This document shows positions 1 through 64,000 of a DNA stretch of 64,000 bases, piece after piece. A program made the translations under genes and the position numbers. The notes below the pieces were generated by a model. It was not told the DNA's origin. It was given only the letters and a program-made list of their open reading frames with translations, and searched no databases. The stretch covers positions 1 through 64,000 of the forward strand of contig NW_021832404.1 in NCBI RefSeq assembly GCF_006345805.1. Direction: 5' to 3'. The stretch is from Octopus sinensis. Its lineage: Eukaryota. Every line of letters starts with the position of its first letter. Position 1 is the first letter of the stretch.

Positions 1-106
1 AAGAAGTAATCGAGTTCTACAGTTGTTTCAAAGGGGCACTGGGTAGATGTTACGTAACATTATGAATATTTTACTTTTCCCCTTTTTTTTTCCTCTTCCT
101 TATCCT
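1..106 (+). repeat. Copy 1 of a near-identical direct repeat (copy 2 at 1015-1118); extends beyond the window start
   Basis: aagaagtaatcgagttctacagttgtttcaaaggggcactgg...tcctcttccttatcct occurs at 1 and at 1015, differing by 1 substitution and poly-T length. Confidence 0.9.
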
Positions 107-224
107 GCTCTCTGAACACTGTAAAAGGCTGTAAGACGTGACATGGACATCTGCAACAGAGACTGCGATGCTGTGACCAACAGAAATGGAAACAACCGGC
201 GTTCTGATTGCATCTGCACGCTGG

Positions 225-762
225 AATTCATCCCCTCATCCTTGGACAGGGCACTAGGCTAAATTCAGACGACTATGTGAAGCTGCTGGAGAATGTGATC
301 AAGAGCTGCTGCCTGAAGGCTGTACATATGGCAGCAGGATTCGGTCCCTTACCATGCCTTCAGAAAGAATCAGAAGCAGTTGTCGGAGAATTTCTACGAC
401 TTCATCAGTTCCAATTCTTGGTTTCCCGATTCCCTCGATTTTATTCCATGGATTACTATGTGACGGTCGCGATTGGAAAATACACCAACTGCTCTGCCTG
501 CAACAGCAATGCCGAGCTGGTGCCTAAGTTCTATTCTAGGAAATATTCTGAGGGACACAATGAGGAACGCATGCGCCAGGTTCCGGAGGTGTCTTGACGC
601 CGTGACGGAAACTGATGGTGACTACCTTAAATAAACTGTCATCTCCCAGCCATACTTTAGTTGATATTTTTTGATTTAAAAAAAATAATTTTATTTTTCG
701 ATGGAATATTGTGTTTTCTTTTCCTTTTATGTAAAGTGCCAAATTTTTCCCGAATAACCCTG
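225..762 (+). mobile_element. Degenerate Tc1/mariner DD37D (maT-type) transposon, C-terminal transposase part plus probable right end
   Basis: Frameshifted translation RLNSDDYVKLLE...YIWQQDSVPYH...WFPDSLDF(I)PMDYYV has 37 residues between the 2nd and 3rd Asp once the frameshift is corrected. C-terminus ACARFRRCLDAVTETDGDYLK* (stop 632-634). End ...cccgaataaccctg resembles a reverse CAGGG TIR. Confidence 0.8.
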
Positions 763-1014
763 CATACAAGATTGTAATGTAGCAGGGATCGTAGTGCAAG
801 TAGTTGATTATTCTCTGGCATAAATAAGGCTTGTATATAAAATGCAAAAGCCTCGATAATTGATTAATAAAGTTAATCAAATACACTTACACTTCGTGCC
901 ATATTGAGATGAGTCATAAAATTCCGGGATTATGACATATGATATGCCAAACAACTCCAATTCGAAAGCAACAAATGTTGCTTATTATGCGATAATCAAT
1001 TCTGTAGGTAATGG

Positions 1015-1118
1015 AAGAAGTAATCGAGTTCTACAGTTGTTTCAAAGGGGCACTGGATAGATGTTACGTAACATTATGAATATTTTACTTTTCCCCTTTT
1101 TTTCCTCTTCCTTATCCT
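1015..1118 (+). repeat. Copy 2 of the direct repeat at 1-106
   Basis: Direct sequence match, offset 1014. Confidence 0.9.
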
Positions 1119-1980
1119 TATCCTTTACCCCATGAGATTTTATTACTCACATTGTCTTTCCTAAGTAACAAACATCCCAATTTTTTGTGCGTCGACTCCC
1201 CCCCCCCATTGATATCAGATAGATGTTAATCAGATTAGAATGTCCTGTAGTCCTCCCTAAATTTAGGTATGCAGATAACGAAATGAAACCACACCCCAAT
1301 CTATCTCGCTAAGGTAATTTTGAGTAGGGCAGTCCTTTGGCTGTATACCAATTTCACTTTCCACTTCCCGTTTTTGTCTCTTTAAATGTACATCTCTCTC
1401 TTCGATGGGATTATTTTTTTGGTATTTATTACGACATAATTTTAAAAAGAATGGCTGCATTTGTCTGATGGAAAAGGAAAGCAGATGAATATGAAATACT
1501 CATTGTTACGTAATATACACTTAATGTCTCTTTAAAAAAAGCTGTAGTACTTGATTACCTCCATTCCTTTTATTTTTATACATACACGTGTGTGTGCTAT
1601 AATACATATATATGTATATGCTTATTTATTTTTACACACACACACATACACACACACACACACACAACACACATACACACTCACACACGTACACACGTTT
1701 ATTTGTATACACACATATTCACATTCGCACATATACCGGAATACGAGTGGTGTTTGAGGACTCTTAATCATAACTATATTAATCTCCTCAAACCAAATAA
1801 AAGGTTTTATTTCTTTCAGATCGCATATGTCAGATATTATGTTAACGCAACAAATGAAAATTCAAGTACCATTCATTATTACTACATGTGCGGAACACAG
1901 CGATTTAGAAATTGCCAACTTTCTAAGGGCTGCAAGATATTTTGTTCGGATGGAAGCTTCTGGCGGGAAAGATTCAACTG

Positions 1981-1983
<3 letters not shown>

Positions 1984-2036
<53 letters not shown>

Positions 2037-2073
2037 CTTCGGAAAGATGAGAGAGAAGAGAGAGAGAGAAGAG

Positions 2074-2108
<35 letters not shown>
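1984..2108. repeat. (GA)n microsatellite
   Basis: Visible dinucleotide run. Confidence 0.95.
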
Positions 2109-2111
<3 letters not shown>

Positions 2112-2365
2112 TTCTTAAAGTTTGAACACTATAAGGACACCGAAATTCATCCAGTGGGTTCAAAACGTCCGTTGTGTTCTTAAGAACGCTGTCGACTGCG
2201 GTAATCGTCCTGAGCAATCATCTCATATAGACGTTTGGCACTAAGAACGCACAGATTATATCGGTTGACGAAATTGTGTCATCACTGACTGTTTTAGTGT
2301 TAAATTATATCGATTTGAGGGATTTTTAATCTGGCATTCGGTGCGTGTTGCTGCTTATGTGTAAT

Positions 2366-2609
2366 TCAATGAGAGCCGTAGCCAAAGAGCTTTAGGTGTC
2401 GGAGCAAACTATCAGAACTGTGGCGTATGAGGACATTTGATACAAGTCATAGGTACTGTGTAGAAGCCAATTCATAACTGCAAAGACAAGAAAATCATAT
2501 ACTCCGTGCCTCAAATCCTCACGAACATGGGGTGATTTGGTTCTTCTCTCATGAGGAAAACTTCGACCAAGACCAAACGTTCAACAGGAGAGGTGACAGC
2601 TGGTTATGT
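2366..2609 (+). mobile_element. Degenerate maT/Tc1-mariner transposase, N-terminal HTH plus first catalytic-Asp region (pseudogene)
   Basis: Translation SMRAVAKEL*VSEQTIRTVAYEDI*YKS*VLCRSQF... then GVIWFFSHEENFDQDQTFNRRGDSWLC, resembling the WFFSDEKxF...N.RN.RW motif; several stops. Confidence 0.8.
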
Positions 2610-2610
2610 G

Positions 2611-2647
2611 TAGCATGGCCGCAGTCAAATGACTGAAACAAAATAAA
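2611..2647 (+). mobile_element. SINE 3' tail fragment
   Basis: agcatggccgcagtcaaatgactgaaaca matches the tails at ~5850-5885 and ~7803-7835. Confidence 0.7.
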
Positions 2648-2652
2648 TCAGA

Positions 2653-2654
<2 letters not shown>

Positions 2655-2707
<53 letters not shown>

Positions 2708-2950
2708 ACACATATATATAATTATTTAAAGGTTATTTTTTAATATGCTGCCCATTGATAGAATTTTTTTCGAAAAATGTTTATCCTATATTAGATGTTA
2801 TTTATATATATAATATGTATGTACGTATGTATATATGTACGTATGTATATATGTACGTATGTATGTACGTATGTATGTATGAATGTATGTATGTATGGTA
2901 TGTATGTATGTATGTATGTATGTATGTATGTATGTATGTATGTATGTATA
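2655..2950. repeat. (TA)n and (TATG)n microsatellites
   Basis: Visible runs. Confidence 0.9.
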
Positions 2951-3121
2951 ACTGAAAGGCGGATCTATAGACCTCTCTAAAGTGACTAAGGGTACTAGTA
3001 AGTACCAGAATTGCTAGAAATAACAGTCAACTCTTAGCCACGATAAAGTACGTATCTTTTGACTGGCTCTTACCTGGTGGCCTAGGGTTAAGCTGTCTCG
3101 TCTTGTCAGATGATAACAGTT

Positions 3122-3140
3122 ACATATATATATAAATACA

Positions 3141-3180
<40 letters not shown>

Positions 3181-3219
3181 ACACACACACACATATATAT
3201 ATATATATGTATACACACA

Positions 3220-3260
<41 letters not shown>

Positions 3261-3332
3261 ACACACACACACACTCACACACACACACACACACACACGC
3301 ATACACACATACACACACACACACACACGCAC
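3122..3332. repeat. (CA)n/(TA)n compound microsatellite
   Basis: Visible runs. Confidence 0.95.
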
Positions 3333-3639
3333 AGATGAAGTTTATGGTTTTTTCCGAACCAGAGTTTATTTATCTCTTCCAGAGTCCTCCGGTTCACTTA
3401 GCTTGTTTTTCTCTGAACGGAAACGTCTGTGTGTGTGTGTGTGTCTCTCTCTCACACATACGGACACCAACATACGCACATACACATAGTTATTACCCCG
3501 CGCCTCGCCCTCATCCTCGCCCTCGCTACACAAAATTTCTTTGCCTTTGGCTCTCATGATTTCCACCGCTTCTACGTTTTCCCGCCGTTCAACTCCACCC
3601 ACACATTGTTGTCAGTTTCACTATGCAACAAACATCAAC

Positions 3640-4565
3640 AGCACTACTACCCACCACCCCCATCATCATCAAGACACATCATTATCATTATCATACCACC
3701 ACCACCAAAACCACCACCAACACACCACCACCAACCTCACCCCACACCACACCACCACCACCACCACCACCACTACAACCACCCACCACACCACCCCACT
3801 ACCACCACCACATACCCCACTCCCACCCCTCCACCCACCACCACCACCACCCTCACCTCCACCTCACACCACCACACCACCACCACCACCGCCCCATCAT
3901 CACCACCCTACATACAACAAACACCGCGCCACCACTATACCACCACCACCACTACCATCACCACTATCACCACTACCCCCACTATCACTACCACCACCAC
4001 TACCACCACTACCACCGCTACCACCGCCACCACCACCACCACTGCCACAACCAGCACCAGTACCAGCACCTGTACAAGCATTACTACCGCCACCCTCCTC
4101 TTCTTCTCTTCCTCCTCTTCTTCTTCTTCTTCTTCTTCTTCTTCTTCTTCCTCCTCCTCCTCCTCCTCCTCACTACCATCACCTCTACAATCATCTCCGA
4201 AGCATCCGCTCTCCTGTCGTCGGCCATAACTTCATCGACAACTAACAAGAGCAACAACATCATTAGGCAACGGCGGTGAGTGGGAAATAACAGCAGAAGC
4301 ATCAACATCGTTTACCAACGTCATCGTCCACTGATATACCAAAAACAACAACAACGACAACAACAACAACAACAGCAACAACAACAACAACAGACAACAC
4401 AGCAAAAGCAATAATGACAATAACAATAACAATAACAAGATGAACAGCAAAATTATTTACAGCAACAGAATTAACAAACTGTCGTCAAAAAGATTGGCAA
4501 TAGTTGCAGTAAAGACAAAATTAGTGACGGCAACAACAACAACAACAGCCACCACCACCACCACC

Positions 4566-4599
<34 letters not shown>

Positions 4600-4857
4600 C
4601 CACCACCACCACCACCACCAACCACAACCACCACCACCACAACAACAACAACAAACAACAACACCACCACCACCACCACAACAACAACAACCAACAACAA
4701 CAACAACCACCACCACCACCACCACCACCACCACAACAACCACCACCACCACACCACCACCACCACAACAACAACAACAACAACAACCACCACCACCACC
4801 ACAACCACCACACCACCACCACCACCACCACCACCACCACCACCCCACCACAACAAC

Positions 4858-4891
<34 letters not shown>

Positions 4892-4920
4892 ACAACAACA
4901 GCAGCAGCAGCAGCAGCAAC
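3640..4920. repeat. Compound trinucleotide low-complexity tract (CAC/CAT/TAC/TCT/TCC/CAA/CAG)
   Basis: Successive trinucleotide runs, open in several frames on both strands. Confidence 0.9.
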
Positions 4921-4995
4921 AAAGCATTGGCGTAATTATCATGAACATCAACATCAACATCTTTATCAGCATCGCTGTCGTCATCATTAAGTGAA

Positions 4996-5329
4996 GGCGC
5001 ATGGCTCAGTGGTTAGAGCGTTGAGCTTACGATCGCGAGGTCGTGAGTTCGAATCCCGGACCGGGCTGCGTATTGTGTTCTCGTGCAAGGCACTTTATTT
5101 CACGTTGCTCCAGTTCACTCAGCTGTAGAAATGAGTTGCGATGTCACTGGTGCCAAGCTGTATTGGATCCGTTGCCTTTCCCTTGGATAACACTGGTGGC
5201 GTGGAGAAGGATGGCCGGTATGCACAGGCGACTGCTGGTCTTCCATAAACAACCTTGCCCGGACTTGTGCCTGGGAGAGTAACTTTCTAGGTGCAATCCC
5301 TTGGTCAGTCATGATCGAAGGGGGGTCTC
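4996..5329 (+). mobile_element. tRNA-derived SINE, near full length
   Basis: Pol III A box TGGCTCAGTGG and B box GAGTTCGAATCC in a tRNA-like head, followed by a non-tRNA body (gcaaggcactttatttcac...ctcagctg). Confidence 0.85.
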
Positions 5330-5336
5330 AGCAGCA

Positions 5337-5550
5337 TTGTCGTCATCATGTTCATCAACATCATCATCGACGTAAGCATCAACATCATCATCGTCGATGT
5401 CATTATCATCGTCGTTGTCATCATCTTCGTCATCATCGTCATCGTCATCATCATCATCATTAACAGCAACGTCTTCCTTCTCATCATCGTCATCATCATC
5501 ATTAACAGCAACGTCTTCCTTCTCATCATCGTCATCATCATCACCATCAC
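5337..5550. repeat. (CAT/CGT)n tract with an internal ~42-bp tandem duplication
   Basis: catcatcattaacagcaacgtcttccttctcatcatcgt present twice. Confidence 0.85.
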
Positions 5551-5652
5551 CTTGGGCAAGTGTCTTCTACTATAGCCTCGGGCCAAACCAAAGCCTTGTG
5601 AGTGGATTTGGTAGACGGAAACTGAAAGAAGTCTGTCGTATATATGTATATG

Positions 5653-5683
<31 letters not shown>

Positions 5684-5900
5684 ATGGGCGTGTGTATATG
5701 TTTGTGTGTCTGTGTTTGTCCCCCCCCAGCATTGCTTGTCAACCGATGTTGGTGTGTTTACGTCCGATAGAATAAGGAGACCGATAGAATAAGTACTAGG
5801 CTTACAAAGAATAAGTCCTGGGGGTCGATGTGCTTGACTAAAGGCGGTGCTCCAGCATGGCCACAGTCAAATGATTGAAACAAGTGAAAGAGTAAAAGAG
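5551..5900 (+). mobile_element. 5'-truncated SINE (CORE-like body, internal microsatellite, 3' tail)
   Basis: ttgggcaagtgtcttctactatagc CORE-like motif (also at ~14650); tail aaggcggtgctccagcatggccacagtcaaatga...aaaagag shared with other copies in the window. Confidence 0.8.
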
Positions 5901-5934
5901 CTGCAACAGAGAACTTAACAACCATATCAACCGC

Positions 5935-5965
<31 letters not shown>

Positions 5966-6572
5966 GCTGCAATAATAGTAACAACAGAAGCTACAAACAA
6001 CAACTATTACAACAGCAATCAGAACCGTAGCAGCGAGAGAATTTCCGAACAACACCAACACCATTCACAGCCGCAGGAGCAACAGACGTCCCAACAACAA
6101 CTTCAATGTTTGGCAACATTCACAGAAGTCATAAAAAAAAAAATCAAAAAAAAAAAAACAACATCAGCAACTACAAAAAACATCTGCTAAATACGTCTTT
6201 TTCACCTTGAAGCAAAATTCCGTTCTAAATGACAATGAAATACGTCAGCTGGGTTCGATCCCCCGCTGGTTGTTTTTGTACAATATGGCTGAAAGGAAAT
6301 ACCACGATGGGAAAAGGTATTTCTGTATCTCAGATACAAAATAGTGAGTTGCAAAATTTCAATTTACTGATATTATCCATGTAATCTGTTGACGAAACTT
6401 CCTCTAAGGGGTATTTAAAAATATATAAACCCACCAAGGGAGATTATTCCAATAAGTTCAATTAATTGAGGTTTTGGGAAATGTAGAAAAAGCTTTTTGG
6501 GTTAGATTTGGCATACAGGGCAGTAAGTGAAACCACGAGATGTGCTCATGCATTATTTGAGTATATACTCAG

Positions 6573-6574
<2 letters not shown>

Positions 6575-6640
<66 letters not shown>
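6575..6640. repeat. (TATC)n microsatellite
   Basis: Visible run. Confidence 0.95.
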
Positions 6641-6875
6641 TATTGACCGAGGTTACCGTGGTCTTTTCCGTAGGCTTTTCTTTCCACGGATGAACCTTAT
6701 CTGCTTCCCCCTTTACACTTTACATCATGACATTTCTGTGATACACGATCCCTTTTGATCGTTTTTTTTCTTACCTTTTCACGATCCCTTTTGATCGAAA
6801 ACCTACCCCTGATGGTATTTTTTCGATTAATAAAGTTTTGTTTGAGCCGAGATATGTGCATCTGAATTTAAAGGT

Positions 6876-6993
<118 letters not shown>

Positions 6994-7209
6994 ATATATA
7001 AAGAATTAAAGGTAGTGCTATGCAACTTCGTAACGAACCATATTATTAATATGATTGGTATTATATACTCTAGGAAGCCTAAATGGTTAAGGTAATATAT
7101 TCAGCGGAATATATCTCTAAATTCTAATCTAAGACCTTTATTGGATTTATATGTTAACTATTGAATAATCTATTTTAAATACCTAACTGACAGCGAACCG
7201 GTACTATTT

Positions 7210-7277
<68 letters not shown>

Positions 7278-7278
<1 letters not shown>

Positions 7279-7468
7279 GGAGCATTCACAAAAAAAACAA
7301 CAACAAAAGACGAAGACAGGTGGTGTAGACAACAAACAGATGTATTAGTATAATGCTCGGGAAGTGAAAAAGTCTTTAACATTTCGAGCCTACGCTCCTC
7401 CACAGAAAGGAACACAGAAAGAAACAAGGAGAGAAAATAAAGAATGTGTAGTGGCTAGCGATATATCA
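7278..7468 (-). mobile_element. Probable Penelope-like pLTR remnant with a degenerate minimal hammerhead motif (7374-7409)
   Basis: Minus strand cttt-CTGTGGA-g-GAGC gtag GCTC-GAAA-tg-tt-aaag gives stem I, a mutated CUGANGA core, stem II and GAAA; the element sits between microsatellites. Confidence 0.55.
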
Positions 7469-7512
7469 TACATACATACATACATACATACATACATACA
7501 TACATACATACA

Positions 7513-7543
<31 letters not shown>

Positions 7544-7649
7544 GCATGCATGTATGTATGTATGTATATATTTATGTATGTATGTATGTATGTATGTATG
7601 TATGTATGTATGTATGTATGTATGTATGTATGTATGTATGTATGTGTGT

Positions 7650-7850
7650 CTTTGTCACTCCATTACTGCTTCACAACCGGTGTTTACGTCTCCATAACTT
7701 AGCAGTTTGGCCAAAGAAAACCAATAGAACAAGTACTTGGCTTAAAAAAGAAAAAAGCTATGGATTCTATTTGTTCGACTAAAACACTTGAAGGCGGTGC
7801 CCCAGCATGGCCGCAGTCATTTGACTGGAACAAGTAAAAGATAAAAGATA
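7650..7850 (+). mobile_element. SINE 3' half (same family as 5551-5900)
   Basis: gtttacgtc...aaggcggtgccccagcatggccgcagtc...aacaagtaaaagataaaaga. Confidence 0.8.
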
Positions 7851-8648
7851 CTATAATTATTTATTCTGTAACTTATAATCACTACCAATAAGTGAACAAA
7901 CATCTTCCTTCGTATGTAAATACAAGCCATTTGCATCTGATGTGTACAAATATATCTCATTTTGTATATAACTACATTTCATTTGCATCTAATGTAGATT
8001 TATATATATATTATTTTGTATAATAAATACATTTCGTCTTCATTTAAAGTATATCAATATATCTTGCTTTGTTTATAGCAATATTTCATTTGCATTTTAA
8101 AGTGTATGTATTAATATAATTTAATTTCATTTTTGGAATTGGTTGTCGAAGTACAAATAAAGTTATAAATATTAGCTTGTAATTTTGGGGTTGGAAACCT
8201 ATTTTGTATAATATATATTCCGATCGTATTTCATATGTATAAATATATTTGTAATCATACTTTTAATTTTAGTAAATTCAAATTGAAATCAAAGTTTTAA
8301 ATTATCAGAAAGTAATGTTTTTATTTGAAAAATTCGCAGACTTAGAATGTATAAAGTTCAAAGAGTTTTTTTTTAAAGGTGTCATAAAAATGTTAGGAAA
8401 TGTTAAAAAAATTTAATATTTTAATATTTTTTTTATTTTCTCATTTTAAAATTAGTCTAGAATCTTGAATGTTACAGGTGTTTAATGCTATAAACGTTTC
8501 ATGAGTTGTAAGCGTTTTTAGCAAAATCAGAGATGAGGTAATGTGAACCGTGCTGAGGTAATTTGAAATGGGGGTTCAGGCTGCTCCCGGGATTAATTTG
8601 GAATCGATTTGGTTGCTATTTCTAACAGATTGAGTGGTCGCTTGAGTT

Positions 8649-8920
8649 CTTTCATTGGCCTATATGGACTTCATTCAAAAAGCTGATAGGAAACAGGCTA
8701 CCTGACTGTGTACAAGCTCTTTCGTTGATTTCTGTTAGTTCTTAATTAGCTGGTACGACACAGATCACATGACTGGATGCAATCATTCATTGGTTTATGT
8801 TAACTCAATAAGATGGTCGGAAAACAAGTCATGCGACTGCATACAATATCTTTCAGTGGTTTATCTTAACTCTTAATCAGACGGTAGGGCACAAGACATG
8901 ACTATGTACGAGCTCTGTCA
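8649..8920 (+). repeat. Diverged ~65-bp minisatellite, ~4 copies
   Basis: Units start at ~8649, 8719, 8784, 8850 and 8915 and share ctttcattggttta..ttaactc..ggta..acaag..catgact. Confidence 0.65.
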
Positions 8921-9137
8921 TATCCCGGACAACATTATCCAGCGTGTCCTTCATTCATTACTGTAGTGTGTGGCTTGAGGGAGTTTGACTCCTATTTCTA
9001 GCAGATCGAGCGACCAGATAAAGGTTCCTCATATGACAGGGTTAATTTCATAATTGGTTATTGTGACCTAAGCCTATGTTTATGGGGGCGAGTTGTGTGT
9101 GTGTGTGTGGGTGCTGAGGATGTGGTCTGAGTGCCAA

Positions 9138-9172
9138 GGGGGCGGCAACCTGAAAGGGTTTGGGAACCACAG
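9138..9172 (+). mobile_element. hAT-type MITE right-end fragment
   Basis: aaagggtttgggaaccacag resembles the ...ttgggaaccactg hAT/Charlie terminus; no partner end seen. Confidence 0.4.
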
Positions 9173-9654
9173 GTGTAGACGATCTAGGATCACATTATTC
9201 TTCGTGCACTTACTAAGACAGTTAAGGTGTGAGTTAAGAGAATTTGTTATTTATAACAGGTCGAGCGACTTCATAGAGGCACCCCCGCCGCCTTTCTTAG
9301 CACATACCCCCCCCCCCCGCCTACACCGCTTGTTAAGATGTTTTGAGTAACGTGGTATGGCTGAGTTTCATCTTTTTTATTTTCTACAATATTTTGAATA
9401 GAATATGTTTGTGAAAACAATTTATTGCATGTTTTTTTTGTCAATAAATTTTGCTAGAAAATTAAAAAAGTAACGCAGAAAAAGAAAAAAAAAACCCTTC
9501 CAAGATAAAAAAAAATCAAATGAGATCAAAATAAAAAACAAAAAATGAAAAGAAAACATAAAAGAAAATGGGTGCGATATTTTCTTTTAGAAAAATCGAT
9601 TGAAAGAAACAAACAGGAAGTTAGACTGACACACGTACTGACACACGGAAGACG

Positions 9655-10225
9655 TAAAGATAGATGGATATGTAGACAGATAGATAGTTAGATAAATAGA
9701 AAGATATAGAGATATGGAGGTAGAGAGACAGATAGGTAAATAGATAAAAAGATAGAGAGATAGGTAGATAGAGAGACCGATGGATAGGTAGGCTGATAGA
9801 TAAATAAATGCATAGAAAGATAGACACACAGACACACACATATACTGATAGATAAATAAGTAGAGAAACCGACAGCTAACCAGATAGGCAGGTAGGTAGG
9901 TAGATACATAGATTGATAGGTAGCTAGACATATTGGTAGATAGAAGATGGATAGATAGTTAGATAAACGAACTGGCTAACATACAGACTGGCGGATATAG
10001 ACAGTCGTACGTACTTTCAAAATATTGTTAACTGGTAACTGTCATCCAACAGAAAACAAATGGCTGTCGGCAGCCGATAGGCTGACAGACAGACAGGCAG
10101 GCAGACAACCAGGCAAGCAGTCTGATAAGCAGACGGAAAAGTAAAAAGACGAACACAACAACCACACGAACAGAAAGACAAATATATAAATGAATAGGCC
10201 GCCGGTCGGATAGATAGATGAAAAT
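9655..10225. repeat. Degenerate (GATA)/(GACA)/(GGCA) tetranucleotide tract
   Basis: Visible periodicity. Confidence 0.8.
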
Positions 10226-10254
10226 AAAGATGAACGAACATAGAGGCAAAAATC

Positions 10255-10450
10255 CTTTTCTTTTACTTGATTCAGTCATGAAATCGTGGCCCTGTTGGGA
10301 AGGCTGCCTTGAGGGGTTTTAGGGGAACAAATCGACTCAGCACTAATTTCTTTCGTCTCTTATTCTATCTTTCTGTTTTGCCGAACCGCTGAGTTATGGG
10401 AACGTAAACAAACCAGCACCAGTTGTTAATCGAGAGTGAGGGGGCAAACA
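10255..10450 (-). mobile_element. SINE 3' half, reverse orientation
   Basis: cttttacttgattcagtcat...gccttgag...ttgccgaaccgctgagttatgggaacgtaaac is the reverse complement of the family at 5740-5900 and 7650-7850. Confidence 0.75.
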
Positions 10451-10830
10451 CACACATACACGCACACACGCACAGAGACGCACACACACACACATACACA
10501 CACATACATAAACACACAGAGATATGTATGCGGCATGAAGTTCAACAGACAGTATAACACTCGATTAGTTAAGAGAATAAAGATATTGTTACAAAAAGAA
10601 AAGAAAATGCCTTATAAAATACAGCAACTCAGGTTTCATGGCCGAAATATTCACTCATTTCCTTATCTATCAAGCTGGTAAAAACAAGGTGGTTTAGTAA
10701 CTCCTCTCCCCTTTACTGTTTCCTCTCTCTCACTCCTCCTCCTCGATTCTCTCGTCGCTGACACGAGACGATAGGGAATCTATCTTTCTTACTACTACCT
10801 TCGCCAAGACTAAACGGGCTTATACTGTCT

Positions 10831-11289
10831 CTTTCCGAAAAGATACGGAGGATATGCGGCTCATATGACCACAGGACAGTATTCAAGAGTAATGCAACAC
10901 TTCGCAAATATCTCCTTCGAGTAAAACCACCAATAGAAGAGAATATGACCAAAGACTGCGTGTACTCCATGCCATGCAGCTGTGATAGGTTATACAAAGG
11001 CGAAACATGCCGCCCCCTCAAAATAAGGGTAGACGAACATCGCAAAGCTGTGACACGAGGAGATATTGATAAATTGGATATAGCTGATCATGTATGGAAA
11101 AATGGAGACCACCTATTCCTGAGGGATAAAGTTAAAATAATAGACAGAAAACACCACTGGAAAATACGAAAACTAAAAGAAGCAGCACATATGCTAGGAC
11201 ACAACAAACTCCTAAGCAGACCGAATGCAGATATGAGCAGCATATGGGAACGGGTTTTAAGGAAGGATAGGAGAATATTAGATTTATAA
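10831..11289 (+). mobile_element. Penelope-like retroelement fragment encoding the C-terminal GIY-YIG endonuclease
   Basis: Open frame LSEKIRRICGSYDHRTVFKSNATLRKYL...CVYSMPCSCDRLYKGETCRPLKIRVDEH...IADHVW...RKLKEA fits the PLE VYxIPC-C-xxYIGET-R-L-R-EH signature; RT portion missing. Confidence 0.9.
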
Positions 11290-11325
11290 GCCCCAAAATT
11301 CACTCCATAATTGCCCACGGGCAAT

Positions 11326-11412
11326 TAGTGGTTAAGAGCGCCGACTACTAACCTCAAGATTCCGAGTTCGATTCCAAGCAGTGACCTGAACAACAACAAC
11401 AACAACAACAAC
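11326..11412 (+). mobile_element. tRNA-derived SINE head followed by (CAA)n
   Basis: tagtggttaag (A-box part) and gagttcgattcc (B box); no complete cloverleaf. Confidence 0.65.
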
Positions 11413-11659
11413 ATATAGTAATGAGAAACCAGGCTCGAAATTTCCCCAAGACAAGATGAGGACAAATATTCGTCGAATGTAAATAATTTTGATTGTTCAA
11501 AGAAAACTTCAAAAGTGACTTCTCTTGAAAATGGACAAAATTTGATATCGTGGTATTATTTAGTAACTGCAGAAAAAAGAGGCTAGCCTCCAACGACGTT
11601 CATGCTGACATGGCTGCTACGTTAGAATGTGGCGCTCCAGCTCTATCAACATTACAAAA

Positions 11660-12890
11660 GTGAGCAATCAACCAGCTAATCAACCACTTAAGCGACCAAC
11701 CAGTCAAGCAAGCAGCCAAACAAGCAAACCACCAACCAACCAACCAACCAACCAATCAGCCAAGCAAGTAAGCAACCAGCCAATCAACCAACAAACCAGC
11801 CAGCCTGCCAGCCATGAACGAACGAATGCAGGAACGAACCAGCCAGCCAACCAACCAACAAACAAATCAGCCAACCAACCAACCAACAAATCAGCCAACC
11901 AACCAAAAAATCAGCCAACCAACCAACCAACCAACCAACCAACCAACCAACCAACCAACCAACCAACCAATCAACCAACCAACAAATCAGCCAACCAACC
12001 AACCAACCAACCAACAAATCAGCCAACCAACCAACCAATCAGCCAACCAACCAACCAACCAACCAACCAACCAACCAACCAACCAACCAACCAACCAACA
12101 AATCAGCCAACCAACCAACCAATCAGCCAACCAACAAATCAGCCAACCAACCAACCAACCAACCAACCAACCAACCGACAAATCAGCCAACCAACCAACC
12201 AACCAACCAACCAACAAACCAACCAACCAACCAACCAACCAACCAACCAACCAACCAACCAACAAATCAGCCAACCAGCCAACCAACCAACCAACCAGCA
12301 AATCAGCCAACCAACCAACCAACCAACCAACCAACCAACCAACCAACCAACCAACCAACCAACCAACAAATCAGTCAACCAGCCAGCCAGCCAGCCAGCC
12401 AGCCAACCAACCAACCAACCAACAAATCAGCCAACCAACCAACCAACCAACCAACCAACCAACCAACAAATCAGCCAACCAACCAACCAACCAACCAACA
12501 AATCAGCCAACCAACCAACCAACCAACAAATCAGCCAACCAACCACCCAACCAACCAACCAACCAACCAACAAATCAGCCAACCAACCAACCAACCAACG
12601 ACCGACCGACCGACAGACCAGCCAACCAATAATCCAAGAATTAGCAGCTGAACCAACTAACCAAGCAAGCAAACAACAACCCCCACTCGATCATCAGACC
12701 GACCGACAGACCGACCAACCGACCGACCGACCGACCGACCGACAGACCGACCGACCGACCGACCGACCGACCGACCCCGACCCCGACCGACCGACCGACC
12801 GACCGACCGACCGACCGACCAACCAACCAGCCAGCCAGCCAGCAGCCAGCCAGCCAGCCAACCAACCAACCAACCAACCAACCAACAAAA
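11660..12890. repeat. 1.2-kb (AACC)n array with recurrent AAATCAGCC interruptions, grading into (GACC)n and (AGCC)n
   Basis: Visible tetranucleotide periodicity; the QPTN ORF is its translation. Confidence 0.95.
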
Positions 12891-13427
12891 TGAAACCAGA
12901 CTAGTTAAAAAAGAACCCACCGACTAACTCTCCTGGACCAAATCAGAACAAACAAGACTAAACCAAACCAACCCAGACCAAACAAGACTAAACCAGTGAA
13001 AACCAGTCTAGTCTATCGTCTGTTTATTCATTTGACTTACTTAAAAGGAAATGAGAAAATCAGACACCAAAATCAAAAATGAGAAAAACTAAAACAAAAA
13101 ACAAAATCGAAGCGAAATGAAAAGCAAATCAATAAATTGTATAATTTAATATTGATATTAAATATGTGTTTAATTCTCTTATGAAAGAATCATCACCATT
13201 TATCATCACAAAGAGGAATATTAAAAAGGCAAACAAATACATATCACACACACACACACACACACACACAACACACACACACACACACACACACAAACAT
13301 ATATATATACATCATATACATGTATACACATCAGATGCATACGCACCTACGTACATAAACACACAGATACATCCATGTGTACATATGCATATATACGCGT
13401 ACATACGTACACACATGGACGCATATA

Positions 13428-13461
13428 TATTTCCGCCATTTTATCGTTAACTTCATCTCAT
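13428..13461 (-). repeat. 34-bp inverted-repeat arm (partner 15532-15565)
   Basis: tatttccgccattttatcgttaacttcatctcat is the exact reverse complement of 15532-15565. Confidence 0.9.
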
Positions 13462-13479
13462 TATATATATATATATATA

Positions 13480-13578
<99 letters not shown>

Positions 13579-13712
13579 TATATATTATATATATATCTAT
13601 ATATATATATATATATATTATATATATTATATATATATATATGTATATATATATATGCATGCATACGAATATATGTATATACGTATATATATATACATAT
13701 ATTCATATATGT

Positions 13713-13749
<37 letters not shown>

Positions 13750-13940
13750 CATAATGTATACGTTTATATGCGTATGGTGTATACATACTTAGGTACATGC
13801 ATACACATACCCTCACACACACACATATATATATACATGCAAGCATACTTTTAAGCAAACATATATTCATGCATGCATCCATGCATCCATGCATCCATGC
13901 ATCCATCCATCCATCCATCCATACATACATACATACAATT
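13462..13940. repeat. (TA)n, (CATC)n and (CATA)n microsatellites
   Basis: Visible runs. Confidence 0.9.
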
Positions 13941-14252
13941 AAGAATCGTAATGATTGAAGTAAAAAGCATTCAATGTAACGTATATATATTTATATATAT
14001 ATCATTTCTATAGAAATATCAGTGGGTAATGATGCAGCAACCACAGCAATAACAAGACCAATAAAGCCGACAACAACTACGGCGACGACGATGACAAAAG
14101 TAGTTACAAAAAAAAGGCGAAGAAAGAAATGAAGAAGCCCTTGAGGAATGATAATAAAAAGCCAGAGAGAACCACCGAGTAGGGTTAATGGGCGCCGACT
14201 CTGTAATTTATATGAAATTATTATTTATATACAAATATTAGAAAGCAATATG

Positions 14253-14283
<31 letters not shown>

Positions 14284-14571
14284 TGAACTATAATGAAAAT
14301 AATTGTAATAATCAGAAGAAGACGAAGAAAAGGAAGAGAAAGCTAAAGAGTATATATATATATAAATACATGTATATATACTGATGTATATGTATAGATG
14401 TATTTCTATAGATATACATGTATATGTAAACATGTATGTCTAGATGTATATATAGATGTACATGTAATATGTACACATATATATATACACATATATACAT
14501 GCATACATATATACACCCATACACACATACCGATACAAACATCTCACCCACCCACCCACCCACACACACAC

Positions 14572-14672
14572 AGGTGCAGGTGTGGCTGTGTGGTAACAAA
14601 CTTGGTTCCAAAACACTTGGTCCTCAGTTCAATCCCACTGTGTAGTAACTTGGCATGTGTCTTCTGCTATAG
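14572..14672 (+). mobile_element. SINE head plus CORE-like part, 3'-truncated
   Basis: tggctgtgtggt (A box), cagttcaatcc (B box), then ttggcatgtgtcttctgctatagc as at 5552. Confidence 0.7.
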
Positions 14673-14717
14673 CAACATACCAGCCACAAATAAATTTAGT
14701 GGAGGCAAAGATGCTAT

Positions 14718-14905
14718 GGCGACTATACACAGCTACTAGCCCACAGTCGACGCCATGGCAACCAGAGCTCGCTCTGGGAGACATTGGGGCGACTGTACAC
14801 AGCTACCAGCCCACAGTCGATGCCATGGCGACCAGAGCTCGCTCTGGGCGACATTGGGGCGACTGTACACAGCTACCAGCCCACAGTCGACGCTATGACG
14901 ACCAG
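14718..14905 (+). repeat. GC-rich 70-bp minisatellite, ~2.7 copies, with internal hairpins
   Basis: Units start at 14718, 14788 and 14858; contains cgactgt/acagtcg, gccatggc and ccagagc-tc-gctctgg dyads. Confidence 0.9.
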
Positions 14906-15458
14906 TTGCAAAGTGTTGAGTAAAGTTATTTGATTGCAGACCTCCTTTCAGTATTTTTATTATCACACGGTCACACATAGTCCCCAGATGGTAACATTGA
15001 TTACAAGGCCTTCCCAGATGAGTGACTGGTTATTCAAAGACATTTATAGATTTTAAATTCATTCTGTCCAGTTACGTATCAGTATAGTGGTTATTTGCAA
15101 ACTCCAGAGGTGACACTTTAATTTCTCCTAAGCCCTCACGTCACACAGTTGTTAATGTTGATTTCAGTTGGTTCACGCCCTTCCAATTGCTATAGATTCG
15201 TAATGCATCTTACGGCTGTGCCTGACACCTGGATGGTGAGGAATCCTATATTGGGAGTGGTAACGACTAGGGTAGGATAACTGACTGCTTATTGTGATCA
15301 TTCGTCTTTTGGTTTCCATGTGGTACGATTACAATTTTTTTAGGGTGTGTAAAGAGGGAAATAACCCTTATCTGCAATTTTGATTAAATTCGAAACATAG
15401 ATATTCCAGTTCATTCAGAAAATATAACAGAAAAGTCTAATTCTTCAATTGAATGTAA

Positions 15459-15484
15459 CCGGGCAACGCTGGGTATCTCTGCAA

Positions 15485-15485
<1 letters not shown>
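15459..15485 (+). mobile_element. Helitron-like 3' terminus
   Basis: ccgggcaacgctgggtatctctgcaag|t: imperfect GC hairpin followed shortly by a CTAG-like (CAAG) end and T. Confidence 0.55.
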
Positions 15486-15531
<46 letters not shown>

Positions 15532-15534
<3 letters not shown>

Positions 15535-15565
15535 AGATGAAGTTAACGATAAAATGGCGGAAATA
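15532..15565 (+). repeat. 34-bp inverted-repeat arm (partner 13428-13461)
   Basis: atgagatgaagttaacgataaaatggcggaaata. Confidence 0.9.
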
Positions 15566-15615
15566 GACCATTGTTTGTGTGTTTAGAGTTAGAGATTTTA
15601 ATTTGTGTTGGGATA

Positions 15616-15798
15616 ATGTATGTATGTATGTGTGTATGTATGTATGTATGTTTGTATGTATGTATGTTTGTATATATGTATGTATGTATGTTTGTATATA
15701 TGTATCTATGTATATATGTATGTTTGTATATATGTATGTATGTTTTTATATATGTATGTATGTGTGTGTGTATGTATGTATGTATGTATGTATGTTTG

Positions 15799-15829
<31 letters not shown>

Positions 15830-15907
15830 ATATGTATGTATGTTTGTATATATGTATGTATGTTTGTATATATGTATGTTTGTGTGTGTATGTGTGTGTG
15901 TGTGTGT
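15616..15907. repeat. (TATG)n/(TG)n microsatellite
   Basis: Visible run. Confidence 0.95.
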
Positions 15908-16498
15908 CTGTAAGTTCTCGTCTGTTTTTGATTATTTGAAATCTTCCTGTAAGAAAGGAACTGGTTTCTAACAAAGGTATATCATTCCATCGTCTGAATG
16001 TAGGTAACAAAAGCAAATTTACATTTTGATCTTGAGAAATGTCTTGCATATTTTTACTGTTCCATCTACAGATTGTATTTGTAATGTGCATGGTAGCCGG
16101 TTCGTTTCTTTGTCTGAAAAATTTAGCTTATTCAGATTGTACTTAGACATTTATTCATACAACCAAGTGCTCCATATTCTCAAGATGTGAATTTATAATC
16201 GGGTTATAGAAGCTGGAGATTTCGAAGCAGTTGCCTGTAGTTATCCTCTTTCTCTTTCATTTTCGAAGAGTCATTCACAACAACAGGGACGAGCATATTT
16301 TTTCTTGGCCTGTCCAAAACAATATCCGGCTTGTTATATTTGCACTTGGTAGAAGTTTTGATAGGAATGCTCCACCAATATTCCTTATGTTTATGTATGT
16401 ATTCAATAACAGGATTCCTTAAATTTATACCAGGGCAGCCCTTTTTAATTGGAAGGTTTTGTTTATTGTTTTAGCGACAACGTTATGTTACGTTAGGT

Positions 16499-16699
16499 CA
16501 GTGCTTTTCAACATTTTTGCTGGAGTGGAACCCCAAGGAGACATTCCACTGGCTCGAGGAACCCCTGTGCAATAATTTAATAGTCTTATACACACATATC
16601 TGCACAGGAGAATTAAAAATTACTGCCGATTTTAGCAGTTTTGTAACTTCTTGCGGAACCTCTGGACTGTACTGGCGGAACCCTGGTTGAAAACCACTG
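16499..16699. mobile_element. hAT-superfamily MITE, 201 bp, intact ends
   Basis: TIRs cagtgcttttcaac / gttgaaaaccactg (13/14); perfect 8-bp TSD cgttaggt at 16491-16498 and 16700-16707. Confidence 0.95.
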
Positions 16700-16874
16700 C
16701 GTTAGGTAGTAATACCTTGGTAGCATTTTTAGCAGCAGCTGGTCGCATATGTGGTGTCTTCTAGAGAAATGTGGCATAATCTATATTTTCGGTTGCATCA
16801 AAAGTTTCACTGTCTCTTGTTTATTGTTTTGTAGCAGTCTTGTTCTTTGACTACCAATGCATAGTCTTCGAAGT

Positions 16875-17255
16875 TTTTTTTTGGAAGCACTCCGTCGGTT
16901 ACGACGATGAGGGTTCCGGTTGATCCGAATCAACGGAACAGCCTGCTCGTGAAATTAACGTGTAAGTGGCTGAGCATTCCACAGACACGTGCACCCTTAA
17001 TGTAGTTCAGCGTGACACAGAGAGTGACAAGGCCGGCCCCTTGAAATACAGGTACAACAGAAACAAGAAGTAAGAGTGAGAGAAAGTTGTGGTGAAAGAG
17101 TACAGCAGGGATCACCACCATCCCCTGCCAGAGCGTCGTGGAGCTTTTAGGTGTTTTCGCTCAATAAAAACTCGCAACGCCCGGTCTGGGAATCGAAACC
17201 GCGATCCTATGACCGCGAGTCCGCTGCCCTAACCACTGGGACATTGCGCCTCCAC
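16875..17255 (-). mobile_element. Full-length tRNA-derived SINE with poly(A) tail and 12-bp TSD
   Basis: Minus-strand head gtggaggcgcaatgtcccagtggttagggcagcg...ggtttcgattccc; T-run at 16875; TSD agtcttcgaagt at 16863-16874 and 17256-17267. Confidence 0.92.
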
Positions 17256-17507
17256 AGTCTTCGAAGTATGATGTAACCGTTACGAGTCCAAGTGAGGCAA
17301 GTGTCGTTATTATTGCTGACTTCAAGTCATCAGTAAACATACTCATACATAGTCATTGTTTGGTATGCTGAGCGTTTCTCATCCAGGTCTTTGAGGTACG
17401 TTGGTCTAGCTGTTTCTGAGGTTGTAAGGGAGATCACCAAGAAGAGAATACTTCCCGAGGGGCTCACTGCTGATATGCATGATGTTGTTCTCTTCGCTTT
17501 TCAGATT

Positions 17508-17589
<82 letters not shown>

Positions 17590-17675
17590 ATATATATATA
17601 TTGGTAAAAACGGTATGATAACAAAAGAAAGAAAGATACCTCAATATTATGTAAATAGAGGAAATTTATCTATAA

Positions 17676-17853
17676 AATAATATGTTACAATTATTCAATA
17701 GTCAAGATAAAACTCTGAGTTTCAGATGCCGAAGTGGAAATCCACAACACCATCTCTTCGGTTATAACCAGATAACCGAAGAGATGGTGTTGTGGATTTC
17801 CACTTCGGCATCTGAAACTCAGAGTTTTATCTTGACTATGAATAATTGTAACA

Positions 17854-17860
<7 letters not shown>
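17676..17860. repeat. Near-perfect 185-bp palindrome (~90-bp arms, 6-nt loop), probably an inverted Penelope pLTR pair
   Basis: 17676-17765 is the reverse complement of 17772-17860 with a single 1-nt indel; right arm contains a hammerhead-like motif. Confidence 0.9.
17770..17832 (+). ncRNA. Type I hammerhead ribozyme-like motif (core U4C variant, probably degenerate)
   Basis: AGATAA-CCGAAGA-[stem II with gtgga/tccac]-GAAA-CTC A GAG-T-T-TTATCT: 6-bp stem I, near-palindromic stem III. Confidence 0.5.
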
Positions 17861-17898
<38 letters not shown>

Positions 17899-18221
17899 TT
17901 ATATATATATATACAGAAAGCGAGAGAGAAAGATAAAGAAAGAAAGAAAGGAAGGAAGGAAGGAAGAAGAAAGAAAGAAAGAGAGGATAGTTATAATCCT
18001 GACAATCGCCTCAGTACATGCTAAATCTTGGCTACGGTAGTATTCCACAATCAAAAGGAGATCCGTAAGATTTCGATTGATATAAGTAAGAACCCTATAC
18101 AACTCTAAAATCCAGTGGGATTAAAATAAACCCACAGAATGAAGAATGTGTGGGGGAGTGTCTATATGTGCGTGTGTGCGTGTGTGTGTATTTATCTATG
18201 TATGTGTGTCATTCCGTTTGT

Positions 18222-18425
18222 GTTAGTCTCTCACCACCGCTTGGCAACCACCGTTGGTTTGTATGCGTCCCCGTTAGTTAGCCGTTTCGGCATAAGAAGC
18301 CGACAGAATAAGTACCAAACCTTAAAAAATATATAAATATTGGGGTCGATTCGACTAAAACCTTCCAAGACAGTGTCCCAGCAAAGCCGCATTCCAATGA
18401 CTGATACACGTAAACCGTAACAGAA
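18222..18425 (+). mobile_element. Diverged SINE 3' half
   Basis: ccgacagaataagtacca...ggggtcgattcgactaaaa...cccagcaaagccgca..aatgactga, as in 5780-5885. Confidence 0.7.
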
Positions 18426-18547
18426 AAGGATGCTAAAAACAGCTGGATTTAACATTTCCAGCTGACACAGGAATAAAATTTGGCCAAAAGAAGTGTTAGT
18501 AATTGATTATTGAACGTTGAAAATCACTCCCCCAGACACAAAACGGT

Positions 18548-19625
18548 CCCTTTATCTCTGTCGGCACCCTCTTTGATCTCTTTCGACACCCGCTTTGATC
18601 TCTTTCGGTACTCCTCTTTCATCTCTGTCGGCACACGCTTTGATCTTTGTCAGTACTCCTCTTCGGTCACTGTCGACACCCTCTTTAATCTCTTTCGGTA
18701 CTCCTCTTTGATCTCTGTCGGCACCCTCTTTGATCTCCTTCGACACCCTCTTTGATCTCTTTCGGCAGCCTCTTTGATCTCTGATCGAAAGAGATCAAAG
18801 AGGGTGTCGACAGACATCAAAGGGGTTGCCGACAGAGACCAAAGAGGAGTACCGAAAAAGATCTCCTTCGGTACTCCTCTTTCATCTCTGCCGACATCAT
18901 CTTTGATCTTTTTCGGCACTCCTCTTTGATCTCTGTCGGCACACTCTTTGATCTATGTCGGCAACTTCTTTGATATTTTTCGGTACTCCTCTTTGATCCC
19001 TGTCGGCCCTTCTTTGATCTCTTTCGGCACCCTCTTTGATCTCTGTCGGCACTCTCTTTGATATCTGTCGGCACCTTCTTTGATCTTTTCGGTACTCCTC
19101 TTTCATCTCTTTCGGCACACTCTTTGATCTATGTCGGCACCCCATTGATCTTTTTCGGTACTCCTCTTTGGTCTCTGTCGGCAAGCTCTTTGATCTCTGT
19201 CGGCACCCTATTTGATCTCTTTCGACAACCTCTTAGATCTCTTTCGGCACTCCTTTTTCATCTCTTTCGGCATTCCTCTTTGATCTCTTTCGGCACCCTA
19301 TTTGATCTCTGTAGGCATCCTCTTTGATCTCTGTCGGTACACTATTTGATCTTTTTCGGTACTCCTCTTTGATCTCTGTCGGCACCGTCTTTGATCTATG
19401 TCGGCCCCTCTTTGATCTATTTCGGCACCTCTTTGATCTCTGTCGGCCCTTATTTAATCTCTTTCGACACCCTCTTTGATCTCTGTCGGCACCCTCTTTG
19501 ATCTCTGTCGGCACATTCTTTGATCTTTTTCGGTACTCCTCATTCATCTCTTTCGGCACTCTTTGATCTCTGTCGGCACCTCTTTGATCTTTTTCGGTAC
19601 TCCTCTTTGGTCTCTGTCGGGACCA
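18548..19625 (+). repeat. Unit A array (tctttgatctctgtcggcacc / tctttgatctctttcggtactcc)
   Basis: ~22-25-bp tandem periodicity; local inversion at ~18786-18863. Confidence 0.95.
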
Positions 19626-19634
19626 TCTTGACAT

Positions 19635-19753
19635 TTGAACCGGTTCGATCAGGTTTGAACCAGTTTGAACCGGTTTGATCCGGTTTGAACCGGTTTGATC
19701 GGTTTGATCCGGTTTGAACCGGTTTGAACCGGATCAAACCGGTTCAAACCGGT
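19635..19753. repeat. First unit B block ((TTGAACCGGT/TTGATCCGGT)n); others at ~19910-20021, 20831-20972, 21220-21391, 22428-22600, 23571-23771, 24751-24932, 25269-25410
   Basis: 10-bp periodicity centred on CCGG. Confidence 0.95.
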
Positions 19754-20175
19754 TCTTTGATCTCTGTCGACACCGTCTTTGATCTCTGACATTCCTGACA
19801 TTCCTGACATTCCTGACATTATAGACATTCCTGACATTCCAGACATTCCTGACATTCCAGACATTCCTGACATTCCAGACATTCCTGACATTCCGGACAT
19901 TCCAGACATACGAACCGGTTCGATCAGGGTTGATCAAATTTGAACCGATTTGATCCGGTTTCAACCGGTTTGAACCGGTTTGAGCCGGTTTGATCCGGTT
20001 TGATTCGGTTTGTACCGGTTTGTCGGTACCGTCTCTGATCTTTGTCGGCACACTCTTTGATCTCTGTCGGAACCGTCTTTGATCTTTGCCGGCACACTAT
20101 TTGATCTCTGACGGCACCGTCTTTGATCTCTGTCGGCACCGTCTTTGATCTCTGTCGGTACCGACTTTGACCTCT

Positions 20176-20670
20176 GACATTCCTGACATTCCAAACATTG
20201 CAGACATTGCAGACATTGCAGACATTGCAGACATTGCAGACATTCCTGACATTCCGAACATTCCAGACATTCCTGACATTCCTGGCATTCGAGACATTCC
20301 TGATATTCCGAACATTCCAGACATTCCTGGCATTCAAGACATTCCAGACATTCCAGACATTCCTGACATTCCAGACATTCCTAACATTCCAGACATTCTA
20401 GACATTCCTGACATTCCCGACATTCCCGACATTCCAAACATTCCTGACATTCCTGACATTCCAGATATTCCTGACATTCCAGATATTACTGACATTCCAG
20501 ATATTCCTGACATTCCAGACATTTCAGATATTCCTGACATTCCAGACATCCCAAACATTCCAGCTATTACTGACATTCCTGACATTTATGATATTCCTGA
20601 AATTCCAGACATTCCAGACATTCCTGAAATTCCTGGCATTCGAGACATTCCTGACATTCCAGACATTCCT
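20176..20670 (+). repeat. Longest unit C block ((GACATTCCW)n); ~12 such blocks between 19788 and 25697
   Basis: 9-bp periodicity, gacattcct/gacattcca. Confidence 0.95.
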
Positions 20671-21712
20671 CGTTTATCTCTGTCGGCACCGTCTTTGATC
20701 TCTGTCGGCACCGTCTTTGATCTCTGACATTCCTGACATTCCAAACATTCATGACATTCCAGACATTCCTGACATTCCAGACATTCCTGACATTCCAGAC
20801 ATTCCAGACATTCCAGACATTCCTGACATTCTGAACCGGTTCGATATGGCTTGATCCAGGTTGAACCGGTTTGATCTGGTTTGATCCGGTTTGAACCGAT
20901 TTGATCTGGTTTGAACCGGTTTGATTCGGTTTGAACCGGTTTGATCCGGTTTGATCCGGTTTGTACCGGTTTATCGGCACCGTCTTTGATCTTTGTCGGC
21001 ACACTCTTTGATCTATGATATTCCTGGCATTCCTTACATTCTAGACATTCCCGACATTCCCGACATTCATGACATTCCAGGCATTCCTGACATTCCAGAC
21101 ATTCCAGACATTGCTAACATTGCTGACATTCCAAACATTCCTGATATTCCAGACATTCCTGACATTCCTGACATTCCAGACATTCCAGACATTCCTGACA
21201 TTCCTGACATTCCTGACATTTGAACCGGTTCGATATGGCTTGATCGAGGTTGAACCGGTTTGATCTGGTTTGATCCGGTTTGAACCGATTTGATCTGGTT
21301 TGAACCGGTTTGATACGGTCTGAACCGGTTTGATCCGGTTTGATCCGGATTCAACCGGTTTGATCCGGTTTGAACCGGTTTAATCTGGTTTATCGGCACC
21401 GACTTTGATCTTTGTCGGCACACACTTTGATCTCTGACATTCCTGACATTCCAGATATTCCTGACATTTCAGACATTCCTGACATTCCTTACATTCCAGA
21501 CATTCCGAACATTCCAGACATTCCTGACATTCCTGATATTCCTGACATTCTAGACATTCCTGACTTTCCAGACATTCCTAACATTCCAGACATTCCTGAC
21601 ATTCAAGACATTCCAGACATTCCTTACATTCCAGACATTCCCGACATTCCACACATTCCTGGCATTCCAGACATTCCTGACATTCCAGATATTCCAGACA
21701 TTCCAGAAATTC

Positions 21713-22207
21713 CTCTTTGCCGAAACAGAGATGAAAGAGAAGTACCGACAGAGATCAAAGAAGGTGCCGACAGAGATCAAAGAGGGTGCCGAAAGAGATC
21801 AAATAAGGGCCGACAGAGATCAAAGAGGTTGCCGACAGAGACAAAAGAGGAGTACCGAAAAAGATCAAAGAGGGTACCGACAGAGATCAAAGAGGGTGCC
21901 GACAGAGATCAAAGAGGAGTACCGACAGAGATCAAAGAAGGTGCCGACAGAGATCAAAGAGGGTGCCCACAGAGATCAAAGAAGGTGCCGAAAGTGATCA
22001 AAGAGGAGTACCGAAAAAGATCAAAGAGGAATACCAAAAGAGATCAAAGAGGGTACCGACAGAGATCAAAGAAGGTACGAAAGAGATCAAAGAGGACTAC
22101 CGAAAGAGATCAAATAATGTGCCGACAGAGATTAAAGAGGGTGCCGAAAGAGATCAAAGAAGGGCCGACAGAGATCAAAGAGGAGTACCGAAAATGATCA
22201 AAGCTGG
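21713..22207 (-). repeat. Inverted unit A block (repeated at ~22778-23180 and ~23957-24358)
   Basis: gccgacagagatcaaagagggt is the reverse complement of unit A. Confidence 0.95.
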
Positions 22208-25200
22208 TGTCTCTGTCGGCACCTCTGATCTCTGACATTCCTCACATTCCAAACATTCTTGACATTCCAGGCATTCTTGACATTCCAGACAATCCTGACA
22301 TTACAGACATTCCTGGCTTTCCAGACATTCCTGACATTCCAGACATTCCTGACATTCCAAACATTCCTGACATTCCAGACATTCCTGACATTCCAGACAA
22401 TCCTGACATTCCAGACATTCCTAACATTTGAACCGGTTCGATATGGCTTGATCCATGTTGAACCGGTTTGATCTGGTTTGATCCGGTTTGAACCGATTTG
22501 ATCTGGTTTGAACCGGTTTGATACGGTCTGAACCGGTTTGATCCGGTTTGATCCGGTTTCAACCGGTTTGATCCGGTTTGAACCGGTTTAATCTGGTTTA
22601 TCGGCACCGTCTTTGATCTTTGTTGGCACACTCTTTGATCTCTGACATTCCTGACATTCCAGACATTCCTGACATTCCTGACATTCTAGACATTCCTGAC
22701 ATTCCAGACATTCCGAACATTCCAGACATTCCTGGCATTCCAGACATTCCTGACATTCCAGATATTCCAGACATTCCTCTTTGCCGACAGAGATCAAAGA
22801 GGAGTACCGACAGAGATCAAAGAAGGTGCCGACAGAGATCAAAGAGGGTCCCCATAGAGATCAAAGAGGGTGCCGACAGAGATCAAAGAGGAGTACCGAC
22901 AGAGATCAAAGAAGGTGCCGACAAAGATCAAAGAGGTTGCCCACAGAGATCAAAGAAGGTGCCGAAAGTGATCAAAGAGGAGTTCCGAAAAAGATCGAAG
23001 AGGAGTACCGAAAGAGATCAAAGAGGGTACCGACAGAGATCAAAGAAGGTACCGAAAGAGATCAAAGAGGACTACCGAAAGAGATCAAAGAATGTGCCGA
23101 CAGAGATTAAAGAGGGTGCCGAAAGAGATCAAAGAAGGGCCGACAGAGGTCAAAGAGGAGTACCGAAAATGATCAAAGCTGGTGTCTCTGTCGGCACCTC
23201 TGATCTCTGACATTCCTCACATTATAAACATTCTTGACATTACAGGCATTCCTGACATTCCAGCCATTCCTGACATTACAGACATTCCTGACATTCCAGA
23301 CATTCCTGACATTCCAGACATTCCTGACATTCCGAAAATTCCAGACATTCCTGACATTACTGGCTTCCAGACATTCCTGACATTCCAGACATTCCTGACA
23401 TTCCTGACATTCCTGACATTCCAGTCATTCCTGACATTCCACACATTCCTGACATTCCAGACATTTCAGATATTACTGACATTCCAGACATTCCAGAAAT
23501 CCTGATATTCCTGACATTCCTGACGTTCCAAACATTCCAGACATTCCTGACATCCAGACATTCCTGACATTTGAAACGGTTCGATATGGCTTGATCCAGT
23601 TGAACCGGTTTGATCTGGTTTGATCCGGTTTGAACCGATTTGATCTGGTTTGAACCGGTTTGATACGGTTTGAACCGTTTTGATCCGGTTTGATCCGTTT
23701 CAACCGGTTTGATCCGGTTTGATCCGTTTTCAACCGGTTTGATCCGGTTTGAACCGGTTTAATCTGGTTTATCGGCACCGTCTTTGATCTTTGTTGGCAC
23801 ACTCTTTGATCTCTGACATTCCTGACATTCCAGACATTCCTGACATTCCTGACATTCTAGACATTCCTGACATTCCTGACATCCAGACATTCCGAACATT
23901 CCAGACATTCCTGGCATTCCAGACATTCCTGACATTCCGAAAATTCCAGACATTCCTCTTTGCCGACAGAGATCAAAGAGGAGTACCGACAGAGATCAAA
24001 GAAGGTGCCGACAGAGATCAAAGAGGGTCCCCATAGAGATCAAAGAGGGTGCCCACAGAGATCAAAGAGGAGTACCGACAGAGATCAAAGAAGGTGCCGA
24101 CAAAGATCAAAGAGGTTGCCCACAGAGATCAAAGAAGGTGCCGAAAGTGATCAAAGAGGAGTTCCGAAAAAGATCGAAGAGGAGTACCGAAAGAGATCAA
24201 AGAGGGTACCGACAGAGATCAAAGAGGTACCGAAAGAGATCAAAGAGGACTACCGAAAGAGATCAAAGAATGTGCCGACAGAGATTAAAGAGGGTGCCGA
24301 AAGAGATCAAAGAAGGGCCGACAGAGATCAAAGAGGAGTACCGAAAATGATCAAAGCTGGTGTCTCTGTCGGCACCTCTGATCTCTGACATTCCTCACAT
24401 TATAAACATTCTTGACATTACAGGCATTCCTGACATTCCAGCCATTCCTGACATTACAGACATTCCTGACATTCCAGACATTCCTGACATTCCAGACATT
24501 CCTGACATTCCGAAAATTCCAGACATTCCTGACATTACTGGCTTTCCAGACATTCCTGACATTCCAGACATTCCTGACATTCCTGACATTCCTGACATTC
24601 CAGTCATTCCTGACATTCCACACATTCCTGACATTCCAGACATTTCAGATATTACTGACATTCCAGACATTCCAGAAATCCTGATATTCCTGACATTCCT
24701 GACGTTCCAAACATTCCAGACATTCCTGACATTCCTGACATTCCTGACATTTGAACCGGTTCGATATGGCTTGATCCAGGTTGAACCGGTTTGATCTGGT
24801 TTGATCCGGTTTGAACCGATTTGATCTGGTTTGAACCGGTTTGATACGGTTTGAACCGGTTTGATCCGGTTTGATCCGTTTCAACCGGTTTGATCCGGTT
24901 TCAACCGGTTTGATCCGGTTTAATCTGGTTTATCGGCACCGTCTTTGATCTTTGTCGGCACAAACGTTGATCTCTGACATTTCTGACATTCCAGACATTC
25001 CTGACATTTCAGACATTCCTGACATTCCAGACATTCCTTACATTCCAGACATTCCCGACATTCAAGACATTCCAGACATTCCAGACATTCCTGACATTCC
25101 TGACATTCCAAACATTCCTGACATTCTAGTCATTCCTGACATTCCACACATTCCTGACATTCCAGACATTTCAGATATTACTGACATTCCAGACATTTTA

Positions 25201-25697
25201 GAAATCCTGACATTCCTGACATTCCAAACATTCCAGACATTCCTGACATTCCTGACATTCCTGACATTTGAACCGGTTCGTTATGGCTTGATCCAGGTTG
25301 AACCGGTTTGATCTGGTTTGATCCGGTTTGAACCGATTTGATCTGGTTTGAACCGGCTTGATCCGGTTTGATCCGGTTTCAACCGGTTTGATCCGGTTTA
25401 ATCCGGTTTATCAGCACCGTCTTTGATCTTTGTCGGCACAAACTTTGATCTCTGACATTTCTGACATTCCAGACATTCCTGACATTTCAGACATTCCTGA
25501 CATTCCAGACATTCCTTACATTCCAGACATTCCCGACATTCCCGACATTCCCGACATTCCAGACATTCCTGACATTCCAGACATTCCTGACATTCCTGAC
25601 ATTCCAAACATTCCTGATATTCTAGACATTCCTGATATTCCAGACATTCCTGACATTCCAGATATTCCTGACATTCCAGACATTCCAGAAATCCTGA

Positions 25698-28600
25698 ACA
25701 TTTCAGGGAGGAGGATTTGAAGGTGAAGGTAAGGAATGGGAAGAAGGAATATTTAACATTCCAGGGAGGGGGATTTGAAGGTAAAGGGGAGGAATGGGAA
25801 GAAGGAATATTGATCATTCCAGAGAGAGGGATTTGAAGGTAAAGTGGAGGAATGGGAAGAAGGAATATTGAACATTCCAGAGAGGGGGATTTGAAGGTAA
25901 AGGGGAGGAAAGGGAAGAAGGAATATTGAACATTGCATAGGGGGGGTTTGAAGGTGAAGGGGAGGAATGGGAAGAAGGAATACGGAACATTCCAGAGAGG
26001 GAGATTTCAAGGTAAATTGAGGAATTGGAAGGAGGAATATTGAACATTCCAGAGAAAGGGATTTAAAGAGAAAGGGGAGGAATGGGAAGAAGGAATATTG
26101 AACATTCCAGAGAGGGGGATTTGAAGGTAAAGGGGAGGAATGGGAAGAAGGAATATTGAACATTCCAGGGAGGAGGATTTGATGGTGAAGTTAAGGAATG
26201 GGAAGAAGGATTATTGAACATTCCAGAGAGGGGGATTTGAAGGGAAGGGGGAGGAGTGGGAAGATGGAATATTAAACATTCCAGAGAGGGGGATTTGAAG
26301 GTGAAGGGGAGGAAGGGGAGGAAGGAACATTGAACATTGCAGAGAGGGGGATTTGAAGATGAAGGGGAGGAATGGGAAGAAGGAATATTGAACATTCCAG
26401 AGAGAGGGATTTGAAGGTAAAGGGGAGGAATGGGAAGAAGGAATATTGAACATTCCAGAGAGGGGGATTTAAAGGTGAAAGGGAGGAAGGGGTGGAAGGA
26501 ATATTGAACATTCCAGAGAGGGGGATTTTGAAGGGGAAGGGGAGGAAGGGGAGGAAGGGATACTGAACATTCCAGAGAGGGGGATTTGAAAGTGATCGTG
26601 AGGAAGGGGAGGAAGGAATATTGAACTTCCATCCGGGAGGGGGATTTGAAGGTGAAGGGGAGGAAGTGGAGAATGGAATACTTTACATTCCAGAGAGGGG
26701 GAATTGAAGGTAAAGGGGAGGAATGGGAAGAAGAGAATATTTAACCTTCAAGAGAGGGGGATTTGAAGGTGAAGGTAAGGAATGGGAGAAAGGAATATTG
26801 AACATTCCAGAGAGAGGGATTTGAAGGTAAAGTGGAGGAATGGGAAGAAGGAATATTGAACATTCCAAGAGGGGGATTTTGAAGGGGAAGGGGAGGAAGG
26901 GGAGGAAGGGATACTGAACATTCCAGAGAGGGGGATTTGAAAGTGATCGTGAGGAAGGGGAGGAAGGAATATTGAACATTCCAGGGAGGGGGATTTGAAG
27001 GTGAAGGGGAGGAAGTGGAGAATGGAATACTTTACATTCCAGAGAGGGGGAATTGAAGGTAAAGGGGAGGAATGGGAAGAAGGAATATTTAACCTTCAAG
27101 AGAGGGGGATTTGAAGGTGAAGGTAAGGAATGGGAGAAAGGAATATTGAACATTCGAGAGAGGGATTTGAAGGTAAAGGTGAGGAATGGAAGAAGGAATA
27201 TTGAACATTCCAGAGAGGGGGATTTGAAGGTAAAGGGGAGGAAGGGAAGAAGGAATATTGAACATTGCATAGGGGGTTTGAAGTGAAGGGGAGGAATGGG
27301 AAGAAGGAATACGGAACATTCCAGAGAGGGAGATTTCAAGGTAAATTGAGGAATTGGAAGGAGGAATATTGAACATTTCAGAGAAAGGGACTTAAATGGA
27401 AAGGGGAGGAATAGGAAGAAGGAATATTGAACATTCCAGAGAGGGGGATTTGAAGGTAAAGGGGAGGAATGGGAAGAAGGAATATTGAACATTCCAGGGA
27501 GGAGGATTTGATGGTGAAGTTAAGGAATGGGAAGAAGGATTATTGAACATTCCAGAGAGGGGGATTTTGAAGGAAGGGGGAGGAGTGGGAAGATGGAATA
27601 TTAAACATTCCAGAGAGGGGGATTTGAAGGTGAAGGGGAGGAAGGAACATTGAACATTGCAGAGAGGGGGATTTGAAGATGAAGGGGAGGAATGGAAGAA
27701 GGAATATGAACATTCCAGAGAGAGGGATTTGAAGGTAAAGGGGAGGAATGGGAAGAAGGAATATTGAACATTCCAGAGAGGGGGATTTAAAGGTGAAAGG
27801 GAGGAAGGGGTGGAAGGAATATTGAACATTCCAGAGAGGGGGATTTTGAAGGGGAAGGGGAGGAAGGGGAGGAAGGGATACTGAACATTCCAGAGAGGGG
27901 GATTTGAAGGTGATCGTGAGGAAGGGGAGGAAGGAATATTGAACATTCCAGGGAGGGGGATTTGAAGGTGAAGGGGAGGAAGTGGAGAATGGAATACTTT
28001 ACATTCCAGAGAGGGGGAATTGAAGGTAAAGGGGAGGAATGGGAAGAAGGAATATTTAACCTTCAAGAGAGGGGGATTTGAAGGTGAAGGTAAGGAATGG
28101 GAGAAAGGAATATTGAACATTACAGAAAAGGGGATTTGAAGGTAAAGGGAAGGAATGGGAAGAAGGAATATTGAACATTCCAGTGAGGGGATTTAAAGGT
28201 AAAGGGGTGGAATGGGAAGAAGGAATATTGAATATTCCAGGGAGGAGGATTTGAAGGTGAAGGTAAGGAATGGGAAGAAGGAATATTGAACATTACAGAG
28301 AAGGGGATTTGAAGGTAAAGGGGAGGAATGGGAAGAAGGAATATTGAACATTCCAGAGAGGGGGATTTGAAGGTAATGGGGAGGAATGGGAAGAAGGAAT
28401 ATTTAACCTTTCAAAGAGTGGGATTTGAAGGTGAAGGTAAGGAATGGGAAGAAGGAATATTGAACATTCCAGGGAGGGGGATTTGAAGGTGATTGGGAGG
28501 AATGGGAAGAAGGAATATTGAACATTCCAGAGAGAGGGATTTGCAGGTAAAGTGGAGGAATGGGAAGAAGGAATATTGAACATTCCAGAGAGGGGATTTG

Positions 28601-31600
28601 AAGGTAAAGGGGAGGAATGGGAAGAAGGAATATTGAACATTCCATAGGGGGGATTTGAAGGTGAAGTGGAGGAATGGCAAGAAGTAATATTGAACATTTC
28701 AGAGAGGGGGATTTAAAGGTAAAGGGGAGGAATGGGAATAAGGAATATTCAACATTCCACAGAAGGGGATTTGAAGGTAAAGGGGAGGAATGGGGAGGAG
28801 GAATATTGAACATTCCAGAGAGGGAGATTTGAAGGTAAAGGCGAGGAATGGGAAGAAGGAATATTGAACATTCCAGAGAGGGGGATTTAAAGGGGAAGGT
28901 GAGAAATGGGAAGAAGGAATATTGAACATTCCAGAGAGGGAGATTTGAAGGTAAAGGGGAGGAATGGGAAGAAGGAATATTGAACATTCCAGAGAGGGGG
29001 ATTTGAAGGCGAAGGGGAGGAAGTGGAGAATGGAATACTGAACATTCCAGAGAGGGGGAATTGAAGGTAAATAGGAGGAATGCGAAAAAGGAATATTGAA
29101 CATTACAGAGAAGGGGATTTGAAGGTGAATTGGAGGTAGGGGTGGAAGGAATATTGAACATTCCAGAGAGGGGGATTTGAAGATGAAGGGGAGGAAGGGG
29201 AGGAAGGAATATTGAACATTCCACTGGGGGGATTTGAAGGTGAAGGTGAGGAATGGGAAAAGTAATATTAAACATTCCAGAGACGGAGATTTCAAGGTAA
29301 AGGGGATGAGTGGGAAGAAGGAATATTGAACATTCCAGAGAGGGGGATTTGAAGGTGAAAGGGATGAAGGGGAGGAAGGAATATTGAACGTTCCAGAGAG
29401 GGAGATTTGAAGGTGAAGGGGAGGAAGGGGAGGAAGGAATATTGAACATTCCAGAGAGTGGTATTTGAAAGTGGATAGGAGGATGCAGAGGAGGGAATAC
29501 TGAACATTCCAGAGAGGGGGATTTGAAGGTGAAGGGGAGGAAGGGGAGGAAGGAATATTGAACATACCAGAGAGGGGGATATGAAGGTGAAGGGGAGGAA
29601 GGGGGAAGGAATATTGAACATTCCACAGAGGGGGATTTGAAGGTAAATGGGAAGAATGGGAAGAAGGAATATTTAACATTCCAGGGAGAGGGATTTGAAG
29701 GTAAAGTGGAGGAATGGGAAGAAGGAATATTGAAGATTACAGAGAGGAGTATTTGAAGGTGAAGGGAAGGAATGGGAAGAAGGAATATTGAACATTACAG
29801 AGAAGGGGATTTGAAGGTAAAGGGGAGGAATGGGAAAAAGGAATATTCAACATTCCACAGAGGGGGATTTGTAGGTGAAGGGGAGAAAGGGGAGGAAGGA
29901 AGACTGAACATTCCAGAGAGGAGGATTTGAAGGTAAAGTAAGGAATGGGAAGAAGGAATATCTAACATTCCAGAGAGGGGGATTTGAAGGTGAAGGTAAG
30001 GAATGGGAGAAAGGAATATTGAACATTCCAGGGAGTGGGATTTCAAGGTAAAGGGGAGGAATGGGAAGAAGGAATATTGAACATTCCAGAGAGGGGGATT
30101 TAAAGGTAAATGGGTGGAATGGGAAGAAGGAATTTTGAACATTCCAGAGAAAGGGATTTGAAGGTAAAGAGGAGGAATGGGAAGAAGGAATATTTAACCT
30201 TTCAAAGAGGGGGATATGAAGGCGAAGGTAAGGAATGGGAAGGAGGAATATTGTACATTCCATAGAGGGGGATTTGAAGGTAAAGGGGAGGAATGGGAAG
30301 AAGTAATATTGAAAATTGCAGAGAGGGGGATTTGAAGGTAAAGGGGAGGAATGGGAAGAAGGTATATTGAACATTCCAGAGAGGGTGATTTGAAGGTAAA
30401 GGGGAGGAATGGGAAGAAGGAATATTGAACATTCCACGGAGGAGGATTTGAAGGTGAAGGTAAGGAATGGGAAGAAGGAAAATTGAACATTACAGAGAAG
30501 GGGATTTGAAGGTAAATGGGAGGAATGGGAATAAGGAATATTCAACATTCCACAGAAGGGGATTTGAAAGTGAAGGTGAGGAATGGGAAGAAGGAATATT
30601 GAACATTCCAGAGAAGGGGATTTGAAGGTAAATGGGAGGAATGGGAATAAGGAATATTCAACATTCCACAGAAGGGGATTTGAAGGTGAAGGTGAGGAAT
30701 GGGAAGAAGGAATATTGAACATTCCAGAGAGGGGGATTTGAAGGTGAAGGGGATGAATGTGAAGAAGGAATATTCAACATTCCAGAGAGGGGGATTTGAA
30801 GGTGAAGGGGAGGAAGAGGAGGAAGGAACATTGAACATTGCAGAGAGTGGGATTTGAAGATGAAGGGGAGGAAGGGGAGGAATGAATATTGAACATTCCA
30901 GAGAGGGGTATTTGAAGGTGAAGGGAGGAATGGAAGAAGGATATTCAACATTCCAGAGTGTAGTATGTGAAGGTAAAGGGGAGGAATGGAAAAGGAATAT
31001 TGAACATTCCAGAGAGGGGGATTTGAAGGTGAAGGGGAAGAAGGGAGGAAGGGATACTGAACATTCCAGAGAGGGGATTTGAAGGTGAATTGGAGGTAGG
31101 GGTGGAAGGAATATTGAACATTCCAGAGAGGGGGATTTGAAGATGAAGGGGAGGAAGGGGAGGAAGGAATATTGAACATTCCAGAGAGTGGTATTTGAAG
31201 GTAAACGGGAGGAATGGGAACAAGAAGTATTGAACATAACAGGAGGGGGATTTGAAGGTAAAGGGGAGGAATGGGAAGAAGGAATATTTAACGTTCCAGA
31301 GAGGGGGATTTAAGGTAAAAGGGTGGAATGTGAAGAAGGAATATTGAACATTCCAGAGAAAGGGATTTGAAGGTAAGGGGAGGAATGGGAGAAGGAATAT
31401 TGAACATTACAGGGAGGAGGATTTGAAGGTGAAGGGAAGGAATGGGTAGAAGGAATATTGAACATTCAGAGAAGGGGATTTGAAGGTAAAGGGGAGGAAT
31501 GGGAAGAAGGAATATTCAACATTCCACAGAGGGAGACTTGAAGGTAAATGGGAGGAATGGGAAGAAGGAATATTTAACCTTTCAATGAGGTGGATTTGAA

Positions 31601-34600
31601 GGTGAAGGTAAGGAATGGGAAGAAGGAATATTGAACATGCCAGAGAGGGGGATTTGAAGGTAAAGGGGAGGAATGGGAAGAAGTAATATTGAACATTCCA
31701 GAGAGGGCGATTTGAAGGTAAAGAGGAGGAAGGGGAAGAAGGAATTTTGAACATTCCAGAGGGGGATTTGAAGGTAAAGGGGAGGAATGGGAAGAAGGAA
31801 TATTGAACATTCCATGGAGGAGGATTTGAAGGTGAAGGTAAGGAATGGGAAGAGGTATATTGAACATTACAGAGAAATGGATTTGAAGGTAATGGGAGGA
31901 ATGGGAATAAGGAATATTCAACATTCCACAGAAGGTGATTTGAAGGTAAGGGGAGGAAGGGGAATAAGGAATATTGAACATTCCATAGAGATGGATTTGA
32001 AGGTAAAGGGTAGGAATGGGAAGAAGGAATACTGAACATTCCAGAGAGGGATATTTGAAGGTAAAGGGGAAGAAGGGGAAGAAGAATATTGAACATTCCA
32101 GAGAGGGGATTTGAAGGTAAATGGGAGGAATGGGAAGAAGGAATATTAAACATTCCAGAGAGGGGGATTTGAAGGTGATGGGTAGGAAGGGGAGGAAGGA
32201 ACATGAACATTGCAGAGAGTGGGATTTGGAGGTGAAGGGGAGGAAGGGGAGGAATGAATATTGAACAATCCAGATAGGGGGATTTGAAGGTGAAGGGAGG
32301 AATGGAAGAAGGAATATTCAACATTCCAGAGAGTAGTTGTGAAGGTAAAGGGGAAGAATGGGAAGAAGGAATATTGAACATTACAGAGAGGGGATTTGAA
32401 GGTGAATTGGAGGAAGAGGAGGAAGGAATATTGAACATTCCAGAGAGGGGGATTTGAAGGTGAAGGGGAGGAAGGAATATTGAACATTCCAGAGAGGGGG
32501 ATTTGAAGGTGAAGGGGAGCAAAGGAGGAAGGAATATTGAACATTCCAGAGAGGGGGATTTGAAGATGAAGGGGAGGAAGGGGAGAAGGAATATTGAACA
32601 TTCCAGAGAGGGGGATTTGAAGGTGAAGGGAGGAAGAAATATTGAACATTGTAGAGAGGGGGATATGAAGGTGAAGGGGAGGAAGGGGAGGAAGGAATAT
32701 TGAACATTTCAGAGAGGTGGATTTGAAGTTGAAGGGGAGGAGTGGAGGAAGGAATATTGAACATTCCAGAGAGTGGATTTGAAGGTGAAGGGGAGGAGAG
32801 GAGAATGAATACTGAACATTCCAGAGATGGGGATTTCAAGGTGAATTGGAGTATGGGTGGAAGGAATATTGAACATTCCAGAGAGGGGATTTGAAGATGA
32901 AGGGGAGGAAGGGGAGGAAGGAATATTGAACATTCCACTGGGGGGATTTGAGGTGAAGGGAGGAATGGGAAAAGGAATATTGAACATTCCAGAGACGGAG
33001 ATTTCAAGGTAAAGGGGATGAGTGGGAAAAGGAATATTGAACATTCCAGAGAGGGGGATTTGAAGGTGAAAGGGATGAAGGGGAGAAGGAATATTGAACA
33101 TTCCAGAGAGGAGATTTGAAGGTGAAGGGGAGGAAGGGGGAGGGATATTGAAAATTCCAGAGAGTGGTATTTGAAAGTGAAGGGGAGGAAGGGGAGGAAG
33201 GAATATTGAACATACCAGAGAGGGGGATATGAAGGTGAAGGGGAGGAAGGGGTGGAAGGAATATTGAACATTCCAGAGAGTGGTATTTGAAAGTGAAGGG
33301 GAGGAAGGGGAGAAAGGAATACTGAACATTCCATAGAGGGGGATTTGAAGGTAAAGGGGAGGAATGGGATGGAGGAATATTGAACATTCCAGAGATGGAG
33401 ATTTAAAGGTAAAGGGGTGGAATGGGTAGAAGGAGTATTGAACATTCCAGAGAGAGGGATTTGAAGGTAATGGGGAGGAATGGGAAGAAGGAATATTGAT
33501 CATTCCAGGGAGGAGGATTTGAAGGTGAAGAGAAGGAATGGGAAGAAGGAATATTGAACATTACAGAGAAGGGGATTTGAAGGTATAGGGGAGGAAGAGA
33601 AAGAAGGAATATTCAACATTCCACAGAGGGGGATTTGAAGGTAAACGGGAGGAATGGGAACAAGAAGTATTGAAACATATGTGGAGGGGATTTAAGGTAA
33701 AGGGGAGGGTGGGAAGAAGGAATATTGAAAAGAGAAGGATTTAAAGTAAAAGGGTGGAATGGGAAGAGGAATATTCCAGAGAAAGGGATTTGAAGGTAAG
33801 GGGAAGATGGGAAGAAGGAATATTTGACCATTACAGGGAGGAGGATTTGAAGGTGAAGGGAAGGAATGGGAAGAAGGAATATTGAACATTACATAGAAGG
33901 GATTTGATGGTAAAGGGGAGGAATGGGAAGAAGGAATATTCAACATTCCACAGAGGGAGACTTGAAGGTAAATGGGAGGAATGGGAAGAAGGAATATTTA
34001 ACCTTTCAAGAGGTGGATTTGAAGGTGAAGTAAGGAATGGGAAGAAGGAATATTGAACATTCCAGAGAGGGGGATTTGAAGGTAAAGGGGAGGAATGGGA
34101 TGAAGTAATATTGAACATTCCAGAGAGAGGTGATTTGAAGGTAAAGAGGAGGAATTGGAAGAAGGAATATTGAACATTCCAGAGAGGTGATTTGAAGGCA
34201 AAGGGGAGGAATGGGAAGAAGGAATATTGAACATTCCATGGAGGAGGATGTGAAGGTGAAGGTAAGGAATGGAGGAAGGAATATTGAACATTACAGAGAA
34301 AGGGATTTGAAGGTAAATGGGAGGAAGGGAATAAAGAATATTCAACATTCCAAGAAGGGGGATTTGAAGGTAGGGGAGGAAGGGGAAGAAGGAATATTGA
34401 ACATTCCATAGAGATGTATTTGAAGGTAAAGGGGAGGAATGGGAAGAAGGAATATTGCATCCAGAGGGGATATTTGAAGGTAAAGGGGAGGAGGGGAAGA
34501 AGAATATTGAACATTCCAGAGAGGTGGATTTGAAGGTAAATGGGAGGAATGGAAGAAGGAATATTAACATTCCAGAGAGGGGGATTTGAAGGTGAAGGCT

Positions 34601-37600
34601 AGGAAGGGGAGGAAGGAACATTGAACATTGCAGAGAGTGGGATTTGAGATGAAGGGGAGGAAGGGGAGGAATGAATATTGAACATTCGAGAGAGTAGTAT
34701 GTGAAGTAAGGTGGAAGAATGGGAAGAAGGAATATGAACATTACAGAGAGGGGATTTGAAGGTGAAGGGGAGGAAGAGGAGAAGGAATATTGAACATTCA
34801 AGAGAGGGGTAATTTGAATGTGAAGGGGAGGAAGGAATATTGAACATTCCAGAGAGAGGGAGTTGAAGGTGAAGGGGAGAAGGGGAGGAAAGGAATATTG
34901 AACATTCCTAGAGAGGGGGATTTGAAGGTGAAGGGAGGAGGAGGGAGGAAGGAATATTGAACATTCCAGAGAGGTGGATTTGAAGGTGAAGGGGCGGAAG
35001 GGAGAAAGGAATATTGAACATTACAAAGAGGGGGATTCAAGGTGAAGGGGAGGAAGGGTGGATGAATATTGAACATTCCAGAGAGGGGATTTGAAGGTGA
35101 AGGGGAGGAATGGGAGGAAGAATATTGAACATTCCAGAGAGGGGGATTTTAAGGTTTAAAGGGGAGGAATGGAAGAAGGAATAATGAACATTCCAGAGAG
35201 GGATTTTAAGGTTAAGGGGAGGAATGGGAAGAAGGAATATTGAACATTCCAGAGAGGGGTGATTTGAAGGTGAAGGGGAGGAAGTTGAGGAAGAAATATT
35301 AAACATTCCAGAGAGGGGGATTTGAAGGTGAAGGTATGGAATGGGAAGAAGGAATAATGAACATTCCAGAGAGGGGGATATGAAGGTGAAGGAGAGGAAG
35401 GGGAGAAAGGAATACTGAACATTACAAAGATGGGGATTTCAAGGTGAAGGGGAGGAAGAGGAGGATGGAATAATGAAGATTCCAGAGAGGGGGATTTAAT
35501 GGTGAAGGGGAGGAATGGGAAGAAGGAATATTGAACATTCCAGAGAGGGGGATTTGAAAGTAAATCGGAGGAATGGGGAAGAAGGAATATTGAACATTCC
35601 AGAGAGGGGGATTTGAAGGTAAAGGGGAGGAAGGGAAGAAGGAAATATTGAAAATTCCAGCGGGGGGATTTGAAGGTAAATGGGATGAATGGGAGAAGGA
35701 ATATTAACATTCCAGAGAGGGGGATTTGAAGGTGAAGAGAGCATGGGAAGAAGCAATATTGAAGATTCCAGAGATGGGATTTGAAGGTGAAAGGGAGAAA
35801 GGGGAGAAATGAATATTGAACATTTCAGAGAGGAGGATTTTGAAGGTAAAGGGGGAAATGGGAAGAAAGAATATTGAACATTCCAGAGATGGGATTGAAG
35901 GTGAAGTGAGGAAGGAGAGGAAGGGATATCTGACATTCCAAGAGGGGGATTTGAAGGTAAGGGGAGGAAGGGCAGGAAGGAATATTGACATGCCAGAGAG
36001 GGGGATTTGAGTGAAGGGGAGAAGTGGAGAAAGGAATATTGAATATTTGCAGAGAGGGGGATTTGAAGGTAAATGAGGAATGGGAAGAAGGAATACTTAT
36101 CCTTCCAGAAGGGGATTTGAAGGTGAAGGTAGGAATGGGAAAAGGAATATTGAACATTCCAGGATTGGGATTTCAAGGTAAGGGGAGGAATGGGAAGAAG
36201 GAACATTGAACATTCCAGAGAGAGAGATTTCAAGGTAAAGGGGAAGAATGTGAAGAAGGAATATTGAGCATTCCAGAGAGAGGGATTTAAAGGTAAAGGG
36301 GAGGAATTGGAAGAAGGAACATTGAACATTACTGAGAAGGGGTTTTGAAGGTAAAGGCGAGGAATGGGAAGAAGGAATATTGAACATTCCAGGGAGGAGG
36401 ATTTGAAGGTAAATGGGAGGAATGGGAAGAAGGAATATTGAACATTCCAGGGAGAGATTTGAAGGTGAAGGTAAGGAATGGGAATAAGGAATATTGAACA
36501 TTACTGAGAAGGGGATTTGAAGTAAAGGGGAGGAATGGGAAGAAGGAATATTGAACATTCCATACAGTGGGATTTGAAGGTGAAGGGTAGGAATGAAGAA
36601 TGAATATTGAACATTCCATAGAGGGGGATGTGAAGTTGAAGGGGAGGATTGGAAGAAGGAATATTGAACATTCCAGAGAGGGGGATTTGAAGGTAAAGGT
36701 GAGGAAGGAGAGAAGGAATATTGAACATTCCAGAGAGGGGGATTTGAAGGTGAAGGGGAGGAAAAGGAGGAAGGAATATTAACATTCCAGAGGGGGGATT
36801 TGTGAGAAAAAAGAAAGAAGGGAAAAGGGGAGGAAGTAATATTGAAACATTCCAGAGAAGGGATATGAAGGTAAAGGGGAGGAAGGGAGGAAGGAATATT
36901 GAACATTCCAAGTGGGGGATTTGAAGGTGAAGGGGAGGAAGGGGAGGAAGGATACTGAACATTCCAGAGAGGGTGGATTTGAAGGTAAAGGGGAGGAATG
37001 GGAGAAGGAATATTGAACATTCCAGAGAGTGGGATTTGACGGTAAGGGGAGGAATGGGAGAAGGAATATTCAACATTCCAGAGAGGGGGATGTGAAGTTA
37101 AGGGGAGGAATGGGAAGAAGGAATATTGAACATTCCAGAGAGGGGGATTGAAGGTAAAGAGAGCAATGGGAAGAAGCATATTGAAGATTCCAGAGAGGGT
37201 GATTTGAAGGTGAAAGGGAGGAAGGGTGAAAGGAATATTGAACATTTCAGAGAGGGGGATTTGAAGGTAAAGGGGGGAAAATGGGAAGAAGGAATATTGA
37301 ACATTCTAGAGATGGGGATTTGAAAGTGAAGGGAGAGGAAGGGGATGAAGGAATATTGAACATTCAGAGAGGGGGATTTGAAGGTGAAGGGGAGGAAGGA
37401 GAGAAGGATCTGTGAACATTCCAGAGAGGGGGATTTGAAGGTAAAGGGACGAATGGGATGAAGGAATATTGAACATTAAGAGAGGGGGATTTGAAGGTGA
37501 AGGGGAGGAATGGAGGAAGGAATATTGAACATTCCAGAGAGGGGGATTTGAAAGTGAAAGGGAGGAAGTGCAGAAAGGAATACTGAACATTGCAGAGAGG

Positions 37601-40600
37601 GGGATTTTAAGGTAAATGGAGGAATGGGAAGAAGGAATATTTACCTTCCAGAGAGGGGGATTTGAAGGTGAAGGTAAGGAATGGGAAGAAGAATATTGAA
37701 CATTCCATAGAGAGAGATTTCAAGGTAAAGGGAGGAATGGGAAGAAGGAATATTGAACATTCCAGAGAGGGGGATTTAAGGTAAGGGGAGGAATGGGAAG
37801 AAGGAACATTGAACATTACAGAGAGGGGATTTGAAGGTAAGGGGAGGAAGGGAAGAAGGAATATTGAACATTCCAGGAGGAGGATTTGAAGGTGAAGGTA
37901 AGGAATTGGAAGAAGGAATATTGAACATTACAGAGAAGGGGATTTTGAAGGTAAAGGGAGGAATGGGAAGAGGAATATTGAACATTCCAGAGAGGGGATT
38001 TGAAGGTAAGGTGAGGAATTGGGAATGTGGGAATATTGAACATTCCAGAGAGGGGATTTGAGGGTGAAGGGAAGAAGAGGTGAGGAAGGGAATATGAACA
38101 TTTCAGAGGGGGGTTTGAAGATGAAGGGGAGGAAGTGGAGAAGGAATATTGAACATTCAAGAGAGGGGATTTGAAGGTGAAGTGGGAGGAAGGAGGAAGG
38201 AATATTGAACATTCCAGAGAGGGGGATTTGAAGGTGAGGGGAGGAAGGGGAGGAAGGATATTGAACATTCCAGAGAGGGGAGTTGAAGTTGAAGGTGAGA
38301 AGGGGAGGAAGGGGACAAAGGATACTGAACATTCCAGAGAGGGGATTTGAAGGTGAAGGGGAGGAAGGGAGGAAGGATATTTGAACATTCCAGAGAGGGG
38401 GATTTGAAGGTGAGGGAGAGGAATTGTAGGAAGGAATACTGAACATTCCAGAGAAGGGAATTTGAAGGTGAAGGGGAGGAATGGGGAGGAAGGAATATTG
38501 AACATTCCAGAGAGGATGATTTTAAGGTAAGGGGAGGAATGGGAAGAAGGAATATTGAACATTCAGAGAGGGGATTTGAAGGTGAAGGGGAGGAATGGGA
38601 TAAGGAATATTGAACATTCCGAGAGGGGGAATTTAAGGTGAAGGGGAGGAATCTGAAAAAGGAATATTGAACATTCCAGAGAGGGGAATTTAAAGGTAAG
38701 GTAAGGAATGGGAAGAAGGAATATTGAACATTCCAGAGAGGGGGATTTTAAGGTAAGGTAAGAAATGGAGGAAGGTAAGGAATGGTGAAGGTAAGGAATG
38801 GTGAAGGTGAAGGTAAGGAATATTGAACATTCCAGAGAAGGATTTGAGGTGAAGGGAGGAATGTGAAGAAGGAAATATTGACATTCCAGAGAGGGGGATT
38901 TGAAGATGAAGGGGAGGAGGGGAGGAAGGAATATTGAACATTCCACTGGGGATTTTGAACGTGAAGGGAGAATGGAGAAAGGAATATTGAACATTCCAGA
39001 GACGGAGATTTCAAGGTAAGGGATGAGTGGGAAGAAGGAATATTGAAACATTCCAGAGAGGGGGATTTTGAAGGTGAAAAGGATGAGGGAGGAAGGAATA
39101 TTGAACATTCCAGAGAGGGAGATTTGAAGGTGAAGGGGAGGAAGGGGAGGAAGGAATATTGAACATTCCAGAGAGTGGTATTTGAAAGTGAAGGGGAGGA
39201 AGGGGAGGAAGGAATATTGAACATACCAGAGAGGGGGATATGAAGGTGAAGGGGGAGGAGGGTGAAGGAATATTGAACATTCCAGAGAGTGGTATTTGAA
39301 AGTGAAGGGGAGGAAGGGGAGAAAGGAATACTGAACATTCCATAGAGGGGGATTTGAAGGTAAAGGGGAGGAATGGGATGGAGGAATATTGAACATTCCA
39401 GAGATGGAGATTAAAGGTAAAGGGGTGGAATGGGTAGAAGGAGTATTGAACATTCCAGAGAGAGGGATTTGAAGGTAATGGGGAGGAATGGGAAGAAGGA
39501 ATATTGATCATTCCAGGGAGGAGGATTTGAAGGTGAAGAGAAGGAATGGGAAGAAGGAATATTGAACATTACAGAGAAGGGGATTTGAAGGTAAAGGGGA
39601 GGAAGAGAAAGAAGGAATATTCAACATTCCACAGAGGGGGATTTGAAGGTAAACGGGAGGAATGGGAACAAGAAGTATTGAACATATGTGGGAGGGGGAT
39701 TTTAAGGTAAAGGGGAGGAGTGGGAAGAAGGAATATTGAAAATTCCAGAGAAGGGGATTTAAAGGTAAAAGGGTGCAATGGGAAGAAGGAATATTGAACA
39801 TTCCAGAGAAAGGGAATTGAAGGTAAAGGGGAAGAATGGGAAGAAGGAATATTGAACATTACAGGGAGGAGGATTTGAAGGTGAAGGGAAGGAATGGGAA
39901 GAAGGAATATTGAACATTACAGAGAAGGGGATTTGATGGTAAAGGGGAGGAATGGGAAGAAGGAATATTCAACATTCCACAGAGGGAGACTTGAAGGTAA
40001 ATGGGAGGAATGGGAAGAAGGAATATTTAACCTTTCAAAGAGGTGGATTTGAAGGTGAAGGTAAGGAATGGGAAGAAGGAATATTGAACATTCCAGAGAG
40101 GGGGATTTGAAGGTAAAGGGGAGGAATGGGATGAAGTAATATTGAACATTCCAGAGAGGGTGATTTGAAGGTAAAGAGGAGGAATGGGAAGAAGGAATAT
40201 TGAACATTCCAGAGAGGGTGATTTGAAGGCAAAGGGGAGGAATGGGAAGAAGGAATATTGAACATTCCATGGAGGAGGATGTGAAGGTGAAGGTAAGGAA
40301 TGGGAGGAAGGAATATTGAACATTACAGAGAAGGGGATTTGAAGGTAAATGGGAGGAATGGGAATAAAGAATATTCAACATTCCACAGAAGGGGATTTGA
40401 AGGTAAGGGGAGGAAGGGGAAGAAGGAATATTGAACATTCCATAGAGATGTATTTGAAGGTAAAGGGGAGGAATGGGAAGAAGGAATATTGAACAATCCA
40501 GAGAGGGATATTTGAAGGTAAAGGGGAGGAGGGGAAGAAGGAATATTGAACATTCCAGAGAGGGGGATTTGAAGGTAAATGGGAGGAATGGGAAGAAGGA

Positions 40601-43600
40601 ATATTAAACATTCCAGAGAGGGGGATTTGAAGGTGAAGGCTAGGAAGGGGAGGAAGGAACATTGAACATTGCAGAGAGTGGGATTTGAAGATGAAGGGGA
40701 GGAAGGGGAGGAATGAATATTGAACATTCGAGAGAGTATTATGTGAAGGTAAAGGGAAGAATGGGAAGAAGGAATATTGAACATTACAGAGAGAGGGGGA
40801 TTTGAAGGTGAAGGGGAGGAGGGAGAAAGGAATATATGAACATTCAGAGAGGGGTTTGAAGGTGAAGGGGAGGAAGGAATATTGAACATTCCAGAGAGAG
40901 GGAGTTGAAGGTGAAGGGGAGGAATGGGAGGAAGCAATATTGAACATTCTAGAGAGGGGGATTTGAAGGTGAAGGGGAGGAAGGGGAGGAAGGAATATTG
41001 AACATTCCAGAGGAGGTGGATTTGAAGGTGAAGGGCGGAAGGGGAGAAAGGAATATTGAACATTACAAAGATGGGGATTTCAAGGTGAAGGGGAGGAAGG
41101 GATGGATGGAATATTGAACATTCCAGAGAGGGGGATTTGAAGGTGAAGGGGAGGAATGGCAGGAAGGAATATTGAACATTCCAGAGAGGGGGATTTTAAG
41201 GTTAAGGGGAGGAATGGGAAGAAGGAATAATGAACATTCCAGAGAGAGGGATTTTAAGGTTAAGGGGAGGAATGGGAAGAAGGAATATTGAACATTCCAG
41301 AGGGGGGGATTTGAAGGTGAAGGGGAGGAAGTTGAGGAAGAAATATTAAACATTCCAGAGAGGGGGATTTGAAGGTGAAGGTATGGAATGGGAAGAAGGA
41401 ATAATGAACATTCCAGAGAGGGGATATGAAGGTGAAGGAGAGGAAGGGAGAAGGAATACTGAACATTACAAAGATGGGGATTTCAAGGTGAAGGGAGAAG
41501 AGGAGGATGGAATAATTGAAGATTCCAGAGAGGGGGATTTAATGGTGAAGGGAGGAATGGAGAAGGAATATTGAACATTCCAGAGAGGGGGATTTGAAAG
41601 TAAATCGGAGGAGGAAAAGGAATATTGAACATTCAGAGAGGGGATTTGAAGGTAAAGGGGAGGAATGGGAAGAAGGAATATTGAAAATTCCAGCGAGGGG
41701 ATGTGAAGGTAATGGGATGAATGGGAAGAAGGAATATTTAACATTCCAGAGAGGGGGATTTGAAGGTGAAAGAGAGCAATGGGAAGAAGCAATATTGAAG
41801 ATTCCAGAGATGGGGATTTGAAGGTGAAAGGGAGAAAGGGGAGAAATGAATATTGAACATTTCAGAGAGGGGGATTTGAAGGTAAAGGGGAGAAATGGGA
41901 AGAAGGAATATTGAACATTCCAGAGATGGGATTGAAGGTGAAGGTGAGGAAGGAGAGGAAGGGATACTGAACATTCCACAGAGGGGGATTTGAAGGTGAA
42001 GGGGAGGAAGGGCAGGAAGGAATATTGAACATGCCAGAGAGGGGGATTTGAAGGTGAAGGGGAGGAAGTGGAGAAAGGAATACTGAATATTGCAGAGAGG
42101 GGGATTTGAAGGTAAATGGAGGAATGGGAAGAAGGAATACTTATCCTTCCAGAGAGGGGGATTTGAAGGTGAAGGTAAGGAATGGGAAAAAGGAATATTG
42201 AACATTACAGGGAGTGGGATTTCAAGGTAAAGGGAGGAATGGGAAGAAGGAACATTGAACATTCCAGAGAGAGAGATTTCAAGGTAAAGGGGAGAATGTG
42301 AAGAAGGAATATTGAACATTCCATAGAGAGGGATTTAAAGGTAAAGGGGAGGAATTGGAAAAGGAACATTGAACATTACTGAGAGGGGGTTTTGAAGGTA
42401 AAGGCGAGGAATGGAAGAAGGAATATTGAACATTCCAGGAGGAGGATTTGAAGGTAAATGGGAGGAATGGGAAGAAGGAATATTGAACATTCCAGGGAGG
42501 AGGATTTGAAGGTGAAGGTAAGGAATGGGAAGAAGGAATATTGAACATTACTGAGAAGGGGATTTGAAGGTAAAGGGGAGGAATGGGAAGAAGGAATATT
42601 GAACATTCCATACAGTGGGATTTGAAGGTGAAGGGGAGGAATATGAAGAATGAATATTGAACATTCCATAGAGGGGGATGTGAAGTTGAAGGGGAGGATT
42701 GTGACGAAGGAATATTGAACATTCCAGAGAGGGGGATTTGAAGGTAAAGGTGAGGAAGGAGAGGAAGGAATATTGAACATTCCAGAGAGGGGGATTTGAA
42801 GGTGAAGGGGAGGAAAAGGAGGAAGGAATATTAAACATTCCAGAGAGGGGGATTTGAAGATGAAGGGGAGGAAGGGGAGGAAGTAATATTGAACATTCCA
42901 GAGGAAGGGATATGAAGGTAAAGGGGAGGAAGGGGAGGAAGGAATATTGAACATTCCAGAGTGGGGGATTTGAATGTGAAGGGGAGGAAGGGGAGAAAGG
43001 AATACTGAACATTCCAGAGAGGGGGATTTGAAGGTAAAGGGGAGGAATGGGAAGAAGGAATATTGAACATTCCAGAGAGTGTGATTTGACGGTAAAGGGG
43101 AGGAATGGGAAGAAGGAATATTCAACATTCCACAGAGGGGGATGTGAAGTTAAAGGGGAGGAATGGGAAGAAGGAATATTGAACATTCCAGAGAGGGGGA
43201 TTTGAAGGTAAAAGAGAGCAATGGGAAGAAGCAATATTGAAGATTCCAGAGAGGGTGATTTGAAGGTGAAAGGGAGGAAGGGGTGAAAGGAATATTGAAC
43301 ATTTCAGAGAGGGGGATTTGAAGGTAAAGGGGAGAAATGGGAAGAAGGAATATTGAACATTCTAGAGATGGGGATTTGAAAGTGAAGGAGAGGAAGGGGA
43401 TGAAGGAATATTGAACATTCCAGAGAGGGGGATTTGAAGGTGAAGGGGAGGAAGGAGAGAAAGGGATACTGAACATTCCAGAGAGGGGGATTTGAAGGTA
43501 AAAGGGACGAAGGGGATGAAGGAATATTGAACATTACAGAGAGGGGGATTTGAAGGTGAAGGGGAGGAAGGGGAGGAAGGAATATTGAACATTCCAGAGA

Positions 43601-46600
43601 GGGGGATTTGAAAGTGAAAGGGAGGAAGTGCAGAAAGGAATACTGAACATTGCAGAGAGGGGGATTTGAAGGTAAATGGAGGAATGGGAAGAAGGAATAT
43701 TTATCCTTCCAGAGAGGGGGATTTGAAGGTGAAGGTAAGGAATGGGAAGAAGGAATATTGAACATTCCAGAGAGAGAGATTTCAAGGTAAAGGGGAGGAA
43801 TGGGAAGAAGGAATATTGAACATTCCAGAGAGGGGGATTTAAAGGTAAAGGGGAGGAATGGGAAGAAGGAACATTGAACATTACAGAGAAGGGGATTTGA
43901 AGGTAAAGGGGAGGAATGGGAAGAAGGAATATTGAACATTCCAGGGAGGAGGATTTGAAGGTGAAGGTAAGGAATTGGAAGAAGGAATATTGAACATTAC
44001 AGAGAAGGGGATTTGAAGGTAAAGGGGAGGAATGGGAAGAAGGAATATTGAACATTCCAGAGAGGGCGATTTGAAGGTAAAGGTGAGGAATTGGAAATGG
44101 GAATATTGAACATTCCAGAGAGGGGGATTTGAGGGTGAAGTGGAAGAAGAGGAGGAAGGAATATTGAACATTTCAGAGAGGGGGGTTTGAAGATGAAGGG
44201 GAGGAAGTGGAGGAAGGAATATTGAACATTCAAGAGAGGGGTATTTGAAGGTGAAGTGGAAGAAAAGGAGGAAGGAATATTGAACATTCCAGAGAGGGGG
44301 ATTTGAAGATGAAGGGGAGGAAGGGGAGGAAGGAATATTGAACATTCCAGAGAGGGGGAGTTGAAGTTGAAGGGGAGGAAGGGGAGGAAGGGGACAAAGG
44401 AATACTGAACATTCCAGAGAGGGGGATTTGAAGATGAAGGGGAGGAAGGGGAGGAAGGAATATTGAACATTCCAGAGAGGGGGATTTGAAGATGAAGGAG
44501 AGGAAGTGTAGGAAGGAATACTGAACATTCCAGAGAAGGGAATTTGAAGGTGAAGGGGAGGAAGGGGAGGAAGGAATATTGAACATTCCAGAGAGGATGA
44601 TTTTAAGGTGAAGGGGAGGAATGGGAAGAAGGAATATTGAACATTCCAGAGAGGGGGATTTGAAGGTGAAGGGGAGGAATGGGATGAAGGAATATTGAAC
44701 ATTCCAGAGAGGGGGAATTTAAGGTGAAGGGGAGGAATCTGAAAAAGGAATATTGAACATTCCAGAGAGGGGAATTTAAAGGTAAAGGTAAGGAATGGGA
44801 AGAAGGAATATTGAACATTCCAGAGAGGGGGATTTTAAGGTAAGGTAAGAAATGGAGGAAGGTAAGGAATGGTGAAGGTAAGGAATGGTGAAGGTGAAGG
44901 TAAGGAATATTGAACATTCCAGAGAAAGGGATTTGGAGGTGAAGGGGAGGAATGTGAAGAAGGAATATTGAACATTCCAGAGAGGGGGATTTGAAAGTAA
45001 AGGGGCGGAAAGGGAAGAAGGAATATTGAACATTCCAGAGAGGGGGATTAGAAGGTGAAAGAGAGCAATGGGAAGAAGCAATATTGAACATTCCAGAGAG
45101 AGGGATTAGAAGGTTAAAGGGAGGAAGGGGAAGGAAGGAGAAAGAATATTGAACATTCCAGAGAGGACGATTTGAATGTAAAGGGGGGGAATGGGAAAAG
45201 GAATATTAAACATTCCAGAGAGGGGGATTTGAAGTTAAAGGGAGGAATGGAAGAAGGAATATTGAACATTCCAGAGAGGGGGATTTGAAGGTGAAGGGGA
45301 GGAAGAGGAGGAAGAATATTGAACATTGCTGAGAGAAGGTATTTGAAGGTGAAGGGAGGAAGTGGAGGAAGAGATACTGAACATTCCAGAGAGGGGGATT
45401 TGAAGGTGAAATGGAGGTAGGGGAGGAATGAATATTGAACATTCCATAGAGTGGAATTTGAAGGTGAAGGGGATGAAGGGGAGGAAGGAATATTGAACTT
45501 TCCAGAGAAGGGGAATTTAAGGTAAAGGGAGGAATGGGAAGAAGGAATATTTAACATTCCAGAGATTGTGGATTTGAAGGTGAAGGGGGAAGAAATATTG
45601 AACATTCCAGAGAGGGGCATTTGAAGGTGAAGGGGAGGAAGGGGAGGAAGGAATGTTGAACATTCCAGAGAGGGGGATTTGAAGTTGAAGGGGAGGAATA
45701 AGAAGAAGGAATATTGAACATTCCAGAGAGGGGGATTTGAAGGTAAAGGGGAGGAATGGGAAGAAGGAATATTGAACATTCCAGAGAGGGGTGATTTGAA
45801 AGCGAAGGGGAGGAAGGTGGGAAGGAATATTCAACATTCCAGTGAGTGGGGGATTTGAAGGTGAAGGGGGGAAGGAATATTGACCATTCCAGAGAGGGGG
45901 ATTTGAAGGTGAATGGGAGGAAGGGGGGAAGGAATATTAACATTCCAGAGAGGGGGATTTGAAGGTGGAGGGGAAGAATGGAGAAGGAATACTGAACATT
46001 CCAGAGAGGGGGATTTGAAGGTAAAGGGGAGGAATGGGGAGGAGGAATATTTAACCTTCCAGAGAGTGGGATTTGAAGGTGAAGGTAAGGAATGGGAAAA
46101 AGGAATATTGAACATTCCAGGTAGAAGGATTTGAAGGTAAAGGGGAGGAATGGGAAGAAGGAATATTGATTATTCCAGAGATCGGGATAGAAAGGTAAAG
46201 GGGAGGAATGGGTTAAAGGAATATTGAACATTCCAGAGAGGGGGATTTGAAGGTGAATTGGATGAATGGGAAGAAGGAATATTGAACATTCCAGAGAGGG
46301 GGATTTGAAGGTGATGGGGAGGAAAAGGAGGAAGGAATATTGAACATTTCAGAGAGGGGGATTTGAAGGTGAATTGGAGGTAGGGGAGGAAGGAATATTG
46401 AACATTCCAGAGTGGATTTGAAGGTGACGGGGAGGAAGGAATATTGAACATTCCAGAGAGGGGCATTTGAAGGTGAAGGGTGGAAAGGGAGGAAGGGATA
46501 TTGAACATTCCAGAGAGGGGGATTTGAAGGTAAAGGGGAGGAATGGGAAAAAGAATCTTGAACATACCAGAGGGGGGGATTTAAAGGTGAAGGGGAGGAA

Positions 46601-49600
46601 GGGTAGGGAGGAATATTGAACATTCCAGAGATTGGGATTTGAAGGTGAATGGGAGGAAGGGGAGGGAGGAATATTGAACATTCCAGAGAGGGGGTTTACG
46701 GTGAAGGGAGGAAGGGGCGGGGGAATTTGAACATTCCAGAGAGGGGATTTGAAGGTGAAGGGGGAAGGAATATAAACATTCCAGAGAGGGGGATTTGAAG
46801 GTGAAGGAGAGGAAGGCGAGAAGGAATATTGAAAATTCCAGAGGGGGGATTTGAAGTTGAAGGGAGGAATGGGATGAAGGAATATTCAACATTCCAGAGA
46901 GGGGATTTGTAGCTAATGGGGAGGAATGGGTAGAAGGAATATTGAACATTCCAGAGGGGGGGGATTTTAAGGTGAAGGGGAGGAATGGGAAGAAGGAATA
47001 TTGAACATTCCAGAGAGGGGGATTTGAAGGTAAAGGGGAGGAATGGGATGAAGGAATATTGAACATTCCAGAGAGGGGGATTTTATGGTGAAGGGGAGGA
47101 ATGGGAAGAAGGAATATTGAACATTCCAGAGAGAGGGATTTGAAGGTAAAGGTAAGGAATGGGAAGAAGGAATATTGAACATTCCAGAGAGGGGGATTTG
47201 AAGGTGAGGGTAAGGAATGGTGAAGTTAGACATGGTGAAGGGTAAGGAATGGTGAAGGTGAAGGTAAAGGAATGTGGAACATTCCAAGAGAGGGATTTGG
47301 AGGTGAAGGGGAGTATGGGAAGAAGGAATATTGAACATTCCAGAGAGGTGGATTTGAAGGTAAAGGGCGGAATGGGAAGAAGGAATATTGAACATTCCAG
47401 AGAGGGGGATTTGAAGGTGAAAGAGAGCAATGGAAGAAGCAATATTGAACATTCCAGAGAGGGGGATTAGAAGGTTAAGTGAGGAAGGGGAGAAGGAATA
47501 TTGAACATTCCAGAGAGGAGGATTTGAAGGTAAAGGGGAGGAATGGGAAGAAGCAATATTGAACATTCCTGAGAGGGGGATTTGAAGGTAATGGGGAGGA
47601 ATGGGAAGAAGCAATATTGAACATTCCAGAGAGGGGGATTTGAAGGTGAAGGGGAGGAAGGGGAAGAAGGAATATTGAACATTCCAGAGAGTGGGATTTA
47701 AAGGTAAGGTGGAGGAATGGGAAGAAGGAATATTGAAAATTCCAGAGGGGGGGATTTGAAGGTGAAGGTGGGGAATGGAAGAAGGAATATTGAACATTCC
47801 ATAGAGGGGATTTGAAGGTGAAAGGAGGAATGGGAAGAAGGAATAATATTGAACATTCCAAAGAGTGGGATTTGAAGTTGAATGGGTGGAATGGGAAGAA
47901 GGAATATTGAACATTCCAGAGAGGGAGATTTGAAGGTGAAGGTAAGGAATGGTGAATGTAAGGAATGGTGAAGGTGAAGGTAAGGAATATTGAACATTCC
48001 AGAGAGAGGGATTTGGAGGTGAAGGGGAGGTATGGGAAGAAGGAATATTGAACATTCCAGAGAGGGGGATTTGAAGGTAAAGGGGCGGAATGGGAAGAAG
48101 GAATATTGAACATTCCAGAGAGGGGGATTTGAAGGTGAAAGAGAGCAATGGGAAGAAGTAATATTGAACATTCCAGAGAGGGGGATTAGAAGGTTAAAGG
48201 GAGGAAGGGGAGGAAGGAATATTGAACATTCCAGAGAGGAGGATTTGAAGGTAAAGGGGAGGAATGGGATGAAGGAATATTGAACATTCCTGAGAGGGGG
48301 ATTTGAAGGTGAAAGAGAGCAATGGGAAGAAGCAATATTGAAGATTCCAGAGATGGGGATTTGAAGGTGAAAGGGAGAAAGGGGAGAAATGAATATTGAA
48401 CATTCCAGAGAGGGGGATTTGAAGGTAAGGGGAGAATGGAATAAGGAATATTGAACATTCCAGAGATGGGATTTGAAGGTGAAGGTGAGGAAGGAGAGGA
48501 AGGGATACTGAACATTCCACAGAGGGGGATTTGAAGGTGAAGGGGAGGAAGGGCAGGAAGGAATATTGAACATGACAGAGAGGGGGATTTGAAGGTGAAG
48601 GGGAGGAAGTGGAGAAAGGAATACTGAACATTGCAGAGAGGGGGATTTGAAGGTAAATGGAGGAATGGGAAGAAGGAATATTTATCCTTCCAGAGAGGGG
48701 GATTTGAAGGTGAAGGTAAGGAATGGGAAAAAGGAATATTGAACATTACAGGGAGTGGGATTTCAAGGTAAAGGGGAGGAATGGGAAGAAGGAACATTGA
48801 ACATTCCAGAGAGAGAGATTTCAAGGTAAAGGGGAAGAATGTGAAGAAGGAATATTGAGCATTCCAGAGAGAGGGATTTAAAGGTAAAGGGAGGAATTGG
48901 AAGAGGAAGAAGAACATTGTGAACATTACAGAGAAGGGGTTGAAGGTAAAAGCGAGGAATGGGAAGAAGGAATATTGAACATTCCAGGGAGGAGGATTTG
49001 AAGGTAAATGGGAGGAATGGGAAGAAGGAATATTGAACATTCCAGGGAGGAGGATTTGAAGGTGAAGGTAAGGAATGGGAAGAAGGAATATTGAACATTA
49101 CTGAGAAGGGGATTTGAAGGTAAAGGGGAGGAATGGGAAGAAGGAATATTGAACATTCCATACAGTGGGATTTGAAGGTGAAGGGGAGGAATAGGAAGAA
49201 TGATTATTGAACATTCCATAGAGGGGGATGTGAAGTTGAAGGGAGGAATGTGACGAAGGAATATTGAACATTCCAGAGAGGGGGATTTGAAGTAAAGGGG
49301 AGGAAGGAGAGGACGGAATATTGAACATTCCAGAGAGGGGGATTTGAAGGTGAAGGGGAGGAAAGGAGAAAAGGAATATTGAACATTCCAGAGAGGGGGA
49401 TTTGAAGATGAAGGGGAGGAAGGGAGGAAGTAATATTGAACATTCCAGAGAAGGGATATGAAGGTAAAGGGAGGAAGGGGGAGGAAGGAATATTGAACAT
49501 TCCAGAGTGGGGGATTTGAATGTGAAGGGGAGGAAGGGAGAAAGGAATACTGAACATTCCAGAGAGGGGGATTTGAAGGTGAAGGGAGGAAGTGGAGAAA

Positions 49601-52600
49601 AAAATACTGAACATTCCAGAGAAAGGGATATGAAGGTAAAGGGGAGGAGGGGAGAAGGAATATTGAACATTCCAGAGAGGGGGAATTGAAGGTGAAGGGG
49701 AGGAAGGGAAAAGGAATACTGAACATTCCAGAGAGGGGATATGAAGGTGAAGGGGAGGAATGGGAAGAAGGAATATTGAACATTCCAGAGTGGGGGATTT
49801 CAAGGTGAAGGGGAGGAAGTGGAGAAAAAAATACTGAACATTCTAGAGACGGGGATTTCAAGGTGAAGGGGAGGAAGGGTATGAAGGAATATTGAACATT
49901 CCAGAGAGGGGGATTTGAAGGTGAAGGGGAGGAATGGGAGGAAGGAATATTGAACATTCCAGAGAGGGGGATTATAAGGTGAAGGGGAGGAATGGGAAGA
50001 AGGAATATTGAACATTCCAGAGAGAGGGATTTGAAGGTAAAGGGGAGGAATGGGAAGAAGGAATATTGAACATTCCAGAGAGTGTGATTTGACGGTAAAG
50101 GGGAGGAATGGGAAGAAGGAATATTCAACATTCCACAGAGGGGGATGTGAAGTTAAAGGGGAGGAATGGGAAGAAGGAATATTGAACATTCCAGAGAGGG
50201 GGATTTGAAGGTAAAAGAGAGCAATGGGAAGAAGCAATATTGAAGATTCCAGAGAGGGTGATTTGAAGGTGAAAGGGAGGAAGGGGTGAAAGGAATATTG
50301 AACATTTCAGAGAGGGGGATTTGAAGGTAAAGGGGAGAATGGGAAGAAGGATTTGAACATTCTAGAGATGGGGATTTGAAAGTGAAGGAGAGGAAGGGGA
50401 TGAAGGAATAATGAACATTCCAGAGAGGGGATTTGAAGGTGAAGGGCAGAAAGGAGAGAAAGGATACTGAACATTCCAGAGAGGGGGATTTGAAGGTAAA
50501 AGGGACGAAGGGGATGAAGGAATATTGAACATTACAGAGAGGGGATTTGAAGGTGAAGGGGAGGAAGGGGAGAAGGAATATTGAACATTCCAGAGGGGGG
50601 ATTTGAAAGTGAAAGGGAGGAAGTGCAGAAGGAATACTGAACATTGCAGAGAGGGGGATTTGAAGGTAATGGAGGAATGGAAGAAGAAGGAATATTTATC
50701 CTTCCAGAGAGGGGGATTTGAAGGTGAAGGTAAGGAATGAAGAAGGAATATTGAACATTCCAGAGAGGGGGATTTAAAGGTAAGGGGAGGAATGGGAAGA
50801 AGGAACATTGAACATTACAGAGAAGGGGATTTGAAGGTAAAGGGGAGGAATGGGAAGAAGGAATATTGAACATTCCAGGGAGGAGGATTTGAAGGTGAAG
50901 GTAAGGAATTGGAAGAAGGAATATTGAACATTACAGAGAAGGGGATTTGAAGGTAAAGGGGAGGAATGGGGAAGAGGAATATTGAACATTCCAGAGAGGG
51001 CGATTTGAAGGTAAAAGGTGAGGAATTGGAAATGGGAATATTGAACATTCCAGAGAGGGGGATTTGAGGGTGAAGTGGAAGAAGAGAGGAAGGAATATTG
51101 AACATTTCAGAGAGGGGGTTTGAAGATGAAGGGGAGGAAGTGGAGGAAGGAATGTTGAGCATTCAAGAGGGGTATTTGAAGGTGAAGGGAGAAAAGGAGG
51201 AAGGAATATTGAACATTCCAGAGAGGGGGATTTGAAGATGAAGGGTAGGAAGGGGAGGAAGGAATATTGAACATTCCAGAGAGGGGGAGTTGAAGTTGAA
51301 GGGGAGGAAGGGGACAAAGGAATACTGAACATTCCAGAGAGGGGGATTTGAAGGTGAAGGGGAGGAAGGGGAGGAAGGAATATTGAACATTCCAGAGAGG
51401 ATGATTTTAAGGTGAAGGGGAGGAATGGGAAGAAGGAATATTGAACATTCCAGAGAGGGGGATTTGAAGGTGAAGGGGAGGAATGGGATGAAGGAATATT
51501 GAACATTCCAGAGAGGGGGAATTTAAGGTGAAGGGGAGGAATCTGAAAAAGGAATATTGAACATTCCAGAGAGGGAATTTAAAGGTAAAGGTAGGAATGG
51601 GAAGAAGGAATATTGAACATTCCAGAGAGGGGGATTTTAAGGTAGGTAAAATGGAGAAGGTAGGAATGGTGAAGGTAAGGGATGGTGAAGGTGAAGGTAA
51701 GGAATATTGAACATTCCAGAGAAAGGGATTTGGAGGTGAAGGGGAGGAATGTGAAGAAGGAATATTGAACATTCCAGAGAGGGGGATTTGAAAGTAAAGG
51801 GGCGGAAAGGGAAGAAGGAATATTGAACATTCCAGAGAGGGGTATTAGAAGGTGAAAGAGAGCAATGGGAAGAAGCAATATTGAACATTCCAGATAGAGG
51901 GATTAGAAGGTTAAGGGGGAAGGGGAGAAAGAATATTGAACATTCCAGAGAGGACGATTTGAAGGTAAAGGGGAGGAATGGGAAGAAGGAATATTAAACA
52001 TTCCAGAGAGGGGGATTTGAAGTTAAGGGGAGGAATGGGAAGAAGGAATATTGAACATTCCAGAGAGGGGGATTTGAAGGTGAAGGGGAGGAAGAGAAGG
52101 AAGAAATATTGAACATTGCTGAGAGGAGGTATTTGAGGGTGAAGGGGAGGAAGTGGAGGAAGAGATACTGAACATTCCAGAGAGGGGGATTTGAAGGTGA
52201 AATGGAGGTAGGGGAGGAATGAATATTCAACATTCCATAGAGTGGAATTTGAAGGTGAAGGGGAGCAAGGGGAGGAAGGAATATTGAACTTTCCAGAGAA
52301 GGGGAATTTAAGGTAAGGGAGGAATGGGAAGAAGGAATATTTAACATTCCAGAGATTGTGGATTTGAAGGTGAAGGGGAAGAATATTGAACATTCCAGAG
52401 AGGGGATTTGAAGGTGAAGGGGAGGAAGGGGAGGAAGGAATGTTGAACATTCCAGAGAGGGGGATTTGAAGTTGAAGGGGAGGAATAAGAAGAAGGAATA
52501 TTGAACATTCCAGAGAGGGGGATTTGAAGGAAAGGGGAGGAATGGGAAGAAGGAATATTGAACATTCCAGAGAGGGTGATTTGAAAGCGAAGGGGAGGAG

Positions 52601-55600
52601 GGGTGGAAGGAATATTCAACATTCCAAGTGAGTGGGGATTTGAAGGTGAAGGGGGGAAGGAATATTGACCATTCCAGAGAGGGGGATTTGAAGGTGAAGG
52701 GGAGGAAGGGGGGAAGGAATATTAAACATTCCAGAGAGGGGGATTTGAAGGTGCAGGGGAAGAAGTGGAGAAGGAATACTGAACATTCCAGAGAGGGGGA
52801 TTTGAAGGTAAAGGGGAGGAATGGGAGGAGGAATATTTAACCTTCCAGAGAGTGGGATTTGAAGGTGAAGGTAAGGAATGGGAAAAAGGAATATTGAACA
52901 TTCCAGGTAGAAGGATTTGAAGGTAAAGGGGAGGAATGGGAAGAAGGAATATTGATTATTCCAGAGATCGGGATAGAAAGGTAAAGGGGAGGAATGGGTT
53001 AAAGGAATATTGAACATTCCAGAGAGGGGGATTTGAAGGTGAATTGGATGAATGGGATGAAGGAATATTGAACATTCCAGAGAGGGGGATTTGAAGGTGA
53101 TGGGGAGGAAAAGGAGGAAGGAATATTGAACATTTCAGAGAGGGGGATTTGAAGGTGAATTGGAGGTAGGGGAGGAAGGAATATTGAACATTCCAGAGAG
53201 TGGGATTTGAAGGTGACGGGGAGGAAGGAATATTGAACATTCCAGAGAGGGGCATTTGAAGGTGAAGGGTGGAAAGGGAGGAGGGATATTGAACATTCCA
53301 GAGAGGGGGAATTGAAGGTAAAGGGAGGAATGGGAAAAAGAATCTGAACATACCAGAGGGGGGGATTTAAAGGTGAAGGGGAGGAAGGGTAGGGAGGAAT
53401 ATTGAACATTCCAGATATTGGGATTTGAAGGTGGATGGGAGGAAGGGGAGGGAGGAATATTGAACATTCCAGAGAGGTGGGTTTACGGTGAAGGGGAGGA
53501 AGGGGGCGGGGGAATATTGAACATTCCAGAGAGGGGGATTTGAAGGTGAAGGGGGAAGGAATATTGAATATTCCAGAGAGGGGGATTTGAAGGTGAAGGA
53601 GAGGAAGGCGAGGAAGGAATATTGAAAATTCCATAGGGGGGGATTTGAAGTTGAAAGGGAGGAATGGGATGAAGGAATATTCAACATTCCAGAGAGTGGG
53701 ATTTGTAGCTAATGGGGACGAATGAGTAGAAGGAATATTGAACATTCCAGAGGGGGGGATTTTAAGGTGAAGGGGAGGAATGGGAAGAAGGAATATTGAA
53801 TATTCCAGAGAGGGGGATTTGAAGGTAAAGGGGAGGAATGGGATGAAGGAATATTGAACATTCCAGAGAGGGGGATTTTATGGTGAAGGGGAGGAATGGG
53901 AAGAAGGAATATTGAACATTCCAGAGAGGGGGATTTGAAGGTAAAGGTAAGGAATGGGAAGAAGGAATATTGAACATTCCAGAGAGGGGGATTTGAAGGT
54001 GAAGGTAAGGAATGGTGAAGGTTAGAAATGGTGAAGGTAAGGAATGGTGAAGGTGAAGGTAAGGAATATGGAACATTCCAGAGAGAGGGATTTGGAGGTG
54101 AAGGGGAGGTATGGGAAGAAGGAATATTGAACATTCCAGAGAGGTGGATTTGAAGGTAAAGGGGCGGAATGGGAAGAAGGAATATTGAACATTCCAGAGA
54201 GGGGGATTTGAAGGTGAAAGAGAGCAATGGGAAGAAGCAATATTGAACATTCCAGAGAGGGGGATTAGAAGGTTAAAGGGAGGAAGGGGAGGAAGGAATA
54301 TTGAACATTCCAGAGAGAGGATTTGAAGGTAAGGGGAGGAATGGGAAGAAGGAATATTGAACATTCCTGAGAGGGGGATTTGAAGGTAATGGGGAGGAAT
54401 GGGAAGAAGCAATATTGAACATTCCAGAGAGGGGGATTTGAAGGTGAAAGGGGAGGAAGGGGAAGAAGGAATATTGAACATTCCAGAGAGTGGTATTTAA
54501 GGTGAGGTGGAGGAATGGGAAGAAGGAATATTGAAAATTCCAGAGGGGGGGATTTGAAGGTGAAGGGGAGGAATGGGAAGAAGGAATATTCAACATTCCA
54601 GAGTGTAGTATGTGAAGGTAAAGGGGAAGAATGGGAAGAAGGAATATTGAACATTCCAGAGAGGGGGATTTGAAGGTGAAGGGGAAGAAGGGGAGGAAGG
54701 GATACTGAACATTCCAGAGAGGGGGATTTGAAGGTGAATTGGAGGTAGGGGTGGAAGGAATATTGAACATTCCAGAGAGGGGGATTTGAAGATGAAGGGG
54801 AGGAAGGGGAGGAAGGAATATTGAACATTCCAGAGAGTGGTATTTGAAGGTAAACGGGAGGAATGGGAACAAGAAGTATTGAACATAACAGGGAGGGGGA
54901 TTTGAAGGTAAAGGGGAGGAATGGGAAGAAGGAATATTTAACGTTCCAGAGAGGGGGATTTAAAGGTAAAAGGGTGGAATGTGAAGAAGGAATATTGAAC
55001 ATTCCAGAGAAAGGGATTTGAAGGTAAAGGGGAGGAATGGGAAGAAGGAATATTGAACATTACAGGGAGGAGGATTTGAAGGTGAAGGGAAGGAATGGGT
55101 AGAAGGAATATTGAACATTACAGAGAAGGGGATTTGAAGGTAAAGGGGAGGAATGGGAAGAAGGAATATTCAACATTCCACAGAGGGAGACTTGAAGGTA
55201 AATGGGAGGAATGGGAAGAAGGAATATTTAACCTTTCAATGAGGTGGATTTGAAGGTGAAGGTAAGGAATGGGAAGAAGGAATATTGAACATTCCAGAGA
55301 GGGGGATTTGAAGGTAAAGGGGAGGAATGGGAAGAAGTAATATTGAACATTCCAGAGAGGGCGATTTCAAGGTAAAGAGGAGGAAGGGGAAGAAGGAATT
55401 TTGAACATTCCAGAGAGGGTGATTTGAAGGTAAAGGGGAGGAATGGGAAGAAGGAATATTGAACATTCCATGGAGGAGGATTTGAAGGTGAAGGTAAGGA
55501 ATGGGAAGAAGGTATATTGAACATTACAGAGAAATGGATTTGAAGGTAAATGGGAGGAATGGGAATAAGGAATATTCAACATTCCACAGAAGGTGATTTG

Positions 55601-58600
55601 AAGGTAAGGGGAGGAAGGGGAATAAGGAATATTGAACATTCCATAGAGATGGATTTGAAGGTAAAGGGTAGGAATGGGAAGAAGGAATACTGAACATTCC
55701 AGAGAGGGATATTTGAAGGTAAAGGGGAAGAAGGGGAAGAAGGAATATTGAACATTCCAGAGAGGGGGATTTGAAGGTAAATGGGAGGAATGGGAAGAAG
55801 GAATATTAAACATTCCAGAGAGGGGGATTTGAAGGTGATGGGTAGGAAGGGGAGGAAGGAACATTGAACATTGCAGAGAGTGGGATTTGGAGGTGAAGGG
55901 GAGGAAGGGGAGGAATGAATATTGAACAATCCAGATAGGGGGATTTGAAGGTGAAGGGGAGGAATGGGAAGAAGGAATATTCAACATTCCAGAGAGTAGT
56001 ATGTGAAGGTAAAGGGGAAGAATGGGAAGAAGGAATATTGAACATTACAGAGAGGGGGATTTGAAGGTGAATGGGAGGAAGAGGAGGAAGGAATATTGAA
56101 CATTCCAGAGAGGGGGATTTGAAGGTGAAGGGGAGGAAGGAATATTGAACATTCCAGAGAGGGGGATTTGAAGGTGAAGGGGAGCAAAGGAGGAAGGAAT
56201 ATTGAACATTCCAGAGAGGGGGATTTGAAGATGAAGGGGAGGAAGGGAGAAGGAATATTGAACATTCCAGAGAGGGGGATTTGAAGGTGAAGGGGAGGAA
56301 GAAATATTGAACATTGTAGAGAGGGGGATATGAAGGTGAAGGGGAGGAAGGGGAGGAAGGAATATTGAACATTTCAGAGAGGTGGATTTGAAGTTGAAGG
56401 GGAGGAAGTGGAGGAAGGAATATTGAACATTCCAGAGAGGTGGATTTGAAGGTGAAGGGGAGGAAGAGGAGAATGAAATACTGAACATTCCAGAGATGGG
56501 GATTTCAAGGTGAATTGGAGGTATGGGTGGAAGGAATATTGAACATTCCAGAGAGGGGGATTTGAAGATGAAGGGGAGGAAGGGGAGGAAGGAATATTGA
56601 ACATTCCACTGGGGGGATTTGAAGGTGAAGGGGAGGAATGGGAAAAGGAATATTGAACATTCCAGAGACGGAGATTTCAAGGTAAAGGGGATGAGTGGGA
56701 AGAAGGAATATTGAACATTCCAGAGAGGGGGATTTGAAGGTGAAAGGGATGAAGGGGAGGAAGGAATATTGAACATTCCAGAGAGGAGATTTGAAGGTGA
56801 AGGGGAGGAAGGGGGAGGGATATTGAAAATTCCAGAGAGTGGTATTTGTAAGTGAAGGGGAGGAAGGGGAGGAAGGAATATTGAACATACCAGAGAGGGG
56901 GATATGAAGGTGAATCGGAGGAGGGGTGGAAGGAATATTGAACATTCCAGAGAGGGGGATTTGAAGGTGAAGGGGAGGAAGTGGAGAAAGGAATACTGAA
57001 CATTCCATAGAGGGGGATTTGAAGGTAAAGGGGAGGAATGGGATGGAGGAATATTTAACGTTCCAGACGGGGGGGATATGAAGGTGAAGTTAAGGAATGG
57101 GAAAAAGGAATATTGAACATTCCAGGGAGTGGCATTTTAAGGTAAAGGGGAGGAATGGGAAGAAGGAATATTGAACATTCCAGAGAGGGAGATTTAAAGG
57201 TAAAGGGGTGGAATGGGTAGAAGGAATATTGAACATTCCAGAGAGAGGGATTTGAAGGTAAACGGGAGGAATGGGAAGAAGGAATATTGATCATTCCAGG
57301 GAGGACGATTTGAAGGTGAAGAGAAGGAATGGGAAGAAGGAATATTGAATATTACAGAGAAGGGGATTTGAAGGTAAAGGGGAGGAAGAGAAAGAAGGAA
57401 TATTCAACATTCCACAGAGGGGGATTTGAAGGTAAACGGGAGGAATGGGAACAAGAAGTATTGAACATATGAGGGAGGGGGATTTTAAGGTAAAGGGGAG
57501 GAGTGGGAAGAAGGAATATTGAAAATTCCAGAGAGGGGGATTTAAAGGTAAAAGGGTGGAATAGGAAGAAGGAATATTGAACATTCCAGAGAAAGGGATT
57601 TGAAGGTAAAGGGGAGGAATGGGAAGAAGGAATATTGAACATTACAGGGAGGAGGATTTGAAGGTGAAGGGGAAGAATGGGAAGAAGGAATTTGAACATT
57701 ACAGAGAAGGGGATTTGAAGGTAAAGGGGAGGAATGGGAAGAAGGAATATTCAACATTCCACAGAGGGAGACTTGAAGGTAAAGGGGAGGAATGGGAAGA
57801 AGGAATATTTAACCTTTCAAGAGGTGGATTTGAAGGTGAAGTAAGGAATGGGAAGAAGGAATATTGAACATTCCAAGAGGGGGATTTGAAGGTAAAGGGG
57901 AGGAATGGGAAGAAGTAATATTGAACATTCCAGAGAGGGTGATTTGAAGGTAAAGAGGAGGAATGGGAAGAAGGAATATTGAACATTCCAGAGAGGGTGA
58001 TTTGAAGGTAAAGGGGAAATGGGAAGAAGGAATATTGAACATTCCATGGAGGAGGATTTGAAGGTGAAGGGAAGGAACGGGAAGAAGGAATATTGAACAT
58101 TACAGAGAAGGGGATTTGAAGGTAAATGGAGGAAATGGGAATAAAGATATTCAACATTCCACAGAAGGGGATTTGAAGGTAAGGGGAAGAAGGGGAAGAA
58201 GGAATATTGAACATTCCATAGAGATGGATTTGAAGGTAAAGGGGAGGAATGGGAAGAATGAATATTGAACAATCCAGAGAGGGATATTTGAAGGTAAAGG
58301 GGAGGAGGGGAAGAAGGAATATTGAACATTCCAGAGAGGGGGATTTGAAGGTAAATGGGAGGAATGGGAAGAAGGAATATTAAACATTCCAGAGAGGGGG
58401 ATTTGAAGGTGAAGGCTAGGAAGGGGAGGAAGGAACATTGAACATTGCAGAGAGTGGGATTTGAAGATGAAGGGGAGGAAGGGGAGGAATGAATATTGAA
58501 CATTGCAGAGAGGGGGATTTGAAGGTGAAGGGGAGGAATGGAAGAAGGAATATTCAACATTCGAGAGAGTAGTATGTGAAGGTAAAGGGAAGAATGGGAA

Positions 58601-61600
58601 GAAAATATTGAACATTCCAGAGAGGGGATTTGAAGGTGAAGGAGAGGAAGAGGAGGAAGGAATATTGAACATTCAGAGAGGGGATTTGAAGGTGAAGGGG
58701 AGGAAGGAATATTGAACATTCCAGAGAGAGGGATTTGAAGGTGAAGGGGAGGAAGGGGAGGAAGGTATTGAACATTCTAGAGAGGGGGATTTGAAGGTGA
58801 AGGGGAGGAAGGGGAGGAAGGAATATTGAACATTCCAGAGAGGTGGATTTGAAGGTGAAGGGGAGGAAGGGGAGAAAGGAATATTGAACATTACAAAGAT
58901 GGGGATTTCAAGGTGAAGGGGAGGAAGGGATGGATGGAATATTGAACATTCCAGAGAGGGGGATTTGAAGGTGAAGGGGAGGAATGGGAGGAAGGAATAT
59001 TGAACATTCCAGAGAGGGGGATTTTAACGTTAAGGGGAGGAATGGGAAGAAGGAATATTGAACATTCCAGAGAGAGGGATTTTAAGGTTAAGGGGAGGAA
59101 TGGGAAGAAGGAATATTGAACATTCCAGAGAGGGGGATTTGGAGGTGAAAGGGAGGAATGGGAAGAAGGAATGTTGAACATTCCAGAGAGGGGGATTTGA
59201 AGGTGAAGGGGAGGAAGTTGAGGAAGAAATATTAAACATTCCAGAGAGGGGGATTTGAAGGTGAAGGTATGGAATGGGAAGAAGGAATAATGAACATTCC
59301 AGAGAGGGGGATATGAAGGTGAAGGGGAGGAAGGGGAGATAGGAATACTGAACATTACAAAGATGGGGATTTCAAGGTGAAGGGGAGGAAGGGGAGGATG
59401 GAATAATTAAGATTCCAGAAGAGGGGATTTAATGGTAAAGGGAGAATGGGAAAAAGGAATATTGAACATTCCAGAGAGGGGGATTTGAAAGTAAATCGGA
59501 GGAATGGGAAGAAGGAATATTGAACATTCCAGAGAGGGGGATTTGAAGGTAAAGGGAGAATGGGAAGAAGGAATATTGAAAATTCCAGAGAGGGGGATGT
59601 GAAGGTAAATGGGATGAAATGGAAGAAGGAATATTTAACATTCCAGAGAGGGGGATTTGAAGGTGGAAGAGAGCAATGGGAAGAAGCATTATTGAAGATT
59701 CCAGAGATGGGGATTTGAAGGTGAAAGGGAGGAAGGGGAGAAAGGAATATTGAACATTTCAGAGAGGGGGATTTGAAGGTTAAGGGGAGAAATGGGAAGA
59801 AGGAATATTGAACATTCCAGAGATGGGATTTGAAGGTGAAGGTGAGGAAGGAGAGGAAGGGATACTGAACATTCCAGAGAGGGGATTTGAAGGTGAAGGG
59901 GGGAAGGGCAGGAAGGAATATTGAACATTCCAGAGAGGGGGATTTGAAGGTGAAGGGGAGGAAGTGGAGAAAGGAATACTGAACATTGCAGAGAGGGGGA
60001 TTTGAAGGTAAATGGAGGAATGGGAAGAAGGAATATTTATCCTTCCAGAGAGGGGGATTTGAAGGTGAAGGTAAGGAATGGGAAAAAGGAATATTGAACA
60101 TTACAGGGAGTGGGATTTCAAGGTAAAGGGGAGGAAAGGGAAGAAGAACATTGAACATTCCAGAGGGAGAGATTTCAAGGTAAAGGGGAGAATGTGAAGA
60201 AGGAATATTGAACATTCCAGAAGAGGGATTTAAAGGTAAGGGGAGGAATTGGAAAAGGAACATGAACATTACATACTGAGAAGGGGATTTGAAGGTAAAG
60301 GCGAGGAATGGGAAGAAGGAATATTGAACATTCCAGGAGGAGGATTTGAAGGTAAATGGGAGGAATGGGAAGAAGGAATATTGAACATTCCAGGAGAGGA
60401 TTTGAAGTGAAGAAGGAAGGGAAGAAGGATATTGAACATTACTGAGAGGGGATTTGAAGGTAAAGGGGAGGAATGGGAAGAAGGAATATAGAACATTCCA
60501 GAGAGGGGGATTTGAAGGTAAAGGAAAGAATGGGAAGAAGTAATATTGAACATTCCATAAGGGGGATTTGAAGGTGAAGGGGAGGAATGGGAAGAAGGAA
60601 TATTGAACATTCCAGAGAGGGAGATTTGAAGGGAAAGGGGAGGAATGGGAAGAAGGAATATTAAACATTCCAGAGAGGGGGATTTGAAGGTGAAGGCTAG
60701 GAAGGGGAGGAAGGAACATTGAACATTGCAGAGAGTGGGATTTGAAGATGAAGGGGAGGAAGGGGAGGAATGAATATTGAACATTGCAGAGAGGGGGATT
60801 TGAAGGTGAAGGGGAGGAATGGGAAGAAGGAATATTCAACATTCGAGAGAGTAGTATGTGAAGGTAAAGGGGAAGAATGGGAAGAAGGAATATTGAACAT
60901 TACAGAGAGGGGGATTTGAAGGTGAAGGAGAGGAAGAGGAGGAAGGAATATTGAACATTCAAGAGAGGGGGATTTGAAGGTGAAGGGGAGGAAGGAATAT
61001 TGAACATTCCAGAGAGAGGGATTTGAAGGTGAAGGGGAGGAAGGGGAGGAAGGTATATTGAACATTCTAGAGAGGGGGATTTGAAGGTGAAGGGGAGGAA
61101 GGGGAGGAAGGAATATTGAACATTCCAGAGAGGTGGATTTGAAGGTGAAGGGGAGGAAGGGGAGAAAGGAATATTGAACATTACAAAGATGGGGATTTCA
61201 AGGTGAAGGGGAGGAAGGGATGGATGAATATTGAACATTCCAGAGAGGGGGATTTGAAGGTGAAGGGGAGGAATGGAGGAAGGAATATTGAACATTCCAG
61301 AGAGGGGATTTTAACGTTAAGGGGAGGAATGGGAAGAAGGAATATTGAACATTCCAGAGAGAGGATTTTAAGGTTAAGGGGAGGAATGGGAAGAAGGAAT
61401 ATTGAACATTCCAGAGAGGGGATTGGAGGTGAAAGGGAGGAATGGAAGAAGGAATGTTGAACATTCCAGAGAGGGGGATTTGAAGGTGAAGGGGAGGAAG
61501 TTGAGGAAGAAATATTAAACATTCCAGAGAGGGGGATTTGAAGGTGAAGGTATGGAAGGGAAGAAGGAATAATGAACATTCCAGAGAGGGGGATATGAAG

Positions 61601-64000
61601 GAAGGGGAGGAAGGGGAGATAGGAATACTGAACATTACAAAGATGGGGATTTCAAGGTGAAGGGGAGGAAGGGGAGGATGGAATAATGAAGATTCCAGAG
61701 AGGGGGATTTAATGGTAAAGGGGAGGAATGGGAAGAAGGAATATTGAACATTCCAGAGAGGGGGATTTGAAAGTAAATCGGAGGAATGGGAAGAAGGAAT
61801 ATTGAACATTCCAGAGAGGGGGATTTGAAGGTAAAGGGGAGGAATGGGAAGAAGGAATATTGAAAATTCCAGAGAGGGGGATGTGAAGGTAAATGGGATG
61901 AATGGGAAGAAGGAATATTTAACATTCCAGAGAGGGGGATTTGAAGGTGAAAGAGAGCAATGGGAAGAAGCAATATTGAAGATTCCAGAGATGGGGATTT
62001 GAAGGTGAAAGGGAGGAAGGGGAGAAATGAATATTGAACATTTCAGAGAGGGGGATTTGAAGGTTAAGGGGAGAAATGGGAAGAAGGAATATTGAACATT
62101 CCAGAGATGGGATTTGAAGGTGAAGGTGAGGAAGGAGAGGAAGGGATACTGAACATTCCAGAGAGGGGGATTTGAAGGTGAAGGGGAGGAAGGGCAGGAA
62201 GGAATATTGAACATTCCAGAGAGGGGGATTTGAAGGTGAAGGGGAGGAAGTGGAGAAAGGAATACTGAACATTGCAGAGAGGGGGATTTGAAGGTAAATG
62301 GAGGAATGGGAAGAAGGAATATTTATCCTTCCAGAGAGGGGGATTTGAAGGTGAAGGTAAGGAATGGGAAAAAGGAATATTGAACATTACAGGGAGTGGG
62401 ATTTCAAGGTAAAGGGGAGGAATGGGAAGAAGGAACATTGAACATTCCAGAGGGAGAGATTTCAAGGTAAAGGGGAAGAATGTGAAGAAGGAATATTGAA
62501 CATTCCAGAGAGAGGGATTTAAAGGTAAAGGGGAGGAATTGGAAGAAGGAACATTGAACATTACTGAGAAGGGGATTTGAAGGTAAAGGCGAGGAATGGG
62601 AAGAAGGAATATTGAACATTCCAGGGAGGAGGATTTGAAGGTAAATGGGAGGAATGGGAAGAAGGAATATTGAACATTCCAGGGAGGAGGATTTGAAGAT
62701 GAAGGTAAGGAATGGGAAGAAGGAATATTGAACATTACTGAGAAGGGGATTTGAAGGTAAAGGGGAGGAATGGGAAGAAGGAATATAGAACATTCCAGAG
62801 AGGGGGATTTGAAGGTAAAGGAAAGAATGGGAAGAAGTAATATTGAACATTCCATAAGGGGGATTTGAAGGTGAAGGGAGGAATGGGAAGAAGGAATATT
62901 GAACATTCCAGAGAGGGAGATTTGAAGGGAAAGGGGAGGAATGGGAAGAAAGAATATTGAACATTCCAAGGAGGGGGGATTTAAAGGTAAAGGGGAAGAA
63001 TGGGAAGAAGGATTATTGAACATTCCAGAGAGGGGGATTTGAAGGTAAACGTAAAGAATGGGAACAAGAAATATTGAACGTTCCAAAGAGTGGGATTTGA
63101 AGCTGAATGGGTGGAATGGGAAGAAGGAATATTGAACATTCCATACAGTGGGATTTGAAGGTGAAGGGGAGGAATAGGAGGAATGAATATTGAACATTCC
63201 ATAGAGGGTGATGTGAAGGTGAAGGGGAGGAATGTGACGAAGGAATATTGAACATTCCAGAGAGGGGGATTTGAAGGTAAAGGTGAGGAAGGAGAGGAAG
63301 GAATATTGAACATTCCAGAGAGGGGGATTTGAAGGTGAAGGGGAGGAAAAGGAGGAAGGAATATTGAACATTCCAGAGAGGGGGATTTGAAGATGAAGGG
63401 GAGGAAGGGGAGGAAGTAATATTGAACATTCCAGAGAAAGGGATATGAAGGTAAAGGGGAGGAAGGGGAGGAAGGAATATTGAACATTCCAGAGTGGGGG
63501 ATTTGAATGTGAAGGGGAGGAAGGGGAGAAAGGAATACTGAACATTCCAGAGAGGGGGATTTGAAGGTGAAGGGGAGGAAGTGGAGAAAAAAATACTGAA
63601 CATTCCAGAGAAAGGGATATGAAGGTAAAGAGGAGGAAGGGGAGGAAGGAATATTGAACATTCCAGAGTGGGGGATTTGAAGGTGAAGGGGAGGAAGGGG
63701 AGAAAGGAATACTGAACATTCCAGAGAGGGGGATATGAAGGTGAAGGGGAGGAATGGGAAGAAGGAATATTGAACATTCCAGAGTGGGGGATTTGAAGGT
63801 GAAGGGGAGGAAGTGGAGAAAAAAATACTGAACATTCTAGAGACGGGGATTTCAAGGTGAAGGGGAGGAGGGGAGGAAGGAATATTGAACATTCCAGAGA
63901 GGGGGATTTGAAGGTAAAGTGAGGAAGGAGAGGAAGGAATATTGAACATTCCAGAGAGGGGATTTGAAGGTGAAGGGGAGGAAAAAAGGAGAGGAATATT
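25698..64000 (+). repeat. ~58-bp purine-rich satellite array (>38 kb, roughly 660 monomers, continues past the window end)
   Basis: Consensus gaacattccagagagggggatttgaaggt(a/g)aaggggaggaatgggaagaaggaatatt; uninterrupted head-to-tail orientation, no TE insertions seen. Confidence 0.98.

Follow-up and report, generated by a model that had tools for sequence, protein, structure and literature searches.

The question raised by this locus is whether a dense row of sites resembling those bound by TCF amounts to a Wnt-responsive element driving a particular gene, or whether it has some other origin and role. In the window (i.e., the whole 64,000-nucleotide stretch of DNA analyzed here), the repeat called unit A forms an array of 47 units on the minus strand (18548..19629), the 22/23-bp monomer of which consists of an RCCG Helper-like core, an HMG core, and a spacer of 4-5 bp; repeat detection returned a 22-bp tandem repeat at 18550-19629 (49 copies, 74% matches). 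The anchored units are spaced 20-23 bp apart: 44 of the 47 lie on the minus strand, where they read RCCGA(C/A)AGAGATCAAAG, and the three others form an inverted patch on the plus strand (18784..18844). The sequence AGATCAAAG is exact in 26/47 units, and the near matches to unit A in the window (<=2 mismatches) number 100 vs 0.01 expected. The original prediction had described (G/A)CCGACAG-type units recurring on the minus strand, with GCCG and ACCG in alternation. The units are indeed present, 35/47 of them starting with RCCG (27 GCCG and 8 ACCG) and seven with GTCG, but the alternation is not strict, ACCG occurring at about every third to fourth unit.

The left flank of the array (18405..18547) forms a junction that is not common to other arrays. 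The contigs of organisms A, B, and C read through this flank into the first unit, that of B differing by one letter and one gap, and the insertion is therefore older than these very close relatives; in organism D, which accounts for a small share of the data, the left junction is not spanned. On the other side, the array stands at the head of a mosaic of units A, B, and C that extends over 7 kb, after which comes a 58-bp satellite continuing past the end of the window. The short blocks of the mosaic (19634..25702) are composed of the 10-bp unit C, the 9-bp unit B, and unit A, with higher-order duplications of ~1.1 kb. Unit A is present there in blocks of 7 copies on the minus strand (20021..20176), 22 copies on the plus strand, i.e., in the orientation opposite to that of the main array (21725..22203), and 18 copies on the plus strand (22782..23178), the last of these being duplicated at 23961..24356 (18 copies, plus strand); further unit A blocks reach position 25437. 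We take unit C to be Grainyhead-like and unit B to be TEAD-like. The 58-bp satellite (25695..64000, plus strand, ~665 copies in the window) contains the TEAD-like word ACATTCC and runs on to ~78,500 of the contig, and a second mosaic containing unit A is located on its far side. Long imperfect ACC/CAA and ACCA microsatellites occur to the left of the array (3695-4922 and 11695-12886 of the window).

The array in the window is one of at least 80 dispersed arrays of a 22/23-bp satellite, and is not a local feature. The unit A 19-mer has 3,284 exact copies in the 2.72-Gb genome (reversed control: 0). The 80 array loci fetched are a sample of all the arrays, and three of them look like haplotig duplicates; about 10,700 units were aligned (10,761 in the half-site counts). 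The size of the arrays ranges from ~20 to >400 units (0.4-12 kb). They occupy unrelated sites, where they are often next to or nested in other satellites, transposon pieces, and telomeric repeats (four loci), and the 33 placed loci of the first set lean toward scaffold ends (median 0.24, KS p=6e-4). The same genome carries protocadherin and zinc-finger expansions and, presumably, octopus-type SINEs. A variant lacking both half-sites was seen at locus L035. At L050:2400-6830, a 460-bp inverted duplication (a SINE plus adjoining DNA) flanks the unit-A array, which suggests template switching at insertion. None of the sequencing runs listed as containing the repeat is of RNA. A literature search, the coverage of which left subscription journals largely outside, yielded nothing on a TCF-site satellite or on the unit A repeat in cephalopods.

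Each unit A contains an HMG core (CTTTGATC) and an RCCG, spaced as in the AK4/AK5 arrangements; AK denotes an HMG site followed by a spacer and GCCG, and KK0 a GCCG directly before the HMG site (Table S1, PMC4154663). The HMG core CTTTGWWS has 29 matches in the window array and is kept in 75% of the 10,761 units, the short Helper RCCG being kept in 76% of them. The match to the 11-bp HMG consensus SCTTTGWWSWW is imperfect (one match in the window array), the first S being replaced in the units by T and the last W mostly by C. The spacer between HMG core and Helper measures 4 bp in 3,762/5,841 units and 5 bp in 1,940/5,841, corresponding to AK4 and AK5, and the variation in unit length is confined to this spacer. 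The best binding was reported with AK6, the fly optimum, and FF0, that of KK0 being intermediate, and human TCF1E prefers AK2-9 (PMC4154663); AK4/AK5 falls within this favoured range and near the fly optimum. Every Helper in a tandem array is at the same time the KK0 partner of the HMG site directly after it and an AK4/AK5 partner. The pair originally pointed out is the KK0 side of the arrangement, and the AK4/AK5 relation of the same Helper to the next HMG site is nearer the optimum. The Helper sites said to be built into the array are likewise there in the short RCCG form, which is the human in vitro motif, but hardly ever in the longer RCCGCC form enriched in vivo (PMC4267635): the extended Helper (RCCGCC or GCCGCCR) was found 0 times in the window array and in 10/5,841 units of the genome sample. 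The sequence GCCGACA, present in 18/47 units of the window array, does match GCCGCCA at 6/7 positions, as predicted; in flies, all seven Helper bases matter (PMC4154663).

A TCF gene was identified in the host genome at C6:82.244-82.283 Mb (best match LEF1, E=7.6e-17). Based on the diagnostic features given in PMC3896468, its C-clamp is intact, with four cysteines, a 12-residue first gap, and a basic stretch. The HMG-box matches across the genome number 41. The search for a beta-catenin-binding domain gave no match, a result that does not show absence. Satellites are relatively more methylated in an octopus (PMC9476566), and at unit A such methylation of the CpG within RCCG might restrict binding.

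The frequency of the variants of the two half-sites was analyzed in a unit alignment giving equal weight to all positions, from which L075, L079, and L063 had been excluded on the presumption that they were duplicates (L063 is a separate Helitron copy rather than a duplicate). Each of the 66 possible substitutions served as a test unit, with permutation within mutation type. In 39 loci, motif-breaking alleles were 0.46x as frequent as neutral alleles (stratified by mutation type, p=5e-5), the depletion being significant for the HMG core alone (p=1e-4) and for RCCG alone (p=0.002). The hold-out set, consisting of 35 of 36 further loci found by their variant patterns and delimited by TRF, gave a breaking/neutral ratio of 0.58 (p=4e-4). 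The per-position conservation put forward initially as a check thus came out in favour of the HMG core and RCCG over neutral positions. Leaving out the G-run and positions 6 and 8 does not abolish the depletion (pooled 0.58, p=0.002), and the true phase comes first among the 22 rotations. Within the unit, conservation is highest in the HMG core and CCG. The use of medians in place of means weakens the depletion (hold-out p=0.066), and an unstratified position-level comparison between CCG and non-core positions was not significant (p=0.53). The RCCG-breaking change C2>T is common (~9%; above 10% in 20/51 arrays), and both half-sites are kept in only 58% of units vs 57% expected if they were independent.

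In the non-Helitron arrays, the breaking/neutral ratio falls from the rare to the common frequency classes (1.17, 0.69, 0.59, and 0.11). Alleles exceeding 25% in any of 51 arrays include 1/32 breaking vs 13/34 neutral ones (p=4e-4); at >10%, the corresponding values are 13/32 vs 21/34 (p=0.07). Among single variants genome-wide occurring in the same AGA context, those at the neutral G8 number 181 vs 83 at the breaking G17. The fact that there is no bias in the rare variants and a strong one in the common variants argues for a filter and against mutation bias. Since common variants are shared between loci, the independent events number tens, not thousands, and it may have been in an older source array that the filter was at work.

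Both junctions are common to 16/76 arrays: on the left, these have 1.29 kb of flank in common, and on the right 43 bp, terminated by a hairpin and CTAG. In view of these terminal features, we take the shared-flank element to be a Helitron. It often adjoins AT repeats, shows 89-98% identity between separate sites, and has a 3' end with 20,597 exact matches in the genome. This composite non-autonomous element, which contains a SINE and, at a distance of 43 bp from the 3' end, an array of the 23-bp unit A, is present at L058, L063, L129, L131-L134, L148-L155, and L159 (on C8, C16, C6, and one small contig); it moved one unit-A lineage to ~15 sites, and the length of the array differs between copies (~2.3 to 7.5 kb). 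The Helitron-borne arrays are younger than the others (1.15 vs 1.86 differences per unit), and no motif depletion was detected in 14 such loci (fold 0.94, p=0.39; 1.04 without biased positions), which means that mutation alone does not make the pattern, and also that the constraint is not universal. The flanks of the window array belong to no shared-flank group, and this array is hence outside the Helitron set. Target duplications were absent from 64/66 blocks and present in 2/66, and three arrays break into known repeats, from which 3-253 bp have been lost, a pattern that repair-mediated insertion would be expected to leave (PMC7403614).

The reading that we favour, with a probability of roughly 0.55, is that the unit A satellite is likely to be bound by the C-clamp-bearing TCF of the host, and that it likely constitutes a scattered TCF/beta-catenin platform rather than the enhancer of one gene. 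At the sequence level, the bipartite combination of HMG and Helper sites initially proposed appears to hold, judging by the conservation of the cores, the restriction of length changes to the spacer, and the C-clamp of the host protein. The arrays would expand by unequal exchange and would relocate by break repair, without target duplication, and TCF occupancy might act as a filter, bindable units being preferentially kept or copied. Such a filter may operate in each array, or may have operated earlier, in a source array that passed on its variants. One unit among the 100-400 copies of an array remote from genes can be of little consequence to the host, and a filter at array level, or a drive-like one, therefore seems likelier than selection on the enhancer of a gene.

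The alternative that survives best, although we hold it to be rather unlikely, is that of a neutral satellite, the TCF likeness of which arose by chance or from one old enhancer fragment, and the uneven conservation of which reflects a few founder variants amplified by drift. A shuffled unit holds the HMG 8-mer in 0.77% of cases, and the HMG site together with RCCG in a favoured geometry in 0.16%; with many satellites set against many motifs, some match is to be expected. The depletion holds with alleles as the test unit and grows with frequency, and in each of the two locus sets the best of the 22 8-bp windows coincides exactly with the HMG core, neither of which findings sits well with drift; nor does the position-1 change from G to A, a common variant that the R of RCCG tolerates. 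More in keeping with neutrality are the young Helitron-borne arrays, which evolve without constraint, the loss of both half-sites from the L035 variant, and the possibility that units B and C may be slippage or deletion products of unit A.

The platform reading might be carried further and drive invoked, TCF-occupied units being preferentially copied and moved, and a library of one-factor satellites (TCF+Helper, TEAD, MEF2, POU, CCAAT, and others) in mosaics titrating or clustering Wnt, Hippo, and muscle regulators; we regard this as doubtful. 

The claim that this is a natural TOPflash-like enhancer found no support: the arrays belong to a satellite dispersed over at least 80 loci among transposon debris, in part Helitron-borne, and with no consistent target gene in the flanks scanned. 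That they are Wnt-responsive cis-regulatory modules kept for driving neighbour genes is accordingly improbable, even though the geometry and density of the sites are like those of synthetic reporters and the left junction of the window array was found under three organism labels. The longest flank ORFs were scanned (145/929 plus 60/517, i.e., 205), and the 32 with Pfam matches comprised 29 transposon domains, one C2H2, one GPCR, and one DUF. Only two of the 205 are host-gene ORFs, in flanks of a few kb, and enhancers can act from farther; the C2H2 ORF is 1.9 kb from one array and the GPCR ORF ~11 kb from another. A short array (L040, C6:82.612 Mb) lies ~330 kb downstream of the TCF gene, but zinc-finger ORFs lie in between. 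The first and last units of L040 make up one complete monomer, and the flank of this C6 array is itself a dispersed repeat. The window array adjoins a 50-kb satellite on an unplaced contig, and the arrays vary from ~20 to >400 units with unshared flanks, which does not speak for enhancers either. A link with the protocadherins was rejected, as the clusters on C14 (0.8-13.4 and 57.2-60.9 Mb) contain no known array. No link with zinc-finger clusters was seen among the 150 candidates scored out of the 18,110 candidate places in the genome, and C18-C30, where many of the top zinc-finger matches are located, contain none of the 83 unit-A matches listed.

Several other origins were rejected. At L061, L128, and L181, a unit-A array interrupts a dispersed copy of 18S rDNA in its 5' part, with the same junction on C14, C10, and C6. 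In the rDNA-like loci L191-L199 and L201, the sequence upstream of the ETS (as much as 10 kb) carries no unit-A array, so that the 18S/ETS junction reflects the insertion of an array into a dispersed copy and is not a sign of an rDNA spacer origin. An origin as a LINE promoter or tail was rejected, since LINEs and arrays showed no consistent arrangement. Reintegration of circles was rejected, the complete-monomer sign being found in 6/33 (p=0.79) of a set inflated by Helitron copies, as was a viral origin (two single matches in viral contigs and zero arrays). A coding reading was rejected because neither the 22/23-bp nor the 10-bp period is divisible by three.

Least probable of the readings weighed is a real constraint due to another binder (a C2H2 zinc-finger protein, another HMG-box factor, or a stand-alone C-clamp protein) silencing or tethering the satellite: zinc-finger and HMG-box candidates abound, the Helper is atypical, and a conservation of 95-97% is also reached at positions 5, 7, 9, and 22, which belong to neither core, but the constrained positions form two blocks fitting the two TCF domains, with length variation only in the spacer between them.

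As a predicted TCF platform, unit A resembles the HMG-Helper pairs of Drosophila TCF/Pangolin and the synthetic AK/KK reporters (Archbold et al., 2014, PMC4154663) in its HMG core, GCCG-type Helper, AK4/AK5 and KK0 spacings, and C-clamp TCF, but its Helper is GCCGACA or GCCGAAA instead of GCCGCCR. According to the same source, such dense clusters of sites are absent from natural Wnt modules, from which unit A differs in that each locus holds tens to hundreds of copies in tandem, without a linked target gene. Like the Human Satellite 3 platform for TEAD/YAP (Franklin et al., PMC11526998), it is a satellite of signalling-factor motifs, and TEAD-like units adjoin it; unlike HSat3, it forms arrays of 0.4-12 kb at no fewer than 80 sites instead of megabase blocks, is located outside the rDNA spacer, and carries a bipartite TCF site the binding of which is predicted, whereas binding to HSat3 has been shown. 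The small dispersed clusters inserting into satellites and the higher-order mosaics recall the euchromatic Rsp-like/1.688 satellites of Drosophila (Sproul et al., 2020, PMC7403614), in which complete-monomer signs point to circle reintegration, a sign not enriched in unit A; the motif-level constraint seen in unit A has no counterpart in the available part of that paper. As in the Helentron-borne Cg_HINE arrays of the Pacific oyster (PMC7492417), the 16 shared-flank arrays are the cargo of one non-autonomous rolling-circle element, but unit A rides only secondarily, in a few copies of the element, and most arrays, including that in the window, are outside it.

Dense arrays of TCF sites have been regarded as laboratory constructs, and here >10,000 units of bipartite type are present in one animal genome, with a purifying-selection-like signature at the bases that would be read by the two TCF domains. 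If they are bound, these arrays could buffer or compartmentalise Wnt/beta-catenin signalling, and could seed new Wnt-responsive elements at their landing sites. Whether protein binding shapes satellite turnover, which is a long-standing question, would then become testable at single-base resolution.

Among 46 stretches, unit B was found in 18 and unit C in 10. Other neighbouring satellites contain what we take, from labels chosen by eye, to be MEF2-, octamer-, CCAAT-, E2F-, and ETS/Rel-like words. Six of 15 motif windows in 10 satellite families fall within the best-conserved tenth (octamer 1/86, CCAAT 1/27, MEF2 2/20, E2F-like 3/34, and two overlapping windows 5/58), and nine fall outside it, so that a genome library of factor-site satellites is a lead only. 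Satellites of 13 and 20 bp joined to units A, B, and C were found at L077:4511-7160, L140:7483-8623, and L163:3-9988 (>700 copies in L163), each of them holding a perfect CTA(A/T)4TAG, presumably of MEF2 type. At L131:2-825, L136:5744-8565, and L160:7677-9997, a 34-bp satellite occurs with a 52-bp repeat, a GPCR ORF lying ~5 kb off; we assume the words in the former to be E2F-, DRE-, and CRE-like and those in the latter to be ETS-, Rel-, and STAT-like. Satellites of 86 and 21 bp with the octamer word are present at L175:2601-10000, L056:1-911, and L077:5837-6013, and the octamer is the best-conserved 8-bp window of the 86 in the 86-mer. A 13-bp satellite with ~1,200 copies (L164, L165, and L066:1-2606) flips its orientation every ~1.3-1.9 kb, and L138:5243-10000 and L169 carry an array of unit C alone, with >1,400 copies (>14 kb).

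Follow-up and report, generated by a model that had tools for sequence, protein, structure and literature searches.

A TEAD-type 9-bp repeat belongs to a dispersed mosaic minisatellite family in octopus

Whether binding proteins shape the sequences of satellites is a general question that remains open. A contig of Octopus sinensis raises it in concrete form, since it contains a 9-bp unit, (GACATTCCW)n (unit C), whose period places successive CATTCC cores in the arrangement published for cooperative sites of TEAD, a protein of growth control. What unit C is, and what allowed it to spread, are addressed here within the window (the whole stretch of 64,000 nucleotides analysed) and in the genome assembly.

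Composition of the mosaic array

Between positions 19788 and 25697, CATTCC is found 236 times on the + strand and GGAATG not at all. The gap between successive CATTCC sites is 9 bp in 166 of 235 cases, yielding 166 same-direction doubles of the form CATTCC-N3-CATTCC, which is the TEAD double-motif geometry; the longest perfect uninterrupted run in the window has 14 sites. For comparison, positions 1-18400 hold six CATTCC and no doubles. Exact GACATTCCW accounts for 179 of the 313 tiled units in the window, and W alternates between A and T in 199 of 264 adjacent unit pairs, producing an 18-bp higher order. The first-pass annotation had extended this repeat across the entire 19788-25697 interval. 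The repeat is real, but unit C makes up only 12 blocks covering 2956 of 5910 bp (50%). A 10-bp unit B takes up 1097 bp of the rest, and linker or a 22-bp unit A the other 1857 bp; three of the A blocks are inverted. The features of the region are as follows.

18550..19629, + strand: unit A array, 22/23 bp, CTTTGATCTCTGTCGGCACCCT, the left arm of the mosaic, outside 19788-25697; TCF-type CTTTGWWS core with a Helper-like RCCG on the opposite strand (motif text in PMC4154663)
19634..19754, + strand: unit B array, 10 bp, TTTGAWCCGG; Grainyhead AACCGGTT and CP2 CNRG-N6-CNRG motifs (PMC5829564; table in PMC6006848)
19788..19909, + strand: unit C block 1, (GACATTCCW)n, in TEAD double-motif geometry
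19910..20176, + strand: B block, then A linker
20177..20831, + strand: unit C blocks 2-3, interrupted by a short stretch of A at ~20673-20725
20832..21713, + strand: a pair of B-A-C modules, with C blocks 21016-21220 and 21436-21713
21714..22203, - strand: inverted A block
22204..22780, + strand: A-C-B-A-C module; C at 22232-22428 and 22642-22778
22781..23575, no strand assigned: higher-order copy 1, consisting of inverted A block, A linker and C block 23207-23571
23576..23959, + strand: B-A-C module; C at 23813-23957
23960..24753, no strand assigned: higher-order copy 2, consisting of inverted A block, A linker and C block 24385-24751
24754..25697, + strand: a pair of B-A-C modules that are 95% alike, with C blocks 24974-25268 and 25452-25697
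25695..64000, + strand: satellite D, 58-bp unit, 52.8 kb in the contig

The two higher-order copies are the same at 789 of 792 aligned bases (99.6%). Past satellite D, the right arm of the contig matches 21800-22330 in reverse complement at 95.6% identity. Each unit of satellite D has one ACATTCCAG single TEAD-type site, giving 639 RMATTCCWD matches on the + strand and no doubles, and a 69-bp variant contains GACATTCCAGA; satellite D likely carries a piece derived from unit C. Unit C forms one module of a mosaic minisatellite family that is dispersed in the genome. The first-pass reading overlooked this multi-motif context; the TEAD facts it gave are supported.

A repeat coding for (Asp-Ile-Pro)n on the + strand or (Gly-Met-Ser)n on the - strand would place W at the wobble position. 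W is indeed the third position in both frames, and 31 of 104 observed single-base variants are silent in the Asp-Ile-Pro frame, versus 10 of 52 possible ones. However, the frames are broken by the 10- and 22-bp units, by 1-bp indels and by inversions, and the longest stop-to-stop frame is 262 aa. A coding repeat is scarcely credible and was rejected.

TEAD geometry, host protein and core variation

The CATTCC double motif with 3-bp spacing has been described as enriched and functional, and two TEAD double motifs have been used to drive a reporter (PMC4546604). The spacing is strict and the binding cooperative, with RMATTCCWD as the single-site pattern (PMC12008814), in agreement with the earlier statement that TEAD acts cooperatively on CATTCC direct repeats with a 3-nt spacer. 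The two-letter position of unit C coincides with the W of this pattern. In the window, RMATTCCWD is matched in 209 of ~328 C units, and 168 begin a double; among 2610 pooled C units it is matched in 1746 (67%), with 51% beginning a perfect double.

The two exons encoding the DNA-binding TEA domain of the host are near-identical to human PDB chains (38/38 and 38/39 residues), and the surfaces for DNA contact and dimerisation are conserved, so that human reagents should work and a direct test is available. No array of the mosaic family lies within 40 kb around either of the two divergent host TEAD copies. Judged from the repeat's letters, TEAD would likely bind unit C arrays, and it would likely coat them cooperatively where chromatin is open, because every neighbouring C pair has the published double-motif geometry. 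Binding in vivo is given slightly better than an even chance.

These matches have to be weighed against a neutral satellite, in which microsatellites and junctions gave rise to unit C and the units next to it, ordinary recombination spread them, and the motif matches are coincidental. The N3 spacing follows automatically whenever a 6-mer recurs every 9 bp, and therefore represents one coincidence (period = 9) rather than hundreds. A simple origin is offered by the (TGACR)n and (CATTC)n runs that adjoin unit C at three loci. It should be mentioned, however, that the periods of both C and B equal published cooperative spacings.

Variation within unit C was tallied over 2610 pooled units at 20 loci and scaled by neutral rates from 30 MITE copies. 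Two loci, C9506 and C8469, were dropped because they seem to duplicate C17:14.5 Mb; <8 C units were present at 6 of 26 loci. ATTCC is the least variable five-letter block, contrary to the neutral expectation. The ratio of core to non-core variation is 0.58-0.69 over the 20 loci, with the core lower in 15 of 20. The conservation is no more than suggestive, since rank 1 of 9 rotations corresponds to p 0.11; the loci share ancestry and the neutral counts per triplet are just 2-16. In the window alone, variation falls on G/C bases, as the neutral satellite would have it, with 10.5% at C7 and 8.0% at C8, similar to G1 (11.8%) and C3 (8.3%). The variant-frequency check proposed at first pass therefore leans toward a conserved core over the 20 loci, but not within the window, where the core CC varies like non-core G/C. 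Unit C also contains CAGAC and TGACA, which we take to be Smad or TALE motif letters; a Smad/TALE reading was rejected because the WGACA letters vary more than the ATTCC core.

Motif content, dispersal and origin of the family

Other units of the family match TCF, Grainyhead/CP2, MEF2, POU, STAT and ETS motifs, and family units abut with exact matches to several unrelated published motifs. Among linked units, 9 of 18 rows match a seven-motif panel, with 0.22 expected by shuffling and half of the rows matching nothing; the panel was picked post hoc, after the units were seen. Only 1 of 17 unlinked rows matches, and that one is a piece of a family unit. The minus strand of unit B contains the 13-letter Tcfcp2l1 motif of Table 3 in PMC6006848, which was outside the terms searched for, with 0.03 such matches expected and the exact 13-mer present in only 7% of B units. 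In a 52-bp unit, STAT-type sites overlap with ETS-type ones, at 0.5-0.9 per unit. The abutting of unrelated motifs and these overlapping sites both speak against the neutral satellite. In its favour, the probability that a 9-bp unit of random sequence matches at least one motif is 0.2-0.7 for a library of 100-300 motifs, the library sizes being assumed, and the chance per unit extends from 0.01 to 0.9 depending on that assumption. The matches are also not fully independent, as the units look related by descent. Core conservation across six families has a raw p of 0.021, which weakens to p 0.26-0.47 once CpG scaling and a rotation null are applied, so it is not robust for the family as a whole, which again suits the neutral satellite. 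After the same normalisation no conservation was found in the B, MEF2-type and POU-type cores; the Helper part of unit A ranks 2 of 22. Overall, the motif content of the family is probably non-accidental.

The assembly contains 1345 triple sites, versus 14 for the reversed pattern, and a pattern of 8-bp period has 21 sites versus 3 for its control. Extrapolation from 1150 of the 1345 gives ~33 kb of unit C in the assembly, in which arrays are possibly collapsed; individual arrays have tens to ~1000 sites. All 100 triple sites listed, of 1345, belong to one family, with no independent origin of a 9-bp TEAD repeat among them, which points to one origin, as a neutral satellite would also have. 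One A-to-C junction recurs as 19 exact copies on 7 contigs. The repeat's words are present under two other species labels (share 0.34 and 0.22), with no RNA run among the matches listed; 16 rows with lower shares (<0.2) count as no evidence. The neutral satellite is somewhat unlikely.

Dispersal could instead reflect a transposon family, with the arrays as subterminal repeats or cargo, transposase-bound or carried as an enhancer. Inverted arms surround satellite D and occur on C9081, a Tigger-like MITE adjoins the right arm, and two loci have a flank in common. However, 70 unmasked flanks of 54 arrays have no common carrier end, sharing being limited to pairs or triples; of 12 copies of the flank element in common that were examined, 10 have no array, and the element's other part does not lie beyond the array. 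No shared element ends surround the arrays examined, and a carrier transposon, rejected here, is very unlikely. Insertion into TA runs by a retro-mechanism is unsupported: a few edges fall in such runs, and most of the 15 short C loci are outside them.

We tentatively prefer the explanation, drawn from sequence, that unit C is a motif-bearing minisatellite of a dispersed family, amplified and stitched by recombination, with factor binding favouring its spread. The motif matches, the TEA domain, the recurring A-to-C junction, the near-identical higher-order copies, the excess of triple sites over the reversed pattern and the presence of the repeat's words under other species labels count in its favour. 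Unequal exchange and template switching likely amplify and join such minisatellites, and which units spread is likely favoured by factor binding. We infer that bound, open arrays would be preferred donors or acceptors in break repair, so that they could meet and spread with no host benefit needed at 19788-25697. A bolder form, possible and held more loosely, is a library of mobile minisatellites resembling a natural SELEX, selected to bind the nuclear effectors of numerous signalling pathways (TEAD, TCF, Grainyhead/CP2, MEF2, POU, STAT, ETS), with unit length tuned to cooperative spacing and bound arrays recombining to become stitched and spread. If this holds, the binding of transcription factors would act as a force picking which repeats expand, and cephalopod genomes would contain dispersed, ready-made signal-response cassettes. 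The mosaic family offers several factor-unit pairs, with motif-free units as controls.

Comparison with known motif-bearing repeats

The arrays could alternatively be host-selected, serving as enhancers that are repressed or respond to signals, or as sinks for factors, in the manner of MORC3-restricted repeats or HSat3. Array sizes span those of MORC3-restricted tandem repeats with homotypic motif clusters, such as IFNB1-MRE, with <=61 motifs (PMC13373173); two double motifs suffice for a reporter, and core conservation is suggested for C and for unit A's Helper part. However, most MORC3-restricted repeats are described there as having no effect on neighbours, the total of unit C is small, flanks vary between loci, arrays cut through other repeats, and no long coding frame was seen in window positions 1-18500. 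The arrays are also not at the protocadherin cluster; that link was rejected, since the matches are mostly on C14 and the mosaic cluster is on C13. Host selection is unlikely.

We have compared the preferred reading, a motif-bearing minisatellite spread by recombination, with these systems. Like unit C, the MORC3-restricted repeats are kb-scale, carry tens of copies of one factor's motif and were built by repeat expansion. They are defined further by MORC-dependent closure, with enhancer activity once released. They differ in being unrelated human loci with one motif each, whereas in octopus a single mobile family links units for many factors head to tail. Human satellite 3 (HSat3), a 5-bp repeat in megabase arrays with millions of motifs, has been shown to bind TEAD/YAP (10.1101/2024.10.22.616524), as the first-pass annotation had stated; a platform of this type is characterised by TEAD/YAP foci that affect rDNA transcription. 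HSat3 resembles unit C in its tandem arrangement and its high density of the TEAD core GGAATG/CATTCC. In contrast, unit C has period 9, the cooperative spacing, lies in short dispersed blocks and is a predicted TEAD target. At its total in the assembly it is no megabase platform of the HSat3 type, and the word platform had overstated its scale.

The consensus strings of TCF HMG-Helper pairs (PMC4154663), Grainyhead/CP2 sites (PMC5829564) and MEF2 sites (PMC3250504) are present in A, B and two MEF2-type units. In the literature searched, these sites occur scattered in enhancers or in synthetic reporters and not as linked natural satellites, and the search returned nothing relevant on octopus or cephalopod satellites with factor sites. 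With the TEAD double motif itself (PMC4546604, PMC12008814), unit C shares core, orientation and spacing as well as the fit to RMATTCCWD; the known cases are single enhancer pairs, whereas unit C, within a satellite, strings together as many as 14 consecutive perfect sites in the window.

Unit C within the repeat mosaic

At 19788-25697, CATTCC occurs 236 times on the forward strand and GGAATG not once. Successive CATTCC sites are 9 bp apart in 166 of 235 gaps, and unbroken series reach 14 perfect sites, which indicates that the tandem CATTCC-N3-CATTCC unit of the first-pass annotation is real. The same motif count over positions 1-18400 found six CATTCC and no doubles. The unit is GACATTCCW, with A and T alternating at W in 199 of 264 adjacent pairs. 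Since a 9-bp period makes the N3 spacing automatic, the two were tallied as a single coincidence. The annotation had assigned the entire interval to unit C; this holds for 12 blocks comprising 2956 of 5910 bp. Of the remainder, 1097 bp belong to the 10-bp unit B, and what is left is the 22-bp unit A and linkers.

The modules recur in the order A-C-B with identical junctions. One form of each junction recurs in the window (A-to-C, n = 10; C-to-B, n = 6; B-to-A, n = 7), and the A-to-C junction was found in 19 exact copies across 7 contigs. Three unit A blocks are in reverse orientation. Segments 22781-23575 and 23960-24753 agree at 789 of 792 bases, and 21800-22330 shows 95.6% identity to the contig's far arm, beyond satellite D, once that arm is reverse-complemented. 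We infer that these copied junctions, inversions and duplications follow the pattern expected from unequal exchange and template switching.

Features near the mosaic
Window 10762-11087: short frame, presumably akin to the terminal part of a retroelement ORF
Window 14718-14905: 70-bp repeat, 2.7 copies, 93%
Window 25695-64000, continuing to 78503 of the contig: satellite D (52.8 kb), each unit bearing a lone TEAD-type site; doubles absent
Contig 83180-83790 (locus L017:9180-9790), minus strand: MITE with a remnant helix-turn-helix frame, cut by an A array; many copies, ~92% alike; we take it to be of a Tigger/pogo-like family

Beside the TEAD-type site, satellite D also carries 664 copies of GAAnnTTC, a heat-shock-element half. 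Its exact 24-mers number 1146 genome-wide, with arrays on C3, C4, C7, C11 and C13.

TEAD match and variation of unit C

Stein et al. (PMC4546604) describe a same-direction TEAD double with a 3-bp spacer as enriched in YAP1 peaks, with reporter activity requiring both halves; Dalal et al. (PMC12008814) define the single site as RMATTCCWD and report strict spacing and ~4-fold cooperativity. The TEAD match claimed for unit C was verified on the sequence: RMATTCCWD matches 1746 of 2610 pooled C units, and a perfect double begins at 1326 of them. The TEA exons of the canonical TEAD gene on C3 are identical to human PDB chains at 38 of 38 and 38 of 39 residues. Based on these matches and the near-identical exons, binding of TEAD to unit C in vitro is very likely. 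In human satellite 3 (HSat3), 42 of 828 motifs are enriched tenfold and TEAD4 is the sole factor scoring in both motif and ChIP screens (10.1101/2024.10.22.616524), so the presence of a motif is no guarantee of binding. The term "platform" in the first-pass annotation was overstated, as unit C amounts to ~33 kb of the 2.7-Gb assembly (scaled from loci that contain 1150 of 1345 triple sites and 3133 C units), below the scale of an HSat3-type platform.

Two divergent TEA-domain genes (C8845:75689-75925, L045; C7755:804922-805029, L046) retain the recognition helix without change; their first exon is altered, and their introns measure just ~30-36 bases. Their contigs are repeat-poor with 29% GC, and the genes possibly come from parasite sequence within the assembly.

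The variant tally proposed earlier gave a divided result. In the window alone, ATT is almost fixed (0.6-1.6% variation), while C7 (10.5%) and C8 (8.0%) vary similarly to G1 and C3. Across 2615 units from 20 of the 26 loci, the tally leans to a conserved core, with variation of 7.7% vs 11.6% for the core CC (p 0.059) and 2.8% vs 4.5% for ATT (p 0.022). Neutral rates were taken from a dispersed MITE (30 copies; CpG 5.5%, other C 1.8%, A/T 1.1%); scaled by them, core variation is 0.58-0.69 of non-core. The core is less variable in 15 of 20 loci and ranks lowest when all 9 rotations are compared (p 0.11, or 0.008 by free permutation). Because the C loci share common ancestry, this conservation is suggestive only; over six unit families, core conservation lost its significance on normalisation (p 0.26-0.47; raw 0.021). 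With arrays so redundant, selection on any single site should be weak whichever reading is correct.

Linked units and genomic dispersal

We compiled the repeat units that adjoin arrays of A, B or C. Unit A contains CTTTGATC and a Helper-like RCCG (TCF HMG-Helper; PMC4154663). In ~110 window units, unit B contains AACCGGTT (33 sites) and CNRG-N6-CNRG (53 sites), for which the Grainyhead/CP2 reference is PMC5829564; the 13-letter Tcfcp2l1 motif printed in PMC6006848 is exact in 7% of B units. CTAWWWWTAG, the MEF2 consensus bound by a flatworm Mef2 (PMC3250504), occurs in two linked units, with 0.42 and 0.58 copies per unit, and TATGCAAAT in two others, with 0.60 and 0.74. For TTCCNGGAA and CMGGAAGT, both in a 52-bp unit, the density is 0.5-0.9 per unit. 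The STAT3, ELF1 and Oct4 strings are those in PMC6006848, a paper sought by those very strings.

A post hoc panel of seven motifs (TEAD, TCF, Grainyhead/CP2, MEF2, POU, STAT, ETS) matched 9 of 18 linked rows, with C and A each entered twice (0.22 expected), vs 1 of 17 unlinked rows. Among units found after the multi-motif idea was formulated, most gave no firm match; one matched the set of five motifs named by then, and one added STAT and ETS. If the motif library is assumed to number 100-300, the probability that a unit matches at least one entry lies between 0.01 (B) and 0.9 (A); the argument from coincidence is therefore strong only for the units taken together. The multi-motif family is a more interesting object than unit C alone.

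Further repeat loci
C8:1049676-1052824 and C7:37994096-37998268: mosaics of 52-bp STAT/ETS-type, 34-bp and 85-bp octamer units beside C; in the former, 52- and 34-bp arrays on both sides of C
C9081:1-70000 and C13:56.60-56.63 Mb: POU-type, MEF2-type, A and C arrays in a large palindromic layout
C11:12862442-12878605: 13-bp unit TGGCTATTTGGGT in ~1.9 kb blocks of alternating direction, no panel motif
C8:18717613-18718622: internal site where a degenerate telomere-type (CCTAAC)n stretch separates an A array from a C array
L056, L052, L024: (TGACR)n and (CATTC)n pentamer runs beside C arrays; their overlap yields the C unit and is a candidate origin for it

Four perfect C units in a row occur 407 times genome-wide vs 0 for the reversed pattern, and triple sites 1345 times vs 14; the 100 listed of the 1345 are all from the mosaic family carrying unit C. 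Family arrays lie on many chromosomes and cluster on C13. Protocadherin-domain matches number 105, mostly on one chromosome, in keeping with a cephalopod genome, where this gene family is expanded. Dispersal as transposon cargo is very unlikely: among 70 flanks of 54 arrays no common carrier end was found, flanks being shared only in pairs or triples. One shared flank examined is part of a common repeat; 10 of 12 other copies retrieved are without arrays. Words of the satellite itself appear in sequencing runs of two other species labels (shares 0.34 and 0.22).

A proposed binding-based model of spread

We tentatively propose, at slightly under an even chance, that factor binding makes the arrays preferred repair templates, leading to stitching and spread of motif-bearing units. 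TEAD would bind accessible unit C cooperatively; bound arrays would remain accessible or cluster with one another, and break repair would consequently draw on them as templates at a higher rate. Such a preference would explain the stitched units and frequent factor sites, and the spread would need no host benefit. Motif-bearing units, copied junctions, duplications, inversions and carrier-free dispersal are the basis in hand. Among the alternatives, neutral coincidence of the motif matches is rather unlikely and host selection of the arrays as an enhancer or sink somewhat more so; that the arrays are a coding repeat is hardly credible.

No literature on such motif satellites in cephalopods was found in a search that covered subscription journals thinly. 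If bound, unit C arrays would work like HSat3, short of its scale, and like the MORC3-restricted homotypic repeats of human (PMC13373173). Unlike in both, the period here equals the cooperative spacing, and units apparently suited to many factors are joined within one family.
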